A stretch of 64,000 nucleotides of DNA. It comes from Bacteroidota bacterium (GTDB lineage: Bacteria > Bacteroidota > Bacteroidia > 2-12-FULL-35-15). Below, in pieces: positions 1-64,000 of the stretch (position 1 is the first letter of the stretch; each line of letters starts with the position of its first letter). The notes beneath the pieces are model-generated. The model did not search any database and had not been told where the DNA came from. It saw only the letters and a list, made by a program, of their open reading frames with translations. The position numbers and the translations under genes were made by a program. The DNA lies in NCBI GenBank assembly GCA_947469885.1, contig CANIQT010000013.1:13604-77603 (forward strand), read 5' to 3'.

Positions 1-484
1 CAATAACATCTGCCGATTTTTTTAACATCGACTTGGAGGTATCTGCACCAAAATAATCAATCTTACAATTCGATGATTTGGCAAAACGGGCAACCCATTG
101 ATTAAATGCCAAACCCGAAGTAAACGGACCACAGCCGATGTCAATAAACAAAACATTTCTGTCTTTAACAAACAAATGAAGAAAACCCGATTGATTTGCA
201 TAAAAAGCATAACTGCTCGAAAAGTGCATCTGAAAATAATAATAACAATACAGGTCAACCAACTGTTCGGGTTTTATGCCTTCCACCGAATTCTTAAAAT
301 CTCCTCTCCCAAAGTTGATTAATGTTTTGCGGTGCTCGCCTCGTATTGCAATTGCTTCTACCGAATCGCTGTCGTAGTCAGTTGGGTTTCCAATTTTTCC
401 TGATTCAAATAACTCATTGGCAGGTTTCAAAAACTGCTCTTCAAAAAGGGTTACAAGGGCAGCGCTAAGTTCTACGTGTATCAT
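1..484 (-). CDS. class I SAM-dependent methyltransferase, 5' part (gene continues beyond window start)
   Basis: The minus-strand frame is open from the ATG at complement 482-484 to position 1. The translation MIHVELSAALVTLFEEQF...NVLFIDIGCGPFTSGLAFNQWVARF contains the glycine-rich SAM-binding motif I (DIGCGPF). It is absent from the ORF track because there is no in-window stop. Confidence 0.5.
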   Translation of the reverse strand, partial: MIHVELSAALVTLFEEQFLKPANELFESGKIGNPTDYDSDSVEAIAIRGEHRKTLINFGRGDFKNSVEGIKPEQLVDLYCYYYFQMHFSSSYAFYANQSGFLHLFVKDRNVLFIDIGCGPFTSGLAFNQWVARFAKSSNCKIDYFGADTSKSMLKKSADVI

Positions 485-709
485 ATAATACTTCCTATTT
501 TATGCAAAACTAATCTTTTTTATTAAGCATGTCACGTCCAAACGTCAGGCATTGGCTCCCCTCTCCTTTTTTCAAAGGGCAAACAGCCTGTGGCTGTTTG
601 AGCCAGTCTGTGTGATAGCGGTCGGGGGTGAGGTCCCGAATTAATGCTATCTTTGCAAAAATAATTACATCACCAAATTTTCAAATCACCAAATCATCAA
701 ATCAATTAA

Positions 710-2014
710 ATGTCAAACATAGTAGCAATAGTAGGCCGACCAAACGTAGGAAAATCAACACTTTTCAACCGGTTAACAGATAGTAGAAAAGCAATAGTTG
801 ATTCCGAATCGGGCGTAACCCGCGACAGGCATTATGGAAAGTCGGAATGGAACGGAGTGGAGTTTTCTGTCATTGATACCGGTGGTTATGTAAAAGGCTC
901 TGACGATGTGTTTGAAGGAGAAATTCGCAAACAGGTAAAGCTTGCAATTGATGAAGCCAATGTAATATTATTTGTACTAGATGTTTCGGAAGGAATAACA
1001 GGAGATGATGAAGTGGTGGCAGATATGCTTCGCAGAGGAAAGAAAAAGGTATTTGTAATTTCAAACAAAGTAGATAACCATGTTCGCCAAGGTTTGTCGG
1101 GCGAGTTTTATGCACTTGGATTAGGCGAGCCATACAACATTTCTTCCATCAGTGGCAGTGGTACTGGCGATTTGCTAGATGATGTGGTAGAAGCATTGGA
1201 GAAAGATGTAAATGTGGAAGAGTTGGAAATACCTAAGTTTGCTATAGTAGGCAGACCTAACGTTGGAAAGTCTTCATTCATCAATGCCTTGCTTGGCAAA
1301 GAACGAAACATAGTTACCCCTATAGCTGGAACCACCCGCGATTCCATCAATACACGATACACTGCATTTAATCACGATTTCCTTTTGATTGATACCGCAG
1401 GTATTCGTAAGAAATCGAAAGTGGAAGAAGATTTGGAATTTTATTCGGTGATGCGCTCCATCCGTGCCATCGAAGATTGTGATGTGTGTTTGCTTTTAAT
1501 TGATGCAACATTAGGTTTGGAAGCTCAGGATTTAAACATATTTCACTTGGCAGAAAAAAACAGGAAAGGAATTGTAGTAGTCATTAATAAATGGGATTTG
1601 GTTGAAAAAAACACCAACTCCACAAAAGAATACGAAGAAAAAATTCGTGAAAAATTACAACCGTTTAAAGATGTTCCTATTGTGTTTACATCAGCATTAA
1701 CCAAACAGAGAGTGTTGAAAGCAATTGAAGTAGCCGAGAAAGTAAACGAAAGCAGAACTCGGACTATCAAGACAAGAGAACTGAATGATGTGATGTTACC
1801 AATCATAGAACACTCGCCACCACAAGCACTCAAAGGCAAACACGTGAAAGTAAAATTCATCACTCAGTTGCCAACACATGCTCCTTCGTTTGCATTTTAC
1901 TGTAACCTGCCCCAATATGTTTCGGAAGCTTACATTCGTTTTCTTGAAAATAGATTAAGAGAAAACTTTGATTTTAATGGAGTACCGATACAGGTATTTA
2001 TGAGGAAGAAATAA
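710..2014 (+). CDS. der: ribosome-associated GTPase Der (EngA), tandem G-domain protein
   Basis: The 434-aa product has two G domains, each with a GRPNVGKS(T/S) P-loop and a DTGG/DTAG switch, plus a C-terminal KH-like domain. This is the classic EngA architecture. Confidence 0.9.
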
Positions 2015-2041
2015 ATTACCAATTCCATTTTTAATGTATTT

Positions 2042-4231
2042 TTGTCTGGTCAAAATAAATCAACACAGAGTTTTATGATGCAAAAACTGATTACATTAAT
2101 TGTGATATTATTTTCCTTTCAAAATAATAGCTATAGTCAAACCTGCCAAGATGTGAGTGTTGAACTTACGGCAGTGGTGCAATCGAATCCTGGTCTCATA
2201 ACATTGAATTGGGTGGCAAATGCAGCAGCCAATTCTCATGTTGTTTTCAGGAAACTAAAAACCGCATCCTCCTGGGGAACCTTTGTAGCAAGTCTTCCGG
2301 GCACAACTACACAATATATAGATTCAACAGTTGCTGTTGGTGTCAGTTATGAATATCAAATTATTCGCACAGGCACAGGGTTTTCGGGCTACGGATATAT
2401 TAATTCAGGAATATTAATTCCGGCAACGGAACAAAGAGGAAGTTTAATTTTGTTAGTTGACAGTTCATTTGCTTCTCCGCTTTCTCCTGAAATTACAAGA
2501 CTTCAAAAGGATTTGGAAGGAGACGGGTGGAAAGTAATAACACATACTATTTCTCGAACAGCTTCTGTACCATCTGTAAAATCAATCATTGCAGCAGATT
2601 ATAACAACGACCCGACAAATACTAAAGCATTGTTTTTACTGGGACACATTCCTGTTCCGTACAGCGGAGACCTTAATCCTGACGGGCATCCCGACCATGA
2701 AGGAGCCTGGCCTGCAGATGTATTTTATGGAGATATGAACGGCACATGGACAGATGCATCAATAAATGTTTCAGTTGCTTCCGACCCCAGAAACATTAAT
2801 ATTGCAGGTGATGGGAAGTACGACCAATCAATGGTTCCTGGAAATGTTTCATTACAAATAGGAAGAGTAGATTTTGCAAACATGCCTGCCTTTGTTTCTT
2901 CCGAACAACAATTGCTTCAGAATTATTTAAACAAAGATCATGATTACCGAAACAAAGTTTTCACTGCTGTTCATCGTGCAGTAATTGATGATAACTTTGG
3001 ATACTTTGGCGGAGAAGCATTTGCAGCAAGTGGCTGGAGAAATGCAAGTCCATTGGTTGGCACTGCTAATGTAAGCGCAAATGATTATTTTACAACCATG
3101 ACAGGCAATAGTTACCTCTGGTCTTATGGTTGTGGAGGTGGTACTTATACAAGTGCTGGAGGAGTTGGAGCAACTACTGATTTCACAACATCAAATCTAC
3201 AAGGAGTTTTCTCTATGTTGTTCGGCAGTTATTTTGGCGACTGGGATTCGCAAAACAATTTCTTAAGAGCTCCTCTTGCACAAGGAACAACATTAACTAA
3301 CGTTTGGGCAGGCCGACCTCATTGGGTTTTTCATCACATGGGATTAGGAGAAAACATTGGTTATGATGTAAAAGTTACGCAAAGCAATAATAGCCTTTAC
3401 TCCTACAACTATGGCGGTCGCTTTGTTCATATAGCCCTCATGGGCGACCCAACATTAAGAAATGACATTATTGCACCGGTTTCAAATGTTGTTGCCACAT
3501 CAACCGGAACCAATGCAATCATTTCCTGGACTGCTTCTGCGGATACTGTACTTGGATATAATATTTACATGAAAAATGATTCTACAACAAATTATGAGAG
3601 GATTAATTCAACTCCAATAACCGGAACTACTTATACAGATATGTGTTTGCTTTATCCAGGAGTTTATACTTATATGGTGCGTGCAGTGGTATGTCAGGTT
3701 TCTCCTAGTGGTTCGTATTACAACATGAGTGAAGGCATAAGCGATACCACCTGGAACAATAATTATCTTGCAATAAACATAAATGCAACTTATACAATCG
3801 CAGGAAATGCAGTAACATTTACAAACACTTCTACTAATGCTACGAGCTATGAATGGATTTTTGGAGATGGTAACACAAGCACCTTTGCTAGTCCTGTACA
3901 CACGTACCCAAGCGGAAATTACAATACATTACTAATTGCAACAAACGGATGTAATACAGATACACTGGTTATTTATATTCCACTTTCTGCCGGAATAAAT
4001 GAATTGAGAACAAATGATATATCAATTTTTCCAAACCCAACAACCGGGAAATTTCAACTAACAACTAATAACAATCAATCAACAACTATTACAATCAGCA
4101 ATACATTAGGAGAAATAATTTTGGAAGTAAAAGATTTAAAATCTAATTTTGAAATTGATTTGTCAAATCAACCAAAAGGAATTTATTTTCTAAGAATAGG
4201 AAATATAAATAGAAAAATAATAAAACAATAA
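2042..4231 (+). CDS. secreted multidomain protein with Fn3-like N-terminus, PKD domain and T9SS type-A C-terminal sorting domain; function unknown
   Basis: A signal peptide is most likely from the internal Met, MMQKLITLIVILFSFQNNSYSQ, giving an alternative start near 2075. A PKD-like block reads YEWIFGDGNTSTFASPVHTYPSGNYNTLLIATNGCNTDT. The C-terminal ISIFPNPTTGKFQL...KGIYFLRIGN fits the Por secretion tail (CTD) pattern. Confidence 0.6.
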   Translation: MSGQNKSTQSFMMQKLITLIVILFSFQNNSYSQTCQDVSVELTAVVQSNPGLITLNWVANAAANSHVVFRKLKTASSWGTFVASLPGTTTQYIDSTVAVGVSYEYQIIRTGTGFSGYGYINSGILIPATEQRGSLILLVDSSFASPLSPEITRLQKDLEGDGWKVITHTISRTASVPSVKSIIAADYNNDPTNTKALFLLGHIPVPYSGDLNPDGHPDHEGAWPADVFYGDMNGTWTDASINVSVASDPRNINIAGDGKYDQSMVPGNVSLQIGRVDFANMPAFVSSEQQLLQNYLNKDHDYRNKVFTAVHRAVIDDNFGYFGGEAFAASGWRNASPLVGTANVSANDYFTTMTGNSYLWSYGCGGGTYTSAGGVGATTDFTTSNLQGVFSMLFGSYFGDWDSQNNFLRAPLAQGTTLTNVWAGRPHWVFHHMGLGENIGYDVKVTQSNNSLYSYNYGGRFVHIALMGDPTLRNDIIAPVSNVVATSTGTNAIISWTASADTVLGYNIYMKNDSTTNYERINSTPITGTTYTDMCLLYPGVYTYMVRAVVCQVSPSGSYYNMSEGISDTTWNNNYLAININATYTIAGNAVTFTNTSTNATSYEWIFGDGNTSTFASPVHTYPSGNYNTLLIATNGCNTDTLVIYIPLSAGINELRTNDISIFPNPTTGKFQLTTNNNQSTTITISNTLGEIILEVKDLKSNFEIDLSNQPKGIYFLRIGNINRKIIKQ

Positions 4232-4246
4232 GTAACACATTTCAGG

Positions 4247-4275
4247 CTCCGTAACCCCTCCCCTTTTTCCAAGGG
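4247..4275 (+). terminator. GC-rich hairpin (CCCCTCCCC / GGGGAGGGG) after the CTD protein gene; part of a dispersed element
   Basis: A perfect 9-bp inverted repeat, cccctcccc-tttttccaa-ggggagggg, lies immediately after the stop at 4231. Confidence 0.45.
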
Positions 4276-4312
4276 GAGGGGAAAGGGGTGAGGTCTAACA
4301 AATAAAATATTT

Positions 4313-6358
4313 ATGAAATTACAAAACTATGCCCTAGGTAAATGGCAATCAGGTGAAGGCGAAGGACAGACACTATTTAATGCCATTAATGGTGATACAA
4401 TAGCCACGGCATCAAGCAAAGGATTAGATTTTGCTGAGATGATGAACTATGCTAGAAAAGTGGGAGGACCAGCATTACGTAAACTTACTTTTCAGGAAAG
4501 AGGAAGAATGTTGAAAGCATTAGCTTTACATCTTCAATCAAAAAAAGAAGTCTTTTATAAATTAAGCTGGGCAACCGGAGCAACCAGAACTGACAGCTGG
4601 GTAGACATTGAAGGTGGAATCGGAAATTTATTTGCTTATGCAAGTCTAAGAAGACAATTTCCTGATGAAACATTTTGCCTTGAAGGAGATGTTGCAAAGC
4701 TTAGTAAAAATGGCACGTTCATAGGTCATCACATCTGTGTACCGAAAGAAGGAGTGGCCATTCATATCAATGCATTTAACTTTCCTGTGTGGGGAATGTT
4801 GGAAAAAATAGCCGTTAACCTTTTTGCAGGTGTGCCTGCAATCGTAAAACCAGCAACCGTTACATCGTTTTTAACTGAAGCAGTAGTAAAAGAAATAGCA
4901 GATTCAAAAATACTTCCTGAAGGCGCTTTACAATTAATTTGTGGAAGCGCTAATGGAATTTTAGACCATGTAGAATCACAAGATATCGTAACATTTACAG
5001 GTTCGGCAAGCACAGGTAAAATGCTGAAAGCACATCCCCGTTTACTGGAAGAAGCTGTGCCATTTAATATGGAAGCAGATTCTTTAAACTGTTGTGTACT
5101 TGGTTCAGATGCGGTTCCAGGAACTCCGGAGTTTGATATTTTCATTAAAGAAGTTCTAAGAGAAATGACTACCAAAGCAGGGCAAAAATGTACTGCAGTA
5201 AGAAGAATTATTGTTCCTGAAAATTTAGTGGAGGATGTACAAATAGCTATGGGTAAGCGATTAGTCACCACTACTATTGGCGACCCAAATGTGGAAGGTG
5301 TACGAATGGGAGCATTGGCTGGCAAATCACAACAAAAAGAAGTAGCAGAAAAAGTAATGCAATTAGCCAAAACACAGGAAATTGTTTTCGGTGATTTAAA
5401 TAACTTCTCGGTAACCGGTGCAGACAAAGAAAAAGGAGCGTTTATGTCTCCTATATTATTCTTAAATAAAAATCCATTTAAGAATTTGGATTGCCATAGC
5501 GTTGAAGCCTTTGGCCCTGTAAGTACTATTATGCCTTATAAAACCATTGAGGAAGCAATTGAATTAGCCAAGATGGGAAAAGGTTCTTTAGTTTGTTCGA
5601 TTATAACAGGAGATGATAAAATTGCAAAACAATTTGTAATCGGTGCTGCGTGTATGCACGGTCGTATTTTAGTTTTGAATGCTGATTGTGTTAAAGAAAG
5701 CACTGGTCATGGTTCTCCAATGCCTATGCTTACTCATGGCGGACCAGGAAGAGCTGGTGGTGGCGAAGAGATGGGAGGCAAAAGGGGAGTGTTTCATTAT
5801 CTGCAACGAACCGCTATTCAAGGCTCTCCAACTTCGATTACAAATATTACCAATAATTATCAATACGGTGCAAAATATATTCAAAAAGAAATTCATCCCT
5901 TCAAAAGATATTTTGAAGAACTCGAAATTGGTGAAACTTTAATTACGGATACTCACCTTGTAACTCTTGAAAATATTGAAGCATTTGCAGAGTTAAGTGG
6001 CGATAAATTTTATGCACACATGGATGCAAACTCACTTGAAGGTACCATTTTTACAGGTCGAGTAGCTCATGGATATTATATTTTATCTCGCGCTGCAGGT
6101 TTATTTGTGGATGCTCCTAAAGGTCCTGTGTTGCTAAATTATGGAATTGATGAGTGTAGATTTACAAAACCTGTTTACCCAGGAGCAACTATCGGAGTCC
6201 GATTTACTTGTAAGGAAAAAGTTGAACAGGAAAAGAAAACAGAAGAAGATATTGCAAAAGGAATTGTAAAATGGCTGGTAGATGTGTTTGACGAAACAGG
6301 AGAAACAGTTGCTATAGCTACAATTCTCACAATGGTGAAAAAGAAAAACCAGGATTAA
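4313..6358 (+). CDS. paaZ: bifunctional PaaZ-type protein: N-terminal aldehyde dehydrogenase fused to C-terminal MaoC-like (R)-hydratase (oxepin-CoA hydrolase / 3-oxo-5,6-dehydrosuberyl-CoA semialdehyde dehydrogenase)
   Basis: The product is 681 aa, the same length as E. coli PaaZ. It shows long recognisable collinear blocks with E. coli PaaZ: AFNFPVWGMLEKIA, MEADSLNCCVLG, TTKAGQKCTAVRRIIVPE, ESTGHGSPMPMLTHGGPGRAGGGEEMGG, YLQRTAIQGSPT, IHPFKRYFEELEIGETL, GDKFYAHMD and RVAHGYYILSRAAGLFVDA. Confidence 0.85.
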   Translation: MKLQNYALGKWQSGEGEGQTLFNAINGDTIATASSKGLDFAEMMNYARKVGGPALRKLTFQERGRMLKALALHLQSKKEVFYKLSWATGATRTDSWVDIEGGIGNLFAYASLRRQFPDETFCLEGDVAKLSKNGTFIGHHICVPKEGVAIHINAFNFPVWGMLEKIAVNLFAGVPAIVKPATVTSFLTEAVVKEIADSKILPEGALQLICGSANGILDHVESQDIVTFTGSASTGKMLKAHPRLLEEAVPFNMEADSLNCCVLGSDAVPGTPEFDIFIKEVLREMTTKAGQKCTAVRRIIVPENLVEDVQIAMGKRLVTTTIGDPNVEGVRMGALAGKSQQKEVAEKVMQLAKTQEIVFGDLNNFSVTGADKEKGAFMSPILFLNKNPFKNLDCHSVEAFGPVSTIMPYKTIEEAIELAKMGKGSLVCSIITGDDKIAKQFVIGAACMHGRILVLNADCVKESTGHGSPMPMLTHGGPGRAGGGEEMGGKRGVFHYLQRTAIQGSPTSITNITNNYQYGAKYIQKEIHPFKRYFEELEIGETLITDTHLVTLENIEAFAELSGDKFYAHMDANSLEGTIFTGRVAHGYYILSRAAGLFVDAPKGPVLLNYGIDECRFTKPVYPGATIGVRFTCKEKVEQEKKTEEDIAKGIVKWLVDVFDETGETVAIATILTMVKKKNQD

Positions 6359-6364
6359 TAAATT

Positions 6365-6688
6365 ATGTTAGACAAAAATGTTTTAAACGGAAAAGATTAT
6401 TACGCTGTAATTTTCTCAAACACAAAATCGGACGATATGGAAGGTTATGCAGAGATGGATAATTTGACAATGGAACTAGCAGCAAAACAAAAAGGCTACC
6501 TTGGTTTCGAAGCTGTATCGAACGGGAAGAATACTGTTTTTGTTTCATATTGGGAAACCAAGGAAGATATTAATGAATGGAGTAAAAATGCCGTCCACCT
6601 TAAAGTAAAAGCGAATGCTCACAAGTGGTACACACGGTATTTAAGCCAAATTTGCAAAGTAGAAAATTCTCGTTATTTTGAATACTAA
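6365..6688 (+). CDS. small ABM/Dabb-like (antibiotic biosynthesis monooxygenase fold) protein, hypothetical
   Basis: This 107-aa ORF is tightly linked, 7 nt downstream of paaZ. Its size and alternating hydrophobic pattern are compatible with a ferredoxin-like ABM fold. The assignment is weak. Confidence 0.35.
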   Translation: MLDKNVLNGKDYYAVIFSNTKSDDMEGYAEMDNLTMELAAKQKGYLGFEAVSNGKNTVFVSYWETKEDINEWSKNAVHLKVKANAHKWYTRYLSQICKVENSRYFEY

Positions 6689-6697
6689 TTTAATACC

Positions 6698-7108
6698 ATG
6701 GAAAGAAAAATTTACAACCCGATTCAAAAAGATACAGTAACTTTTTTAAAAACGGCTGAAGATACCAACGGTGAATACACTCAGGTGGAAGTAGAACTTA
6801 CCAATGGAGGCGGTGTCGGACTACATTATCATAAAACATATTCGGAACGATTTACATGTTCAGAGGGTGAAGTGCAAGTGCAGTTGAATAAAAGTATTCT
6901 TACCCTTGCACCTAAAGAATCCGCAATTGCACATCCTAATGTAAATCATTTTTTCAGAAACAGGTCGGGCAAAACATGTAAATTTATAGTAGAACTTCGC
7001 CCGGCAAGCCGGGGATTTGAACAATCTTTGCAAATTGGTTACGGACCGGCTCGAGATGGACAGACAAAAAAGAATGGCTTCCCAAAGGATAAATTAGCTT
7101 TAGCCTAG
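6698..7108 (+). CDS. cupin domain protein
   Basis: The 136-aa product has the G(X)5HXH-like motif GLHYHKTYSERF and a second conserved-barrel segment, typical of the small RmlC-like cupins. Confidence 0.5.
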   Translation: MERKIYNPIQKDTVTFLKTAEDTNGEYTQVEVELTNGGGVGLHYHKTYSERFTCSEGEVQVQLNKSILTLAPKESAIAHPNVNHFFRNRSGKTCKFIVELRPASRGFEQSLQIGYGPARDGQTKKNGFPKDKLALA

Positions 7109-7383
7109 CTGTTTGATATTAGCGAAAGTAACTTTCCAGGCTGGATGAGCATTTTTGAATTCATCCTTCGAAAACAAGCTAAGAAAGCCAAACTCAAAGG
7201 TATTAACCAATTTTTAGATAATAAATACGTCAAATTTTAATCGGTTTATTTTCGTCTTTTAATAATCTAATGTTTCTACCCTTAATGGCAGATTCATCGA
7301 TGATTAAAAAATAATCCACTAATTATTTCATTTCTAACGATTTATTTGTATATCTTTGTACTCTTGCCTAAATAATAAATGTC

Positions 7384-7836
7384 ATGTTTGAAATATTAAA
7401 AAGTTTTGAAACTAAGTTTGGTCATCTAAAGAAGAAAGGATTGACCATTGAAGGATTATCTTTGATAGACGTTAAAAAGAAGAAACACGTAATCAAAATT
7501 TCCCGCCCTTTAGTATTTGATAATCGTTTGCTTCCAAAGCGTTTCGAAGGTTTGGATATCAAGACAAATATTAAATTAACGGATGAATTGCCAAAAGAAT
7601 TTAACGTAGACCGTAGTCAACCTGATTGGCATAAAAAGCAATACATCTGGGCTCCTGAACGATTTGTAAAGTATGTTAATCGTTGCGAAAAAGAAATTAA
7701 AGCACAATTAAATAGTCCTTTAATGACCAAGCCGGAATTGCTAGATGCATTGTGTTTCGGTAATTACGAAGAGCACAAACAAAAAAGTATGCAATTGATT
7801 AAAGAAGGTAAATTGCCTGCATATAGTGAGAATTAA
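7384..7836 (+). CDS. hypothetical protein (150 aa, basic, no recognisable motif)
   Basis: It is an intact ORF in a coding-like composition context, followed by a hairpin and T-run terminator. Confidence 0.4.
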   Translation: MFEILKSFETKFGHLKKKGLTIEGLSLIDVKKKKHVIKISRPLVFDNRLLPKRFEGLDIKTNIKLTDELPKEFNVDRSQPDWHKKQYIWAPERFVKYVNRCEKEIKAQLNSPLMTKPELLDALCFGNYEEHKQKSMQLIKEGKLPAYSEN

Positions 7837-7859
7837 TTTATTTTAATTTTACAGATATA

Positions 7860-7896
7860 AAAAGCACGTTGAGAAATCAAGGTGCTTTTTTATTTT
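7860..7896 (+). terminator. rho-independent terminator
   Basis: The sequence aaaagcac-gttgagaaatcaag-gtgctttttt forms a hairpin followed by a T-run. Confidence 0.5.
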
Positions 7897-7947
7897 ACTT
7901 TATTTACCTTCGCCTCAAATATTAAATACGAAATTCTAAATCAGTTT

Positions 7948-8706
7948 ATGGAAGGTTACGTTAAATCAGCTACTACAAACAATATTACAACAATTACTTT
8001 TTTTCATCCACAAAGCAATTCTTTGCCCGGAACATTATTAAGACAATTAGCTGAAGAAATTACCAACGCAGGAAATGATTCAAATGCAAAAGTTATTGTT
8101 CTTCAAAGTGAAGGTGAAAAAGCTTTTTGTGCAGGTGCATCATTTGATGAATTAATTATTATTAAAGATTTTGAAACAGGAAAGAAGTTTTTCTCCGGAT
8201 TTGCATTAGTAATAAATGCTATTCGGACCGCCCCAAAGTTTGTTCTTGCAAGGGTCCAAGGAAAAGCAGTTGGTGGTGGTGTTGGAATTGCAAGTGCAGC
8301 TGATTACACATTAGCACTTGAATCCGCTTCAGTAAAATTAAGTGAATTAGCAGTTGGAATTGGTCCGTTTGTAGTTGGTCCTGCCGTTGAAAGAAAAATA
8401 GGAACATCTGCTTTTACTTCTTTATCCATCAATGCAACTGAATGGCAAACTGCTGACTGGGCTAAAGAAAAAGGATTGTATGTTGAAATATATAAAACAG
8501 TTGGTGAAATGGACACAGCTATCGCCACTTTAGCAACTCAACTTTCCAACTCAAATCCAGAAGCCATGCAGATGCTTAAAAAAATATTCTGGAAAGGAAC
8601 TGAAAACTGGGACACACTTTTAATTGAACGTGCGGAAATGAGCGGCAAATTGGTGCTTTCAGAATTTACTGTTAATGCAATAAATAAATTCAAATCAAAA
8701 TCTTAA
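7948..8706 (+). CDS. enoyl-CoA hydratase/isomerase (crotonase) family protein
   Basis: The track ORF 7882..8706 runs into the upstream terminator T-run. The likely start is the ATG at 7948 (MEGYVKS...). The crotonase oxyanion-hole regions read AFCAGASFDEL and GKAVGGGVGIASAADYTLA. Confidence 0.75.
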   Translation: MEGYVKSATTNNITTITFFHPQSNSLPGTLLRQLAEEITNAGNDSNAKVIVLQSEGEKAFCAGASFDELIIIKDFETGKKFFSGFALVINAIRTAPKFVLARVQGKAVGGGVGIASAADYTLALESASVKLSELAVGIGPFVVGPAVERKIGTSAFTSLSINATEWQTADWAKEKGLYVEIYKTVGEMDTAIATLATQLSNSNPEAMQMLKKIFWKGTENWDTLLIERAEMSGKLVLSEFTVNAINKFKSKS

Positions 8707-8707
8707 T

Positions 8708-9007
8708 ATGCTTAGCGATTCAACAACTACTATGAAACGGCTTTTAAATGTAGGCGTTGGTGAAGGAATATCATTTATTGTTTTACTTGGAATTGCAATG
8801 CCATTAAAATATATTGCTGGCATGCACACTCCCGTGCGTATTACAGGAAGTATTCACGGTGTATTGTTTATTTGGTATGCAATTGTGTTGTTACAAGCAA
8901 AGTTTGCTAACGGATTTTCGAATAAAAAAACGGCAATCGCTTTTCTCTTGTCTTTTCTGCCTTTCGGTACCTTTTTCCTAAAAAAAATAGTATTGATGGA
9001 CATTTAA
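8708..9007 (+). CDS. small integral membrane protein (DUF3817-like)
   Basis: The 99-aa product has two or three hydrophobic helices. The start may be the internal MKRLL. Confidence 0.4.
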   Translation: MLSDSTTTMKRLLNVGVGEGISFIVLLGIAMPLKYIAGMHTPVRITGSIHGVLFIWYAIVLLQAKFANGFSNKKTAIAFLLSFLPFGTFFLKKIVLMDI

Positions 9008-9010
9008 ATT

Positions 9011-10321
9011 CTATTTCGAAATCTCCATCTTTACTTTCTTGTTTTTTATTTTTTCATTCTTAACTAAAGAAAGGACTAAATCAATTTTTTTTCTGCTTAT
9101 TGCGGCATAAGAAGTAAAATCTAATACTTCAATTAAACCCAAATCATCCTTATTTAGCTTCCCTTTTTGCAATAGCATCCCTACTATATCCATTTTATTT
9201 ATCTTATCCTTTTTTCCAGACCCAATATAAAGTGTACACCAAGAAGTATTTTCGGGGATCAAGTTTTTTTCGGAAAGCTTTTCTTCTATAGGTTTTTCTT
9301 TTATAAAGGCTGGAACATATTCACCCTCTGATAAAATTAAATAAGAAGTTCCTGATGCATTCATTCTTGCCGTGCGCCCGTTTCGGTGAATAAATATTTC
9401 CTCGGTATGAGGTAATTGGTAATGAATAATGTTTTTTATTTCAGGAATATCAAGTCCTCTAGAAGCTAAATCAGTAGTGACTAAAATATTGTTAGTACCG
9501 TTTCTCAGCTTTATCAGTGCCCGCTCTCTGTCCTCCTGTTCCATCTTACCATGAAATGTACCATGCAACAATCCTTTCTCTTTAAGCAAATCACTGATAC
9601 GGTCCACAGCATCCCGGTGATTACAAAATACAAGAGTTCCTATATTACCTAACTTACAAATTAAACCAAACAAAGTATCCAGTTTGTCTTTTCCTTCTGA
9701 TTTTACAATTCTTAATTTTAATCCTTTGGGTTGAGTTGGCGAGTTGTTTAGAAAATTTAATTCGAAAGGGTTAGTAACCCCAGTAAATTCAGGTATTTCC
9801 ACAAGGTTTGTAGCAGAAGTAAGTATCCTTTTTTTTAATTTTTTTAATTGGAAAATTATAAACATCATTTCCTCTTTGAAACCGAATTCCAGTGCTTTAT
9901 CAAACTCATCAAGGACTAAAGATGTAATAGATGAAGTATCAAAATTATTATTCCTAATGTGATAAGCAATCCTCCCTGGTGTTCCGATAAGCAATGCTGG
10001 AGGATGTTCTAGGTTGTTCTTTTCTGTCTTTGTGGAATGGCCGCCATAACAACAATTTACCTTAAATCCCGTGTTCATTAATTTAAATACTTGTTCTATC
10101 TGCAATCCTAACTCTCTTGAAGGGACAATTATCAATGCTTGAATACCTAGACAATTTTTATCTAAAGAAATCAATAGCGGCAATAAAAACCCAATTGTTT
10201 TTCCAGAACCTGTAGGTGAAAGTAAAACTATATCATTATATTTTTTACTTGCCTCAATAGTTGAAAGTTGCATTTCATTCAGCTTTGCAACATTTAGATT
10301 ATCAAGTATTTTTTGTATCAT
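9011..10321 (-). CDS. DEAD-box ATP-dependent RNA helicase
   Basis: It carries motif I SPTGSGKT, motif II VLDEFD, motif Ib TPGRI, motif III SAT and motif VI HRNGRTAR. Confidence 0.85.
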   Translation of the reverse strand: MIQKILDNLNVAKLNEMQLSTIEASKKYNDIVLLSPTGSGKTIGFLLPLLISLDKNCLGIQALIIVPSRELGLQIEQVFKLMNTGFKVNCCYGGHSTKTEKNNLEHPPALLIGTPGRIAYHIRNNNFDTSSITSLVLDEFDKALEFGFKEEMMFIIFQLKKLKKRILTSATNLVEIPEFTGVTNPFELNFLNNSPTQPKGLKLRIVKSEGKDKLDTLFGLICKLGNIGTLVFCNHRDAVDRISDLLKEKGLLHGTFHGKMEQEDRERALIKLRNGTNNILVTTDLASRGLDIPEIKNIIHYQLPHTEEIFIHRNGRTARMNASGTSYLILSEGEYVPAFIKEKPIEEKLSEKNLIPENTSWCTLYIGSGKKDKINKMDIVGMLLQKGKLNKDDLGLIEVLDFTSYAAISRKKIDLVLSLVKNEKIKNKKVKMEISK

Positions 10322-10571
10322 AATTTGTTTTTAGGAGGCAAAGGTATTGTTAATTTACGTGGTATTGGGAGATATACTTGGCTTTAAAACTTGACAACAC
10401 TAATAAAAGAAAAAAATTCTTTTATGTTATAGAAAAAATTGACAAGCGAATAGTTGACAGAGAAAAGGTAATACTGATTTCCAAAAATTATTTCTTTTCC
10501 CCAATTTTTTCTCGTAAAAATTTTCATTCATTCAATATTATTATATTTGCACCTAAACCAATCGTTAGCAA

Positions 10572-11231
10572 ATGACAATTCATAGAGAAGGTTATCCTTC
10601 AATAGCCATTACAATTTGTATTGTAGCCATTATTAATGGAGTAACACATTATTCGTTTTCCGATTTTCCTATTGTTTTGTGGCTGGGATATGTGCTTTCA
10701 GCATTTTTATTAATTATCATTCTTCAGTTTTTTAGAAGTCCTAAGAGGGATATAACAGTAAATACAAATAACATTATTGCACCAGCAGATGGCAAGGTTG
10801 TAGTAATTGAGCAAGTTTCTGAATCTGAGTATTTTAACGAAAAACGATTACAGGTATCTATTTTCATGTCCCCATTAAATGTGCATATTAATCGTTTTCC
10901 CATTTCTGGAATAATTAAATATGTAAAGTACCATCCTGGCTTATTCCTTGTTGCGTGGCATCCAAAATCGTCCACCGATAACGAAAGGACAACCATTGTT
11001 GTGAAACATGATAATGGTCAAGAGGTAATGTTTCGTCAAATAGCAGGAGCTATGGCGAGACGGATTGTGAATAATGCTATGCACGGTAATGATGCAATAC
11101 AAGGCGAAGAGTTTGGTTTTATCAAATTTGGTTCGCGAGTAGACTTGTTGTTACCTTTAGGAGTAAAAGTAAAAGTGAAACTAGAAGAAAAAGTAACTGG
11201 AGGAGAAACGGTAATCGCCACTTTTGTTTAA
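10572..11231 (+). CDS. psd: phosphatidylserine decarboxylase family proenzyme (short Bacteroidota type)
   Basis: The 219-aa product has an N-terminal membrane anchor, the Psd-type FMSPLNVHINRFPISG motif and a C-terminal GSRVD self-cleavage-like segment. Confidence 0.7.
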   Translation: MTIHREGYPSIAITICIVAIINGVTHYSFSDFPIVLWLGYVLSAFLLIIILQFFRSPKRDITVNTNNIIAPADGKVVVIEQVSESEYFNEKRLQVSIFMSPLNVHINRFPISGIIKYVKYHPGLFLVAWHPKSSTDNERTTIVVKHDNGQEVMFRQIAGAMARRIVNNAMHGNDAIQGEEFGFIKFGSRVDLLLPLGVKVKVKLEEKVTGGETVIATFV

Positions 11232-11328
11232 GTTTAACTAATCTTAACACAATTTTAATCGATGTTGAGATTTTTGGTATCTTTGTTGCACTATTAACGA
11301 AAATATAAATCAACTAATAAAAAACAAA

Positions 11329-11619
11329 ATGAAAAAACTATTTTTAATGCTTGCCTTCACAGGAATTGTTGGAGCAGCAACAGCAAACACATTAGTAACA
11401 TTTTCTAAAAGTACAATTATATTTGTAGGAGATGATAAAAAGGGAGACGACAAGAAAAAAGAAGGAAAATCTTGCAGTAAAGATGAAAAAGCAGGTTGCA
11501 AAAAAGGAGACGGCAAATCTTGCTGTCATGCAAAAGCAGAAGGAGATGCAACTGGCAGCACAAAATCAACAGATGCAAAAACTAGTACTAGTGCAACTGC
11601 AACGCCCGCTAAAAAATAA
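11329..11619 (+). CDS. small secreted Lys/Asp/Cys-rich low-complexity protein
   Basis: Signal peptide MKKLFLMLAFTGIVGAATA. The mature part reads DDKKGDDKKKEGKSCSKDEKAGCKKGDGKSCCHAKAEGD... with five Cys and one His. It has its own terminator. Confidence 0.45.
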   Translation: MKKLFLMLAFTGIVGAATANTLVTFSKSTIIFVGDDKKGDDKKKEGKSCSKDEKAGCKKGDGKSCCHAKAEGDATGSTKSTDAKTSTSATATPAKK

Positions 11620-11645
11620 TTAATAAGTAGTTCTTAATTTAGAAT

Positions 11646-11680
11646 CCCTACTGTAGAAATATAGTAGGGGTTTTTTTTTG
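11646..11680 (+). terminator. rho-independent terminator
   Basis: ccctact-gtagaaata-tagtaggg followed by T9. Confidence 0.65.
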
Positions 11681-11685
11681 AAAAT

Positions 11686-12378
11686 TTATAACAAATCAAA
11701 AAGCTGCTTCAGGCTTGTAATTTCATAAGTAATTTCTTCCGAATGTTTTTCTCTTTTAGGATTAAAAAACAATTGATGGATCCCTGCTTCACGTGCACCA
11801 ATAATATCAGCTTCCAGATTATCACCAATCATAAGGCTATTGTCAATTTTAGCATTCGCTAATTTAATGGCATAATTAAAAATGCACACATTCGGCTTTT
11901 TATAACCTGCCGCTTCTGAAGTAATCGTATTTTTAAAATAGTGATCGATACCAGAATGTTTCATTTTAATATGTTGAACCTCTTCGAAACCGTTTGTAAT
12001 AATATGTAAAGAATATTTTTTTTGGAGATAGCTAAGTATTTCAATAGTATAAGGAAAAAGATTGGTTTTTAAGGGAGCATTTTTTACATATTCATTTCCA
12101 ATTGTTTCCGCTAATGTTCTATCGTTGATATCAAACAGTTGAAACACTTCATAAAAACGAGAATAACGCAAAGTATCTTTATCAATTAATCCTTTTCGAT
12201 ATTCGTCCCACATTCTGTTGTTGATATGAAGGTATTTGTTCAGAAAATCCTCAAAGGATACAATTCCTTTTTCCTTCAGATTGTATTTTTCGAAAAGTTC
12301 AGCAAATGTTTCTCTTGAATTTGCTTCAAGGTCCCAAAGAGTATGATCAAGATCAAAAAAGATATGTTCGTATCGCAT
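11686..12378 (-). CDS. HAD-IA family hydrolase, YjjG-like 5'-nucleotidase
   Basis: HAD motif I FFDLDHTLWD, motif III K and motif IV MIGDNLEADIIGAREAGI are present. Confidence 0.75.
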   Translation of the reverse strand: MRYEHIFFDLDHTLWDLEANSRETFAELFEKYNLKEKGIVSFEDFLNKYLHINNRMWDEYRKGLIDKDTLRYSRFYEVFQLFDINDRTLAETIGNEYVKNAPLKTNLFPYTIEILSYLQKKYSLHIITNGFEEVQHIKMKHSGIDHYFKNTITSEAAGYKKPNVCIFNYAIKLANAKIDNSLMIGDNLEADIIGAREAGIHQLFFNPKREKHSEEITYEITSLKQLFDLL

Positions 12379-12832
12379 TAATTAAAGGTTTGTATAAAAA
12401 ATAAGAGGTAACAGACCAAATCAATACGGAAGAGAACATATAAATTAAAATAGTTTGTTTGTTTTTATAATAACGCACGGCAAGAAAACAACCAAGTGGG
12501 AGAGAAAAAATAAGTGGAGTCAAAAAGGAAATACCTACCAAACCAAAACGTTTTTTAATTTTAACAATAAATCGTTTTTGCTTTGTAAATATTTTGGGAG
12601 GAGGAAGATGTGGATGAGTAATCCTTTTTCGAGCTTGTCGTTTTTTATAATTGGCAATAATTATTTCGCTCAAAAAAGTAAAAACGGTAATACCTGTAAA
12701 ACCGCCAAGAGAAGTAACTGTAACAGCTTCAAAGAAATGAAACCCCATTCCTAATGCCATCGGAATGCCGCCAAACACAAATTTAATTGTGCTTACCAAA
12801 AAAACAGAAAGTATTTCCCACCAGGAGTCCAA
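12353..12832 (-). CDS. small multi-pass membrane protein, hypothetical
   Basis: The 159-aa product has four hydrophobic segments. It overlaps the downstream HAD gene start by 26 nt, which suggests an operon. Confidence 0.4.
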   Translation of the reverse strand: MDSWWEILSVFLVSTIKFVFGGIPMALGMGFHFFEAVTVTSLGGFTGITVFTFLSEIIIANYKKRQARKRITHPHLPPPKIFTKQKRFIVKIKKRFGLVGISFLTPLIFSLPLGCFLAVRYYKNKQTILIYMFSSVLIWSVTSYFLYKPLINAIRTYLF

Positions 12833-12843
12833 TATTGTACGGA

Positions 12844-13491
12844 TTAAATTTTTGTGCCGTATGCTAAATCCCCTGCATCGCCAAGTCCAGGAACTATATA
12901 CGACTGAGCGGTTAATTCATCATCAACAGCACCACACCACAAGGTAACATTTTCGGGTAAATGTTTTCGTGCATAATCAATCCCCTCAACTGATGCTATC
13001 AAAGAAACGATATGTGTATGTAAAGGTTTGCCTCGTTGCATCATGGCTTTGTAAGTAAGCACCATTGAAGTCCCTGATGCTAGCATTGGGTCGCAAAGAA
13101 TTAACACCTTGTTATTTAAATCTGGGCATGCTAAATATTCCACTTTTACATCAAAGGTTCCATCTTTATGATGTTTACGATAGGCGGATATAAAAGCATT
13201 CTCAGCTTTATCAAAATAATTTAATACACCATGATGAAGTGGTAAACCTGCACGCAAGATGGTTGCAATAACTGGCTGTTCCTTCAGTTGCTGGATAGAA
13301 GCTATACCTAACGGAGTAGTAACATCTCTGGATTCATAACTTAATGTCTTACTTATTTCATATGCCATTACCTCACCCATCCTTTCAAGATTTCTCCGAA
13401 ACCGCATACTATCTTTTTGAATATTTTCATCTCTTATTTCTGCAATAAAATGATTGAAGAGAGAATTCGTAGCTACTAAAATGTGTACCAT
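12844..13491 (-). CDS. upp: uracil phosphoribosyltransferase
   Basis: PRPP-binding motif DPMLASGTS. The C-terminal YIVPGLGDAGDLAYGTKI is nearly identical to the E. coli Upp C-terminus. Confidence 0.9.
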   Translation of the reverse strand: MVHILVATNSLFNHFIAEIRDENIQKDSMRFRRNLERMGEVMAYEISKTLSYESRDVTTPLGIASIQQLKEQPVIATILRAGLPLHHGVLNYFDKAENAFISAYRKHHKDGTFDVKVEYLACPDLNNKVLILCDPMLASGTSMVLTYKAMMQRGKPLHTHIVSLIASVEGIDYARKHLPENVTLWCGAVDDELTAQSYIVPGLGDAGDLAYGTKI

Positions 13492-13496
13492 AACTT

Positions 13497-14417
13497 TTAT
13501 GATTTTAATTTTTTAATCCATTTTGCCACCTGAGGCAAAGTGTTTTTTTCGACTTGTAAATATACATAATCTTTTGCTCCAAATTTTTTATAAAACTGAG
13601 CTACTGATTCAACTGACGAACCACCGAAGTCAAGGTCATATTTATTTCCTGAATATTGTTTCACAAAATAATCAATTAACAGATACATAGCCCCTTTTGT
13701 TTTTCCATTCACTGTTATTCCGTTTTTTAGATAAGTAAATTTATTATTGCTGAACATAAAAAATGCTGCTGCGCATAATTCGTCACCGTCATAAATTGCA
13801 ATTGATTGCCCCATTTTATTTTCAAGACAAGCGTACATAAGATTAGTAAGTACTTTATAATCATTTGCATTAAATATCTCTAATTCCCCACCCTTTGTAG
13901 TTTTAAAAAGGTTAACAATCTTTTCTGGTTCAATATTTAGGTGAATTTGCAATCCCGCTTTTATTGCTTTTTTAATACTTCGTTTGGTGTTTTCTGAATA
14001 GTTTTTCTGTATGGTTTCATACGATGACTTTAAATCTAACAACTGAAATTGTTTTTCTGTGGTTTGTATTCCTTCAATTTTAAATGAATTTGTTTCATGC
14101 AGACAGAATTCAATGTATTTGAATTTAGAAGGAATAGCTTCAAAAAATTCATATACTAATTGATGTGTAATTTTAGATTTTGAAAAGACACCAAAATAAC
14201 GGGTAAAAAATGGTTGATAGATATAATTGATTTTATATTTGGATTTAGTAGCAACCGGAAAAACTGTTTCGTAATCATTTAGAACCAATGCTGACCAGTT
14301 ACCTGCAACTATATCTAAATACCATGAATAAACAAAAATACAGGTATTAGAACTGTTGGCAATACACTTATCCCACTTTTGTTTATTAATATTTCTATTT
14401 TCGATGAAAGCAATCAT
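13497..14417 (-). CDS. FemAB-like / GNAT-fold acyltransferase (Acetyltransf_6-like), hypothetical
   Basis: This 306-aa ORF is in a same-strand block with sugar-modifying enzymes. The second half has a GNAT-like beta-alpha pattern. The call is weak. Confidence 0.35.
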   Translation of the reverse strand: MIAFIENRNINKQKWDKCIANSSNTCIFVYSWYLDIVAGNWSALVLNDYETVFPVATKSKYKINYIYQPFFTRYFGVFSKSKITHQLVYEFFEAIPSKFKYIEFCLHETNSFKIEGIQTTEKQFQLLDLKSSYETIQKNYSENTKRSIKKAIKAGLQIHLNIEPEKIVNLFKTTKGGELEIFNANDYKVLTNLMYACLENKMGQSIAIYDGDELCAAAFFMFSNNKFTYLKNGITVNGKTKGAMYLLIDYFVKQYSGNKYDLDFGGSSVESVAQFYKKFGAKDYVYLQVEKNTLPQVAKWIKKLKS

Positions 14418-15406
14418 TTATTTTTAAACATTTTTGAATATGTCGCAAAATTGTAGTTGGTTTTATTCTTTTCCACAAATTTTTCCAATTCTTGCAAGGA
14501 GTAACGCGAAAGTGATTTTGGGTGACCTATTACCACCATATTTTCAAATTTTTTTCTTTTCAATTTTTTTAAAGCTTTTTCCAAAAGACTAGCATTATAC
14601 CCATCTATACTAACAGTGCAATCTGTATATTGTGTGAGCATTTTTTTTCTTTGACCGGGTGCAGATATGGCTCTCCCATCACCTAAAGGTTTGTGAAGAT
14701 AAGGATTCTTACGGCCCAATAAAAATAATTTCCAAAAGAACAAAGGTGAATTTCTAATTGAACTAATTGGTAATTCGGTAAAATATCCCGTGGGGTTTTC
14801 TATCTCTGGCTCATCTTCAAACTTGTAAATATCTTTATCTGGTGCGTTTCTAAAATCATAACTGTAGTGTTCTGAAGTATAAAATCCTTTTCTAAAAACA
14901 CTGCTGTCAACAGTGATGTTGTTCTGCTTAAATATTTTTTTAAGTTTACTGAAAGGCTGTAAACACCATCCACCTGCACGATAAGTAAAAATTGTTTTTC
15001 CTGTTAAATCAGTCAATACCTTTTTGTAGTTCATTACAATGCTTTCAATTTCATTTTCACTGAAATCAGTCAACTTATACCTTTTTACATCAATTATCCA
15101 GTGTTCTCCATTGTAATAGCTATCTTCCCAATGTGGATGAATATGTAATTGTATATCGTGTCCTGAATTAGATAAATATTTTACCTGCACAGTAATTTTC
15201 TTGTAATCATTTTCTAATTGCGGGAATTGTTTTCTGAATTCGTCCAGTTTTAAAATAAAGCCACAATCAACAAAAAAGCAAAAGCGAACATTGTGTTTTT
15301 CGGCAATACGAATTAGCTCAGAGGTGGGATAAATGATACATTTTTCAACCGTTCCATGGATTTCGCCAAAGAAAATTTCATAGTCAAGTGTAATGTATAT
15401 ATTCAT
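14414..15406 (-). CDS. polysaccharide deacetylase-like (NodB homology) protein
   Basis: The N-terminal ITLDYEIFFG resembles the TFD(D/V)E start of CE4 deacetylases, and HIHPHWED is His-rich. Inferred. Confidence 0.45.
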   Translation of the reverse strand: MNIYITLDYEIFFGEIHGTVEKCIIYPTSELIRIAEKHNVRFCFFVDCGFILKLDEFRKQFPQLENDYKKITVQVKYLSNSGHDIQLHIHPHWEDSYYNGEHWIIDVKRYKLTDFSENEIESIVMNYKKVLTDLTGKTIFTYRAGGWCLQPFSKLKKIFKQNNITVDSSVFRKGFYTSEHYSYDFRNAPDKDIYKFEDEPEIENPTGYFTELPISSIRNSPLFFWKLFLLGRKNPYLHKPLGDGRAISAPGQRKKMLTQYTDCTVSIDGYNASLLEKALKKLKRKKFENMVVIGHPKSLSRYSLQELEKFVEKNKTNYNFATYSKMFKNK

Positions 15407-15417
15407 TTAAAGATTTC

Positions 15418-16308
15418 TTAACTTCCAAATGGGGTGTACATAGTAATACCTCTTTCATTGTAATTTTTCATCATTACTTCAAGCATTTTGTTTGCGTCAA
15501 TCAGCATACTTTGTGCTTCACCAATGGAACCTTTTATTAAAAGACCTTCTTTTTCAAACATTGGTTTTAGTGCATCACAATTTCGTTTGGCTGAATATTC
15601 AGGATTATGCACTTTCGTTTTCATAATTGATTTATTTCCTTTTTCATCAATCATTTCAACTTCAAATATCTTGTTGTCATAAACGGGAAACTTAAAATCA
15701 ACAGCATCTTCCAAAGTATGTAAATTTGTACAGGCTCCATTTAGTGTTGTTCCCAGCATTAAAATTTTCCCATTCATCAAACAAAGTTTTCTGAAAGGAG
15801 AATATTCATTGTAAGGTGTTAATTGCCCAAAGTGAGAATTAGTGTAATATTCAGCTAATCTTCCTTTTGCGCAAACTGAATCCGTTGGGTGAAAACTTCT
15901 GAATACATCATTTAATTTTCTAAAATATTCAGTAATAATTCCCATTTGTGATGGAGTGTTCTTTCTATCAAAATAAGGATTTTGTTCAAGGTATGTTTTG
16001 TTTCTTCCACTAGCACTGAAAGTTGGAAACAGTAAAGTTCCATTCTCTCCAACACATTCAAACAAAGCATTTACAACTGTTTCAGCTCCACCATCCACAA
16101 ACCCAATTTTACTTAAACTACTATGAACTAAAACTGAATCATCTTTTTTTATTCCTATTTTATTAAAGTCATTTATTAGTTTTTGTTTTGAAATTCCTTT
16201 CTGAGCAAGTTGTTGGTCATGTAATTGTTTTCTTCTCTGATTTTTCTTCAGCCTTTTTCCCAATTCAAGCAGAAATTCGGGAGTGTATTTTAATATAAAC
16301 TGTTTCAT
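15418..16308 (-). CDS. AAC(3)-family N-acetyltransferase (aminoglycoside 3-N-acetyltransferase fold; probably a sugar N-acetyltransferase here)
   Basis: The VLVHSSLSKIGFVDGGAETVVNALFECVGENGTLLFPTFS block matches the AAC(3) family signature. Confidence 0.6.
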   Translation of the reverse strand: MKQFILKYTPEFLLELGKRLKKNQRRKQLHDQQLAQKGISKQKLINDFNKIGIKKDDSVLVHSSLSKIGFVDGGAETVVNALFECVGENGTLLFPTFSASGRNKTYLEQNPYFDRKNTPSQMGIITEYFRKLNDVFRSFHPTDSVCAKGRLAEYYTNSHFGQLTPYNEYSPFRKLCLMNGKILMLGTTLNGACTNLHTLEDAVDFKFPVYDNKIFEVEMIDEKGNKSIMKTKVHNPEYSAKRNCDALKPMFEKEGLLIKGSIGEAQSMLIDANKMLEVMMKNYNERGITMYTPFGS

Positions 16309-16325
16309 ATTTCTTATGGAGAAAT

Positions 16326-17630
16326 TTACCTTGTTGCGTATTCCACCATTTCTTCATATACAGCACGCCATCCTTTCCATAATTTTTGGTCATTAATGGT
16401 ATCATTGTGCCAAAGACTAATAAATACACCATTCACTACTTTTACCTCATCAATCATTGGTTTTATTTTCTGCATCGCATCTTCTGGATGCACTTTCATA
16501 TAATATTTCAGAGTACCTTCCATAATAGCAAATGGATGAATTTTTAATTTTGTTTCCATCTCCATATCCAAATCATAAAAATTGAAGGGTGTACATATAC
16601 TTGCTCTGAACCCAATTTGAGAAGCGAATCCCATTGTGTAATCATCTGTTATATCAATATCAATCAGGTTACGATAAGTTTCCGGCAAGGTTAATTTCAA
16701 GAAGTGTTGGCGACTTTTGGTAACATCTCTGTGTAACACTTTTGCCAAACGGCTTACTTCTTTTTTTAATTGGGCTTTACTTTTGTTGGAGCCATAAGAA
16801 GGGTGAATTCCAATCTCTGCATAGTCTCCAAGCATTTTTATAAGTGATTGAAAACGTTTGCTTTCAATGGGCAAATTTTTATCGTTTACTCCATAATCTC
16901 CAAGAAGAAAAAAGTAGATGCTTTTGAAATTGTATTTTTTTAATATTGCTAATTGAAAATCATAAGTGTCGTAAGGATCTTTCTCTAGTCCAAATAATAC
17001 GCGGTTCCTTTCAGTTATTTCTTTAAAATTTAAAGTAGATAATGATTTGAGATAACCACCAATGCTTCTTGTGAAACCTTTTTCGCGATAGGCATAAGCA
17101 TTATCTATATCTATTGTTGAGATGAATTCGTATTTCTTTTCAGGAAACGAAAGTTCGGGATATCTTTTTTGAAGTAAACCCTTTATCCAATTTGCCCAGA
17201 TATTCACTATAGGTTTCTGTAAAAAATTGTTTAAAAATGCCAAACTGTCCTTTGCCTCAAATCTTCCATGCTCATCTCTAATGTGTGGTAAGTATTCTTC
17301 GTATCTTGAAACGAGATAAAAGGATGCTGCAAAAACATCAAAAGGCAAAGCGGATAACTTTCCAGTGGCATAAAATACTTTGTTAGAGTTGAATTCGAAA
17401 ACTGAAATATTTTGTTCCGTTATTCCTGATTCAAACAATAAATTTCTCGAAATAAAAAACAATTCATCATTAATTGGATTGTTTGTATAGCTTAGTTTAA
17501 AGTCTTGATAATTTTTAAACTCTTCAATATTTGATGTCAAAACGAAATTAATTCCAAGTAAGTCTCTGAAAATTAAATTGAATATGTACTTATTACGATG
17601 AGTAATATTATGTGTATAAATGAGTAGCAT
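16326..17630 (-). CDS. hypothetical protein, possibly deacetylase/hydrolase-like
   Basis: A 434-aa ORF in the same block. The segment IGIHPSYGS is reminiscent of a NodB His motif. No firm assignment. Confidence 0.35.
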   Translation of the reverse strand: MLLIYTHNITHRNKYIFNLIFRDLLGINFVLTSNIEEFKNYQDFKLSYTNNPINDELFFISRNLLFESGITEQNISVFEFNSNKVFYATGKLSALPFDVFAASFYLVSRYEEYLPHIRDEHGRFEAKDSLAFLNNFLQKPIVNIWANWIKGLLQKRYPELSFPEKKYEFISTIDIDNAYAYREKGFTRSIGGYLKSLSTLNFKEITERNRVLFGLEKDPYDTYDFQLAILKKYNFKSIYFFLLGDYGVNDKNLPIESKRFQSLIKMLGDYAEIGIHPSYGSNKSKAQLKKEVSRLAKVLHRDVTKSRQHFLKLTLPETYRNLIDIDITDDYTMGFASQIGFRASICTPFNFYDLDMEMETKLKIHPFAIMEGTLKYYMKVHPEDAMQKIKPMIDEVKVVNGVFISLWHNDTINDQKLWKGWRAVYEEMVEYATR

Positions 17631-17632
17631 CC

Positions 17633-18787
17633 TTATTTAATATTTTCAATTATTTGTTCACAAATAAATTCTGCTGCCTTTCCATCTCCAAATAAATTAG
17701 GAAAGTATAGTGTATTGTTTTCTGCAAAGTGATTAAAGGCTTCTGTAATTCTATTTTCATCAGTGTCTGTAAGTTTTGCTGAGCCACATGTTACAAGCTC
17801 AGTCCATTCGGTTTCGGGACGAAGAATAATACACGGCTTGTTGAAAAAGAAAGCTTCCTTTTGAACTCCACCAGAATCCGTCATTATTAGACTTGCGTTT
17901 TTCTCCAACGCTATCATTTCTAAATACGAAACTGGAGGTGTTATTTTAATAAAAGGATTGGTTTTTATTTGACAATAAAGTTCAGATGAAAGGTTTTGCA
18001 CTAACAGTTTGGAAGTTCTTGGATGCAAAGGAATAATTATGTTGATTTTTTTTTTAGTTGCAATTTTATTTAAAGCATTGAATAAATTATTTAATCTGGA
18101 AGGTTCATCTGTATTATTATTTCTATGAATAGTTGCTAAAATAAAATTATTACTTTCTAAATTATTATCTTTTAAAATGGTTGTTTTTTGTTCAGCTTTG
18201 GTAGAAAAAAAGAGGCTGTTGTCCAACATTATATCTCCACAATGATAAATTTTAGGATTATCATTTGAATAAGGAGAAGTGTTGTTTTCCCTAAATCCTT
18301 CTTTAACTAAATTATTATAACCTGTAATTGTAGGTGAAAATAATAGAGTCGATACATGATCGCAAATAATGCGATTAATTTCTTCAGGCATTGATTTGTT
18401 AAAAGAGCGCAAACCCGCTTCGATATGAATTACAGGAATGAAAATTTTTGAAGCTGCAATTGCACCTGCCAATGTTGAATTGGTGTCGCCATATAAAATT
18501 ATACAACTGGGTTTTTCCTTTAAAAGGATTTCTTCGATTCCTTCAATCATTAATGAAGTTTGTTTTCCGTGCGTTCCCGAACCGACATTTAAGTTATAAT
18601 TCGGATTAGGAATTTCTAATTCTTCGAAAAAAACATCTGACATATTATCATCGTAATGTTGCCCTGTATGAACAATTATCTCCAAAATTTTATCAGCAAA
18701 TTTATTTTTGATGGCTCTGCTTAATGCAGCAGATTTGATTATTTGCGGACGGGCACCAATTATAGTAAGTATTTTTATTTGTTGCAT
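17633..18787 (-). CDS. UDP-N-acetylglucosamine 2-epimerase family
   Basis: LTIIGARPQIIKSAAL, VHTGQHYDDNMSDVFF and HIEAGLRSFNKSMPEEINR are hallmark 2-epimerase blocks. Confidence 0.85.
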   Translation of the reverse strand: MQQIKILTIIGARPQIIKSAALSRAIKNKFADKILEIIVHTGQHYDDNMSDVFFEELEIPNPNYNLNVGSGTHGKQTSLMIEGIEEILLKEKPSCIILYGDTNSTLAGAIAASKIFIPVIHIEAGLRSFNKSMPEEINRIICDHVSTLLFSPTITGYNNLVKEGFRENNTSPYSNDNPKIYHCGDIMLDNSLFFSTKAEQKTTILKDNNLESNNFILATIHRNNNTDEPSRLNNLFNALNKIATKKKINIIIPLHPRTSKLLVQNLSSELYCQIKTNPFIKITPPVSYLEMIALEKNASLIMTDSGGVQKEAFFFNKPCIILRPETEWTELVTCGSAKLTDTDENRITEAFNHFAENNTLYFPNLFGDGKAAEFICEQIIENIK

Positions 18788-18807
18788 TCTTAATTTTTGA
18801 ACTTTAC

Positions 18808-19506
18808 TTATAGAATTCCTTCATCTGCAAAACTGTAGTAACCTGAATCAGTCATAATTAAATGGTCAGACAAAGGAATTTCCATTATTTTTCCTGCTTC
18901 TTTAATACTTCTTGTAATTTTAATATCTGCTTCTGAAGGAAGTTTGTTCCCCGAAGGATGATTATGACAAATAATTATTGAACTTGCATAATGTTCAATT
19001 GCTGTCTTGAAAATTATTTTTGTGTCCACCACAGTTCCTGCTACACCACCTCGACTTATCAATTCTTTTTTAATAACCGCATTTGCTCTGTTCAGAATTA
19101 ACATCCAGAATTCCTCATGAGGTAAATCTAAAAAGGATGATTTCATCACTGCAAAAACATCTTTACTCGAAATAATAATTTCACGTTTTAAAGTTTCTGA
19201 GTCTTTTCTTCTTCTGCCTAATTCCAATGCTGCAATTATACTTATTGCTTTGGCTTCACCAATGCCTTTAAATTTCATTAATTCCTGAACGGATAGTTTC
19301 CCTAATTCATTCAAATTATTACCCACACTTGATAATATCCGTTTTGATAATTCAACAGCAGTTTCCTCTCTATTTCCTGAACTGATTAATATGGCAATAA
19401 GTTCAGCTTCGGTAAGAACATGTCTTCCTTTACTCAAAAGCTTTTCACGAGGGCGGTCTTCCTCAGCCCACGATTTAATTCCAAAAGGTTGTTTATTATC
19501 TTCCAT
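18808..19506 (-). CDS. radC: RadC-family JAB/MPN domain protein
   Basis: It has an HhH N-domain and the JAMM motif HNHPSGN. Confidence 0.85.
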   Translation of the reverse strand: MEDNKQPFGIKSWAEEDRPREKLLSKGRHVLTEAELIAILISSGNREETAVELSKRILSSVGNNLNELGKLSVQELMKFKGIGEAKAISIIAALELGRRRKDSETLKREIIISSKDVFAVMKSSFLDLPHEEFWMLILNRANAVIKKELISRGGVAGTVVDTKIIFKTAIEHYASSIIICHNHPSGNKLPSEADIKITRSIKEAGKIMEIPLSDHLIMTDSGYYSFADEGIL

Positions 19507-19542
19507 AATTTAAAACAGATTATAAAGGTAACATAAAAACAT

Positions 19543-19571
19543 AAAAAAAGTCCCGCAATACTGCGAGACTT
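19543..19571 (-). terminator. rho-independent terminator of rpsT
   Basis: On the minus strand there is a hairpin aagtctcgca-gtat-tgcgggactt followed by T7. Confidence 0.5.
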
Positions 19572-19605
19572 AAAATATTTTAACTGATAACGATGCTAGA
19601 CTTAA

Positions 19606-19863
19606 TTATTTTTTAAGTGCGTTCACTTTTTTAGTCAATTTGGACTTCAAATTGGCTGCTTTGTTTTTGTGAATAACATTTTTCTTAGCCAATTTATCAA
19701 CCATAGCAATAACTTTAGGAAGTTTTGTAGCAGCAGATTTTTTACTTTCATCCTCTCTTAAATCTTTCATTGCATTACGCATTGTTTTTGCTTGGTAACG
19801 ATTTGTTAGTCTTTTAGCATCGTTCGAACGAATTCTTTTGATACTTGATTTGTGATTTGCCAT
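19606..19863 (-). CDS. rpsT: 30S ribosomal protein S20
   Basis: [36 protein letters not shown] is the bS20 signature. The product is 85 aa. Confidence 0.9.
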
Positions 19864-19937
19864 TGTTTTTTATTTATTTTTATTAATAAGATAATCAAAT
19901 TTATTTTTCGATTAGCCCTTGTACCTACTACTTTCAG

Positions 19938-20009
19938 TAGCCCGTAGGGGAATCGAACCCCTCTTTCCAGGATGAAAACCTGGCGTCCTAACCCCTAGAC
20001 GAACGGGCC
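19938..20009 (-). tRNA. tRNA-Glu (anticodon UUC)
   Basis: Reverse complement GGCCCGTTCGTCTAGGGGTTAGGACGCCAGGTTTTCATCCTGGAAAGAGGGGTTCGATTCCCCTACGGGCTA. It folds as a cloverleaf with a 7-bp acceptor stem (first pair G-U), D-stem GTCT/GGAC, anticodon stem CCAGG/CCTGG, loop TTTTCAT and T-arm AGGGG-TTCGATT-CCCCT. CCA is not encoded. Confidence 0.8.
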
Positions 20010-20094
20010 CAAATACCCTGTTTTATTTTTTGGGAGTGCAAATGTAGATTAAAAATTGAAAGTAGCAAAACATTTTTTACTATTTAGCCTATTT

Positions 20095-20787
20095 TTAACT
20101 AAAATCGTCATTATCTGCCTGAAAGCGGAATCCTAACCTTTTGCCAGTTTTTATCTGCATTCCTTCACTTGCAGTCTGCATATCGGCAACAGATATTTCT
20201 TTAATAGAATCGAAGGGAGGTGTAAACAAATCAAAATTTAAACAATAAAGAATGGTGGACTCAAGTACTGATTTTATTGCATCTTCATCGATTACAGAGT
20301 GAATAAAATCATTGTATAAAAATCCTAATTGTCTCTTTCCTTCTACAAAATAGTGATTTTCTTTATTTACAAATATACGTCCAATAACATAACCCGAATC
20401 ATTAACTCTATTGTAAGTAAACGAATCATTCAGAAAATTATAAATATTGATAATTCCGCAAAAGGAGCGAAGATGGTCTTCTTTAACATAGGAACTCTTC
20501 CAGACATTGTGAGATTTATCAAATTCGAATATATTAGTGTGCATATTAAATATTAGCAAATCACCAGCCACTCTTAATTCGAATTCAAAAGCACCTTTTT
20601 CTTTATAATCAATAATAACACGCTTATCAATAGCTGTTGCTTCTTTTTTTAATTCAGCAGCCACTTGTTTTGCAGTCGATTTCAAAATATTAAAAGCATG
20701 GAGAGTATTTGCATATACATCCTGTTTCATACTCGATTTTTCTTTGAGGGTTCTAACAATCAACTCTCTTGGTGTTGGTTTATCCAT
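20095..20787 (-). CDS. hypothetical protein (230 aa)
   Basis: An intact ORF between tRNA-Glu and proS with no motif I can name. Confidence 0.4.
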   Translation of the reverse strand: MDKPTPRELIVRTLKEKSSMKQDVYANTLHAFNILKSTAKQVAAELKKEATAIDKRVIIDYKEKGAFEFELRVAGDLLIFNMHTNIFEFDKSHNVWKSSYVKEDHLRSFCGIINIYNFLNDSFTYNRVNDSGYVIGRIFVNKENHYFVEGKRQLGFLYNDFIHSVIDEDAIKSVLESTILYCLNFDLFTPPFDSIKEISVADMQTASEGMQIKTGKRLGFRFQADNDDFS

Positions 20788-20798
20788 TATTATTTATT

Positions 20799-22271
20799 TT
20801 AATATGCTTTTGCAAATACGACTTTTTGTGCTGAAGGCTTTCCACTGTAAATACAAGTCCCTGTTTCCAATTTATTATTTAAAGGAATGCAACGAATTGT
20901 TGCTTTTGTTTCTTCCTTAATTTTTTGTTCTGTTTCAGAAGTCCCATCCCAGTGGGCCATTACAAAACCAGGAGTTTCTTCTAATATTCTCTTAAATTCA
21001 TCATAAGTATCAGCTGAATATGTTTTGGTTTCACGCATTGCCAAAGCTTTTTGAAACAAATTATCCTGTATTTGTGCTAAGAGATGTTCAATTTTATTTT
21101 CAATATCTGCTTGTTGTAGCGTTTCTTTTTCCATCGTGTCGCGTCTTGCTACTTCCACAGTTCCGTTTACCAAGTCTCTTGCTCCAATGGCTATTCGAAC
21201 AGGAACACCTTTTAATTCGTATTCTGCAAATTTCCAACCTGGACGTTGATTATCCCTGTTATCATATTTTACAGAAATGCCTTTGGCCTCCATTGCTTTT
21301 TTCATCTTGAAAACCACTTCATTAATTTGTGCTAATTGCTCTTCTCCTTTGTATATAGGTACGATTACCACTTGAAAAGGAGCCAATTTGGGAGGCAATA
21401 CCAATCCCTTATCGTCCGAATGTGACATTATTAATGCTCCCATTAATCTTGTAGAAACACCCCAAGATGTTGCCCAAACAAAATCCTGTTTGCCCTCTTT
21501 GCTTGCAAATTTTACATCAAATGCCTTGGCGAAATTTTGTCCTAAAAAATGTGAAGTGCCTGCCTGCAATGCTTTTCCATCCTGCATCAATGCCTCTATA
21601 CAATACGTTTCTATTGCTCCTGCAAATCGTTCGTTAGCAGTTTTAATTCCTTTTATTACTGGCATTGCCATAAATTGTTCAGCAAAATCAGCATATACAT
21701 TCAACATTTGTTCTGTTTCTGCAATTGCTTCATCAGCTGTGGCATGCGCTGTATGTCCTTCCTGCCAAAGAAACTCCGTGGTTCTCAAAAACAATCTTGT
21801 TCGCATTTCCCATCTCACCACATTTGCCCATTGATTAATTAATAATGGTAAATCTCTGTACGATTGTATCCATCCTCTATAGGTATTCCATATAATTGTT
21901 TCAGAAGTTGGGCGAATGATTAATTCTTCATCCAGCTTGGCTGTTTCGTCCACAACAACACTGCCATCAGGCGCTGTTTTTAAGCGGTAATGAGTAACCA
22001 CTGCGCATTCTTTTGCAAAACCTTCGACATGACTTGCCTCTTTGCTGAAAAACGATTTTGGAATAAATAAAGGAAAGTAAGCATTTACATGCCCAGTATC
22101 TTTAAACATTTTGTCCAATGCTTGTTGCATTTTTTCCCAAATAGCATATCCATAGGGCTTAATAACCATACAACCTTTTACGGCTGAATGCTCAGCCAAA
22201 TCAGCTTTTACAACCAACTCGTTGTACCATTCCGAATAATTCTCCTCGCGGGTTGATAATTCCTTACTCAT
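20799..22271 (-). CDS. proS: proline--tRNA ligase (archaeal/eukaryotic-like class II, Bacteroidota type)
   Basis: The 490-aa product starts [49 protein letters not shown], typical of Bacteroidota ProRS. Class II motifs and a C-terminal zinc-binding-like domain are present. Confidence 0.85.
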
Positions 22272-22400
22272 AATAAATTTTTGTGGTATAGTATTTGTAT
22301 TTTTGCATAATAATAACTTTACAAAAATAGAAAATAAACCTTTTGTTTATCCATTTGTCAAAGGAATATAAAAAATAAGAATTCAAATAAATTTAATAAA

Positions 22401-23942
22401 ATGAAAACCAGATTAATTGTTTCAGTTGTTGCGTTAATTGCATTGGCATCTTGCAATTCGCCTAAAAGTGCTACTAAGAGTACTTATGATGACGACATTT
22501 ATTATACTTCAAAAGACGCTGCTGCTGACAAAGAAAAGCAAAAGCTAGAAGCAGAAAATAAAAAACTGAGAGAAGAAAACGAACGAAAATCGGCTCAGTT
22601 GGACGAATATGCCCGTAATCAAAATAAGCCAGAACAACCTGCTTTGAGTCAGAAAAAAAGCACTTATGCCAATTCCAATGATGATGATTATTATAACCCA
22701 TCACAGAGCTCTACTTCATCTACCACAGATGAAAATGGTGCTGTTGTGAATAATACCACCAACAATTATTACGAAAAACCGTTTAATTATGATGATTATT
22801 ATGACGATGAATATGCGGTACGTTTAAGACGTTTCCATAATAGTTGTGGTACTTCTTATGGATATTACGATAACTATTACACCAATTCATATTGGTATAA
22901 TAATGACCCTTATTATTATGGTTCTTCTGTTTATATGGGTTACAATTTTTGGGGACCAAGTTATGCCACTTTTGCTTATTGCCCAAGCTACAACTATTAT
23001 TCTAACATGGGTTGGGGATACGACCCTTGGTATAACCCTTACGGATATTATGCTTACAATAATTACAACCCTTACGGTGGTTATTATGGTTGCAATCCTT
23101 ATGGTTATAACCCTTACGGTTACAATCCCTATGGCTATAACTCTTATGGATACAACCCTTACGGATATGACCCTTATGGTTATAACCCATATGCGTACAA
23201 CAATAATTATTTCAACAGTTACGACAACAATAGTTATTATTATGGTCCGCGAGGTGGAAACTCTGGTGCAGGAGGTACTGGTCGTACTACAACGCAACCA
23301 ACATTAGCAAGCCGTTATATTGCTGCTGTGGAAACTGAAACTCATAAACCTTTTGAAGAAACAAAAGGAAGAACTTCTAATCCTCATTTGCTACATACCA
23401 CTGTGGCTGATTATTCAACAAAACCAGCAAGTCATTCAACTAATTACGAAAAACCGAATGGTCCGGTTAATCCTAATCATAAAGTGGATGATTCGGAAAT
23501 TCGTGATAACAATAAACCTGCTGCCAATGAAGTTAAACCGAGAGAACATGCTGAGGACTATTATCAAGGAAAACCGATACGTGTGGAGCAACCAAATAAT
23601 AACAATACCATTCATAATGATCAGGCTAAACCGAGAAATGAGGCGCCTAGAAACGAGCAACCAAGATATGAAGCACCAAGAAATGAACAGGCGCAGCCAC
23701 GTAACGAACAACCAAGGAACAACCAGTCTCAACCTAGAAATGATGTGCCCAGAAATACGGAGCAGTCAAAACCAAGAACTGAGAAACCTCGCTTTGCACA
23801 GTCTTCGCCTGTTTTTTCAGAGCCAAGAAGCAATTCTCCTTCTCTATCTCCTGCAAGCGGAAGCAATAATGGTGGCAGTGTGAGAAGCAATTCTTCAAGT
23901 GGCACTCCATCCAATAGTTCGGGTGGTGGTAGAAGAAAATAA
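22401..23942 (+). CDS. lipoprotein with coiled-coil N-region, Tyr/Asn/Pro/Gly-rich NPYGY tandem repeats and C-terminal PRNE(Q/A)P repeats
   Basis: Lipoprotein signal MKTRLIVSVVALIALASC with a lipobox Cys. The NPYGYNPYGYNPYGYNSYGYNPYGYDPYGYNPYAYNN block lies near 23030-23210. The KPRNEAPRNEQPRYEAPRNEQAQPRNEQPRNNQSQPRND block lies near 23630-23800. Antisense and other-frame track ORFs in this span are artefacts of the repeats. Confidence 0.6.
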   Translation: MKTRLIVSVVALIALASCNSPKSATKSTYDDDIYYTSKDAAADKEKQKLEAENKKLREENERKSAQLDEYARNQNKPEQPALSQKKSTYANSNDDDYYNPSQSSTSSTTDENGAVVNNTTNNYYEKPFNYDDYYDDEYAVRLRRFHNSCGTSYGYYDNYYTNSYWYNNDPYYYGSSVYMGYNFWGPSYATFAYCPSYNYYSNMGWGYDPWYNPYGYYAYNNYNPYGGYYGCNPYGYNPYGYNPYGYNSYGYNPYGYDPYGYNPYAYNNNYFNSYDNNSYYYGPRGGNSGAGGTGRTTTQPTLASRYIAAVETETHKPFEETKGRTSNPHLLHTTVADYSTKPASHSTNYEKPNGPVNPNHKVDDSEIRDNNKPAANEVKPREHAEDYYQGKPIRVEQPNNNNTIHNDQAKPRNEAPRNEQPRYEAPRNEQAQPRNEQPRNNQSQPRNDVPRNTEQSKPRTEKPRFAQSSPVFSEPRSNSPSLSPASGSNNGGSVRSNSSSGTPSNSSGGGRRK

Positions 23943-23960
23943 ATTCTAATAAATTTTTAA

Positions 23961-25430
23961 ATGAAAAAGCTGTTTATAGTTTTATTTATAGGCATTGAGG
24001 TTTTATGTTCCATTTTGGGAATGGCACAAAACGATGTGGATGCCATGCGTTATTCACAACTTACATTTGGAGGGACTGCTCGATTTGCCTCTATGGCAGG
24101 CTCTATGGGTGCATTGGGTGGCGATATTTCTACTCTAAGTTTCAACCCTGCTGGTGTTGCGGTGTTGAGAAGGTCCGAACTTTCCATCACTCCTTCGTTT
24201 TATGCTGCTGGCTCTTCGTCCACTTTTAATGGATCCAATTCGGGTGATAGTAAATTAAATGTAAACCTGGGAAACATTGGTTTAGTGGGTGCTGTAAAAC
24301 TAGACGAAGAAAAAAACGGAGGATGGCAGTTTATTAATTTTGGATTTGGTTACAACCGCACTGCTAATTTTCACAAACGAATTAATATTGTTGGCGATAA
24401 CACATCAAGCTCTTTGTTGGATAGTTATGTTACTGCTGCAAACGGGCACAGCTCTTCCGACTTCGATGTTTTTTCTACAGACCTTGCTTATCAAACTTAT
24501 TTGATAAATCCGAATTTAGCCACAGCAGACACTAATGATTTTAATCATGTAATACGACATTATGGTGAAAAACAAAAAAAAGAAATTGAATCAAAAGGCT
24601 CGATGGGTGAAATGTTTTTCAGCCTTGGTGGTAATTATAAAAACAAAGTATTTGTCGGTGCCACAGTGGGTGTGGTTCATGCCGCGTATTCGGAAGAAAG
24701 CAACTATTCGGAAGCGGACACGGAGGATACCATTCCTAATTTCAAATCGTTTACGTATTATCAAACTTTGTCGTCAAAAGGAAGTATTTATTGGAATGGA
24801 ATTAATTTTAAAGTCGGTGTGATTGTAAAACCAATTGAATGGCTTCGAGTTGGAGTTGCGGTACACGCACCTACTCACCTTAATTTTAATGACAATTACA
24901 CCAGTGCCATGCATTCGGATTTAGATAATGGGGTGGCTTATCAATCGGATACTGTGAAAGGTAAATTTAGTTATTCGATTACCACTCCATATCGTGCTAT
25001 TGGTAGTTTGGGCTTTGTGATTAAAAAAATTGGGTTGCTTAATGTGGAGTACGAATATGTGGATTATAGTTATGCTTCGCTCAATTCTCACCCCAATGTT
25101 TTTGGTGATGTAAACTCGGGCATCCGAAGCAAATATACTGCTACAGGAAATTTAAGAGTTGGTGGTGAAGTGCGACTAGACCCTGTTGCTTTCCGCATTG
25201 GATATGCGTTGTATGGCAGTCCGTTTAAAAAAGGCGACAACAAAAATGCCACTCGCAGTAGTTATACTTTTGGTGCTGGATATAGAAGAGATAAATTTTT
25301 TATTGATGGCGCTTATATTTTTTCTGCTTATTCTGAAAAAAATTATTTGTACGATTCGTCAACCTTAGAACCTGTTTCCACCGATTATAGAAGTTCAAGT
25401 TTTATGGTTACTGTTGGAGTTCGGTTTTAG
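23961..25430 (+). CDS. FadL/TodX-family outer-membrane beta-barrel transporter-like protein
   Basis: After the signal peptide the N-terminal pattern reads AMRYSQLTFGGTARFASMAGSMGALGGDISTLSFNPAGVA, which parallels the E. coli FadL mature N-terminus (GRAYSGEGAIADDAG...NPA). It is Tyr/Gly-rich with a barrel-like alternation and a C-terminal aromatic residue. Confidence 0.5.
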   Translation: MKKLFIVLFIGIEVLCSILGMAQNDVDAMRYSQLTFGGTARFASMAGSMGALGGDISTLSFNPAGVAVLRRSELSITPSFYAAGSSSTFNGSNSGDSKLNVNLGNIGLVGAVKLDEEKNGGWQFINFGFGYNRTANFHKRINIVGDNTSSSLLDSYVTAANGHSSSDFDVFSTDLAYQTYLINPNLATADTNDFNHVIRHYGEKQKKEIESKGSMGEMFFSLGGNYKNKVFVGATVGVVHAAYSEESNYSEADTEDTIPNFKSFTYYQTLSSKGSIYWNGINFKVGVIVKPIEWLRVGVAVHAPTHLNFNDNYTSAMHSDLDNGVAYQSDTVKGKFSYSITTPYRAIGSLGFVIKKIGLLNVEYEYVDYSYASLNSHPNVFGDVNSGIRSKYTATGNLRVGGEVRLDPVAFRIGYALYGSPFKKGDNKNATRSSYTFGAGYRRDKFFIDGAYIFSAYSEKNYLYDSSTLEPVSTDYRSSSFMVTVGVRF

Positions 25431-25553
25431 TTCTTTTGTCATTATTTGTTGCACAACATCCCCAGAGTGAAAAAAAATCCAGTTCTTGAAAAGGGCGGGA
25501 TTTTTTTGGTTAAGGTTTGGATATTAGAATTCAGGATTTAAAATTTGAAATTT

Positions 25554-27026
25554 TTACTCAACAACATTTAGCAATACACAAGCATCGCTTTGTTCCACTT
25601 TTACTTTTTTTAGTATCTCCATCGATTGCTCTCTTGTTGTCACATAATCAACAAAAACATAATGATAATGAAGGGGTGCATAATATATATAGGAAGAGTT
25701 TGGATACCCTTTGTTTTTAAAAGTTTCGATAAAAGCTAAAGCATAAAAGTTGTAATAAAATGTACCAATTACTACATAATATCCCACTTTAACAGGCTTT
25801 CCGTTCTGGTCTTCAAAATCTTTTTTGCTGATTACTCTTATACCATCTTTATCTTCGATACCAATTTTTAATAATTTTCCCGCACCATTTTTGCCTGTCA
25901 TGTCGGTGTTTTTCGTTTCATCAATTTTTACATTTTGGGGTTCAGGAGCTCCTTGTTTTTCCATTGCATCTACTCTTCCGTTGGTTTTTTTTAAGTCCGA
26001 TTTTATTTTTTCAATTTCCATTTTCAGACTATCTATCTTTAAATTATTTTTATTTTGCAATTGATTGTCATCGGTAACCTGCTTTTTCAAATCGGCAATA
26101 TCCGCCTGCAACTCTTCCAGCTCTTTCTTTTTCTTCGAACCGAAAGTATAACCAAGCAGCAGTTCGTGGCTAGTACCTGCATACGAATTTATATTACTTG
26201 TAATAAAATCGTAAGCATAACCGATAGTAAACGACTGATGAATTTTTACAAAAGCACTCGCGCTGATGGCGTAATTGCTTTTATAGGTAACACCAATTCC
26301 TGCTATTTTTTTCCAGTCGAATAATAAATTAATATCGTATTGAATAGGCGCACCAGGAATGTATCTTACTAATACTAAAGGAGAGCAACCGATGTTTTGC
26401 TGTTTAGAAATATCAAAATTATATTTTAATGAAGCCAAATAATGGCGCGACATTTCGTAAACCGAATGAGAATAATTATCCATATAAGTAATTTTATTTC
26501 CTAATAATTGGGGTACAGAAATTCCTACTTTTAATTTTTTCCAATTGAATAACAAGCCTGCATTTCCATCAAAAGAAGTTTTGCTTTGCGACTGACTGAA
26601 CAAAGATAAATCATTAGCATCTTTCACAATAAATTTTGAAAAATCAATTTTATTTTCAATAATGCCTAATGCTACCCCAAATGTAAGAAAGGAATTTTCG
26701 CTCGTTTTTATACGATAGGAATACGAACCGTAAGCCCCAATTCTGCTGGTAATATCGGTAATGTCATTATAAATAACTGCACCTAGTCCTGCTTTTTTAT
26801 CCTGTATAGAACCGTCAAGCGTAATCATTCGGGTAACGGGACTGCTGGGCATATCAGTCCATTGCGAGTGATTAACCAGAAACGCATTGGTATTGTTTGT
26901 ATTACCAGTGTATGCCGGATTGTAAACAAACGGAGTTTGGTAATACTGGCTGAACATCGGTATTTGCTGACTTTGAGCAATGCTTCCGATAAAAACAGAA
27001 ATGAGTATGAGTGTAATTTTTTTCAT
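25554..27026 (-). CDS. PorP/SprF-family T9SS outer-membrane protein with C-terminal coiled-coil plus SPOR-like extension
   Basis: The N-terminal QQIPMFSQYYQTPFVYNPAYTGN is the PorP/SprF signature. The barrel covers about 300 aa. It is followed by a KKKKELEELQADIADLKKQ coiled coil and a C-terminal KVGYYVVIGTFYYNFYALAFIETFKNKGY... segment resembling a SPOR peptidoglycan-binding fold. Confidence 0.7.
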   Translation of the reverse strand: MKKITLILISVFIGSIAQSQQIPMFSQYYQTPFVYNPAYTGNTNNTNAFLVNHSQWTDMPSSPVTRMITLDGSIQDKKAGLGAVIYNDITDITSRIGAYGSYSYRIKTSENSFLTFGVALGIIENKIDFSKFIVKDANDLSLFSQSQSKTSFDGNAGLLFNWKKLKVGISVPQLLGNKITYMDNYSHSVYEMSRHYLASLKYNFDISKQQNIGCSPLVLVRYIPGAPIQYDINLLFDWKKIAGIGVTYKSNYAISASAFVKIHQSFTIGYAYDFITSNINSYAGTSHELLLGYTFGSKKKKELEELQADIADLKKQVTDDNQLQNKNNLKIDSLKMEIEKIKSDLKKTNGRVDAMEKQGAPEPQNVKIDETKNTDMTGKNGAGKLLKIGIEDKDGIRVISKKDFEDQNGKPVKVGYYVVIGTFYYNFYALAFIETFKNKGYPNSSYIYYAPLHYHYVFVDYVTTREQSMEILKKVKVEQSDACVLLNVVE

Positions 27027-27068
27027 TTGACTTTTGTTTATCTGATAAATAAAATTTGTTTTTAATTG

Positions 27069-29123
27069 TTAATTCCCTCCACTGATAATGGTAACTCCTC
27101 CCTTAAATATTTTTTCAGAGCCTGTAAATTTTAATACATAATAATAGGTGCCATCGGGCAACAATTCTCCGTTATAAGTTCCTCCCCAATCATTTTTGTA
27201 AGGCGAAGCGGTATATACTTCCTGTCCGTACCTGTTGAAAACAGCAAGTGAATTATCAGGATAGTTTTCAATATTCTGTATGTTCCATAAATCGTTCAAG
27301 CCATCGCCATTTGGCGTTAAAGCATTTGATGCGTTGAATAAATAATCATTCCGCACTTTGATTAAAAGCGAACTACTATTGCTGCAACCGTTGTCATCAG
27401 TCACAGTCAGCAAATAAGTTGTTGTAACAAGTGGTTCTGCAATGGGATTATAAATATTCGAATTACTTAATCCTGTGGCGGGCAACCACGAAAAAATAAC
27501 ACCTTGTTGTGCGTTCAATGTATATGAAAATCCAAGACTGATAATTGTATCATTGCCCGGATAAGCCACAGGCAATGGAAATACTTCCACTACAATAGAA
27601 TCTGAATTGACACAACTGGTAGTTGGATTAGTTACAGTTAGATGATATGTTCCGGAAGTACTTACCACAATGCTTTGTGTGGTATCGCTTGTGCTCCATG
27701 AATAGGTTAATCCGTTCTCGCCAGACAAAGTAACATTCCCTCCAAAGCAAAAGGAGGTTGGTCCGGAAGGTGTAATGGTTGGGTTGGGCAGTGGATTCAC
27801 AATCGCATTGTTTGTAATTGTACTTACACATCCCATGTCGGATATTACTTTTAAAGTAGTTGGATAAGTTCCGGCAAGAGCATACAAATGAATCGGATTT
27901 GTTGCAACAGATGAAGTGCTGTCGCCAAAATTCCAGATTATAAATTGCAATAACCCTGTGCTTACTGTTGAACTATTAACGAACACCGATGTTTGCCCGA
28001 TACATACATCAGCAACACTGAAACCGGCTACAGGTGTTGGATTTACAGTAATAACTGTAATTGAAGAAGTATCGGTAGAACACACTCCGCTTTGTACAAT
28101 CGCACTATATGAAGTAGTTGAATCTAAGTTTGAATAAACTAATGAAGTAGTTGTGTCTACAATGTTCACCCAGGTTATTCCACCGTCAGTAGAAGAAGCC
28201 CAGTTTAATATATTTCCTGTAAATCCGCTGAGAGTAATTGTTCCACCATTTGCACCGCTGCATACTGTGGCTGCACCGGCTGTAGTTCCACCGTTAGATG
28301 GAGGGCTCACAGTAACAATTGCCGTGTCAGAAAATGTGGAGGCACAAACCCCGTTTTGTATAACTGCACGAAATGCAGTAGTAATTACAAGGTTGTTATA
28401 AGTTTGTGTGTTTTGAGTATTCCCTATTGAATACCATGTAAAACCACCATCAGAAGATGATTCCCAACTAATGATGCTTCCGGTGTTTCCTGAAAGTGTA
28501 TGTGTTCCTGTATTTGCACCCGAACAAACTGTTGTACTTCCTGAAATGTTCCCTCCAACAGAATTAGGAGTTACTAAAATAGTTGCTATAGAAGAGGTAT
28601 CACTTCCGCAAACACCATTCTGAACAATAGCAGCATATTCTCTTGTTGCATTTAGGTTCGTATAATTTTGAGTTGCACTTGTGTTGGGAATGTTTGTCCA
28701 GGTTGCACCCCCGTTAGTAGAAAACATCCAGTTTAAAACAGCTCCCGAATACCCAACTAACGAAAGTGTTCCCGAATTAACACCATGGCAAACAGTAGCA
28801 CTTCCGTCAATAATGCCGTAAGGATTTGGCGGTTCCGATACAATGACTGATTCCACCAGAGGAGTGCAGGGCGTTGCATCGTTGATAGTCAAGGTATAAG
28901 TAATCCAAGCCGATAGCCCAACAGCTGTTTGTGTTGTTTGTCCTCCTGGCATCCATAAAAATGTATAAGGTAGCGTTCCTCCCGAAGGGTTGGCAGTTGC
29001 TGTTCCGTCATTTCCACCAAAGCAGGTTACATTGGTAATGCTGGTAGTATTAATAATTGGGCATTGTCCGATACATGCTCCAGTGTATACCAGCAAACAA
29101 ACAATTGATAGGGATATTTTCAT
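27069..29123 (-). CDS. T9SS type-B C-terminal-domain adhesin-like protein (SprB-like cargo) with four Ig/PKD-like ~85-aa repeats
   Basis: The C-terminus LTPNGDGLNDLWNIQNIENYPDNSLAVFNRYGQEVYTASPYKNDWGGTYNGELLPDGTYYYVLKF is the gliding-motility-associated type-B CTD. It lies immediately upstream of a porP/sprF-like gene, the usual cognate pairing. Confidence 0.7.
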   Translation of the reverse strand: MKISLSIVCLLVYTGACIGQCPIINTTSITNVTCFGGNDGTATANPSGGTLPYTFLWMPGGQTTQTAVGLSAWITYTLTINDATPCTPLVESVIVSEPPNPYGIIDGSATVCHGVNSGTLSLVGYSGAVLNWMFSTNGGATWTNIPNTSATQNYTNLNATREYAAIVQNGVCGSDTSSIATILVTPNSVGGNISGSTTVCSGANTGTHTLSGNTGSIISWESSSDGGFTWYSIGNTQNTQTYNNLVITTAFRAVIQNGVCASTFSDTAIVTVSPPSNGGTTAGAATVCSGANGGTITLSGFTGNILNWASSTDGGITWVNIVDTTTSLVYSNLDSTTSYSAIVQSGVCSTDTSSITVITVNPTPVAGFSVADVCIGQTSVFVNSSTVSTGLLQFIIWNFGDSTSSVATNPIHLYALAGTYPTTLKVISDMGCVSTITNNAIVNPLPNPTITPSGPTSFCFGGNVTLSGENGLTYSWSTSDTTQSIVVSTSGTYHLTVTNPTTSCVNSDSIVVEVFPLPVAYPGNDTIISLGFSYTLNAQQGVIFSWLPATGLSNSNIYNPIAEPLVTTTYLLTVTDDNGCSNSSSLLIKVRNDYLFNASNALTPNGDGLNDLWNIQNIENYPDNSLAVFNRYGQEVYTASPYKNDWGGTYNGELLPDGTYYYVLKFTGSEKIFKGGVTIISGGN

Positions 29124-29294
29124 GTGATATAGTATTTTTTCTTAATTCTAAAAACACCAAACACTATAAATTTGTCCAATTCTTAATGTTCAATATTTTC
29201 TTTACAATCTTTAGAGTAAAATTAAGGTAAGTTATGAAGGGAAAAATGTTGTTTTAATAAAATTATGAACTATGATTTGTTCATAGCCATTATT

Positions 29295-29837
29295 TTATTT
29301 TCTAAGGGATGTTGTAAAATTATTTATTGCCTCCACACAATTGTTTAATCGCTCTTCTCCTACTCCATTCACAATAAAATACTTTCCATTTATATTGTTT
29401 ATTTCCTTTAAATACCAATCAAAAAAGAAATCTCTGCGGTGCGGATTTTCTCTCAAAACATCTTTCACAAAAGGCAAATCGGGGCAGGTTAATAAATACA
29501 AGTCGTATTTATTTTTAACCAAATTATCAGAAATAAATTCAGGGTAAACATTAAATACATCCAAACACCATACTTTAGAAATGATTAATTCCGTATCAGC
29601 AAAAATAAATTTATTTGCGTTTTTTATCAATTCGTTTTCTTGTTTCAACTGTTCTTTCGCAATCAAAATAATATCATCTAAATTATATTTTCTGTTGATG
29701 GAAGATAAATAGTTGCGAGAATATTCAGGAACCCAAACAGTGTTAAAGTGTTTTGCGAGTGCTTCTGAAAGTGCACTTTTTGCAGTACTTTCAGGACCAA
29801 TGAGTGCAATACGGATTATGCTATTTTTTTCTTCCAT
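29295..29837 (-). CDS. NadR-like ribosylnicotinamide kinase (AAA_28 P-loop kinase)
   Basis: P-loop IALIGPESTAKSALSEALA. The 180-aa size fits, and the start overlaps pnuC by 22 nt. Confidence 0.55.
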   Translation of the reverse strand: MEEKNSIIRIALIGPESTAKSALSEALAKHFNTVWVPEYSRNYLSSINRKYNLDDIILIAKEQLKQENELIKNANKFIFADTELIISKVWCLDVFNVYPEFISDNLVKNKYDLYLLTCPDLPFVKDVLRENPHRRDFFFDWYLKEINNINGKYFIVNGVGEERLNNCVEAINNFTTSLRK

Positions 29838-30418
29838 TGTATATATCCAACTACTGCAAGAAGGGTGTAAATAAAATAAAGTAACGCAATTAAATAAAAA
29901 TCTCTAAACGAATAAAGAACAATGGCGAGTACATCAATTACAATCCAGAACAGCCAATTCTCTATTATTTTTTTTGCAGTCATCCAAGTGGCTACTAAAC
30001 TAAATGCGGTGATAAACGCATCCAAATAAGGCATTACCTGTGTTGAATAAGTATGCGCAACAAATCCAAACGGAATCCATACAAAGCAAGCGATTAAAAT
30101 CAAAAATAAATTTTTGATGAATGAAAACGAAACAATTTTTAGTTCCTTCTTTTCTTTCGAGCCATGCAACCATTGATACCAGCCATACACACCTATCAAT
30201 ACATAAAATACCGACAAGCCACTTTCCAAAAACAAATTGCCTGAAAAACAAAAATAAACGGATAAAGCAGAAGAGATGATTCCGAACAACCAACACCACA
30301 CATTTTCAATAGCCGCTAACACCACATACAGCAAAGCAGTAATAAAAATAAGCCATTCGGTAAAAGATGTTTGATAAAAAGTGGAGAGGAGAGAATCTGA
30401 AAATGAAGATAAGAACAT
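29816..30418 (-). CDS. pnuC: nicotinamide riboside transporter PnuC
   Basis: A 200-aa protein with seven hydrophobic helices and PnuC-like WxxxG/YxWY motifs (GVYGWYQWLHG). Confidence 0.7.
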   Translation of the reverse strand: MFLSSFSDSLLSTFYQTSFTEWLIFITALLYVVLAAIENVWCWLFGIISSALSVYFCFSGNLFLESGLSVFYVLIGVYGWYQWLHGSKEKKELKIVSFSFIKNLFLILIACFVWIPFGFVAHTYSTQVMPYLDAFITAFSLVATWMTAKKIIENWLFWIVIDVLAIVLYSFRDFYLIALLYFIYTLLAVVGYIQWKKKIA

Positions 30419-30490
30419 TTTAATAAATACAATGTAGATAAATTTTACTCCTGTCAGGGTTTAGAACCCCGACAGGAGTAGGAAAGAAAA

Positions 30491-31126
30491 TTACTCAATA
30501 GGAATATTTAATTCCTTAAACTTTTCAACGATTTGATTGAACTCCACATTTGGTTCTTTGCGTTTCCAAACCGAGGTATAAAATGCCAATCCATGAAACC
30601 CAATTTTCTCCGCCTTTTCAATCGAAGATGCATCCACCCCTCCCCTAGCAATTACTTTAAAATCACTTTTTCGAATGGCAGATGCTAAACTGTGCTCTGT
30701 AAATCCGCTTTGAAATTTACTACTCAAACTATCGAAAACAGGGCTTAAAAAAACATAGTTATAACTATATTGACTATTTTTTTCTAGCAATTGCCCAATG
30801 TTGTTAAACGAAGTGGTAATTTCAATTTCGGGATTTACAAAACGAATAATTTTAATCGTAATCCAAGTTTTTAATGCATTTTTTTTGTGCGATTTGGTAA
30901 GATGAATTCCTTTCAATTTAAATTTGCGAGCAAGGTTGTGATGGGAGTGGATAACAATTCGGTTATGAAAATGCTCAGGAATGCTCTTGATAAACTGTTT
31001 CATCGTGTAAGTTGAATATTTATGCTTTCGGAGATGAAACGTTTCGAGCCCCGATTCGAAAAGACGGGTCACCATTTCTGTTTCGTTTTCAATATTTTTG
31101 GAATTGGAAATAACAATTACTTTCAT
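30491..31126 (-). CDS. thiamine phosphate synthase (ThiE/TenI) family TIM-barrel protein
   Basis: VFLSPVFDSLSSKF and ARGGVDASSIEKAEKIGFHGLAF resemble the ThiE phosphate-binding C-terminal strands. Confidence 0.5.
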   Translation of the reverse strand: MKVIVISNSKNIENETEMVTRLFESGLETFHLRKHKYSTYTMKQFIKSIPEHFHNRIVIHSHHNLARKFKLKGIHLTKSHKKNALKTWITIKIIRFVNPEIEITTSFNNIGQLLEKNSQYSYNYVFLSPVFDSLSSKFQSGFTEHSLASAIRKSDFKVIARGGVDASSIEKAEKIGFHGLAFYTSVWKRKEPNVEFNQIVEKFKELNIPIE

Positions 31127-31137
31127 TGTTTATTGTT

Positions 31138-31878
31138 TTATAATTTATGAATTGCTGAAGAAATATTTTTTATTAATGAAGCATCTTTTTCAATTGCGTT
31201 GCCTACTACTATTATATCTGCACCTGCTTTGCAAGCAGCCACTGCTTTTTCGGAGCTATTAATTCCTCCACCCACTATCACCGGAATATCAACAGCCGAA
31301 GCTACTTTTTTAATCATTGTATCGGTTACGTTTTTTTGTGCCCCACTTCCTGCATCCAGGTAAATTAATTTCAGCCCCAGCATTTCGCCTGCCATAGCAG
31401 TACACATGGCTATATCATCTTTATCAGTTGGTATTGGCAAGGTATTACTCATATACGATGCAGCCGTTTGCCGTCCGCTTTCTATCAACATATACCCCGA
31501 AGGAATAACTTCTAATCGAGAAGATTTTAATAAAGGAGCAGCTATAACATGGTCGCCAATTAATAAATCGGCATTGCGACCAGAAATAAGAGACAGTAAA
31601 AAAATAGCATCAGCACTCTTGCTTATCTGTAAATTATTGCCGGGAAAAATGATAACAGGAATAGTGGTCATTTCTTTTATCTTAACAATGCAATCCTCGA
31701 AACTTCCATTAGTTATAAGGCTTCCGCCAACCATAATAAAATCAACCCCAGCCGCTTCGGCAAGTTTTATTATTTTTGTTGATTCAAATTTATCAGGGTC
31801 AATTAATAATGCAAATTGTTTCTTTCCTTGTTTCTTGCTTTTTAAAATTAAAGAATATATCGATTTCGGTATCATCAA
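31138..31878 (-). CDS. geranylgeranylglyceryl / heptaprenylglyceryl phosphate synthase family (PcrB/GGGPS) protein
   Basis: It is collinear with B. subtilis PcrB blocks: FALLIDPDK, FIMVGGS, PVIIFPGN, YLDAGSGA, VIVGGGI and IIVVGNAIEKD. Confidence 0.75.
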   Translation of the reverse strand: MMIPKSIYSLILKSKKQGKKQFALLIDPDKFESTKIIKLAEAAGVDFIMVGGSLITNGSFEDCIVKIKEMTTIPVIIFPGNNLQISKSADAIFLLSLISGRNADLLIGDHVIAAPLLKSSRLEVIPSGYMLIESGRQTAASYMSNTLPIPTDKDDIAMCTAMAGEMLGLKLIYLDAGSGAQKNVTDTMIKKVASAVDIPVIVGGGINSSEKAVAACKAGADIIVVGNAIEKDASLIKNISSAIHKL

Positions 31879-32023
31879 ATTTTATATATTTACACCGCAA
31901 TATTAATTAAATGATTCAAGCAGAAAAGAAATTTGTAATAAAAAAGTAATATTTAATTTATTAAAAAATATTTTCGGTTCAAAAATTTTTAGATATTTAC
32001 ACAAAATTTAAAGAAATAAAAAT

Positions 32024-33067
32024 ATGAAGTCAATTAACCTAAACATCAAATTATCTATTTTAATTTTATTCGGATTGTTATGCCAATCTACTGTAAAATC
32101 ACAAGAGTCTCTTTACCCTTTTTCTGATAAAGGAAAATACGGCTACATCAATAAAACCGGAAAGGTGGTTATTCCTGCTACATACGAGTTTGGCGAAAAA
32201 TTTTATGAGGGAATGGCAATAGTAAAAACCGGTGGGAAAAGAGGTTTCATTGATGGAACGGGAAAGTTAGTTATACCTGCACAATACGATTCAAAAGTAG
32301 ATAGTTATTTTTCTGATGGATTGGCTTGTGTTAAACAAGGTGGAAAATTTACCTACATTGATAAAACTGGTAAAGTAATTATAGAACCTAAATGCGATTT
32401 CGCCTACAAATTTTCTGAGGGCATTGCTCGCATTCAAATTGACAATAAATTTTCATTTATCGATAAAACCGGAAATCAAGTTATTAAACCTTTGTACGAA
32501 GGCGGGTTTGATTTTAAAGAAGGATTGGCTCGTGTAAAACTAAATGGCAAATGGGGCTTTGTTGACAAAACGGGGAAAGTTGTAGTTGATTTTAAATATG
32601 ACGAAACATTTGAATTTTCGGAAGGGTTGACCAATGTAAGAATTGGAGATGAAAAAACAGGTAAATGGTCGTACATTGACAAAACTGGTAAAACGGTTAT
32701 CCCAGGACCTTTTGACAGAGCTTATACATTTTCCGATGGAATGGCTTGTGTTCGTGTGGGAGATTATAAAACAGGAAAGTTTGGTTATATTGATAAAACA
32801 GGTAAAATGGTGATAGCTGCTAATTATACCGGTTCCGATTCTTTTTATGATGGCATGGCTTGTATCACTTCTTCTCCTTTATCAGGAGGAACATTAAAAG
32901 ATGCAAAATGGCAGTACATTGACAAAACTGGTAAAATTGTTGTTTCGCGCGGGTCGGATTTTGTTGCTCATTTTGAAAAAGGATTGGCGTATGTTAGCTA
33001 CGATGGTCAGTTAAATTACATTGATAAAACAGGCAAAGCAGTTTGGACTGCCGGAGATAAAAAATAG
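32024..33067 (+). CDS. WG-repeat (KWG) containing secreted protein
   Basis: Signal peptide, then about 12 tandem ~27-aa repeats of the form KWG(Y/F)IDKTGKVVI. Confidence 0.7.
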   Translation: MKSINLNIKLSILILFGLLCQSTVKSQESLYPFSDKGKYGYINKTGKVVIPATYEFGEKFYEGMAIVKTGGKRGFIDGTGKLVIPAQYDSKVDSYFSDGLACVKQGGKFTYIDKTGKVIIEPKCDFAYKFSEGIARIQIDNKFSFIDKTGNQVIKPLYEGGFDFKEGLARVKLNGKWGFVDKTGKVVVDFKYDETFEFSEGLTNVRIGDEKTGKWSYIDKTGKTVIPGPFDRAYTFSDGMACVRVGDYKTGKFGYIDKTGKMVIAANYTGSDSFYDGMACITSSPLSGGTLKDAKWQYIDKTGKIVVSRGSDFVAHFEKGLAYVSYDGQLNYIDKTGKAVWTAGDKK

Positions 33068-33088
33068 ATAACGATACTATATATTCAT

Positions 33089-33143
33089 AGTGCGAAATTT
33101 TTTTGTTATGGAAATAACAAGTAATTTCGCACTTTCTTTTTTA
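33089..33143 (+). terminator. rho-independent terminator with nested stem-loop
   Basis: A 10-bp outer stem agtgcgaaat/atttcgcact encloses an inner 7-bp hairpin ttgttat-ggaa-ataacaa. It is followed by ttctttttt. Confidence 0.55.
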
Positions 33144-33168
33144 ATACTAATCAATAATCAATAAAAAA

Positions 33169-34488
33169 ATGTCAAATACATCAGTGGAAAAATTTGTGAA
33201 ATACAAAGTAAAAGATATGTCCTTAGCAGAATGGGGACGTAAAGAAATTAAATTAGCAGAGGCAGAAATGCCGGGCTTAATGTCGTTGCGTGCCGAGTTT
33301 GGTGCTTCCAAACCCTTAAAAAATGCACGTGTTGCAGGTTGTTTGCACATGACTATTCAAACAGCAGTATTAATAGAAACCCTTGTGGAACTGGGTGCAG
33401 AAGTTACTTGGAGTTCGTGTAACATTTTCTCGACACAAGACCATGCTGCCGCTGCAATTGCCGCTGCCGGTATACAGGTATATGCTTGGAAAGGAATGAA
33501 CGAGCAGGAATTTGACTGGTGCATTGAACAAACATTGTTTTTTGGTGAAGACCGCAAACCATTAAACATGATTTTGGATGATGGTGGAGATTTAACCAAC
33601 ATGGTGTTCGACCGTTTTCCTGAGTTGATAAAAGAAATTAAAGGTCTGTCGGAAGAAACAACAACTGGGGTTCACCGTTTGCACGAGCGCATGAAAAACG
33701 GAACTTTACATGTTCCTGCTATCAACGTAAACGACTCTGTTACCAAATCAAAATTTGATAACAAATACGGTTGTCGCGAATCGTTGGTGGATGCTATCCG
33801 CAGAGCTACCGATTTAATGCTTGCTGGAAAGGTGGCTGTGGTGGCTGGATACGGTGATGTTGGAAAAGGTTCGGCTGAATCTTTATCTTCTCAAGGAGTA
33901 AGAGTAATTGTTACCGAGATTGACCCTATTTGTGCATTGCAAGCTGCAATGGACGGTTATCAAGTAATGAAAATGGATAACGCCATTAAAGAGTCTGATA
34001 TTATTGTTACTGCAACAGGAAACAAAAATATAATCTCTGAGCGTCATTTCCGTGCCATGAAACACAATGCTATTGTATGTAACATTGGTCACTTTGATAA
34101 CGAAATTGATATGGCTTGGTTGAACAAAAACTATGGCACTACCAAAGATGTAATTAAACCACAAGTGGATAAATACACCATTGATAAAAAAGATATTATT
34201 GTTTTAGCTGAAGGTCGTTTGGTAAATTTAGGTTGCGGTACAGGACATCCGTCTTTTGTAATGAGCAACTCGTTTACCAATCAAACATTGGCGCAATTGG
34301 AGCTTTGGAGCAATGCAGCCAATTACGAAAACAAAGTTTATACCTTACCAAAACACTTGGACGAAAAAGTAGCACGTTTGCACCTTGCAAAAATTAATTG
34401 TGAGTTGGATATTTTAACTTCTGAACAAGCTGCTTATATTGGTGTAACCGTTGAAGGTCCGTTTAAAAAAGACGATTACAGATATTAA
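33169..34488 (+). CDS. ahcY: adenosylhomocysteinase
   Basis: The N-terminal [23 protein letters not shown], an NAD-binding GYGDVGKG and conserved SAHH blocks are present. The product is 439 aa. Confidence 0.9.
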
Positions 34489-34531
34489 TCCGATTTCAGA
34501 TTTCAAATTTCAGATTTGAATATTAAAAAAA

Positions 34532-34566
34532 CTCCCCCGATAAACATATCGGGGGAGTTTTTTTTG
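34532..34566 (+). terminator. rho-independent terminator
   Basis: ctcccccga-taaacata-tcgggggag followed by T8. Confidence 0.7.
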
Positions 34567-34641
34567 TGTAGCAAGACTTACTTAATTATTTTACATAGTT
34601 AACCTGCTAATAAATAAAATTCTATCTTTGAAAAAACTTAA

Positions 34642-36708
34642 ATGAAGAAACTCTTTCCCCTAGTTATTGTTATTAATCTTTTACTGTGTCCGGCTTTTGC
34701 TCAAAACAAAGTCATTGATTCTCTTCAAGCAGAATTAACAAAAACAACGGATGATACCACCCGCCTTAAAATATATTTGGCACTTGGCCAGGTATGCAAT
34801 GTAAAAGATAATTTGAAATATGCTCAACCTGCACTGAAGCTTGCAGATAAACTTATTGCTCATACATTTCAGAATAATAAGAAAAATGAATTTTTAAATC
34901 AGAAGGCGGAAGTTTGTATTTTCTTTTCCAATTACTATTTTTATATTAATGATACCGCCAAAATAGCAGAATGGCAGCAAAAACTTATATCTATTTATAA
35001 AGAAACAAAAGATACAAATAGTATTGTGGATACATATTTGGGGTACAGTAGTTATTTTAAGAGTATAGGCAACTTTCCAAAATCATTAGACTGGAGCAAA
35101 AAAGGATTATCCGTATCCACAGAAATGAATTACAAAAAAGGCATTTCAAGGGCGTTATGTTATATCGGAGATATCTATCGCGACCAGGGCGAAAAAGGTC
35201 AGGCACTTCAAAACTATACCAAGGCGTTAAACCTGTTGTACGAGCTTAACGACACCACTTTACTGGTGGATGCATTGTTGGCAACAGGAGGACTTTTCCG
35301 CACTCCTCAATATTATAATCGGGCCCTTGCTTTGTGCGAAGCAAAAAAAATGAATGATAAAGTAAGTTATATCTATCGATTTTTAGGGCAGATATATCGA
35401 GAACATAAAATTTACGATACTTCATTAATAAATTATCAAAAAAGTGCATCACTCTTTGAAGCGATGAAGAATAAAGAAATGGTGAAAGATATTTTGGATG
35501 ATATAGGGTTGGTGTATGAGGAAAAAGGAGATTTGGAAAAAGCACTTGACTATCATTTAAAGGCATTAAAATCAGCCAAAGAACTTAACTATGAATATGG
35601 AATTGCCTCGTCTTATCTTTGTTTGGCTCGTACATACAACAAACAAAAAAATTACAAGCTCGCTAAAGACTATAGCGACCGTGCGCTGAAAATGAAAAAC
35701 CAGTTTAATATTGAAACTAACCGCAATGCCGAACTAACTGCTTCACAAATAGATTCGGCAGGTGGAAATAAAAACGAAGCTTTTGAGCACTATAAGCAAT
35801 ACATCTTGCTTCGCGATAAAATGCAAAGTGAAGAAATACACAAAGCAGCAGCTCAAGAGAAATTTCAAAACGAATTTGATAAACAACAGACAATTGCTAA
35901 ATCGGAACAAGAAAAAATAAAAGCAGTGGCAAATGCAGAAAGTAAAAAGCAAAAACTTATACTTCTTTTTGTGGTGCTTGGTTTGATGTTGGTATTGGTG
36001 TTTGCAGGCTTTGTGTTTCGTTCGTTACAGATAAGAAATAAACAGAATAAAATTATCACTTCGCAAAAAGCAGAAGTAGAAAAAGAAAAACAAAGAAGTG
36101 ATGAACTATTGCTTAACATTTTGCCCGAAGAAGTAGCCGAAGAGTTGAAACAAAAAGGAAGCGCAGAAGCAAAACAGTTTGATAATGTTACTGTTCTGTT
36201 TACCGATTTTGTTGGCTTTACCTTGATAAGCGAAAAACTAACACCAAAAGAATTGGTTGCCGAAATACATTATTATTTTACCGAATTTGATAAAATAACA
36301 GAGCGGAACGGGTTGGAAAAAATTAAAACCGTTGGCGATGCTTACCTTGCCATTTGTGGTTTACCTAATGAAGATAAATATCATGCAAAAAAAACGGTTC
36401 AAGCAGCGCTGGAAATAATTGAGTTTATTAATAGGCGGGCAGCAGAAGGAGGAAAGTTTAATATTCGCATAGGTATTAATTCAGGCTCGGTGGTAGCAGG
36501 TATAGTTGGTGTTAAAAAGTTTGCGTATGATATTTGGGGAGATACGGTAAACACAGCTGCAAGAATGGAACAAAACAGCCAAAACGGTAAAATAAATATT
36601 TCAGAATCTACTTATCAGTTAGTAAAAAACGACTTTAAATGTGTACACAGGGGAAAAATAGAAGCAAAAAACAAAGGCGAAATTGATATGTATTTTGTGG
36701 AAAAATAA
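34642..36708 (+). CDS. TPR-repeat sensor adenylate/guanylate cyclase (class III), membrane-anchored
   Basis: Signal peptide, then multiple TPR-like repeats, a TM helix LILLFVVLGLMLVLVFAGFVF, and a cyclase domain with VLFTDFVGFT and KTVGDAY motifs. Confidence 0.8.
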   Translation: MKKLFPLVIVINLLLCPAFAQNKVIDSLQAELTKTTDDTTRLKIYLALGQVCNVKDNLKYAQPALKLADKLIAHTFQNNKKNEFLNQKAEVCIFFSNYYFYINDTAKIAEWQQKLISIYKETKDTNSIVDTYLGYSSYFKSIGNFPKSLDWSKKGLSVSTEMNYKKGISRALCYIGDIYRDQGEKGQALQNYTKALNLLYELNDTTLLVDALLATGGLFRTPQYYNRALALCEAKKMNDKVSYIYRFLGQIYREHKIYDTSLINYQKSASLFEAMKNKEMVKDILDDIGLVYEEKGDLEKALDYHLKALKSAKELNYEYGIASSYLCLARTYNKQKNYKLAKDYSDRALKMKNQFNIETNRNAELTASQIDSAGGNKNEAFEHYKQYILLRDKMQSEEIHKAAAQEKFQNEFDKQQTIAKSEQEKIKAVANAESKKQKLILLFVVLGLMLVLVFAGFVFRSLQIRNKQNKIITSQKAEVEKEKQRSDELLLNILPEEVAEELKQKGSAEAKQFDNVTVLFTDFVGFTLISEKLTPKELVAEIHYYFTEFDKITERNGLEKIKTVGDAYLAICGLPNEDKYHAKKTVQAALEIIEFINRRAAEGGKFNIRIGINSGSVVAGIVGVKKFAYDIWGDTVNTAARMEQNSQNGKINISESTYQLVKNDFKCVHRGKIEAKNKGEIDMYFVEK

Positions 36709-36835
36709 TACCCAAATAAAAAAAGCAATGTAGGCATTGCCAAGCCCCCCGCCCTGTTGACCATAGCCTCTGACTAAATTCGATTTAACAAGACTTCCAG
36801 TCTTTTTAGCCTTTGTTGGTGTTTTTCACCAACAA

Positions 36836-37053
36836 ACGTGTGAAGAAAAAAATCGGGATATTTAATTTCGTACGTTTGCAGGTGAAAAACACCTGCAAAG
36901 GCATCGTTTTCGTTAATAATTAAGAACACCAACAACGGCTAAAAACGTGTGAAGAAAAAAATCGGGATATTTAATTTCGTACGTTTGCAGGTGAAAAACA
37001 CCTGCAAAGGCATCGTTTTCGTTAATATTTAAGAACACCAACAATGGCTAAAA
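36836..37053. repeat. two tandem copies of a 109-bp unit (98 percent identical), each containing a 10-bp-stem hairpin TTTGCAGGTG-aaaaa-CACCTGCAAA; flanked upstream by an inverted partial copy (ttttagcctttgttggtgtt, 36816-36835)
   Basis: Direct comparison of 36836-36944 with 36945-37053 shows 2 mismatches. The inverted repeat between 36816-36835 and the unit ends aacaccaacaa(c/t)ggctaaaa is visible in sequence. Confidence 0.85.
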
Positions 37054-37405
37054 GGCTTTCAGTATTTTTATTTATATGGTTATCTACACCTTTCTTCAAA
37101 TTCATAAAACAAAGATAAGTATAATTGCTACAGAGCAAAAGTTAAAGGCACAAAAATAAATTAGGGCTTTAATAATTTATACTTCTGTTTGGCATACCTT
37201 CTGATGTAGGCTCAACTATATTTTCAAAATCCTTGTATCTTTTTTAACTTTTTGCGTTATTACTATAAAAACAAAAAATATTTACGGAAAAATGTAACCT
37301 TTTATTTTATCTTTCGTAAAACTAGATATAACCACAAAACAATAAGCGCATGAAACACCCCTACCAACAGTAAACATCAAAAAATCAGTGCGCTTAAAAT
37401 TTTTT

Positions 37406-37446
37406 AACCATTAACCATTATCACTTAACCATTATCCATTAATCAC
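37406..37446 (+). promoter_or_regulatory. cluster of reiterated AACCATTA(TC) motifs upstream of the sigma-factor gene (candidate operator/promoter element)
   Basis: The sequence aaccattaaccattatcacttaaccattatccattaatcac carries three or four copies of CCATTA within 40 bp, ending 16 bp before the TTG-initiated ORF. Confidence 0.25.
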
Positions 37447-37528
37447 GGCTATCGGTTCTTTCTTGTTTGCTGTCCATTCCGTCCACACGGGATTCGTAAA
37501 TTCGTATTTATTAGTTATCCGAACCAGA

Positions 37529-38119
37529 ATGACAAAAGAACAAAAAAGAGAGGCAGAGCAACTTAGAGATGCGCCCCTCATTCAGCAACACAGAGATGGC
37601 GATGCAAAAGCATTTGCCCAACTTGAAAAACTTTACAAAACTCCCCTTTATTGGTATAGCTATAAAAAGCTGGGCAATCGCCCGGATGCTGAAGATGCCG
37701 TGCAGGAAGTATTTATAAGAGCAGTGGAAGCTATCAACAATGGAAACTACAGGGAAGAAATGCATTTTGGCGGGTGGTTGCACACAACAGCCCGCAATTA
37801 TATAGAGCATATTCAGAAAAAGAAAAAGCCAACTATAAAAAATGTGGAAGAATTACCAGAGGTGATGATGGAAGAAACAGAAAGTAAAGAAGAAATTAAA
37901 GAAAAAAGAAAACGGGTACGCAGCCTGTTTAAAGGGTTATCGCTCAGTGAAGCTAAATTAATGTTGCTTCGTTACTGGCATAAACTAAAATGGAAAGAGA
38001 TTGCAAAACGACTTAAAATAACTGAAAAGTATGCATCAGGGCTACATTCAAAGATTATTAAGAAGTTTCAAAAAAAGGCGGGTGAAAATATTTTTTTGAA
38101 AAATGGTGGGATTTTTTGA
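37529..38119 (+). CDS. sigma-70 family (ECF-type) RNA polymerase sigma factor
   Basis: Region-2-like DAVQEVFIRAVEAINNG...GWLHTTARNYI and a region-4 HTH KWKEIAKRLKITEKYASGLHSKIIKKFQKK. The track ORF begins at a TTG (37463). The ATG at 37529 (MTKEQK) is the likelier start. Confidence 0.65.
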   Translation: MTKEQKREAEQLRDAPLIQQHRDGDAKAFAQLEKLYKTPLYWYSYKKLGNRPDAEDAVQEVFIRAVEAINNGNYREEMHFGGWLHTTARNYIEHIQKKKKPTIKNVEELPEVMMEETESKEEIKEKRKRVRSLFKGLSLSEAKLMLLRYWHKLKWKEIAKRLKITEKYASGLHSKIIKKFQKKAGENIFLKNGGIF

Positions 38120-38194
38120 GTTTTGTGTATTGTATATATAAAGGGTGTTATCGTTCTTTAAATAGTAAAATTGATTTCAAGTGAAATCTGTCGC

Positions 38195-38278
38195 GTTTCC
38201 GAAGGAATGCGACACGTTTCCGAAGGAATGCGACACGTTTTCGAAGGAATGAAACAAGTTTCCTTGGAAACAGAACAA
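38195..38278 (+). repeat. four tandem 21-bp iteron-like direct repeats (GTTTCCGAAGGAATGCGACAC x2 perfect, x2 degenerate)
   Basis: 38195-38215 and 38216-38236 are identical. 38237-38257 has 3 mismatches. 38258-38278 is degenerate and contains the palindrome gtttcc-tt-ggaaac. Confidence 0.85.
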
Positions 38279-38334
38279 ATTTTAGTAGAAACAAAATAGT
38301 AAATAAAATTATAATCAATTAAAACAAGAAAAAG

Positions 38335-38442
38335 ATGAACAGCGTATTATTTCAAAGTTTCGGGATTTTTAGTCTTTTATCCTTGCTGCAGTTATACAGC
38401 GTAAAGAAGCAAAAAAAAAGGAGGTGTAAAATGTCATGGTAA
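38335..38442 (+). CDS. possible 35-aa upstream ORF (MNSVLFQSFGIFSLLSLLQLYSVKKQKKRRCKMSW) overlapping the start of the downstream gene (ATGGTAA)
   Basis: It is in frame from the ATG at 38335 to the TAA at 38440-38442. A strong Shine-Dalgarno-like AAAGGAGGTG lies at 38417-38426, which is unusual for Bacteroidota. Confidence 0.25.
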   Translation: MNSVLFQSFGIFSLLSLLQLYSVKKQKKRRCKMSW

Positions 38443-39038
38443 TCGTAAAAAATGGTTTAAAGGGAAAAAATCCTTCACAACGGGCAACATACTGTTTGAG
38501 AGTGAAAACAAAAACCACGGGAAATGCGTTTTTTCCTGATGCGGGTCCGTTTTTGGCACCGCTGGGAGATGCAGCAGCAGCAGTGAACACTGCATTGCAA
38601 AACCCGTTGGGGACAGCCGCCACAGTGAGAGAAAAAAATGGCGTGCTTAGGGTAAAGATGAACAAGTTTGTTGCTCACGTGCAGGGTGTGATAGATGAGG
38701 TGTCGGACGACCTGGCTTTGGAAATGCTTTCTACAATTGATTTGGAAGCAAAGATAGAGACACCAGTGCATATTCCTGATTTGTCGGCTAAGCAAGGTAG
38801 AGAAGCAAATTCAATAGCGGTGCGAAGAATTGCTGAAAGAAAACGGGTGACATACAGATTTCAAATCTGTACCGACCCGTCTTTGGAAGAGAACTGGAAA
38901 GATGCTAAAACATCGAGCAGGGCTAAAGTCGTGATTCGGGAATTAATTTCAGGTACCAAGTATTATTTGCGTGTTGCAATTATACGGGGCGATGTTCAGG
39001 AAGATTGGTCAGATTACATTTCTATCATTGTTGATTAA
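38436..39038 (+). CDS. hypothetical protein with C-terminal Fn3-like fold (200 aa), GC-richer than surroundings
   Basis: Intact ORF. The C-terminal SGTKYYLRVAIIRGDVQEDWSDYISIIV is beta-sandwich-like. The antisense track ORF 38475..38795 is rejected. Confidence 0.5.
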   Translation: MVIVKNGLKGKNPSQRATYCLRVKTKTTGNAFFPDAGPFLAPLGDAAAAVNTALQNPLGTAATVREKNGVLRVKMNKFVAHVQGVIDEVSDDLALEMLSTIDLEAKIETPVHIPDLSAKQGREANSIAVRRIAERKRVTYRFQICTDPSLEENWKDAKTSSRAKVVIRELISGTKYYLRVAIIRGDVQEDWSDYISIIVD

Positions 39039-39062
39039 GAAATGTGTGTGGTCTAGATTGAA

Positions 39063-39146
39063 AAAACTCACTGAGTGATGTAAATGGATAAAAGTTGGTT
39101 ACACAGTAACCTTCTCCGCAAGCATCAAAGCAGTGAGTTTTTTATT
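39063..39146. terminator. long bidirectional-terminator-like structure: 11-bp outer stem aaaactcactg/cagtgagtttt enclosing an inner hairpin ggttac-acag-gtaacc, followed by a T-run
   Basis: The inverted repeats are read directly. The structure lies between convergent genes (38436..39038 plus strand, 39170..39595 minus strand). Confidence 0.45.
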
Positions 39147-39169
39147 TTAATACTTTCGAAATAAAAAAA

Positions 39170-39595
39170 TTAATTATAAATATGCAACGTGGTTCCGTCA
39201 AAGGTGGTGTTGTAGGTTTTAAGCGGCACAGAGGCAGGTCCGTTGGTTACGGTGCCATCATAAAGCGAAAATTTGGAATGACAACACGTGTCGGTAGCTA
39301 ATATATGAGTAGCATCCACCACCACTGTGGCGCAGGGTTGAGAAGGCTGGTAGGTACAGTTGCGCTCGTAAGCTATAATTTCGGAAGTAGTTTTGCGGTA
39401 CAATAATATTCCTCTCACTCCTCCTGTTATATAAGTATATCCTCCAATGGCATTCAAATCAATAAAACTAGGGCTGCTGGTGTATATATAAATATCTACA
39501 CTGGCTAAGGGCACATTGTTGTCTTGTTGTTTTTTGCAATTGAATGCAAACACAATAACCGAAACAAGAAGTAGTAGTTTAAAAACCGATTTCAT
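39170..39595 (-). CDS. small lipoprotein, hypothetical (Cys-rich)
   Basis: Signal peptide MKSVFKLLLLVSVIVFAFNC with a lipobox Cys. The 141-aa product has six further Cys (CTYQPSQPC, DTCCHSKF). Confidence 0.5.
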   Translation of the reverse strand: MKSVFKLLLLVSVIVFAFNCKKQQDNNVPLASVDIYIYTSSPSFIDLNAIGGYTYITGGVRGILLYRKTTSEIIAYERNCTYQPSQPCATVVVDATHILATDTCCHSKFSLYDGTVTNGPASVPLKTYNTTFDGTTLHIYN

Positions 39596-39784
39596 TTATT
39601 GGAAAATTATAAGCAACAAAATTAAGCAAATTTATTTAACCTGATAAATAAACGGTGTGGGCATTATATTATTACTTTTGTTGCTCATTAATAGATTGAT
39701 TCTACCATATTTCATGTGAAATAGAAAAAAATTAAACACATAGGTACATAACTCAACTTGCTAGTGGTGAAACTGTTTAAAAGT

Positions 39785-39921
39785 CAATAGCCACGACCTT
39801 TAGGTCGTGGTAACATTTGATTATAAAAATTGGCTTTAGCCAAAAAATTGTTGTTTTTGTTGGGCTGAAGCCCAATTACATCTTTAATTATTTTCCCCCG
39901 ACCTAAAGGTCGGGGCTATTG
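39785..39921. mobile_element. 137-bp MITE-like element: 26-bp imperfect terminal inverted repeats (24/26), each arm itself a perfect 8-bp-stem hairpin, enclosing two further hairpins
   Basis: The left arm is caatagccacgacctttaggtcgtgg (39785-39810). The right arm is ccccgacctaaaggtcggggctattg (39896-39921). The internal hairpins are ttggct-tt-agccaa (39830-39843) and ttgggct-ga-agcccaa (39860-39875). Confidence 0.4.
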
Positions 39922-39982
39922 TTAGTAGTCCAATACAAGTGCTTTTTCAACTATCAACTTGAGTTACTAGAAGAAAGAAACC

Positions 39983-40315
39983 TTGCAGAACTTATATATG
40001 TATAGAAAAATATTCAGAAAATTAATTTTACTCCTTCTTTGTTTGTTACCATTCACCATGGTGGATGCACAAGAAAAGAAACAGGAAAGCAAAGGAGCTA
40101 TATCAGCAAAAGTGCAACGGAGAGCAGCAAGGCAAAAATGGAAAGACCAGCGCAAAACAGAAAGAGCTCAGAAAAAGGCTGTAGCAGCACATCACAAGCG
40201 ACTTCAAACAAAAAAAACATTGAAAAGCATGAAGCAGCAGAAAAAAAAGAGCGACCGACTGAGAGATAATAAGCGAGAACCCTTTTTTGTCAGATGGTTT
40301 AAATTTAAGCATTGA
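39983..40315 (+). CDS. small secreted highly basic Lys/Arg/Gln-rich protein
   Basis: The likely start is the internal MYRKIFRKLILLLLCLLPFTMVDAQ signal peptide. The mature part is KKQESKGAISAKVQRRAARQKWKDQRKTERAQKK... Confidence 0.4.
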   Translation: MQNLYMYRKIFRKLILLLLCLLPFTMVDAQEKKQESKGAISAKVQRRAARQKWKDQRKTERAQKKAVAAHHKRLQTKKTLKSMKQQKKKSDRLRDNKREPFFVRWFKFKH

Positions 40316-40699
40316 CGGGCATTACAGTCAATATTTTAGGTATTTAAAAAACTTTTTTAAAAAATAAATGAAAAAAAGTTTGGTGAATCAAAATTAATGT
40401 CGTAATATTGCAACATAATTTAATTAGACAGCATCCCCAAACGTTTAAATTAAGTACTCAGACAGTTTCTGTGTCTGCGTTTAATAATTTCCAAAATCAC
40501 GTATTGTTAATTAATTCTTAATAATTATTTAAAAAATTAATTATTATTAATTGAACTGAATTTTAGCACATTAAAATTCGAAAATAGTTTTATAAAAAGA
40601 ATTAAAAAAAAATATTTGTTAATGAAAATTAAAAAATCATATATTTACGCGCTTTTAAATTTTGCACGAGTTTAAATAATAAAAATAATACAATATAAT

Positions 40700-43600
40700 A
40701 TGCTACGAAAATTACTATCTACCTTATCAATCGTTGTTGCAACTTCCGGCTGGATGATGGCACAAAACGAATCAGCAATTAAAGTTAAGTTGACCGACAA
40801 AAACAGTCATGAAACCATTCCGTTTGCAAACGTGATTGTGGAAATGGGCGGTATTCAGGCGGGTATCGGAACCACCAATATAGATGGTGAGGCAATGATA
40901 AAACCATTGAACCCTGGTAAGTATGATGTGAAAGCTACTTATGTAGGCTATCAAACAGTAGCCATTTCTAATATAACAGTTTCTGTTGGAAAAACAGTTT
41001 ACTTAAATATGGAAATGACCGCAGGTCAGGAATTAAAAGTGGTAGAAATTACCGAATGGAAAGAACCATTGATTGACCCGGATACAAAATCGGGTGGAAC
41101 AGTGACCCGCGAAGAATATGAAAATATGGCTTCGAAAAACATTAACTCTGTGGCTGCAACCACTGCAGGAGTTTATCAGAAAGATGAAGGTGGTTCTTTA
41201 AATATGCGTGGTGCCCGTGATAATGGTACTGCTTATTATGTAGATGGTCAAAAAGTAATTGGAAGTGCAGGTGTGCCGCAAGGTGGTGTGGAGCAGATTA
41301 CTACTATTGTGGGTGGTACTCCGGCTGAATACGGAGATGAAACAGGAGGTATTGTGGCAATTACTACCAGAGGACCTGCAAGTAAATACACTGGAAGTGT
41401 GGAATTAATTACATCAGGTGTTGGCGAAAAGAAAGGATTGGATGCTTACGGATATAACTTTATTGGATTTTCGGTAAATGGTCCTATATTAACCAAAAAA
41501 GATTCTGCCACTAGCAGCAAAAAATCAGTTTTAGGTTTCTCTATTTCCGGTTCCGCGATAACTGAAAAAGAACCTAATCCATCTGCAGGAGGTTTTTATA
41601 AAGTAAACAGTGATAAACTTTCTGAAATAGAACAAACTCCGCTTCGGTCGAACGGACAAGGTGGTTTGATACCCAATGCTGAGTTTGTGACCAAAGACGA
41701 CATGACCAGAGTGAAAGCGAAAACCAATGTTGGTTCCAACACTTTATTATTAAACGGAAAAGTAATTTACCAACCTACCACCAACATGGGAATTACGTTA
41801 GGTGGTTCGGTTGAATACAATAAACGTCACGATTTTGTTTACGAATACGCCTTGTTTAATCCAAGCAACAACCCTCAAACCACAGCAAGCACTTGGAGAG
41901 CTTACGCAAAATTGACTCAAAAATTTAATTCCGCTACATCAAAAGAAGAAGAAAAATCAGGATCTATTATCAAGAATGCTTATTTTACCATGCAGGCAAG
42001 TTATGCTAAAACCCACAGCAAAACATGGGACGATGACCACAAAGACAATATTTTTGATTACGGTTACATTGGTAAATTTGTACAGGAAAAAACGGTTAAC
42101 TACGACTACAAACCCGAACAGGCTATTTATTTAAGACACCCTGATGGAACTATTTATTTAGATACCGTAACCGGAGCTATTATGAATGGATGGAGAGATA
42201 GTATTCTTTATTTTACTCCTTCAAATGTAAATCCGAATGGAGTAGCATATACAAATGAATACTATGCCAATCAATATGCTCAGGGATTGTATCCTGAAAA
42301 TGGAGTTGATGTTCAAGGAGGTTTAGGGTTGATGAATGGAGACAGACCTTCCAATATCTACTCATTATGGTACAACACTGGTCGTCAGTACAACGGCTAT
42401 AGCTGGAGCGATGAAACACAATTTAGAGTATTTGCCAACTTTTCGGCAGATATTAAAAAACATGCCATCTCTTTAGGTTTTGAGTATGAACAGAGATCAC
42501 AAAGAGCCTATTCATTAGCTCCAATTGGTTTATGGACCTTGATGCGTCAGTTAGCCAACTACCATTTAAAGAATTTAGATTCCGTTGCCACAGCTTATGA
42601 TACTCAATTTGGAACCTTTTATTACTACGACAGAAAAAATGACGGAACTCAAAACCAGTTCGACCGTAGTTTCAGACAAAGTTTAGGAATGGATGTAAAC
42701 GGAACGGATTGGATTGATATTGATTCGTACGACCCGTCTAAATTTTCGATTGACATGTTTAGTGCTGATGATTTGTTAAACAATGGTAGTTCGTATGTTA
42801 GTTATTACGGATACGACCATACCGGACAAAAAATAAAAGGAAAACCAAGTTTGGATGATTTCTTTACCGCTAAAGACGATAAAGGAAATTACACCCGTCA
42901 GATAGGTGCTTATCAACCTATTTATATTGCTGGTTACATTCAAGACAAATTTGATTTCAGAGATTTGAAATTTAATGTTGGTTTGCGTGTCGACCGTTTT
43001 GATGCCAACCAAAAAGTATTAAAAGATAAATACTTATTATATGAAGCACGAACAGCAGGCGAAGTTAGTTCAATAGGTGGCAGTAATATTAACCACCCAT
43101 CAAACATTGGCGATGATTATGTAGTGTATGTGGATAACAAAGATAATCCAAGCCGAATAGTTGGTTATCGTGATGGAGATACCTGGTACAATGCGCAAGG
43201 AACTACTATTACCGACCCTTCGTCATTAACAGGAGCGAATACTGTGGATGGTGCTATTAACCCTTACCTTGTTGACCCATCTTCGGCTAAAAAGAAAATA
43301 ATTAGTACAAAAGTATTTCAAGATTACAAGCCTCAACTTAACTTTATGCCGCGTATAGCTTTCTCTTTCCCTATTTCGGATGTGGCAAGTTTCTTTGCTC
43401 ATTACGATGTGTTGACACAACGCCCTCCGGGAGGAAACAGATTAGATCCTATTGCTTACCTTAATATGGAAAACCTAAGCGGAGGATTTATTAATAACCC
43501 AAATTTGAAACCTGAAAAAACAACAGATTACGAATTAGGATTTCAAGAGGTATTGAATGAAAAGAAAAATTCAGTGTTGAAAATTACTGCTTTTTATCGC

Positions 43601-44443
43601 GAATTAAGAAACATGGTACAAGCAGTTCAGGTTTTCCAAGCGTATCCTACTACTTATAATACCTTTGATAATATTGACTTTGGTACGGTAAAAGGAATGT
43701 CGTTGACCTACGAACTAAGAAGAATGGCAACAGGAGTTGCTCTTACTGCTGGTTACACACTTCAGTTTGCAGATGGTACAGGGTCTTCTACCTCTGACGG
43801 AGCAAATGTGGTGGCTGCGGGAGAGCCTAATTTAAGAAACCCACACGCTTTGGATTTTGACCAACGTCATACTATTACCATAAATGTGGATTACCGTTTT
43901 GGAGGAAGCAAAGATTACAAAGGACCAACCTGGACTCGCAAAAAAGGAGACAGCGAAAAAATTATTAAGATATTTGAAAATGTTGGAGCCAATTTAACTG
44001 TTAGAGCAGGTTCGGGTACTCCATATAGTAAACAGGCAAACATTACTCAAGATGGAGCATTTGGTATTGCTGACCGTAGAATATTAAAAGGTAAAATTAA
44101 TGGTTCGAACTTACCTTGGAATTTTAAAATTGACTTAAAAATTGACAAAGACATAGAAGTGACTTGGGGTGGTAAAAAAGAAGGACAAGAGAAAAAGCAC
44201 GGAAATTTGAATGTTTATTTACAAGTATTAAATTTGTTGAACACAAAAAACATCAATGGAATTTATAAAGCAACTGGTAACCCGGATGATGATGGTTATT
44301 TGGCTTCTCCTTCCGGACAGGCATCGTTGGCAGGCAGAAATGATGCTACCGCATTCACCGATTTATATGATATCAAAATTAACAATCCTGGAAATTACAG
44401 TCGCCCGAGGGTGATTCGTTTAGGTATTGTTCTTGAATTTTAA
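40700..44443 (+). CDS. TonB-dependent receptor-like outer-membrane protein (CarboxypepD_reg-like domain + plug + large beta-barrel)
   Basis: Signal peptide, then a CarbopepD_reg-like segment IKVKLTDKNSHETIPFANVIVEMGG...KYDVKATYVGYQTVAISNITV, and a plug-like NMRGARDNGTAYYVDGQKV. It is 1247 aa with a C-terminal ...RLGIVLEF ending in Phe, as in TonB-dependent barrels. Confidence 0.65.
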   Translation: MLRKLLSTLSIVVATSGWMMAQNESAIKVKLTDKNSHETIPFANVIVEMGGIQAGIGTTNIDGEAMIKPLNPGKYDVKATYVGYQTVAISNITVSVGKTVYLNMEMTAGQELKVVEITEWKEPLIDPDTKSGGTVTREEYENMASKNINSVAATTAGVYQKDEGGSLNMRGARDNGTAYYVDGQKVIGSAGVPQGGVEQITTIVGGTPAEYGDETGGIVAITTRGPASKYTGSVELITSGVGEKKGLDAYGYNFIGFSVNGPILTKKDSATSSKKSVLGFSISGSAITEKEPNPSAGGFYKVNSDKLSEIEQTPLRSNGQGGLIPNAEFVTKDDMTRVKAKTNVGSNTLLLNGKVIYQPTTNMGITLGGSVEYNKRHDFVYEYALFNPSNNPQTTASTWRAYAKLTQKFNSATSKEEEKSGSIIKNAYFTMQASYAKTHSKTWDDDHKDNIFDYGYIGKFVQEKTVNYDYKPEQAIYLRHPDGTIYLDTVTGAIMNGWRDSILYFTPSNVNPNGVAYTNEYYANQYAQGLYPENGVDVQGGLGLMNGDRPSNIYSLWYNTGRQYNGYSWSDETQFRVFANFSADIKKHAISLGFEYEQRSQRAYSLAPIGLWTLMRQLANYHLKNLDSVATAYDTQFGTFYYYDRKNDGTQNQFDRSFRQSLGMDVNGTDWIDIDSYDPSKFSIDMFSADDLLNNGSSYVSYYGYDHTGQKIKGKPSLDDFFTAKDDKGNYTRQIGAYQPIYIAGYIQDKFDFRDLKFNVGLRVDRFDANQKVLKDKYLLYEARTAGEVSSIGGSNINHPSNIGDDYVVYVDNKDNPSRIVGYRDGDTWYNAQGTTITDPSSLTGANTVDGAINPYLVDPSSAKKKIISTKVFQDYKPQLNFMPRIAFSFPISDVASFFAHYDVLTQRPPGGNRLDPIAYLNMENLSGGFINNPNLKPEKTTDYELGFQEVLNEKKNSVLKITAFYRELRNMVQAVQVFQAYPTTYNTFDNIDFGTVKGMSLTYELRRMATGVALTAGYTLQFADGTGSSTSDGANVVAAGEPNLRNPHALDFDQRHTITINVDYRFGGSKDYKGPTWTRKKGDSEKIIKIFENVGANLTVRAGSGTPYSKQANITQDGAFGIADRRILKGKINGSNLPWNFKIDLKIDKDIEVTWGGKKEGQEKKHGNLNVYLQVLNLLNTKNINGIYKATGNPDDDGYLASPSGQASLAGRNDATAFTDLYDIKINNPGNYSRPRVIRLGIVLEF

Positions 44444-44515
44444 TTCATAAAAAAACGACAAATAGAATAGTAAAAAAATTAAAAATATCCCCTATAACGA
44501 ATAAATAAATAAATT

Positions 44516-47500
44516 ATGAAAAAGAAAAATTTTAACGTAATCGTTTTGTCAATTTTCTTGGCATTTGCATTCGGTGCATTTGCAAAAGAAAACATTGGAG
44601 GTGGAAGTCATCCAACAAACCCTCCGGGTAACAATTCAGCCAAGTCGGTAAATGCTCAATGCGTAAATGCTACAGCACAAATAGATTTGGACATCAACAA
44701 TGTAAGAGCCAAAATTATGAATGGAGGCGACATGTGGTGGGATATTTTTGCTTCCACGAACGCTAGGTATCAGGTACCTAAACCTGCAAGTAGTTCTACC
44801 ATCGGACCAAGCTCACAGTTCGCAAGTTCTGTGTGGGTTGGAGGTTACGATGCTGGTGGTCAGCTAAAAGTAGCTGCTCAAACGTATCGCCAGAGCGGAA
44901 ACGACTATTGGCCCGGACCATTGAAAGATGATGCAACTACCGATGCAGGCAGATGTTTGCTTTGGGATAGATTCTACAAATTGAACCGTAAAGATGTTCA
45001 GGCTTATTACGAATGGGTAATGGGTGGTTCTATTGGAGTAAATCCTATCATTTCGGGAGCATCATTGCCTGATGCTTGGGCTACTATCACAGATTGGCCT
45101 GCTGTAAGTCCTGATAACCATCCTTTAGCTCCTTTTTATGATATTGATGCCAATAATGAATACGACCCAAGTGTGGGTGATGTTCCTGATTTTGATGTTA
45201 CTGGTACAAGAGGTTGCAATGCTCAGCTATATGGCGACCAGTGTATTTTTTGGGTGTTTAATGATAAAGGAAATATACACACCGAAACAGGAGGTGAAGC
45301 CATAGGATTGGAAGTACAGGCACAGGCATTTGCTTTTCAGACCAACGATGAAATTAACAATGCTACCTTTTACAAATATAAATTAATTAACAAAGGTTCG
45401 TTTGTATTAGATAGTACGTTCTTCGGATTGTGGGATGATGCCGATTTGGGAGATTATTCTGACGATTATGTAGGTTGTGATGTTGGTCTTGGGTTGGGTA
45501 TTCTTTATAATGGAGATGCGGTGGACGGTACCGGTGGTGCTACGCACTATGGAGCTAACCCTCCTGCAGTGGGTGTTGACTTTTTTGAAGGACCAAAGGC
45601 TGATACGAATGGTTTAGATGATCTTTCTAGTTCAAGACCGGCTTCATTCATTAATTATGGAAACACTGTGGTTGATGATGAGCGTTTAGGGATGTGTCGT
45701 TTCATGTATTTTAATAATGACTTTACTCCCGTTAACGGAAACCCGGAAGCAACAGATGATTATTACCAATACTTATCAGGAACATGGAAAAATGCAACTC
45801 CAATAACTTATGGTGGAGATGGTACAACAGGAAGTGTGCCATGTGCGTATATGTTCCCTGGAAGTTCGGATGCTCCTGCCTTTTTTGGAACAAATGGAGT
45901 AATTCAGCCAGCATGGAGCGAAACAGCAGTGCCTGCTGATAGACGTTTCCTTGAAAGTGCTGGTCCTTTTAAATTATATCCTGGTGCTGTCAACTACATT
46001 ACCGTTGGTGTTCCTTGGGCAAGAGCCACTCAAGGAGGTCCTTTGGCTTCTGTAGCACTTTTGAAAGGTGCTGACTCTAAAGTTCAGCAATTGTTCAACA
46101 ACTGTTTCTCTACGTTAAATGGTCCTGATGCTCCTAACTTAACGATTCAGGAATTGGATAAAGAATTAATATTAACCTGGTCCAATCCTTCTAATTCAAA
46201 CAACGCAAACGAAAGATATACTGAAGATTACGATAAATCCTCTGGGGCAGATTCGTTGTACCGCTTTCAAGGGTACATGGTGTATCAGTTAAAAGATGCT
46301 TCGGTGAGTGCCACCGATTTATACAATGTGGACAAGGCACGTTTAATTTTCCAGTGCGATAAAAAAGACAATGATAAACCAAATGGTGCAGCTCAGATAG
46401 TGAACTATACCAATGATATTACTATTTCAGCATTGGTTCCACAAGAAATGGTGAACGGTGTTGATAAGGGTATCATACATTCTTTGTCTGTAAAATCAGA
46501 TAAATTTGCAACTGGTAGCGATGTGTTGATTAATCACCACACCTATTATTTTGCAATTATTGCTTATGGTTACACACCAACTCAAGTGCCTACTAATCTT
46601 AACCAATTGCAAGACTACAAACCATTTATTGCAGGAAGAAGATTTATGGATGCTACTTTTTATCATACTGCTATTCCTCATATCCCTTCGCCAGAAGCAA
46701 ATGGAACACAGGCACAATCATCGTATGGTACAGGTCCAAAATTAACAAGAATAGAAGGACAGGGTAATGGTGCAATGGTGTTGGATTTAACTTCAGGTAC
46801 TGTGGACGAAATAATGAATTCAGGTTCTGGATGGCGCTCTATTCATCCTCAATATGAAAACTCTCACGGTCCAGTAAACATGAAAGTGATTGACCCATTG
46901 AATGTACCAGCCAACAGAAATTTCAGATTCATTATGAACGGAAGGGTTGTTACTAATTTATCTTCCATACCTACAACTGCTACATGGGATTTGATTGATA
47001 TGGATAATCACGATACTGTTCATTCCGAAACAAGTATTGCTTTGCCAAATGAGCAAATTATCAATGGGCAATCATCTGGTTCTGCTGCGGTTTCTATTCC
47101 TCGATGGGGGCTATCTGTTAATTCAGTTTATACGTATGATCCAGGATTAGCAGGTTGTGTTGATAATGGCTATTTGGAAGCTACAATGACTTTTGCTGAC
47201 CCTGTTAAAGCATGGTTGACGGGAGTGCCCGATGCGGAAGGATTGGATTATCATAACTGGATTCGTTCAGGAACTTTTACTTCTAAAAATCCGTTAGGAT
47301 TTGACGATTATGCAGGAAAAGACGATCAACAGTTTTACGAAAAAATGATTGGCGGCACATGGTCTCCTTATCGTATGGCTTCTATGGTGGTTCCAACCAC
47401 TGCAACAAACCCAGTAATTATGACGGGTAGTCCGGCATGGAACAGTTCTTCTGCCATGGGTCAGGATTTATTATCCAACCTTGCAAGTGTGGATGTAATT

Positions 47501-48592
47501 ATTACCAGCGACCGCTCTAAATGGACTAGATGTCCGGTTATTGAGTTGGAAGAAGCTACTAACTTGGCAATAGGCAATACTCCAAAAATGAAAATGCGTA
47601 GTTCTGCTTCAGTTGATAAAAATGGTACTGCCAACTTCCCTTCGACAGACAATAGCGATTACTCTACAGGTATGAGTTGGTTCCCTGGGTATGCAATTAA
47701 TCTTGAATCAGGAGAGCGTTTGAACATGGCTTTTGGAGAAGATTCTTGGTTGGTAGCTGACCATGGTGCAGATATGATGTGGAATCCAACTACAACGGAC
47801 CTTTCGGCAACAGACAATACTCCAGTTTTTGGAGGGAAACACTATATATATGTGTTCGGGCATAATGGTAACAAATTGTTCCCATCAAACGACCCGCATT
47901 TCCCAAATCAAATAAAAAACATGCCTCGTTACGATGGTGGTGCTTTCACTCATAATATGTTGTCGGTGGCTACCATGTCAGATGCATCTAACCTTTATGC
48001 ACGTGCGGTTTATGGCGATGCTATGTGGGTAAATATTCCTTTACTTGTACCTGGGCACAGTTTATTTGAAACTGATGTAAAAGTACGTTTGAGAGTTGCT
48101 AAATCGTACCAGTTTGGTTATGCAGGTTTAATTGCCCCTTTAACTGATACCTCGTTAACTGCTACCAATCACAATTTACCGATGTACGATTTTAATACAG
48201 CAGATATTGGAACCAAAACAAGTGATGCAGATGCTGCGGCTAATGCGCTTGACTTGATTAATGTAGTTCCAAATCCGTATTATGCGTACTCCGGATACGA
48301 ACTTTCGACAGCTGAAGTGAAAGTAAAAATAACCAATCTACCAGAAAAATGTACTGTAACTATTTATACTTTAAATGGCACATTGGTGAGAGCATTTAAA
48401 GTGGATCAGCCTGGTTATGCAAGAGACAAAATGGGGGTAGCGGTTACCTCTATTGACTGGGATTTGAAAAACCAAGTTAGAATTCCAATTTCGAGCGGAC
48501 TTTATATTATACATATAGATGTTCCTGATGTTGGAGAGAAAAACATTAAATGGTTTGGTGTGATGCGTCCGATAGATTTAGAAGCTTATTAA
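44516..48592 (+). CDS. large secreted protein (1358 aa) with T9SS type-A CTD; positional candidate for PorU-like T9SS sortase
   Basis: Signal peptide MKKKNFNVIVLSIFLAFAFGAFA. The C-terminal VVPNPYYAYSGYELSTAEVKVKITNLPEKCTVTIYTLNGTLVRAF...GLYIIHIDV is a CTD. It lies immediately upstream of a PorV-like gene, the porU-porV order. The C25 catalytic dyad is not verified. Confidence 0.5.
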   Translation: MKKKNFNVIVLSIFLAFAFGAFAKENIGGGSHPTNPPGNNSAKSVNAQCVNATAQIDLDINNVRAKIMNGGDMWWDIFASTNARYQVPKPASSSTIGPSSQFASSVWVGGYDAGGQLKVAAQTYRQSGNDYWPGPLKDDATTDAGRCLLWDRFYKLNRKDVQAYYEWVMGGSIGVNPIISGASLPDAWATITDWPAVSPDNHPLAPFYDIDANNEYDPSVGDVPDFDVTGTRGCNAQLYGDQCIFWVFNDKGNIHTETGGEAIGLEVQAQAFAFQTNDEINNATFYKYKLINKGSFVLDSTFFGLWDDADLGDYSDDYVGCDVGLGLGILYNGDAVDGTGGATHYGANPPAVGVDFFEGPKADTNGLDDLSSSRPASFINYGNTVVDDERLGMCRFMYFNNDFTPVNGNPEATDDYYQYLSGTWKNATPITYGGDGTTGSVPCAYMFPGSSDAPAFFGTNGVIQPAWSETAVPADRRFLESAGPFKLYPGAVNYITVGVPWARATQGGPLASVALLKGADSKVQQLFNNCFSTLNGPDAPNLTIQELDKELILTWSNPSNSNNANERYTEDYDKSSGADSLYRFQGYMVYQLKDASVSATDLYNVDKARLIFQCDKKDNDKPNGAAQIVNYTNDITISALVPQEMVNGVDKGIIHSLSVKSDKFATGSDVLINHHTYYFAIIAYGYTPTQVPTNLNQLQDYKPFIAGRRFMDATFYHTAIPHIPSPEANGTQAQSSYGTGPKLTRIEGQGNGAMVLDLTSGTVDEIMNSGSGWRSIHPQYENSHGPVNMKVIDPLNVPANRNFRFIMNGRVVTNLSSIPTTATWDLIDMDNHDTVHSETSIALPNEQIINGQSSGSAAVSIPRWGLSVNSVYTYDPGLAGCVDNGYLEATMTFADPVKAWLTGVPDAEGLDYHNWIRSGTFTSKNPLGFDDYAGKDDQQFYEKMIGGTWSPYRMASMVVPTTATNPVIMTGSPAWNSSSAMGQDLLSNLASVDVIITSDRSKWTRCPVIELEEATNLAIGNTPKMKMRSSASVDKNGTANFPSTDNSDYSTGMSWFPGYAINLESGERLNMAFGEDSWLVADHGADMMWNPTTTDLSATDNTPVFGGKHYIYVFGHNGNKLFPSNDPHFPNQIKNMPRYDGGAFTHNMLSVATMSDASNLYARAVYGDAMWVNIPLLVPGHSLFETDVKVRLRVAKSYQFGYAGLIAPLTDTSLTATNHNLPMYDFNTADIGTKTSDADAAANALDLINVVPNPYYAYSGYELSTAEVKVKITNLPEKCTVTIYTLNGTLVRAFKVDQPGYARDKMGVAVTSIDWDLKNQVRIPISSGLYIIHIDVPDVGEKNIKWFGVMRPIDLEAY

Positions 48593-48653
48593 TCCATTAG
48601 ATTCGCACAATAAGAATAAAAAAAATAGTATTGAACAACGAAAAAAAAAAGAT

Positions 48654-49763
48654 ATGAAAAAACGTTATAAATTAGTAGCAACTTTGGTTATTGTTGTCGT
48701 GTCATCGGTTATTCCTGGCAATATGCTAAAGGCTGGAAATCCTGACCGTGTAGGACAAGCCGGAGCAACAGAATTGTTAATAAACCCATGGGCACGTAGC
48801 TCTGGGTGGGCAGGAAGTAATGTTGCCGGAGTTAGAGGATTGGAATCCATATTTTCGAATGTGGCAGGTACAGCATTCACCAAAAAAACAGAGTTGATTT
48901 TTGCACGTACTCAATGGCTAAAAGGAACTGATATTAATATTAATGGTTTTGGTTTAACCCAACATGTGGGCGAAACAGGAGCTATTGGATTGTCGGTGAT
49001 GTCGATGAGATTTGGTGATATTCCTATTACCACCACAGATGTGCCTGAAGGCGGATTGGGAACTTTCTCTCCTCAGTTTATGAACATTACTGTTTCATAT
49101 GCAAAAGGGTTTTCGGATAATATTTATGGAGGATTAGCCGTAAAAGTAATTACCGAAAAAATTGCTAACGTGGGTGCTAGAGGTGTAGCTTTGGATGCAG
49201 GTATTCAATATGTAACCGGAAAGCGCGAACAATTGAAGTTTGGAATTGCGCTTCAAAACTGGGGACCTAAAATGAAATACACTGGAGATGGTTTAGGTTT
49301 CAAAACTCAAGTTCCGGCTAGTACCACTACTGCTACCATGACAGTTGAACAACGCTCAGAGCAATTTGAATTACCTTCGTTATTAAGCATTGGTGCAGGG
49401 TATGACTTTTATGTAAAAAAAGACAGTGCTTCGATGAAAATGCATCGCATTACTGCAATGGGAACTTTTACTTCGTGCGCATTCGACAAAAACCAATATA
49501 AATTAGGTTTGGAATACGCTTGGAAAAGTATGCTTATGCTTCGTGTAGGTTATACTATCGAAAAAGGAATTACTAAGGATTTGGATTATTCTTCGGAATC
49601 TTCTAACACAAGTTTGACCACTGCATTAAAAGGACCAAGCGCAGGTTTTACTTTTGAGATTCCGTTTGGTAAAAATAAATCAACTTTTGGTATTGATTAT
49701 TCTTACAGAGCAACCAATACTTTTGGAGGCACCCATTCGATTGGTGCACGTGTGAATTTATAG
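48654..49763 (+). CDS. PorV/PorQ-family (FadL-like) outer-membrane protein, candidate T9SS shuttle PorV
   Basis: The 369-aa product has a signal peptide, then GQAGATELLINPWARSSGWAGSNVAGVRGLESIFSNVAG, which matches the PorV-type (E/F)LLIxPDARxxGMGxxGVA N-terminal pattern. It is barrel-like and ends IGARVNL. Confidence 0.45.
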   Translation: MKKRYKLVATLVIVVVSSVIPGNMLKAGNPDRVGQAGATELLINPWARSSGWAGSNVAGVRGLESIFSNVAGTAFTKKTELIFARTQWLKGTDININGFGLTQHVGETGAIGLSVMSMRFGDIPITTTDVPEGGLGTFSPQFMNITVSYAKGFSDNIYGGLAVKVITEKIANVGARGVALDAGIQYVTGKREQLKFGIALQNWGPKMKYTGDGLGFKTQVPASTTTATMTVEQRSEQFELPSLLSIGAGYDFYVKKDSASMKMHRITAMGTFTSCAFDKNQYKLGLEYAWKSMLMLRVGYTIEKGITKDLDYSSESSNTSLTTALKGPSAGFTFEIPFGKNKSTFGIDYSYRATNTFGGTHSIGARVNL

Positions 49764-49791
49764 TATTTTTTTATAATTTTTGTATTCATAA

Positions 49792-49830
49792 AAGAGAGTC
49801 CCGCTATTGCGGGATTCTCTTTCTGTTTTA
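49792..49830 (+). terminator. rho-independent terminator
   Basis: agagagtcccgc-tatt-gcgggattctct followed by ttctgtttt. Confidence 0.6.
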
Positions 49831-49857
49831 TCACTGACTAACTAAACAATAATAATT

Positions 49858-50331
49858 ATGTCAAACATTTCTTATTTTACAGAAGAGGGATTAAAAAAAA
49901 TTCAAGAAGAATTGCACCAACTAATGGCAGTGGAGCGCCCTTCTATTTCAAAACAAATTGCTGAAGCTCGCGACAAAGGCGACTTATCAGAAAATGCGGA
50001 ATACGATGCCGCCAAGGAAGCGCAAGGCTTATTGGAAATGCGAATTTCGAAACTGGAAGCAGTGGTTAAAAATGCGCGCGTTATTGACGAATCGAATATG
50101 GATGTATCGAAAGTATTGGTGCTTTCGAAAGTAAAAATTAAAAACAAAGCTACGGGAGCAATGATGGCTTACACACTTGTGGCTGAAAACGAAGCTAATT
50201 TTAAGGAAGGAAAAATTTCTGTTGACTCGCCTATCGGTAAAGGTTTGCTAGGAAAGAAAAAAGGAGATACTGCCGAAATAAAAGTGCCTTCGGGAGTGAT
50301 GCAGTTTGAAATTGTGGAAATTTCGCGTTAA
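49858..50331 (+). CDS. greA: transcription elongation factor GreA
   Basis: The 157-aa product shows a coiled-coil N-domain with GDLSENAEYDAAKEAQ and an FKBP-like C-domain. Confidence 0.9.
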   Translation: MSNISYFTEEGLKKIQEELHQLMAVERPSISKQIAEARDKGDLSENAEYDAAKEAQGLLEMRISKLEAVVKNARVIDESNMDVSKVLVLSKVKIKNKATGAMMAYTLVAENEANFKEGKISVDSPIGKGLLGKKKGDTAEIKVPSGVMQFEIVEISR

Positions 50332-50749
50332 TTATAATTCTAAATCCTTAATCAAATTGGCTAGTATTTTTTCAAGAATAATTGCAGGCGAAATACCTTG
50401 TTACAAAATTGCGGAGAACGACAAATTCTTTGCTTTTTTGGATGTGTTCCCATTGGTTCATGGTCATGTGTTGGTGGTTCCAAAAACGGAGACCGATTAT
50501 ATTTTTGATATTGCTGATGCCGATTTGGCTGAAATGATGGTGTTCGCTAAAAAGGTTGCTAAAGCCATAAAATTGGCTGTTCCGTGCAAACGCATTGGTG
50601 TTGCAGTTATCGGTTTGGAAGTACCTCATGCTCATATTCACCTGGTGCCTATGAATACCGCCAACGATATTAATTTTACCCAAGCTAAGCTAACACCTAC
50701 TGCTGAAGAGCTTAGTGTCATAGCGGTAAAAATACGTTCAGTGTTTTAA
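50306..50749 (+). CDS. HIT (histidine triad) family hydrolase
   Basis: HIT motif PHAHIHLVP. The track start overlaps greA by 26 nt. The true start may be the TTG near 50358 (LASIFSRIIAGEIP). Confidence 0.75.
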   Translation: MKLWKFRVNYNSKSLIKLASIFSRIIAGEIPCYKIAENDKFFAFLDVFPLVHGHVLVVPKTETDYIFDIADADLAEMMVFAKKVAKAIKLAVPCKRIGVAVIGLEVPHAHIHLVPMNTANDINFTQAKLTPTAEELSVIAVKIRSVF

Positions 50750-51170
50750 TTGGTTTTAAAAATCACCACTACCCTTTTACAAGCAATTCTGTTATTAACG
50801 AAAAAGGTCAAAAAAAGAGTTTGGGACATATCCCTGATTGGGGAATGCGTCCACACAAATGTTTGGGTGTATTCCCAGTCAGGGATAGGTTCCACACAAG
50901 CATTCGGTAGGATTCCTCAGCCGGTGAATATATAGGGTATAATTTATGGTGCTTGTTGTGGGATTTAATTGATTCTATACTGATTAACAATAAGTTCTTA
51001 CAAGAAAAAGGTTTTTAGCAAAATGTTTTTGCTCACTTTTGCCAAAAAAAAGGTTATTTTATTTTACTAAAATCATCTTTTATATCAAATTATATTATTA
51101 ATATTGTAGCATGATTACAATGCTCTTAAATATAATGCTCCTTGCATTAATTATTGTAATTATTAAATTG

Positions 51171-51198
51171 CACCGCACCGCACCGCACCGCACCGCAC
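51171..51198. repeat. pentanucleotide microsatellite (CACCG)5 + cac
   Basis: caccgcaccgcaccgcaccgcaccgcac is read directly. It lies about 205 bp upstream of the likely start (51403) of the 1425-aa CTD protein gene. Confidence 0.9.
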
Positions 51199-51357
51199 AC
51201 AAGCGCAGCAGCGGCAGATAATAAATTATATTTATTTTTTTCAAAGTCCATTCGCATTTTGCGTTTGGGCTTTTTTTATTCCCCTTGAGAGAAGCAAGGG
51301 GTGTGTTTAAAAAAAACAGAACGCAGATGACGCGGATTAGGCGGATGAACACTGATT

Positions 51358-54300
51358 ATGAATTTCAGATTACAAATTATAAACCCTAAAACAAAAAACG
51401 AAATGAAAAAACAATTACTTAAATTAGTGATGCTCGCCTGTATATTTATAGGAGTGGGAGCAAAAACGATGAATGCGCAAAGTGGTGATAGTTGCACCAC
51501 GGCAAAAGATTTTTTACCAGATACCAGTATGGTACCTCAGGTAGAAATAATGAGTAATGGAACAGTGTGGTACAAGTTTACTGCAATTGATTCTAATTTA
51601 ACAATAAAATTGGTTGAACTTTTTTCTTCTCCGGGTAACAAAGTGCTTAGTGTAAAAGTGAGGATAGCTAATTGCAGTAATCCAAGTATTATAGCCAGCG
51701 ATACCATTACTGATTTGTATGATTCAGCACTTGTAATTACAACCACATTGCTTGATTCGGGTAGTGTTTATTATTTGGAAATAACAAAAAACAACAGCAC
51801 TGAAGAAGTTAAAATGTTGATAGTGGTTGATAATAATCCGAAAATAAATTGGGGCTGCACAGTACCACCTCAATGTGAGTATGTTTTTAATGGAGATTTT
51901 GAAGATTATCTTTCAGTGCCAACCGGAGGGCCAAACCAATATAATCCCGGACAAATTTTCAGAACGTGTAATTGGTCAACTGCAAATATTGGAACCCCTG
52001 ATTATTTTATGACAATAGCTCCTGCAAATTCAAATTTTGGAGTACCAAATAACGTGGCAGGAGCTGGTGCTTTTTCAATTAATTCAGCAGGCACAACCCC
52101 AAGTGGGGGAGCGTATGGAGGAATAAATGCCTGGTGGGGAGGGCAGCCAGCAGGTTTGTCTGAATGTATTCAAGGAAATTTGGTGTGTCCACTCACAGCA
52201 GGAGTAAATTATATTGTTTCATTTTATGTACATCAGGCAAGTTTTTCTCATTTTACAGTCCCAATGCTGGGAGCCGCTATAACAAACGGCAGTATAGCTA
52301 CAGCAACTGTATTTGCCCCTGTTCCCCCAGCAGGCTCGGTAATAGCAGGAGGGTTGACAAGTACAAATAACTGGCAACTTATTACAGGAGTCTATTGTGC
52401 AACAGGAGGAGAAGACCATATTACTATTGGAGATTTTTGGCCCCTGCAACCACCAATTCCAAACGGCTTTGGGCAGGCACAGGCAGCTTATTATTACATA
52501 GATGGTATTTCTGTTTCGCCCATGCCATTAGCTGTTACAACTTCAACTATTTGTTCGGGCGAAACACCCGTACTGAACAATAACTATTGCGGTGCCCAAA
52601 TGGACTGGACTTCAACCTACCCATGGTCGTGTGCAGCTTGTATAGACCCTAATCCAAGTTTACCTTTTCTATCGAGTAGCGAATCGTTTACGGCTACTCT
52701 TACATTGTGCGATGGATGTGTTCAAACTTCAACAGCTGTGGTAACTGTTGCTCAGCCTCCTGTTATTATAATTACAGGAAGTATAACATCGTGTACCGGT
52801 GCGGGTACGGTTTATACTGCACTTCAATTAGGAGTTACCCAATCGCCAGTGACTTATAGCTGGACAGCAAGTAACGGAGCATCTCAATCGGGCACAAGCA
52901 ATACTTTTACTCCAGGGTTTTCATCAGCGGGAGGTACTATCTATTGTACCATTACAAACGCTGCTACAGGCTGTAAAGGCACTGCTTCGTTATATGTTGG
53001 CAGCTGCTGCGAGCCACCTACCCCCAACATTAATTTTACCAATACAGCTGTAAATGTGTTGCCGGGTAGCCTGGCAGCAAACAGTATGGGAACCTGGAAT
53101 AGTTCCACCTATGAGGTGAAAGGCAAAACATTTTCGATTAACGGAACATTTACCGTTAATATGGATTTGACCTTGATGGGATGTACCGTATTGATGGGTT
53201 ATGGTACAACCATTAATATCAGTCCGGGAAAAAAATTAATTATTACCGATTTGGTGGACCCAACTTTACCTTGGCTTATATCTCATTTGTATGCCTGTAA
53301 AGAAATGTGGAGTGGTATCAATGTTATCTACTCTAACAGTTCATTACTCATAGACCATGGAACCACTATTGAAGATGCTGAAACAGCTGTATTTGCAACC
53401 AATGGAGGGGATGTAACTATTGGAGGCTACTATAATCAAACAGGGCAATTAAAAGTAATTTTTAATAAAAACCTAAAAAATGTAGTTATAAATAATTCCG
53501 GCACACATGTATATACTACCAATACCATTACGGCAACCGATTTTGAATGTATTGTAGGGCAAATACCACAAGGCGGAAGTAATGTGAATGGAGGTAATTT
53601 TTTAATGTTTCCTCATGCTAACATACGTCCTGATGTAGGGGTGGATTTGAATATGGTAAATAATATAACCATTGGAAGTGCTGCCAGTGCCAATTTATTA
53701 AACAAATTTGAAAACATGGATTACGGCATACGGTCGGATAAAAGTAACCTGATTGTTTACAACAACTTGTTTCAGGACATTACCATGCCTCAGAATATAT
53801 TTATTGGTAGTTGTTTGCCGGGTACTGCTATATGTGCCAAAGGAAACATTTCCAGCAATTATCCTCCTTATATGATTGTGGGCAGTTCATCTGCCGGAAA
53901 TTACATCAACACGTTTAACAATTGCGGAGTGGGCATAGATGCAGGAAAAACAATGAACCAAACCATTTGGGAAAACCATTTTAATAATATTAAAAAATGG
54001 GCAATACGTGAAAATACCAACCTGACGTGCAGTATTGTTATTGCACAAAATCATATTGTTAATGCACAGATTGGTATTGACTGTTTCAACAGCTTGTTTT
54101 CGTATGTAGATATTTACAATAATGATATTACAAACAGTGGGGGTTTGGCAAATGTAATTGGCATAAATGTGAACGAGCCCACACCTTCTCCGACTGGATA
54201 TTACAGAATACATTACAACAACATTAACTATGTTCGCTCTGGAATATTGGCTAACGGACTAACAGGCTCCAACATTGATAGGAACAATATTCGAATTACT

Positions 54301-55635
54301 CCTACTACTATTAATAATCCTCTGCCTTGCTATGGTGTGAAGGTGGACAACAGCCGTAAGTGCAATGTGGTGGCAAACTGGGTGCTGGGCACCACCATCG
54401 ACCGTTGGGTGTATGGTATTGACCTGAATTCAGTATGCAGTAGTAATCAAGTAACCTGCAACGAAAGCCATACCGTGGGGCGTGGGTTGTTTTTTGGAGG
54501 AAACCAACTGCCCGGTACGTTAATAGCAAAAAACATGATGGATAATAACCTGGAAGGGTTTGTGATAAATGGAAATAATGGTCAAGTTGGTCCTCAGAGC
54601 AGTTTTTTCGGTGTTTCGTGCGATAATACTTGGTCGCCTAATATGACCTTTAACACAGCAAATTACGGTAACGCTCCAGGGAATCTCTCTATCTTATATG
54701 TTAGAACTCCATGCGGTACTCCTTACTGCCCTAGTCCTTGGAATATGTATCCAGGTTCTTTACTTTATAATATACCTCAATTTGTTGCTGCAAGCAATTT
54801 AAGTTACACCTGTCCTGTGGTATTGCATCCCTTTGCAAATGCAGCAACTCATGCCATGTTATTAAAAATAGCAGGTGATTCAATTCCTGTTGAAGAATAC
54901 GATTCTGCAACCATATTTATGATGCACCAAAACCTGTATAGATACTTAGCCTCCGATTCTACTTTTTTAACCAACGACAGTTTATTACAATCGTTTGTTC
55001 AGGAAATGAATGAAGGTAATCTTGGAAAGTTAGATTCTATAGAGCGTATGTTTGCTAAACCAGCCACAATGGATACCACCCAATTGCTTAGTTTGCTGGC
55101 ACTGGTCAATTCTATTACTGCCAGCAGCAGTGTGGAAGCAAACAGTGCATGGCTATACAAACAAATGCTAACCAATTTGCTTCAACGCAAAGAATGGGAC
55201 AGCACTCAAATATACAGCTTGAGAGACTTGGCATGGAAATGTGCTCATACCGATGGGGCAGCAGTGCTACAGGCAAGAGCCATATTGTCTCAGTTAGACA
55301 CTGTTGAATATTATAATATTTGCGAACTTGGAGATGAGTTGACTCCAAAAATCCATTGGACAGTTAATCAACCTACCAAAAGGAATTCATTCAAATTGTT
55401 TCCAAATCCAAACAATGGACAAATGAATTTGATTTATTCATTAAGTAAATCAGATAAGGGTGAATTAAATTTATATGATTTAAGAGGGTTACTAATTAGA
55501 AAATACTCATTGCAATCTGGCGAAAATAATCAATTGTTCATTAATGAATCAGAATTAGGTAACGGAGTATATTTTTATAAAGTGATGGTGAATGATGAAT
55601 TAAAATCAAGTGACAAGATTGTAATTATTAAATAA
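51358..55635 (+). CDS. very large secreted protein: CBM4_9-like N-terminal jelly-roll domain, parallel beta-helix repeats, T9SS type-A CTD
   Basis: The real start is probably 51403 (MKKQLLKLVMLACIFIGVGA signal). PbH1-like repeats include NNITIGSAASANLL..., NHIVNAQIGIDCFNS... and NNIRITPTTINN.... The C-terminal KLFPNPNNGQMNLIYSLSK...NGVYFYKVMVNDELKSSDKIVIIK is a CTD. Confidence 0.65.
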   Translation: MNFRLQIINPKTKNEMKKQLLKLVMLACIFIGVGAKTMNAQSGDSCTTAKDFLPDTSMVPQVEIMSNGTVWYKFTAIDSNLTIKLVELFSSPGNKVLSVKVRIANCSNPSIIASDTITDLYDSALVITTTLLDSGSVYYLEITKNNSTEEVKMLIVVDNNPKINWGCTVPPQCEYVFNGDFEDYLSVPTGGPNQYNPGQIFRTCNWSTANIGTPDYFMTIAPANSNFGVPNNVAGAGAFSINSAGTTPSGGAYGGINAWWGGQPAGLSECIQGNLVCPLTAGVNYIVSFYVHQASFSHFTVPMLGAAITNGSIATATVFAPVPPAGSVIAGGLTSTNNWQLITGVYCATGGEDHITIGDFWPLQPPIPNGFGQAQAAYYYIDGISVSPMPLAVTTSTICSGETPVLNNNYCGAQMDWTSTYPWSCAACIDPNPSLPFLSSSESFTATLTLCDGCVQTSTAVVTVAQPPVIIITGSITSCTGAGTVYTALQLGVTQSPVTYSWTASNGASQSGTSNTFTPGFSSAGGTIYCTITNAATGCKGTASLYVGSCCEPPTPNINFTNTAVNVLPGSLAANSMGTWNSSTYEVKGKTFSINGTFTVNMDLTLMGCTVLMGYGTTINISPGKKLIITDLVDPTLPWLISHLYACKEMWSGINVIYSNSSLLIDHGTTIEDAETAVFATNGGDVTIGGYYNQTGQLKVIFNKNLKNVVINNSGTHVYTTNTITATDFECIVGQIPQGGSNVNGGNFLMFPHANIRPDVGVDLNMVNNITIGSAASANLLNKFENMDYGIRSDKSNLIVYNNLFQDITMPQNIFIGSCLPGTAICAKGNISSNYPPYMIVGSSSAGNYINTFNNCGVGIDAGKTMNQTIWENHFNNIKKWAIRENTNLTCSIVIAQNHIVNAQIGIDCFNSLFSYVDIYNNDITNSGGLANVIGINVNEPTPSPTGYYRIHYNNINYVRSGILANGLTGSNIDRNNIRITPTTINNPLPCYGVKVDNSRKCNVVANWVLGTTIDRWVYGIDLNSVCSSNQVTCNESHTVGRGLFFGGNQLPGTLIAKNMMDNNLEGFVINGNNGQVGPQSSFFGVSCDNTWSPNMTFNTANYGNAPGNLSILYVRTPCGTPYCPSPWNMYPGSLLYNIPQFVAASNLSYTCPVVLHPFANAATHAMLLKIAGDSIPVEEYDSATIFMMHQNLYRYLASDSTFLTNDSLLQSFVQEMNEGNLGKLDSIERMFAKPATMDTTQLLSLLALVNSITASSSVEANSAWLYKQMLTNLLQRKEWDSTQIYSLRDLAWKCAHTDGAAVLQARAILSQLDTVEYYNICELGDELTPKIHWTVNQPTKRNSFKLFPNPNNGQMNLIYSLSKSDKGELNLYDLRGLLIRKYSLQSGENNQLFINESELGNGVYFYKVMVNDELKSSDKIVIIK

Positions 55636-55644
55636 ATAACTTTA

Positions 55645-55680
55645 AACAATAACTTCTATCAAATGATAGAAGTTATTGTT
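55645..55680 (+). terminator. perfect 16-bp-stem hairpin (aacaataacttctatc / gatagaagttattgtt), terminator/attenuator 12 nt before the next ATG
   Basis: The inverted repeat is read directly and is followed by tatcttt. Confidence 0.5.
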
Positions 55681-55692
55681 TATCTTTGAAAG

Positions 55693-56673
55693 ATGAAAAA
55701 AATATTAAATCTTATATTTTGTGTTTTGTGTTTCGTGAATAATCTCAAGTCGCAAAATCTTGTACCTAACGAATCATTTGAAGTTTTGGACAGTTGCCCA
55801 AACAATCAGGGAAGAATATATCTTGCTCTGCCGTGGTTTCAACCTTGCATATATTCAGGTAATACCCATAACTCTTCAAGCTCCGATATTTACAATCCAT
55901 GTGCTTTATGGGCTCCAGCTGGAGTTCCGGTCAATATGGTTGGTTCCCAATTTGCCAGAATTGGTGTTGGATATGCAGGTATTCACCCAGATGTTGACAC
56001 TTTTAATTACCGCGAATACATTGAAGTCCCATTATTATCGCCATTAATTGCCAATAAACTGTATTGTGTAAAGTTTTATGTTTCCTTGGCTGAAACGTCA
56101 CATCATGCCATAAGTAATATGGGGGCATATTTTTCAAATGATAGCTTATTGGATACTTCGTATTATCATGCCATAGATTATGTTTTTCCGCAAATAGAAA
56201 ATCCTGGAAATGTTTTTTTAAATGATACTGCAAATTGGGTGTTGGTTTGGGGTAATTTTATTGCTACTGGTGGAGAGCGGTTTATGACAATAGGAAATTT
56301 TCATAATCATGCAAATACAAATGTTCAAAATTTGAACGGAGGTTCTCTAGGCAACTGGTCGTATTATTACATAGATGATGTAAGTGTTATAGATTGCGAT
56401 AGTATAAGTGGGGTAAAAGAAATGAATGATGAAATGGAAGTGAGCATTGCGCCCAACCCGGCAAAGGATGAATTACGAATTAAGAATTATGAATTAGGAA
56501 TTAAAACAATAAAAATATATAACCTGCTAAGTGAATGTGTCTATAACACAACAATAAAACAATTAAACACTATAACCATTGATGTTGCCTATTTACCCAA
56601 AGGCATCTATTTTATTGAACTGCAAAGTGAGAAAGGAACTGCGAGAAAGAAGTTTATAAAGGACGGCAAATAG
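55693..56673 (+). CDS. secreted CBM4_9-like domain protein with T9SS type-A CTD (paralog A)
   Basis: Signal peptide MKKILNLIFCVLCFVNNLKSQ, an NLVPNESFE jelly-roll start, and the C-terminal SIAPNPAKDELRIKN...KGIYFIELQ CTD. Confidence 0.65.
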   Translation: MKKILNLIFCVLCFVNNLKSQNLVPNESFEVLDSCPNNQGRIYLALPWFQPCIYSGNTHNSSSSDIYNPCALWAPAGVPVNMVGSQFARIGVGYAGIHPDVDTFNYREYIEVPLLSPLIANKLYCVKFYVSLAETSHHAISNMGAYFSNDSLLDTSYYHAIDYVFPQIENPGNVFLNDTANWVLVWGNFIATGGERFMTIGNFHNHANTNVQNLNGGSLGNWSYYYIDDVSVIDCDSISGVKEMNDEMEVSIAPNPAKDELRIKNYELGIKTIKIYNLLSECVYNTTIKQLNTITIDVAYLPKGIYFIELQSEKGTARKKFIKDGK

Positions 56674-56698
56674 CCAGTGGTTATTTGAGCGAGTATGT

Positions 56699-57388
56699 GT
56701 GAATGCAGATTCCACTTTTTTAACCAACGACAGTTTATTACAATCGTTTGTTCAGGAAATGAATGAAGGTAATTTAGGAAAATTAGATTCCATTGAGCGG
56801 ATGTTTGCAAAACCAGCTACAATGGATACCACCCAATTACTTAGCTTACTGGCATTGGTCAATTCCATTACTGCAAGCAGCGCGGTGGAGGCAAATAGTG
56901 CCTGGCTGTACAAACAAATGCTTGGAAATTTATTAGCTGGAAAAGATTGGGACAGTACTCAAATATCCAGTTTGAAAGATTTGGCTTGGAAATGCGCCCA
57001 CACCGATGGGGCGGCAGTGCTGCAAGCAAGAGCTATTTTATCGCAATTAGATACTGTTGAATATTATAATATTTGCGAACTTGGAGATGAGTTGACTCCA
57101 AAAAGCCATTGGACAGTTAATCAACCTATGAAAGGGAATTCCTTCAAATTATTTCCTAATCCCAATAATGGTAGTATGAATTTGATATATACTTTGAATA
57201 AAAATGAGAAAGGGGAATTATATCTTTATGATTTGGCGGGAATACTGATTAAAAAATATACTTTACAAGTAGGTGAAAACAATCAACTTTTCATCAATGA
57301 GTCAGCATTGAGTAATGGTGTGTATTTTTATAAAGTAATGATAAACGATGAATTAAAAACAAGTGCAAAAATTGTAATTATTAAATAA
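56699..57388 (+). pseudogene. truncated duplicate of the C-terminal 229 aa (linker + CTD) of the 1425-aa protein; no signal peptide
   Basis: 56706-57388 aligns with 54958-55635 at roughly 85-90 percent identity, with long perfectly identical patches. The ATG at 56699 is created at the duplication junction. Confidence 0.55.
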
Positions 57389-57397
57389 ATAACTTTA

Positions 57398-57434
57398 AAC
57401 ATAAACTTCTATCAAACTGATAGAAGTTTATGTT
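57398..57434 (+). terminator. second copy of the 16-bp-stem hairpin, with two compensatory base-pair swaps
   Basis: aacataaacttctatc / gatagaagtttatgtt. Stem positions 5 and 6 changed in both arms so that pairing is preserved. Confidence 0.5.
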
Positions 57435-57446
57435 TATCTTTGGAAG

Positions 57447-58415
57447 ATGAATAAAGCATTCTTTCTTTTCGTAATATTGAACTTGACTCAGAATCTTTCA
57501 ATGAATGGACAAAACCTTGTACCTAATTCCTCTTTTGAAGTAATTGATTCTTGCCCTACTATAGATGGAAAGCTATATTTTGCGCAACCATGGTTTCAGC
57601 CCTGCATTTATTATGGGAACACGAAAAACTCTTCTAGTTCCGACATCTTCAGTTATTGTGCGTCATACATGGGTGTTCCTACTAATGGAGAAGGTTCTCA
57701 ATTTGCAAGGACAGGTAACGGATATGCAGGTTTTAGTCCTTACGCTGGTATTAATAATGGTCGCGAATATAACGAAGTTCAACTATTATCACCGTTAATA
57801 GCCAATAAACTCTATTGTGTAAAATTTTATGTTTCATTAGCTGAAACCTCACGATACGCAATTAGCAAATTAGGTGTGTATTTTTCCGTAGATAGTTTAT
57901 TAGATACTTCCTATTATCATGCAATAGATTATGTTTTTCCGCAAGTAGAAAACCCTAGTAATATTTTTTTAAATGATACATCTAATTGGATGTTGGTATG
58001 GGGAAATTTTGTTGCAACTGGTGGAGAGCGGTTTATGACAATTGGTAATTTTCATAATCCCGCAAATACAAATGTTCAAAACGTAAACGGAGGTTCTTTT
58101 TATTGGACATATTATTATATAGATGATGTAAGTGTAGTAGATTGTGATAGTATAAGTGGGGTAGGGGAAATTAATGGAGAGGTGGATGTGAGCATTGCGC
58201 CTAATCCTGCAACGGATGAATTACGAATTAAGAATTATGAATTAGGAATTAAAACAATAAAAATATATAACCTGCTAAGTGAATGTGTCTATAACACAAC
58301 AATAAAACAATTAAACACTATAACCATTGATATTGCCTATTTACCCAAAGGCATCTATTTTATTGAAGTACAAAGTGAGAAAGGAATAAAGAGGAGAAAG
58401 TTTGTGAAAGAATAA
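57447..58415 (+). CDS. secreted CBM4_9-like domain protein with T9SS type-A CTD (paralog B)
   Basis: The 322-aa product is collinear with paralog A at about 75 percent aa identity. Its CTD coding part is nearly nucleotide-identical to that of paralog A. Confidence 0.65.
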   Translation: MNKAFFLFVILNLTQNLSMNGQNLVPNSSFEVIDSCPTIDGKLYFAQPWFQPCIYYGNTKNSSSSDIFSYCASYMGVPTNGEGSQFARTGNGYAGFSPYAGINNGREYNEVQLLSPLIANKLYCVKFYVSLAETSRYAISKLGVYFSVDSLLDTSYYHAIDYVFPQVENPSNIFLNDTSNWMLVWGNFVATGGERFMTIGNFHNPANTNVQNVNGGSFYWTYYYIDDVSVVDCDSISGVGEINGEVDVSIAPNPATDELRIKNYELGIKTIKIYNLLSECVYNTTIKQLNTITIDIAYLPKGIYFIEVQSEKGIKRRKFVKE

Positions 58416-58596
58416 AAACACGATTAACCCACCAACATCCTCCTCGTCATAAATTTCTTATTTCTTCGATTTGCGATATAAAAATTTTTACTACTTTGGT
58501 GCAACCATTTTAATGTTCTAAGCATCCTTATAGATGGGTGGTGGAATTGGAACAATTTATTGTTAACCATTTTAGTTAATTTAAATCTACTTTTAG

Positions 58597-58908
58597 ATGA
58601 AAAAAATAATTTTAGCATGTGTTGTATCTGTTTTTTTTGTGGGTGTTTCTATAAGTCAAACCACTGCTGAACCTGCAAAACTAACCGCTGCAAGCATAGA
58701 AGGAACTTACCAAATTCAGGTGGTTAATTCGAGAAATCAACCTTACATACCTGCTAACCTTAACCAGTTAGTGTTAGACAACAGAGATGCCACTGAGGTA
58801 AAATATGTGACTTTAGGAACAGAAGTACGTTTGAAAGTACTTCCACTTTCCGAAATAAATAAGCCTGATTTTAAACCTTTACAAAAGATTGCGCATGTTC
58901 GTAATTAA
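58597..58908 (+). CDS. small secreted hypothetical protein
   Basis: Signal peptide MKKIILACVVSVFFVGVSISQ, a 103-aa product. Confidence 0.45.
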   Translation: MKKIILACVVSVFFVGVSISQTTAEPAKLTAASIEGTYQIQVVNSRNQPYIPANLNQLVLDNRDATEVKYVTLGTEVRLKVLPLSEINKPDFKPLQKIAHVRN

Positions 58909-58918
58909 ATTCATTAAC

Positions 58919-61900
58919 ATGAAAAGAGTACTTTTCCTTGTTTCCTTATTTGTTTTCAATTTTGCATTTGGTCAGGCTCCGCCAAATGATAACTGTATAA
59001 CCCCACAGGTTATTGTTATTCCTGCATCTGGTACAATTTGTGTTAACTCAACCAACATAAACGCCACAAGCGATGGGTTTCTGAACACTTGCGATGTAGG
59101 TGTTCCGGGCAATGAAGTATGGTTTGCATTTGTTGCAACCGGAACTTCCAACACTGTTACAATCACACCAAATGGCGGGACTCCTGCACAGTTTGCGGTG
59201 GTTTCGATGCAAAATACCAATTGCGCTTCGGGCTCTTATAACATTTGTAATGCCAGTGCAACAGCAGGTGGTGCGGCATCGGTTACTTATTCTTACACTC
59301 CGGGTTCCCAAATATTATTTTCGGTAGAAACAGAAGGGGCAGACGGAACCTTTCAGGTGTGTGTAACCTCCACTACTCCACCTCCCGGACCAGGTAGTTC
59401 GTGTGCTACCGCAACATCTATTTGTACAATGGCTCCGTTTACTCAAAATCCAATGCCGTCCAATGTGACTGCATTGTTACCATCTTGTTTTTTTGTTAAT
59501 CTTCAACAACCGGTGTTTTATCAGTTTACAGCTGGTACCACCGGAACTTGTGCTTGGTCTGCTACTCCGCTTGGAGCGGTTGAATACGATTGGGCAATGT
59601 ACAATATTACAGCTGGTTGCCCAGGAGTGGAAGTTGCTTGCAATTATGATTATAATTTCAGCGCAGGTTCACCTGTAGGAATGGCTATAGGTTCGCCATC
59701 CCTCTGCCCAACTAGTTCAGTGGCGGTGAGTGCATCTGATGAAATGTGCCCTCCCATTGTTGTCACAGCCGGGCAAACCTATTTGATTGTGATAGATAAT
59801 TTCGACTTTAATGGTATCGGATTTGATTTTGCTTGGGGCAATGGAACTTTTCAGATGCCAAGTTCTTCGTTTACTGTAAATCCAACAAATGCCTGCAATT
59901 CGGCACTTGCTACATTTGTAAATAATAGTGTGCCTGTTGCTGCTGCTTCTCATTGGGATTTTGGTGATGGAACTACTTCTAACCTTCACAGTCCGCCACC
60001 ACACAATTATCCTACACCCGGAACTTATTTGATTTCGTTAACCACTACTACCGCTAACGGTTGTCAATATATCAGTTCGAACAGTGTTACGGTAAATACG
60101 ACACCAACCATGACCACACCACCCAACATTTCGGTGTGTGCAGGTACAGCCATTGCAGCAAGTAATTTTGTGAGTAACCCTACGGGAGCCACCTTCGCAT
60201 GGACCAACTCAAATAACGCCATCGGATTGGCTGCTAATGGAACAGGAAACACCCCTGCTTTCACTTCCACTAATGGTACAGGTTCAAATATTGTTTCTAC
60301 CATCACTGTTACTCCTACTCGAAATGGATGTGCGGGAACACCAGTAAATTATACTATTACTGTTACACCTGGTCCAACCATTGCTAATGCAGGTCCCGCA
60401 CAAAGTGTTTGCGGTACAACAGCCACACTTGCCGGAAACACAGCAACTACAGGGGTAGGAACATGGACACTCGTTAGCGGTGCAGGAACAATTACAAATC
60501 CGAATTCACCAACATCTGGTGTAACAGGGCTTGGAGTAGGTGCCAATGTTTTTCAATGGACAATTATTAGTGCACCTTGCCCAAATTCTACTAGCCAAGT
60601 AACTATCACCTCTGGAAACGCCACCAGTGCCTCGGTTGCAGGTCCTAATCAAACCGTTTGTGGCACCACAGCAACACTAGCAGGAAATGCTCCTGCGGTT
60701 GGTGTGGGTACTTGGACATTAGTAAGCGGAGCAGGAACTATCACTACTCCCGGTTCTCCAACATCAGGGTTAACCGCCCTTGGAGTAGGTGCCAATGTTT
60801 TTCAATGGACAATAACCAACGCAGGATGCCCTTCTACTTCTAGTCAAGTAACTATTACTGCAGGTGCTATACCAACTGTGGCAGTTGCAGGAGGTAATCA
60901 AATTGTATGTGGAACAACTGCTACATTGGGTGGTAACACCGCAACTGTTGGTGTTGGCACATGGACACTGGTTTCGGGAGCAGGAACCATTACCAGTCCT
61001 AATTCACCATCATCAGGTGTAACAGCACTTGGACCCGGTGCCAATGTATTTCAATGGACGATTGCACTTTTACCCTGTCCTGCTACGTCAAGTCAAGTAA
61101 CCATCACTTCGGTGCAAGTACCCACTGTAGCTGCTGCAGGACCTAATCAAACCGTTTGCGGAACGAATGCAACATTAGCAGGAAATGTTGCAGCCATCGG
61201 AACCGGGCTTTGGACTGTCGTTAGCGGTTCGGGAACAATTGCCAACACTGGATTAAACAACTCTGCTATAACAGCACTTGGTGCAGGAGCCAATGTGTTT
61301 CAATGGACTATATCGAATGCACCATGCGCTTCCACATCAGGTCAGGTAACCATAACAGGAGTTACACCACCAACGGTGGCAGCTGCAGGACCTAATCAAA
61401 CTGTTTGTGGAACTACCGCTACATTAGCTGGAAACCTTGCTGCATCAGGCACAGGGCTATGGACATTGATAAGCGGTACAGGAACAATTACTACCCCGTC
61501 TTCTGAAACATCAGGATTAACAGCACTTGGAGTAGGAGCCAATGTATTTCAATGGACCATATCCAATGCGCCTTGCCCTACATCCACTAGTCAGGTAACC
61601 ATTACAGGAGTTGCGGTGCCTACTGTAGCTGTTACGGGACCTAACCAAACAGTTTGTGCCACTACCACCAACTTAGCCGGAAACATTGCAGCTGCTGGTT
61701 CAGGGCTTTGGACATTAGTAAGCGGAGCAGGAACAATAACAACACCAGCATCCGAATCAACTGGAATAACAGCACTTGGCATAGGAGCCAATGTGTTTCA
61801 ATGGACCATCTCAAATGCACCTTGCCCTTCCACTTCGAGCCAGGTAACCATTACCGCAGGCACACCTTCTACAGTTGCAGCTGCCGGACCCAATCAAACC

Positions 61901-64000
61901 GTTTGTGGAACGTCAGCAACACTTGCAGGAAACGCTGCTGTGGTTGGAGTTGGAGTGTGGACACTGGTTTCAGGAAGCGGAACCATTACCAATCCTACGT
62001 TACCTAATTCGGGAGTTACGGGTTTAGGATTTGGAGCCAATGTGTTTCAATGGGAAATTGATAATCTTCCTTGTCCTCCATCCACTAGTCAGGTAACTAT
62101 TACAGCTGTTGATGTTCCTACTGTTTCGGTGGCAGGTCCTAATCAAAATATTTGCGGAACTACCGCCACATTAGCCGGAAATGCTGCAACAACAGGCACG
62201 GGACTATGGACATTGGTTAGTGGAAGCGGAACTATTTCAACACCTTCGCTCGCAACATCAGGTATTACAGGGTTGACAGTGGGTAACAATGTTTTCGACT
62301 GGACCATTTCCAATGCACCTTGTCCTGCTTCTTCTACACAAGTAACTATTGCTGTTAGTTCCATACCAACGGTTGCCAATGCAGGACCTAATCAAACTGT
62401 ATGCGGAACAACAGCTACATTAGCAGGAAATACTGCTACAACAGGTGTTGGAACCTGGACATTAATTTCAGGTGCCGGAACAATTACTAATCCTGCATTG
62501 GAAAATTCAGGTGTTACAGGTCTTGGACCGGGAGCAAATGTGTTTCAATGGCAGATAGATTTATTGCCTTGCCCGCAAACAACCAGTCAGGTAACTATTA
62601 CATCCGTTGCTACTCCAACTGTGGCAGCAGCTGGACCTAACCAAACAGTTTGCGGAACAACTGCAACATTAGCAGGAAACCTTGCTGCCGTGGGTACAGG
62701 AGTATGGACATTAGTTTCAGGAACTGGAACAATTACCAATACAGGATTAAATAATTCAGGTATTACAGCACTTGGAGCAGGAGCTAATGTATTTCAATGG
62801 ACTATTTCGAATGCGCCTTGTCCTGCTTCTACTAGTCAGGTAACCATTACAGGCGTTTCTATACCAACTGTTGCCAATGCAGGAGCTAATCAAACAGTTT
62901 GCGGAACCAATGCTACATTAGCCGGAAATGCTGCTGCTGTTGGTACAGGAGCATGGACAGTCGTTAGCGGAAGCGGTACATTTACAAATTCTACCTCTGA
63001 AACATCAGGTATTACTGCACTTGGAGTAGGTGCCAATGTTTTTGAATGGACGATATCAAATGGTATTTGTCCTCCAACATCAAGTCAGGTAACCATTACA
63101 GGAGTAGCTACTCCAACCGTTGCTGCTGCAGGACCTAACCAAACCATTTGTGCTACTACAGCTACATTAGCCGGAAATATTGCCACCACAGGCACAGGAG
63201 TGTGGACAGTAGTAAGTGGTGCAGGAACTATCACTAATCCTGCTTCTCCAACTTCAGGAGTTACTGGCTTAACTGTTGGTACAGATGTGTTTCAATGGAC
63301 GATTACTAATGCACCTTGTCCTGCAAGTTCAAGTCAAGTTACAATCACAGTAGGTGCCCCAACCACTATTGCTAACGCTGGTGTAAATCAAAACGTTTGC
63401 GGAACAACAGCTACTTTAGCAGGTAATGTGCCTGTTACCGGAACAGGTGCATGGACAGTAGTTAGCGGAGGAGCAACTGTTACAAGTCCATTAGCTTTCA
63501 ATTCAGGTGTTACCAATCTTGCACCTGGGGCTAATGTTTTTGAATGGACTATCTCTAGTGCTAACTGTCCTCCAACTACCAGTCAGGTAACTATTACAGC
63601 TACTCCAATACCTCCTGCACCGGTTGTTGTATCGCCTCTCAACTATTGTCAGTTTGATGTGGCAGGTGTTCTTTCAGCTACAGGAACCAATTTATTATGG
63701 TACACCAATTCCACTGGTGGTGTTGGAAGCCCTATAGCACCAACTCCTTCTACTACTTTATCTGGTACCACTAATTATTATGTTTCGCAAACAATAAACG
63801 GATGCGAAGGTCCGAGAACTTTTATTGCGGTGATTGTGGCTACCTTTCCTGTTGCAAGTTTTTATGCTCCGTTAACAAGCAGTATCGAAAATCCGGTTAT
63901 TCATTTTACAGACGAATCAGTGGGTGCTACTTCATGGTCGTGGAATTTTGGTGATTTTTCATCAGGAGCAAATAACACGAGTACTTCTCAAAACCCAACC
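58919..64000 (+). CDS. giant cell-surface adhesin-like protein, 5' 1694 codons (continues beyond window): N-terminal domain, PKD domain, then 13 tandem ~80-aa Ig/PKD-like repeats
   Basis: Signal peptide MKRVLFLVSLFVFNFAFGQ and a PKD-like HWDFGDGTTSNLHSPPPHNY. Repeats of the form PTVAAAGPNQTVCGTTATLAGN...GTWTLVSGAGTITNP...GANVFQWTISNAPCP.STSQVTIT run from about 60350 to 63600 with a 240-bp period. Antisense track ORFs within are artefacts. Confidence 0.75.
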   Translation, partial: MKRVLFLVSLFVFNFAFGQAPPNDNCITPQVIVIPASGTICVNSTNINATSDGFLNTCDVGVPGNEVWFAFVATGTSNTVTITPNGGTPAQFAVVSMQNTNCASGSYNICNASATAGGAASVTYSYTPGSQILFSVETEGADGTFQVCVTSTTPPPGPGSSCATATSICTMAPFTQNPMPSNVTALLPSCFFVNLQQPVFYQFTAGTTGTCAWSATPLGAVEYDWAMYNITAGCPGVEVACNYDYNFSAGSPVGMAIGSPSLCPTSSVAVSASDEMCPPIVVTAGQTYLIVIDNFDFNGIGFDFAWGNGTFQMPSSSFTVNPTNACNSALATFVNNSVPVAAASHWDFGDGTTSNLHSPPPHNYPTPGTYLISLTTTTANGCQYISSNSVTVNTTPTMTTPPNISVCAGTAIAASNFVSNPTGATFAWTNSNNAIGLAANGTGNTPAFTSTNGTGSNIVSTITVTPTRNGCAGTPVNYTITVTPGPTIANAGPAQSVCGTTATLAGNTATTGVGTWTLVSGAGTITNPNSPTSGVTGLGVGANVFQWTIISAPCPNSTSQVTITSGNATSASVAGPNQTVCGTTATLAGNAPAVGVGTWTLVSGAGTITTPGSPTSGLTALGVGANVFQWTITNAGCPSTSSQVTITAGAIPTVAVAGGNQIVCGTTATLGGNTATVGVGTWTLVSGAGTITSPNSPSSGVTALGPGANVFQWTIALLPCPATSSQVTITSVQVPTVAAAGPNQTVCGTNATLAGNVAAIGTGLWTVVSGSGTIANTGLNNSAITALGAGANVFQWTISNAPCASTSGQVTITGVTPPTVAAAGPNQTVCGTTATLAGNLAASGTGLWTLISGTGTITTPSSETSGLTALGVGANVFQWTISNAPCPTSTSQVTITGVAVPTVAVTGPNQTVCATTTNLAGNIAAAGSGLWTLVSGAGTITTPASESTGITALGIGANVFQWTISNAPCPSTSSQVTITAGTPSTVAAAGPNQTVCGTSATLAGNAAVVGVGVWTLVSGSGTITNPTLPNSGVTGLGFGANVFQWEIDNLPCPPSTSQVTITAVDVPTVSVAGPNQNICGTTATLAGNAATTGTGLWTLVSGSGTISTPSLATSGITGLTVGNNVFDWTISNAPCPASSTQVTIAVSSIPTVANAGPNQTVCGTTATLAGNTATTGVGTWTLISGAGTITNPALENSGVTGLGPGANVFQWQIDLLPCPQTTSQVTITSVATPTVAAAGPNQTVCGTTATLAGNLAAVGTGVWTLVSGTGTITNTGLNNSGITALGAGANVFQWTISNAPCPASTSQVTITGVSIPTVANAGANQTVCGTNATLAGNAAAVGTGAWTVVSGSGTFTNSTSETSGITALGVGANVFEWTISNGICPPTSSQVTITGVATPTVAAAGPNQTICATTATLAGNIATTGTGVWTVVSGAGTITNPASPTSGVTGLTVGTDVFQWTITNAPCPASSSQVTITVGAPTTIANAGVNQNVCGTTATLAGNVPVTGTGAWTVVSGGATVTSPLAFNSGVTNLAPGANVFEWTISSANCPPTTSQVTITATPIPPAPVVVSPLNYCQFDVAGVLSATGTNLLWYTNSTGGVGSPIAPTPSTTLSGTTNYYVSQTINGCEGPRTFIAVIVATFPVASFYAPLTSSIENPVIHFTDESVGATSWSWNFGDFSSGANNTSTSQNPT

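Follow-up and report, generated by a model that had tools for sequence, protein, structure and literature searches.

A perfect pentanucleotide repeat in a short leader-like frame before tandem terminator-like hairpins and a type IX secretion cargo gene: a candidate phase-variable attenuator in a freshwater Bacteroidota bacterium

The spacer between a HIT-family gene and a large gene for a type IX secretion system (T9SS) cargo protein holds a perfect pentanucleotide repeat, which lies inside a short ATG frame and is followed by two terminator-like hairpins. Both genes belong to the window, by which we mean the whole 64,000-nucleotide stretch of DNA that was analysed, and all positions given here are positions of the window. 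The genes and features are as follows.

49858-50331: GreA gene, the upstream neighbour.
50357 (TTG start) to the stop at 50749: HIT-family gene (PF01230).
About 50956-58432, plus strand: strain-variable island with the leader, the tract, the putative terminators and four genes with T9SS sorting domains.
51099-51106, plus strand: TAATATTG, the closest match to a -7 box ahead of the small frame (5 of 6 specified positions).
51111-51221, plus strand: ATG frame of 36 codons, candidate leader peptide MITMLLNIMLLALIIVIIKLHRTAPHRTAHKRSSGR, with a tandem stop TAA TAA at 51219-51224.
51170-51198, plus strand: pentanucleotide tract, (GCACC)5 followed by GCAC, encoding HRTAPHRTA(H) in the small frame.
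51199-51218, plus strand: G+C-rich, partly repeat-like tail ACAAGCGCAGCAGCGGCAG, a second row of Tandem Repeats Finder (period 15, 80% matches).
51243-51277, plus strand: T1, an intrinsic-terminator-like hairpin with a stem of 8+4 bp (dG -15.4 kcal/mol).
51281-51308, plus strand: T2, a terminator-like hairpin CCCCTTG-AGAGAAG-CAAGGGG (dG -12.1 kcal/mol), followed by TGTGTTT.
51403-55635, plus strand: big T9SS cargo gene of 1410 aa with a signal-peptide-like N-terminus MKKQLL... (PF18962, TIGR04183).

The first-pass annotation had read the upstream gene as a HIT gene, which is borne out by its Pfam match, and had assigned a T9SS C-terminal sorting domain to the downstream protein, which PF18962 and TIGR04183 both recover as a type A domain at residues 1332-1408 of the 1410-aa protein. 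Its description of this protein as a beta-helix was not confirmed, as searches of Pfam, NCBIfam and PDB sequences matched the sorting domain only; no PDB relative of the big protein was found by sequence. The signal-peptide-like start is at 51403, and an alternative ATG at 51358 gives a protein of 1425 aa. The intergenic distance, earlier given as 610 bp, holds in that the HIT stop (50749) lies 608 nt from the alternative ATG and 653 nt from 51403. From the end of the tract to the ATG at 51403 there are 204 nt, in agreement with the earlier estimate of about 200 bp.

Three more sorting-domain genes (326, 229 and 304/322 aa) follow the big gene, and the 229-aa gene repeats the C-terminal 227 residues of the big protein at 88% identity. 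The island to which they belong varies between strains. A sister lineage, whose flanks are about 90-97% identical to those of the window, is without the island and has the HIT spacer joined directly to 58433, and in a third arrangement two contigs (L007 and L008) diverge at 51036. Leader, tract and terminator-like hairpins are absent where the big gene is absent. In related GTDB genomes neither a homologous spacer nor a big gene was found beside HIT, the best HIT match being one of 88% identity in a freshwater Bacteroidota bin. A 26-mer of left flank plus tract had 0 matches in the JGI metagenomes, in which the N-terminal 400 aa of the big protein found only two relatives (25% identity); of two protein homologue searches, one came back empty and the other gave two distant homologues (33% and 28% identity). 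As to conservation, no homologous locus was found in the related genomes searched.

The tract itself exceeds chance. Tandem Repeats Finder describes it as a repeat of period 5 with 5.8 copies, 100% matches and 0 indels, which upholds the perfect pentanucleotide repeat of the earlier description, there read in the other phase as (CACCG)5 plus CAC at 51171-51198. No second perfect repeat with a unit of 1-9 nt, at least three copies and at least 15 bp occurs in the window. The longest perfect period-5 run has 29 nt, whereas 200 dinucleotide-preserving shuffles gave 13.5 nt on average and never more than 19. Further copies were found neither in the rest of the window (15-mer of the repeat, 3 mismatches allowed) nor, for the tract, in the 100+ fetched loci. 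An assembly artefact is ruled out by three independent metagenome assemblies that carry the tract with identical flanks. The tail ACAAGCGCAGCAGCGGCAG, which fills the stretch from the tract to the in-frame stop, may consist of decayed repeat units. With its 5.8 perfect units the tract sits exactly at the threshold of PhasomeIt, which is 5 units for penta-nucleotide repeats and at which, its authors caution, mutation rates may be <1e-5 (PMC6321876); shorter tracts are not usually scored as mutable. The unit being 5 nt long, each change by one unit shifts the reading frame.

The tract could be a neutral microsatellite without regulatory role, formed by replication slippage in the non-coding DNA of a recently acquired island, in which case the small frame and the frame geometry would be accidents of A+T-rich sequence. 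Other Bacteroidota loci hold about 18 perfect repeats of at least 20 bp per Mb, so that finding one is no extreme rarity; that our searches showed neither conservation nor homologues fits a neutral origin as well. It is harder to reconcile with neutrality that the tract is the sole perfect repeat in 64 kb and lies far beyond the range of shuffled sequence.

The frame that encloses the tract has extra in-frame ATGs at 51120 and 51135, and its predicted peptide combines 19 hydrophobic N-terminal residues with a basic tail. Hydrophobic small frames arise readily by chance in A+T-rich DNA. Exact look-up of the small frame and of the antisense frames in a collection of 15 billion proteins returned no entry, and public collections have never gene-called the frame. 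In Pfam, none of the small frames of the spacer, read in either orientation, and neither of the two longer leader peptides of the alternative frames had a significant match, the best being YxzE-like with E of about 0.1. The small frame without a family match and without a gene call is again as a neutral tract would have it.

Between the frame and the big gene lie T1 and T2, about 100-160 nt upstream of the latter. The stem-loop of T1 (51243-51273) runs into seven T (51271-51277) and starts 21 nt past the leader stop codon; that of T2 spans 51281-51301. Their function as terminators is predicted from their form. Sites on the plus strand in which a hairpin with a T-run reaches -9 kcal/mol number only about seven in 64 kb, T1 among them, and three other strong sites of this type lie 24-41 nt past the stops of annotated genes. 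T1 is 495 nt past the previous annotated gene, yet only 21 nt past the stop of the small frame. The region folds better than shuffles (z = -3.8). In RNAfold the only long-range pairing is of the CCGC/GCGG type with 51331-51345 and encloses both hairpins, and inspection by eye of the tract against the arms of T1 and T2 revealed no antiterminator pairing. Rfam 15 has no match at gathering score for 50700-51450 (best E = 0.34, sub-threshold). A scan of all 64 kb at that threshold recovered a tRNA outside the spacer and nothing more, and the spacer at E up to 10 produced only noise below threshold.

These features could also belong to an independent small gene, namely one for a 36-aa membrane peptide with a transmembrane helix and a basic tail, like type I toxins or small membrane proteins, for which T1 would be the terminator. 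In that case the tract would phase-vary the C-terminus of the peptide and not the big gene. The hydrophobic N-terminus with its basic tail, the tandem stop, a T1 placed at the normal stop-to-terminator distance of this genome and the better-than-shuffled folding of the region all speak for such a gene. We consider it improbable, given that the peptide has neither family match nor homologue and that chance hydrophobic frames are expected in DNA of this composition; the big gene would moreover be left without a recognisable promoter, and the alternative frames that stay open across the terminator-like hairpins would find no explanation.

Promoters were sought with the Bacteroidota -7 box TAnnTTTG, the consensus as summarised in PMC7366714. 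An exact TAnnTTTG is absent from both strands of the 653-nt spacer, and about ten other genes of the window have one at a distance of 12-62 nt before the ATG. The 140 nt that precede the ATG of the big gene lack even a 5-of-6 match, as does the stretch between T2 and that ATG. Upstream of the small frame the nearest approach is TAATATTG, which would make a weak leader promoter, as near-matches are common in this A+T-rich DNA; a convincing promoter upstream of the leader was not found. A sigma-70-type scan returned two weak sites on the minus strand, fewer than in shuffles, and no sigma-70-like element beside the tract on the plus strand. An invertible promoter was rejected: the inverted repeats found are short and A+T-rich (at most 11 nt at 91% or 19 nt at 74% complementarity), no promoter box lies between any pair of them and no recombinase gene is nearby.

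The first-pass annotation had proposed that the tract acts as a phase-variation switch of the surface gene from a promoter or leader position. The idea of a surface-gene switch is retained, as the repeat is slippage-prone and a published mechanism fits. The spacing picture is not, with no -7 box at hand, two hairpins intervening between tract and gene, and the tract lying inside an ATG frame. In its explicit form this picture says that promoter elements or a regulator site would be moved closer or farther apart as the tract changes length, and that transcription of the big gene would change with it. In its favour, the gene is preceded by a single long spacer and the tract sits in it, 204 nt from the ATG; an ECF-type or otherwise unrecognised promoter is possible. 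Neither a -7 nor a -33 box flanks the tract on either strand, however, and a promoter at the tract would be cut off from the gene by the two terminator-like hairpins, which makes a spacing switch barely probable. Translational attenuation is the more likely mechanism of the two.

The consequences of a changed repeat number for the small frame can be read directly from the sequence. Alleles with 1-10 units were built and the leader stop was located in each, with the following result (all on the plus strand).

2, 5 and 8 units: stop at 51219-51221, before T1.
3, 6 and 9 units: stop TGA at 51286-51288, past T1 and in the 5' arm of T2.
1, 4, 7 and 10 units: stop TAA at 51308-51310, beyond both hairpins.

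The placement of the stop is set solely by the repeat number modulo 3. A gain or loss of one unit from 5 would thus have the leader translated through the terminators, because the stop moves past T1. Taken alone, this pattern of one frame closed early and two frames open across T1 is weak evidence: in local dinucleotide shuffles it arises with P = 0.03 for the observed assignment and P = 0.09 for any assignment, and the fraction of all plus-strand window positions (mostly coding) that have it is 0.14. More telling is the combination of an ATG frame, a rare strong terminator-like hairpin at the normal distance from its stop, a second hairpin, a surface gene without recognisable promoter and the co-inheritance of all these within the island. 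For the neutral reading the frame pattern, with P only about 0.03-0.09, is a point in favour; against it, the tract would have to coincide with an ATG frame, a stop 21 nt before one of the few strong terminator-like hairpins, two open frames and, just downstream, a promoter-less surface gene.

A mechanism that uses these parts has been described for the pil1 and pil3 pilus operons of Streptococcus gallolyticus, in which a stem-loop terminator comes after a leader frame (38 aa for pil1) with (GCAGA)n (Danne et al. 2014, PMC3894217). In-frame repeat numbers there place the stop 39-49 nt before the terminator and expression is low, while with out-of-frame numbers the leader is lengthened until it ends shortly before, within or beyond the hairpin, the ribosome keeps the terminator from forming and the operon is ON (PMC3894217). 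Mutants of the leader start, with stops in three frames or with the terminator deleted, behaved as predicted (PMC3894217). The gap between stop and terminator was at least 28 nt in the low state and 4 nt in the high state (PMC3894217); the gap of 21 nt in the present locus falls between these two values and is shorter than that of the low state.

We take pil1/pil3 as the best mechanistic model because the same parts occur here in the same order. Both systems have a pentanucleotide repeat in a short leader (36 aa here, 38 aa there) and a T-run terminator, here a putative one, between the leader and the gene for a surface structure. In both, the stop of the in-frame leader precedes the terminator, and a repeat number out of frame shifts it into or beyond the hairpin. 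Four structural features of a pil1-type switch are found at the locus, namely a leader frame with its own start, a terminator-like hairpin before the gene, a repeat within the leader and a stop that shifts with repeat number; the spacing of stop and hairpin is intermediate, and for a promoter of the leader TAATATTG is a weak candidate. The differences are likewise considerable. The present locus is from Bacteroidota and not Firmicutes, its unit is GCACC and not GCAGA, it has 5 units as opposed to 13-22, two tandem hairpins, a gap of 21 nt as opposed to 39-49 nt, and a leader whose hydrophobic N-terminus is free of the repeat. Its target would be a T9SS cargo gene and not a sortase pilus operon. 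The locus would resemble the pil1/pil3 attenuator in function; there is no sequence homology, and its membership is assigned by anatomy only.

On this model, transcription would begin upstream of, or near, 51111 and a ribosome would translate the leader. With 5 units (or 2 or 8) the ribosome would halt at 51219-51221, 21 nt before T1, both T1 and T2 could then fold, and most transcripts would end before the big gene, which would be OFF or expressed at a low level. Gain or loss of one unit would shift the frame, and the leader would be read through T1, up to a stop inside T2 with 6 units and up to one beyond both hairpins with 4 units. The translating ribosome would block formation of the hairpins, transcription would continue into the big gene and expression would be ON. 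The tract, the frame, the hairpins and the three stop positions are plain features of the sequence. The model adds to them a translated frame, hairpins that stop transcription, a transcript that comes in from upstream and a tract whose length changes, all of which we infer. The tract in a leader frame with tandem terminators as a phase-variable transcription attenuator of the S. gallolyticus type is the best of the readings considered here, a plausible candidate, as yet unproven, and in our estimate somewhat more apt to fail than to hold; what argues for it is the arrangement of parts along the DNA.

A contingency locus would be expected to differ in tract length between strains. Contigs were gathered by exact matches to the HIT, GreA, big, 326-aa and 103-aa proteins, and eight independent contigs enter the spacer from the left, all of them matching the window at 100% or 99.9% identity along 1.4-12 kb. 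They represent one clone. All three assemblies that cross the tract (ERZ28613009, ERZ27277814 and ERZ27263797, the contig of the last being seen in three samples) have n=5. Length variation among strains, the check proposed in the first-pass annotation, accordingly finds no support in these assemblies; as the contigs that cross the tract are 100% identical to the window, the comparison has almost no power. The leader peptides predicted for n=1-10 have no exact match in the 15-billion-protein collection, and searches for further strains by variant HIT, 326-aa and 103-aa proteins led only to the same clone or to the island-less sister lineage. Held against the usual definition of a contingency locus, the tract reaches the length cut-off and lies inside a reading frame, and within the one clone no length variants were seen.

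The remaining contigs are informative in another way, as five of the eight stop at or within about 30 nt of the tract, which we count in favour of the attenuator. The Logan contigs of ERR12084910, ERR3761199 and ERR12084916 all end at 51181, the 12th base of the tract, and that of ERR12084928 ends at 51153. The ENA contig of ERZ28612979 ends at 51164 and its right-hand counterpart starts at 51229, which leaves a gap at 51165-51228. Five ends within 30 nt cannot be random. A simple gain or loss of units was rejected as the cause of the break at 51181: in a k=31 graph a change of one unit should end contigs at 51193 or 51198 and an n=2 allele at 51183, and none of these equals 51181. Nor is the island simply missing from the Logan samples, because its right end is present there. 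The break positions coincide with no arm of an inverted repeat. Candidate causes are a different allele or an insertion that joins at 51182, a further cassette of similar sequence in another place, and a systematic drop-out in sequencing.

The first two of these causes amount to a reading of their own, in which the tract marks a structural breakpoint or part of a multi-copy cassette, with another allele diverging at 51182 or a similar leader cassette at a different place. The three Logan ends at exactly 51181, the fourth at 51153 and the ENA gap speak for such a reading. If the ENA assembler used k=55, the borders of the gap would, by inference, correspond to 51110-51283, that is, to the unit of leader plus T1. 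The spacer is besides a known point of rearrangement, with the divergence of L007 and L008 at 51036. On the other hand, the MEGAHIT k141 contigs cross the region cleanly, the positions of the breaks vary between samples, no second copy exists in the window or in any fetched locus, and the 26-mer of flank and tract is without match in the JGI metagenomes. We therefore hold a breakpoint or cassette to be very improbable.

For the neutral microsatellite, the constancy of n=5 in every crossing assembly is a further point in favour, and the non-random breaking of assemblies at the tract a further point against. Neutrality is thus a reading that we regard as unlikely on the whole, and should it nevertheless apply, the tract would be an ordinary microsatellite in a variable island and of little interest.

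Returning to the candidate attenuator, its parts can be compared with other known means of phase variation and attenuation. Contingency loci of Neisseria, Haemophilus and Campylobacter carry short repeats beside or within surface genes, an example being the CTCTT repeats of the opa coding regions; in promoter repeats of Neisseria and Haemophilus, such as those upstream of nadA, tract length changes the spacing of promoter elements. Like these loci, the one described here has a perfect, non-triplet short repeat of at least five penta-nucleotide units beside a surface-protein gene. It differs from them in that the tract is outside both the structural gene and any recognisable promoter, that it is single in 64 kb where they are many, that no variants were seen, and that the bacterium is an uncultured freshwater one and not a host-adapted pathogen.

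In Bacteroidota themselves, for example in Bacteroides, the usual device of phase variation is the invertible promoter (inverton). As with the invertons of Bacteroides, the present switch would turn surface structures on and off in this phylum, and metagenome assemblies tend to break at its site; unlike at invertons, suitable inverted repeats, a promoter box and a nearby recombinase are all absent. The trp/his type of attenuation likewise has a short upstream frame followed by a terminator, and the position of the ribosome decides whether the terminator forms. The present case departs from it in two ways: no alternative antiterminator pairing was found, and the signal proposed is a frameshift that is inherited, where trp/his leaders respond to the availability of charged tRNA. 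In B. thetaiotaomicron, long 5' UTRs have been seen to contain short reading frames (PMC7366714).

A full-text search of the literature from 2014 onward returned a switch with a repeat in the leader and competition between ribosome and terminator only for S. gallolyticus, and the described examples of this kind of switch are so far streptococcal only. We suggest with reserve that a pil1-type switch exists beyond streptococci, in a free-living freshwater Bacteroidota bacterium, where a strain-specific island of surface proteins secreted by the type IX system would be under its control; this broader claim we hold to be rather doubtful. A bolder version, in which the unit of leader, repeat and terminator is a portable cassette present at several loci, is compatible with the break points.

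If the claim is true, repeat-driven translational attenuation would be a recurrent device that evolved independently, with a second, convergent case in an unrelated phylum, in which it controls type IX secretion cargo in an environmental bacterium. Surface phase variation in this phylum, which is known for invertible promoters, would likewise have a second route. The anatomy of the locus would provide a signature for searches of metagenomes, namely a repeat of non-triplet unit length in a short frame, followed by a terminator and then by a gene for a surface protein. Such a switch would suggest that free-living freshwater Bacteroidota vary their surfaces stochastically, for example against phages or grazers.

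The DNA between positions 50956 and 58432 of the window, about 7.5 kb, is a surface-protein island that varies between strains. Contig comparison reveals its absence from the sister lineage (L013, L014 and L103), in which position 58433, just past the last sorting-domain gene, directly follows the spacer downstream of the HIT-family gene. No obvious mobility genes were found in the island. The features of the island and of the preceding spacer are:

50819-50897, inverted repeat just past the HIT gene (24-nt arms, 83% complementary; 31-nt loop)
50956-58432, island: leader frame, pentanucleotide tract, terminators and four T9SS sorting-domain genes
51017-51035, small palindromic hairpin, immediately followed by the divergence junction (51036)

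Positions 49645-51035 are common to the window and two independent assemblies, L007 and L008 (100% and 99.9% identity). Beyond 51035, both L007 (1392-1582) and L008 depart from the window and enter a minus-strand reading frame, of which the window retains the final 17 codons as a remnant (50984-51035). The divergence at 51036 therefore implies at least three arrangements of the HIT spacer. The sister lineage also lacks 50849-50922 relative to the window, and the region of the inverted repeat may thus be a small insertion that forms a hairpin.

Gene copies within the island break short-k assemblies. The C-terminal 227 residues (54952-55635) of the big protein, the 1410-aa T9SS cargo, recur at 88% identity as the 229-aa gene (56699-57388); the 326-aa (55693-56673) and 322-aa (57447-58415) genes are paralogues with near-identical stretches that include a coding repeat, (GAATTAA)5. 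Eight assemblies represent one clone, and five of them break off at or beside the tract (contig ends within 51153-51229 in L002, L003, L004, L006, L009 and L018); three Logan runs share the identical end base, 51181. These end positions do not match those expected from simple gain or loss of units at k=31.

T9SS components are abundant around the GreA and HIT genes. Immediately upstream of both lies a three-gene cluster (40700-49763), which encodes:

1247-aa TonB-dependent-receptor-like protein
1358-aa protein with a weakly PorZ-like C-terminus
PorV/PorQ-family protein (NF033709, 147 bits)

The big protein has its closest homologue in P0003 (1485 aa, 33% identity), and two sorting-domain genes likewise come after it; on the contigs bearing P0003 (ENA ERZ1426547 and ERZ1426846), the upstream sequence extends for just 612 and 320 nt.

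Repeats of other kinds occur elsewhere in the window. Within a long intergenic region, a 109-bp direct repeat occupies 36834-37053 as two copies (98% identical), and the gene of a 1819-aa PKD/CHU_C protein contains a 249-nt unit repeated about ten times (60637-63177). In rumen and gut Bacteroidales, perfect repeats of three to four units of 7 or 8 nt (e.g., GAGTTGCT x4) are found near the 3' end of a minus-strand frame of about 800 aa beside HIT:

L040:8119-8146
L043:8197-8220
L050:8252-8283
L054:5264-5295

It is possible that these repeats in homologous genes are frameshift-prone tracts.

Imperfect tandem arrays with units of 7-8 nt (e.g., TTAACCA x5.6 and ATCACCAA x4.5) directly adjoin gene starts or ends in intergenic DNA of the window:

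669-704
4054-4097
33148-33164
34492-34517
37404-37446

Two freshwater relatives (L022:6899-7435 and L023:7467-7580) possess arrays on both sides of HIT, in each case (CAACTAA/ACATCTA)n upstream and the reverse-complement (TAGATGT/TAGATAT)n downstream. Intergenic arrays of 7-8-nt units may be a feature of the whole lineage.

Follow-up and report, generated by a model that had tools for sequence, protein, structure and literature searches.

The window, by which we mean the whole 64,000-nt stretch of DNA that was analysed, contains, in a surface-protein locus, a tandem duplication with a unit length of ~1.75 kb, in which a 5′-truncated copy of the tail of a large T9SS cargo gene (ORF3) is not a decaying relic but has been kept open and conserved at the protein level. 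The duplication is old, with a synonymous divergence of about 0.8-1. We consider it an even call that the locus is a two-unit array produced by this old duplication and since partially re-homogenised, with ORF3 functional alongside the small cargo genes. There is nothing unusual in the duplication as such; of moderate interest are the conserved headless tails. Coordinates of the features are given in the table.

Features of the two-unit array, with coordinates relative to the first nucleotide of the window
Feature	Coordinates	Strand	Remarks
Gene 1, large T9SS cargo	51358..55635	+	1425 aa from first ATG
Repeat unit A: gene-1 tail, hairpin A and gene 2	54958..56660	+	Repeat search, alignment
60-nt identical tract (= 56714-56773), left unit edge	54961..55020	+	Alignment
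52-nt identical tract (= 57053-57104), end of helical domain	55300..55351	+	Alignment
Hairpin A, AAACAATAACTTCTATCA / TGATAGAAGTTATTGTTT	55645..55682	+	MFE stem of 15 bp, extendable to 18 bp
TATCTTTG, match to Bacteroidetes -7 promoter box (TAnnTTTG)	55681..55688	+	4 nt before gene 2 ATG
Gene 2, 326 aa	55693..56673	+	Signal peptide, CBM4/22-like jelly-roll, type-A T9SS sorting domain at aa 254-322
118-nt identical tract (= 58214-58331), sorting-domain coding part of genes 2 and 4	56466..56583	+	Alignment
Duplication junction, about 45 nt without homolog in other unit	56661..56710	+	Alignment
ORF3, 5′-truncated copy of gene-1 tail	56699..57388	+	Helical domain and type-A sorting domain
Repeat unit B: ORF3, hairpin B and gene 4	56711..58408	+	79% identical to unit A
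Hairpin B, AAACATAAACTTCTATCA / TGATAGAAGTTTATGTTT	57398..57436	+	Two compensated base-pair swaps relative to hairpin A
TATCTTTG, -7-box-like motif	57435..57442	+	4 nt before gene 4 ATG
Gene 4, 322 aa, gene-2 paralog	57447..58415	+	~73% aa identity, dN/dS 0.185

The tandem segmental duplication put forward in the original prediction was borne out by a repeat search of the window, which returned copy offsets of 1748-1754 nt, and by aligning 54950-56680 globally against 56703-58425, which gave 1738 columns at 79% identity. The two units are directly adjacent, with no gap between them, and each consists of a 678-nt gene-1 end (or ORF3), a 57-nt hairpin spacer and the 326-aa (or 322-aa) gene. Homology begins abruptly at 54958/56711 and fades near the stop codons of the small genes (~56660/~58408); the junction includes the TAG stop codon of gene 2 (56671-56673) as well as the earliest in-frame start of ORF3. 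An overall divergence of 10-25% had been proposed, which is wrong in detail, as 50-nt windows reach about 50%. Synonymous divergence varies ~15-fold along the unit, with low values at either edge and saturation in between. A search of 5.8 billion proteins returned no third allele, the closest further relatives being 56-57% identical to genes 2 and 4 and 38% identical to the tails, which argues that the copies diverged in situ and that alleles were not imported.

Each of the four ORFs has a type-A T9SS sorting domain at its C-terminal end. In gene 1, which is 1410 aa long if started at M16 (this residue precedes the signal peptide), the sorting domain (aa 1347-1423) follows a helical domain (aa ~1204-1340), and a jelly-roll domain resembling that of the small genes lies at aa ~196-387. 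The part of the tail previously described as a linker is misnamed; it is a folded eight-helix domain of ~135 aa. Its two cysteines co-vary: of 32 aligned sequences that span both positions, 27 have the two residues and 5 have neither. The pair is kept in truncated tail copies. This co-variation suggests a disulfide and hence an extracytoplasmic life for the domain. The small genes were correctly predicted to have a CBM-like N-terminal domain (hereafter the 32x domain): the AF2 model has a pLDDT of 91 and Foldseek matches it to CBM4/CBM22/CBM16 (E 6e-9 to 1e-4).

ORF3 has two in-frame starts, GTG 56699 (229 aa) and ATG 56759 (209 aa), whereas the new ATG previously assigned to it lies in another frame (56703; ATG CAG ATT CCA CTT TTT TAA). 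It shares 87% amino acid identity with the gene-1 tail, with no stops or indels in 229 codons, and has a dN/dS of 0.08 at a dS of about 1 (Nei-Gojobori), a paralog comparison that can mislead if segments came from functional alleles of other strains. Only 41 nonsynonymous differences were seen, against ~155 expected had the ORF3 lineage been neutral. In neutral simulations the frame stayed open in 5e-5 of runs, and amino acid identity was 36% rather than the 87% observed. The lack of a signal peptide was rightly noted beforehand. However, this strong purifying selection and similar truncated ORFs elsewhere contradict the description of ORF3 as an orphan, if that is taken to mean a relic.

Many Bacteroidota conserve this module, in which a helical domain and a type-A T9SS sorting domain precede a small cargo resembling CBM4/22. 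Of 84 loci found via the 32x domain, 18 have the helical domain in the immediately preceding ORF, and an exhaustive profile search gave 297 cluster representatives at E<=1e-30, mostly at the C-terminus of 1000-3000-aa proteins. Truncated tail ORFs beside 32x-type genes recur independently in unrelated Bacteroidota (L073, L027, L014, L006, L096), and in other loci too they are under purifying selection. L073 has two such tails with a common left boundary, both open (dN/dS 0.19, dS 1.2); L027 also has two (dN/dS 0.16), and the ~4 kb before them contain no large gene; the L014 tail has a dN/dS of 0.26. Comparison of the L073 tail with that of L095, which runs off its contig at the 5′ side and so may or may not be truncated, gave 0.12. 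Signal peptides are missing from every truncated tail identified in sequenced loci.

On the preferred reading, the duplicated segment would have run from a left breakpoint inside gene 1, so that a headless tail copy precedes the second small gene, to a right one where gene 2 ends. The copies would then have diverged, with the 118-nt, 60-nt and 52-nt segments being re-homogenised. As ORF3 is open and protein-conserved, it is most likely translated, from either of its in-frame starts, and would act together with the small cargo genes. Several observations count against this. T9SS cargo need Sec export and the truncated tails lack a signal peptide, which fits it poorly, as does the extracytoplasmic life suggested by the cysteines; we know of no role for a cytoplasmic sorting-domain protein. 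The start context of ORF3 is unremarkable. Moreover, variable truncation points and decayed remnants look like what is expected of duplication by-products.

It is possible, if unlikely, that selection acts solely on the small cargo gene and the control region upstream of it. The tail fragment would then come along passively, since a duplication that includes gene 2 has to begin within gene 1, and ORF3 would appear conserved through a core imported by homologous recombination from functional alleles of related strains, or through recent truncation. Truncation points do range from 27 to 252 aa across lineages, and decayed or partial remnants lie ahead of 32x genes in L021 (a frameshifted tail), L091 and L008 (a 27-aa CTD remnant) and L014. 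The missing signal peptide fits as well, and low synonymous divergence at the edges with a saturated middle is expected if the core was replaced. However, no donor-like third allele was present among the 5.8 billion proteins, though the organism was assembled from at least 5 samples; the L073 pair, sharing one boundary, is still open and constrained at its dS of 1.2; and the 84 loci surveyed contain no tandem pair of full-length large genes, the possible precursor of a recent truncation.

A quite unlikely alternative is that ORF3 is not translated alone and forms with gene 4 a silent reserve, like orphan cdiA-CT/cdiI or rhs-CT/rhsI. Recombination in the conserved tract at the left edge could join ORF3 to gene 1 with loss of the gene-1 tail and gene 2, and would thus exchange the C-terminal domain together with the partner gene. 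The anatomy is the same: a full-length secreted gene and its partner are followed by truncated 3′-end copies, each with a partner. CDI orphans are 5′-truncated 3′-end fragments lacking start or secretion signals, with their own small gene, downstream of the full-length gene; the upstream homology they retain is variable, and deletions fuse orphan to main gene (PMC3150448, PMC3967940). Identity here peaks at the left unit edge in the perfect 60-nt tract, as it does in L073 (u2/u3), L027 and L014, and truncated copies retain the cysteine pair. A one-unit version also exists, on contig L090, with its crossover point inside the 118-nt tract. However, there is no toxin domain, immunity protein, or VENN or PxxxxDPxGL demarcation motif; secretion is by T9SS rather than T5/T6; and the partner is itself secreted. 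The tails are 87% identical in protein rather than polymorphic, so a swap would change little, and the dS of about 1 over their remainder implies that recombination is rare, probably too rare for second-order selection to keep the ORF open. Moreover, L006, L027 and L096 have no full-length gene in the available upstream sequence (only 48 nt for L096), deletion works one way only, and L090 might be a chimera assembled across the repeat. For the window itself, an assembly artefact is virtually inconceivable: although the DNA derives from a metagenome scaffold, the idea is refuted by the 21% of positions that differ between the copies and by four independent assemblies, from different assemblers and samples, that contain the gene-2/ORF3 junction (L001, L002, L003, L005).

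Besides the tracts in the table, identical tracts of 35 and 31 nt link the units, against a background in which 50-80% of synonymous sites differ (53-83% beside the spacer). Both identical strings quoted in the original prediction are present, and synonymous identity is non-random by a class-preserving permutation test: the CTD of the 326/322-aa pair has 56 consecutive degenerate codons without a synonymous difference (p<5e-5), and the tails have runs of 25 and 19 (p = 0.001 and <5e-5). Short segments thus appear to have been re-homogenised by gene conversion or unequal crossing-over. Conversion had been placed over the CTD regions, which holds for the 326/322-aa pair but not for the tail CTDs; these are the most diverged segment (pS about 0.8), and the tail tracts sit in the helical domain and at the left unit edge. 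Comparable mosaics occur in other arrays (702 nt in L014; 124 and 121 nt in L027). Head-to-tail units, mosaic identity and possible unit loss through an identical tract (L090) are shared with ordinary bacterial tandem duplications that evolve in concert through gene conversion. However, a fragment non-functional from birth should have decayed by a dS of about 1, and ORF3 did not.

Among T9SS cargo, the KLIKK proteases of Tannerella forsythia are paralogous genes with near-identical C-terminal regions (PMC4404884), and kgp/rgpA/hagA of Porphyromonas gingivalis show domain rearrangements (PMC5266723). As here, clustered cargo genes have near-identical sorting-domain ends and a diverged remainder, with recombination between paralogs yielding variants; this matches the 118-nt tract and the 702-nt tract of L014. 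They differ in being complete genes with signal peptides, in encoding unrelated cargo (proteases, adhesins) rather than the helical-domain/CBM-like pair, and in that the accounts of them describe no 5′-truncated tail ORFs without signal peptide under purifying selection.

The spacer hairpins fold at -22.5 and -22.8 kcal/mol (z -7.3 and -7.6). Folding and alignment agree with the claim that they differ by two pair-preserving compensatory swaps: the sole difference between the arms is an AT->TA change of two stacked pairs, at matching positions in each arm, and one loop base has also changed. A terminator or attenuator role is plausible, and the spacer may serve as terminator or insulator for the upstream gene and as promoter for the small gene. 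As in intrinsic terminators and stabilising hairpins, a strong stem-loop directly follows the stop codon, a U-rich stretch (UUUAUCUUU) comes next, and the stem is kept by compensatory change. In contrast to intrinsic terminators, the stem is AT-rich (4 of 18 pairs are G-C), and the U-tract is interrupted and doubles as the -7 box. Many homologous loci also lack any spacer, the two genes abutting with a gap of 0-4 nt and no hairpin. The swaps might instead reflect templated (quasi-palindrome) mutation, one arm of the DNA palindrome being corrected against the other during replication, and so be no evidence of selection on an RNA stem. This is an established mutational mechanism, and the same dinucleotide changed at mirror positions of a perfect palindrome; we nevertheless think it improbable, though possible. 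Both copies are still perfect 18-bp palindromes after a dS of about 1, the entire spacer (~90% identical between units) is more conserved than nearby synonymous sites, and unrelated loci (L021, L077, L012) have different, comparably strong hairpins at the same position. The TATCTTTG box also occurs 11-25 nt ahead of other genes in the window.

The window contains an old tandem duplication of a conserved module of two genes (coordinates in the table below). A repeat search of the window gave three long direct-repeat pairs at offsets of 1748-1754 nt, and global alignment of the two units gave 79% identity across 1738 columns, confirming the tandem segmental duplication of the original prediction. 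Each unit comprises the tail of a large gene (gene 1, 1425 aa), a spacer with a hairpin and a small gene (gene 2 in unit A, gene 4 in unit B); in unit B the tail stands alone as a headless ORF (ORF3). The left homology boundary is sharp and falls within gene 1, the right end lies near the stop codons of the two small genes, and a junction of about 45 nt between the units is without counterpart in the other unit. The left breakpoint would have been inside gene 1, because any duplication retaining gene 2 and its control region must begin there. The window comes from a metagenome scaffold. Four independent assemblies contain the gene-2/ORF3 junction at 100% identity, and the repeat is therefore not an assembly artefact. 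Five ENA contigs (L001-L005) are 100% identical to the window and thus offer no usable strain polymorphism. Tandem duplication with conversion is commonplace and the duplication itself is routine genome evolution, the core observation being correct but ordinary.

Features of the duplicated module and its surroundings (window positions)
Feature	Unit A	Unit B	Remarks
Aligned units	54950-56680	56703-58425	
Left homology boundary	54958	56711	
Tail	last 678 nt of gene 1 (51358-55635)	56699-57388 (ORF3)	
Spacer	57 nt	57 nt	contains hairpin
Small gene	55693-56673 (gene 2, 326 aa)	57447-58415 (gene 4, 322 aa)	
Right homology end	~56660	~58408	
Junction			56661-56710, between the units
ORF3 open frame		from 56660	
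Usable ORF3 starts		GTG 56699 or ATG 56759	ATG 56759 also present in gene 1
Out-of-frame ATG		56703	
Perfect run, 118 nt	56466-56583	58214-58331	small genes
Perfect run, 60 nt	54961-55020	56714-56773	tails
Perfect run, 52 nt	55300-55351	57053-57104	tails
Run of 56 silent-identical codons	56461-56637		genes 2/4
Run of 25 silent-identical codons	55300-55386		tails
Run of 19 silent-identical codons	54961-55020		tails
Segments joined in contig L090	55612-56583	58332-58728	one-unit version
Upstream neighbours			40700-49763
PorV/PorQ-family gene			48654-49763
Downstream gene			58919-64000, + strand, extends past window end
249-nt repeats in downstream gene			60374-63617

Each of the four ORFs carries a type-A T9SS sorting domain (CTD; Pfam PF18962 / TIGR04183) at its extreme C-terminus, with profile scores of 38-52 bits against curated cut-offs of 23-27; that of ORF3 (44.9 bits) scores higher than that of gene 1 (38.4 bits). 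The fold is a seven-stranded beta-sandwich like those of solved CTDs. In the tails the CTD is preceded by a helical domain. By inspection, genes 1, 2 and 4 have signal-peptide-like N-termini, that of gene 1 after M16. The model of the 326-aa protein has a pLDDT of 91 and its N-domain is predicted to be a beta-jelly roll, resembling CBM4, CBM22 and CBM16 modules in a Foldseek search of the PDB with E-values of 6e-9 to 1e-4 (3k4z, E 6e-9; 3p6b; 4bj0; 2y64, target TM 0.69; 4xuo). The description of the small genes as CBM-like therefore holds at fold level, although no Pfam or NCBIfam entry matched the N-domain at E<=0.01. A domain homologous to this N-domain also lies within gene 1, at aa ~196-387 (tblastn 32% identity; HMM 3e-19). 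The large proteins of five other loci (L024, L060, L067, L073, L077) likewise carry such an internal domain. Upstream of the module are genes for a TonB-dependent-receptor-like protein of 1247 aa, a 1358-aa protein with a weak C-terminal resemblance to PorZ, and a member of the PorV/PorQ family (147 bits against NF033709). T9SS-related outer-membrane genes thus adjoin the duplicated cargo module.

The proportion of synonymous differences between the copies (pS) spans 0 to 0.85 along the unit. It is 0.33 at the left edge, 0.6-0.7 in the helical domain, 0.2 at position 55318, 0.8 in the tail CTD, 0.65-0.85 in the 5′ half of gene 2, 0.3-0.5 in its 3′ half and 0 in its CTD. The three longest perfect runs are followed by runs of 35 and 31 nt. 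Tracts were tested using only degenerate codons with the same amino acid in both copies, permuting synonymous-difference states within degeneracy classes. Significant runs without a synonymous difference were found both in genes 2/4 (56 consecutive codons, p<5e-5) and in the tails (25 codons, p = 0.001; 19 codons, p<5e-5 as second-longest run). Together with the pS profile, these runs establish that the silent-site mosaic is real. Conversion over the CTD regions, as first proposed, stands for the small-gene pair, where pS is 0, but fails for the tails, whose CTDs are their most diverged part. We infer that the identical tracts arose by gene conversion or unequal crossing-over. Mosaics also occur in further tandem arrays of this family, with an identical 3′ half of 702 nt in L014 and tracts of 124 and 121 nt in L027. 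In the collections searched no relative was closer than 56% for the small genes or 38% for the tails. Concerted evolution of CTD-coding ends is known for clustered T9SS cargo genes encoding KLIKK proteases (PMC4404884) and for the gingipain and adhesin genes of P. gingivalis (PMC5266723).

A one-unit version of the module was found in a 1369-nt ENA contig that derives from a different sample (ERZ28593167, L090), an exact join of a segment of unit A to a segment of unit B. The crossover is within the 118-nt tract, and the product of the contig is a gene-2/gene-4 hybrid (P0007). Either the copies recombined in nature and one unit was deleted, or the assembly is a chimera built through the repeat. 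A gene-1::ORF3 fusion was not found, the possibly chimeric L090 being the sole recombinant contig. Separately, a 318-aa small cargo protein from another metagenome (P0004, L007 424-1380) has a CTD 66% identical to that of the ORF3 tail type, rather than a gene-2-type CTD, a sequence relationship which suggests that the partners in the module exchange sorting domains.

Each spacer folds as a stem of 15-16 bp that can be extended to 18 bp (-22.5 and -22.8 kcal/mol; z = -7.3 and -7.6 against shuffles). Between the two hairpins the sole differences are an AT to TA change in two stacked pairs, present on each arm, and one loop base; the two compensatory swaps noted originally are thus present. The calculated chance of two changes per arm landing on paired positions with complementary bases is ~1/1400, and the spacer is ~90% identical against 53-83% differences at adjacent synonymous sites. 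Such compensated change could also come from templated correction within a DNA quasi-palindrome, without selection on the RNA. The stem holds just four G-C pairs and is followed by UUUAUCUUUG, and a terminator consensus scan flagged the hairpin on the minus strand only. No Rfam family matched it, and with just two sites in 64 kb a dispersed repeat element was rejected. Directly 3′ of the stem, and 4 nt ahead of the ATG in both small genes, TATCTTTG fits the Bacteroidetes -7 promoter box TAnnTTTG perfectly; the same box is found 11-25 nt ahead of other window genes. Related loci with a 45-60 nt spacer also have strong hairpins there (L021, -29 kcal/mol; L012; L077, with a classic stem and U6), and in many others the two genes abut with a gap of 0-4 nt. 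The simplest reading is that the spacer is a putative terminator or insulator and then a promoter, from which the small gene would be transcribed almost without a leader.

The new ATG initially assigned to ORF3 proved to be out of frame, leaving a GTG and a later ATG as usable starts. The lack of a signal peptide was upheld, the N-terminus (VNADSTFLTNDSLL) having no hydrophobic core. An internal signal peptide at M42 (MDTTQLLSLLALV...) was rejected, this segment being a buried helix in the model and non-hydrophobic in homologs. Peptides that distinguish ORF3 from gene 1 include TPKSHWTVNQPMK and QMLGNLLAGK. ORF3 has no stop or indel in 229 codons, and differs from the gene-1 tail by ~74 synonymous and ~41 nonsynonymous changes (dN/dS 0.08, dS ~1). 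Simulations in which the ORF3 lineage was neutral since duplication gave an expectation of ~155 nonsynonymous differences (41 observed) and ~36% amino-acid identity (87% observed), and the ORF was still open in only 5e-5 of them. These values contradict the view of the second tail as an orphan relic. If ORF3 were a pseudogene that conversion from the functional copy simply overwrites, the pairwise dN/dS would still be near 0.5. Second-order selection through conversion into gene 1 was rejected by reasoning, since at a dS of ~1 conversion must be about as rare as mutation and would not suffice to keep the ORF open. Programmed recoding fusing gene 2 to ORF3 was also rejected, as there is no consistent frame relation across arrays (+1 here; 0 with a second stop between, +2 or unlinked elsewhere). 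A metagenome scan with ORF3 gave no closer relative usable as an outgroup. Judged by codon substitution, the truncated tail is under purifying selection here and in other lineages, and ORF3 is most likely translated and functional. Function is the weakest step, as no route to the T9SS is known for a sorting-domain protein that lacks a signal peptide; export by this system needs a Sec signal peptide as well as a CTD.

A search with the N-domain of the small cargo, using one genome per species, gave more than 509 relatives, almost all from Bacteroidota, and 84 loci were then scanned with small HMMs. The helical domain was present in the ORF directly upstream of the small gene in 18 of the 84, where it usually ends a 1200-2400-aa protein that also bears the internal CBM-like domain. 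None of the 84 shows tandem full-length large genes, which makes recent deletion of a full-length second gene 1 unlikely. Extra units with 5′-truncated tail ORFs lacking a signal peptide arise independently in L073, L027, L014, L059, L043, L006 and L096. Successive ORFs are of >2092, 328, 232, 330, 218 and 313 aa, and further, in L073; of 161, 509, 138 and 506 aa in L027; of 1459, 412, 113 and 411 aa in L014; and of 218 then 311+ aa in L006, with no large gene nearby. The two truncated copies of L073 have a common left boundary, a dS of 1.2 and a dN/dS of 0.19. Values of dN/dS for truncated tails were 0.16 in L027 and 0.26 in L014. The tail of L095, which is cut at its 5′ end by the contig edge and may or may not be a truncated one, gave 0.12 against L073. 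At E<=1e-30 an exhaustive profile search for the tail family gave 297 cluster representatives. Among the best 150, about 34 fall below 300 aa and have varied N-terminal end points, and some of these may be fragments cut off at a contig edge. Decayed or minimal remnants also occur, namely a frameshifted tail in L021 and a 27-aa CTD remnant ahead of the small gene in L091/L008. The module, with >1200 small cargo proteins and ~300 tail clusters, is widespread in uncultured Bacteroidota and unstudied so far.

What was not expected is that truncated tails persist and recur. Literature searches gave nothing relevant on truncated or signal-peptide-less T9SS CTD genes, and no account was found of helical-domain-plus-CTD ORFs that lack a head, are conserved and pair with a CBM-like small cargo. 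Headless tails under purifying selection in several lineages are not predicted by the current understanding of T9SS export; if expressed, they would imply an intracellular role for sorting domains or an unrecognised export route. It is rather improbable that the tail is a by-product of duplication which owes its conserved look to imported functional alleles or recent truncation. Variable truncation points and remnant tails fit such an origin, but no third allele was found among 5.8 billion proteins, and the truncated pair of L073 points the other way.

That the tail and its partner gene form a reserve, fusable to gene 1 by recombination at the conserved left edge, seems unlikely. Identity at the left edge and the cysteines retained in the tails are in keeping with this, as is an anatomy shared with CDI/Rhs orphan modules (PMC3150448, PMC3967940). 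Those orphans are likewise 5′-truncated 3′ ends of a main gene, placed downstream without start or secretion signals and next to a small gene of their own, an arrangement found here that recurs in L073, L014 and L059. However, the 87% similarity of the tails fits poorly, as do truncated tails without a large gene in the available upstream sequence. Moreover, unlike CDI/Rhs there is no polymorphic toxin/immunity pair; the tail is a helical plus a sorting domain, and the partner combines a signal peptide and a CBM-like fold with a sorting domain of its own. Neither tail nor partner matched a toxin or immunity family in Pfam and NCBIfam profile searches. Were the tails recombination reserves, the orphan-module strategy would reach beyond toxin systems. 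A wider proposal, which we regard as doubtful, is that large T9SS surface proteins carry an exchangeable C-terminal module co-adapted to a CBM-like partner. Headless spares would be stored downstream and kept functional. Recombination at the conserved edge would swap them in, making a T9SS equivalent of CDI/Rhs orphan arrays, or else they would be expressed and form a new class of sorting-domain proteins that lack a signal peptide.

Several further observations concern individual loci. A 187-aa member of the tail family (P0228) begins with the signal-peptide-like MKKLYILSIFCLINSSIF, and may on this basis be a truncated tail with an acquired export signal. In L059 an IS200/RAYT-like tyrosine-transposase ORF (6721-7443; MSTRYKFHAADGIYFISFATVGW...) lies between a small gene and a truncated CTD ORF of one array. 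L091 and L092 have the same gene order downstream of a pair of small genes and are wholly different upstream of position 9209, where L091 has a further inverted unit of CTD remnant and small gene; the rearrangement breakpoint thus coincides with the cassette. In L006 a short internal repeat (9100-9420; repeated peptide KGETCEA in a spurious ORF) sits within the ~930 nt of non-coding sequence that precede the standalone tail gene (218 aa). The gene downstream of the module in the window contains 13 head-to-tail copies of a 249-nt (83-aa) unit, 63-83% identical, and in the source contig its product is 1819 aa long, with PKD domains and, at the C-terminus, a CHU_C (type-B T9SS) domain.
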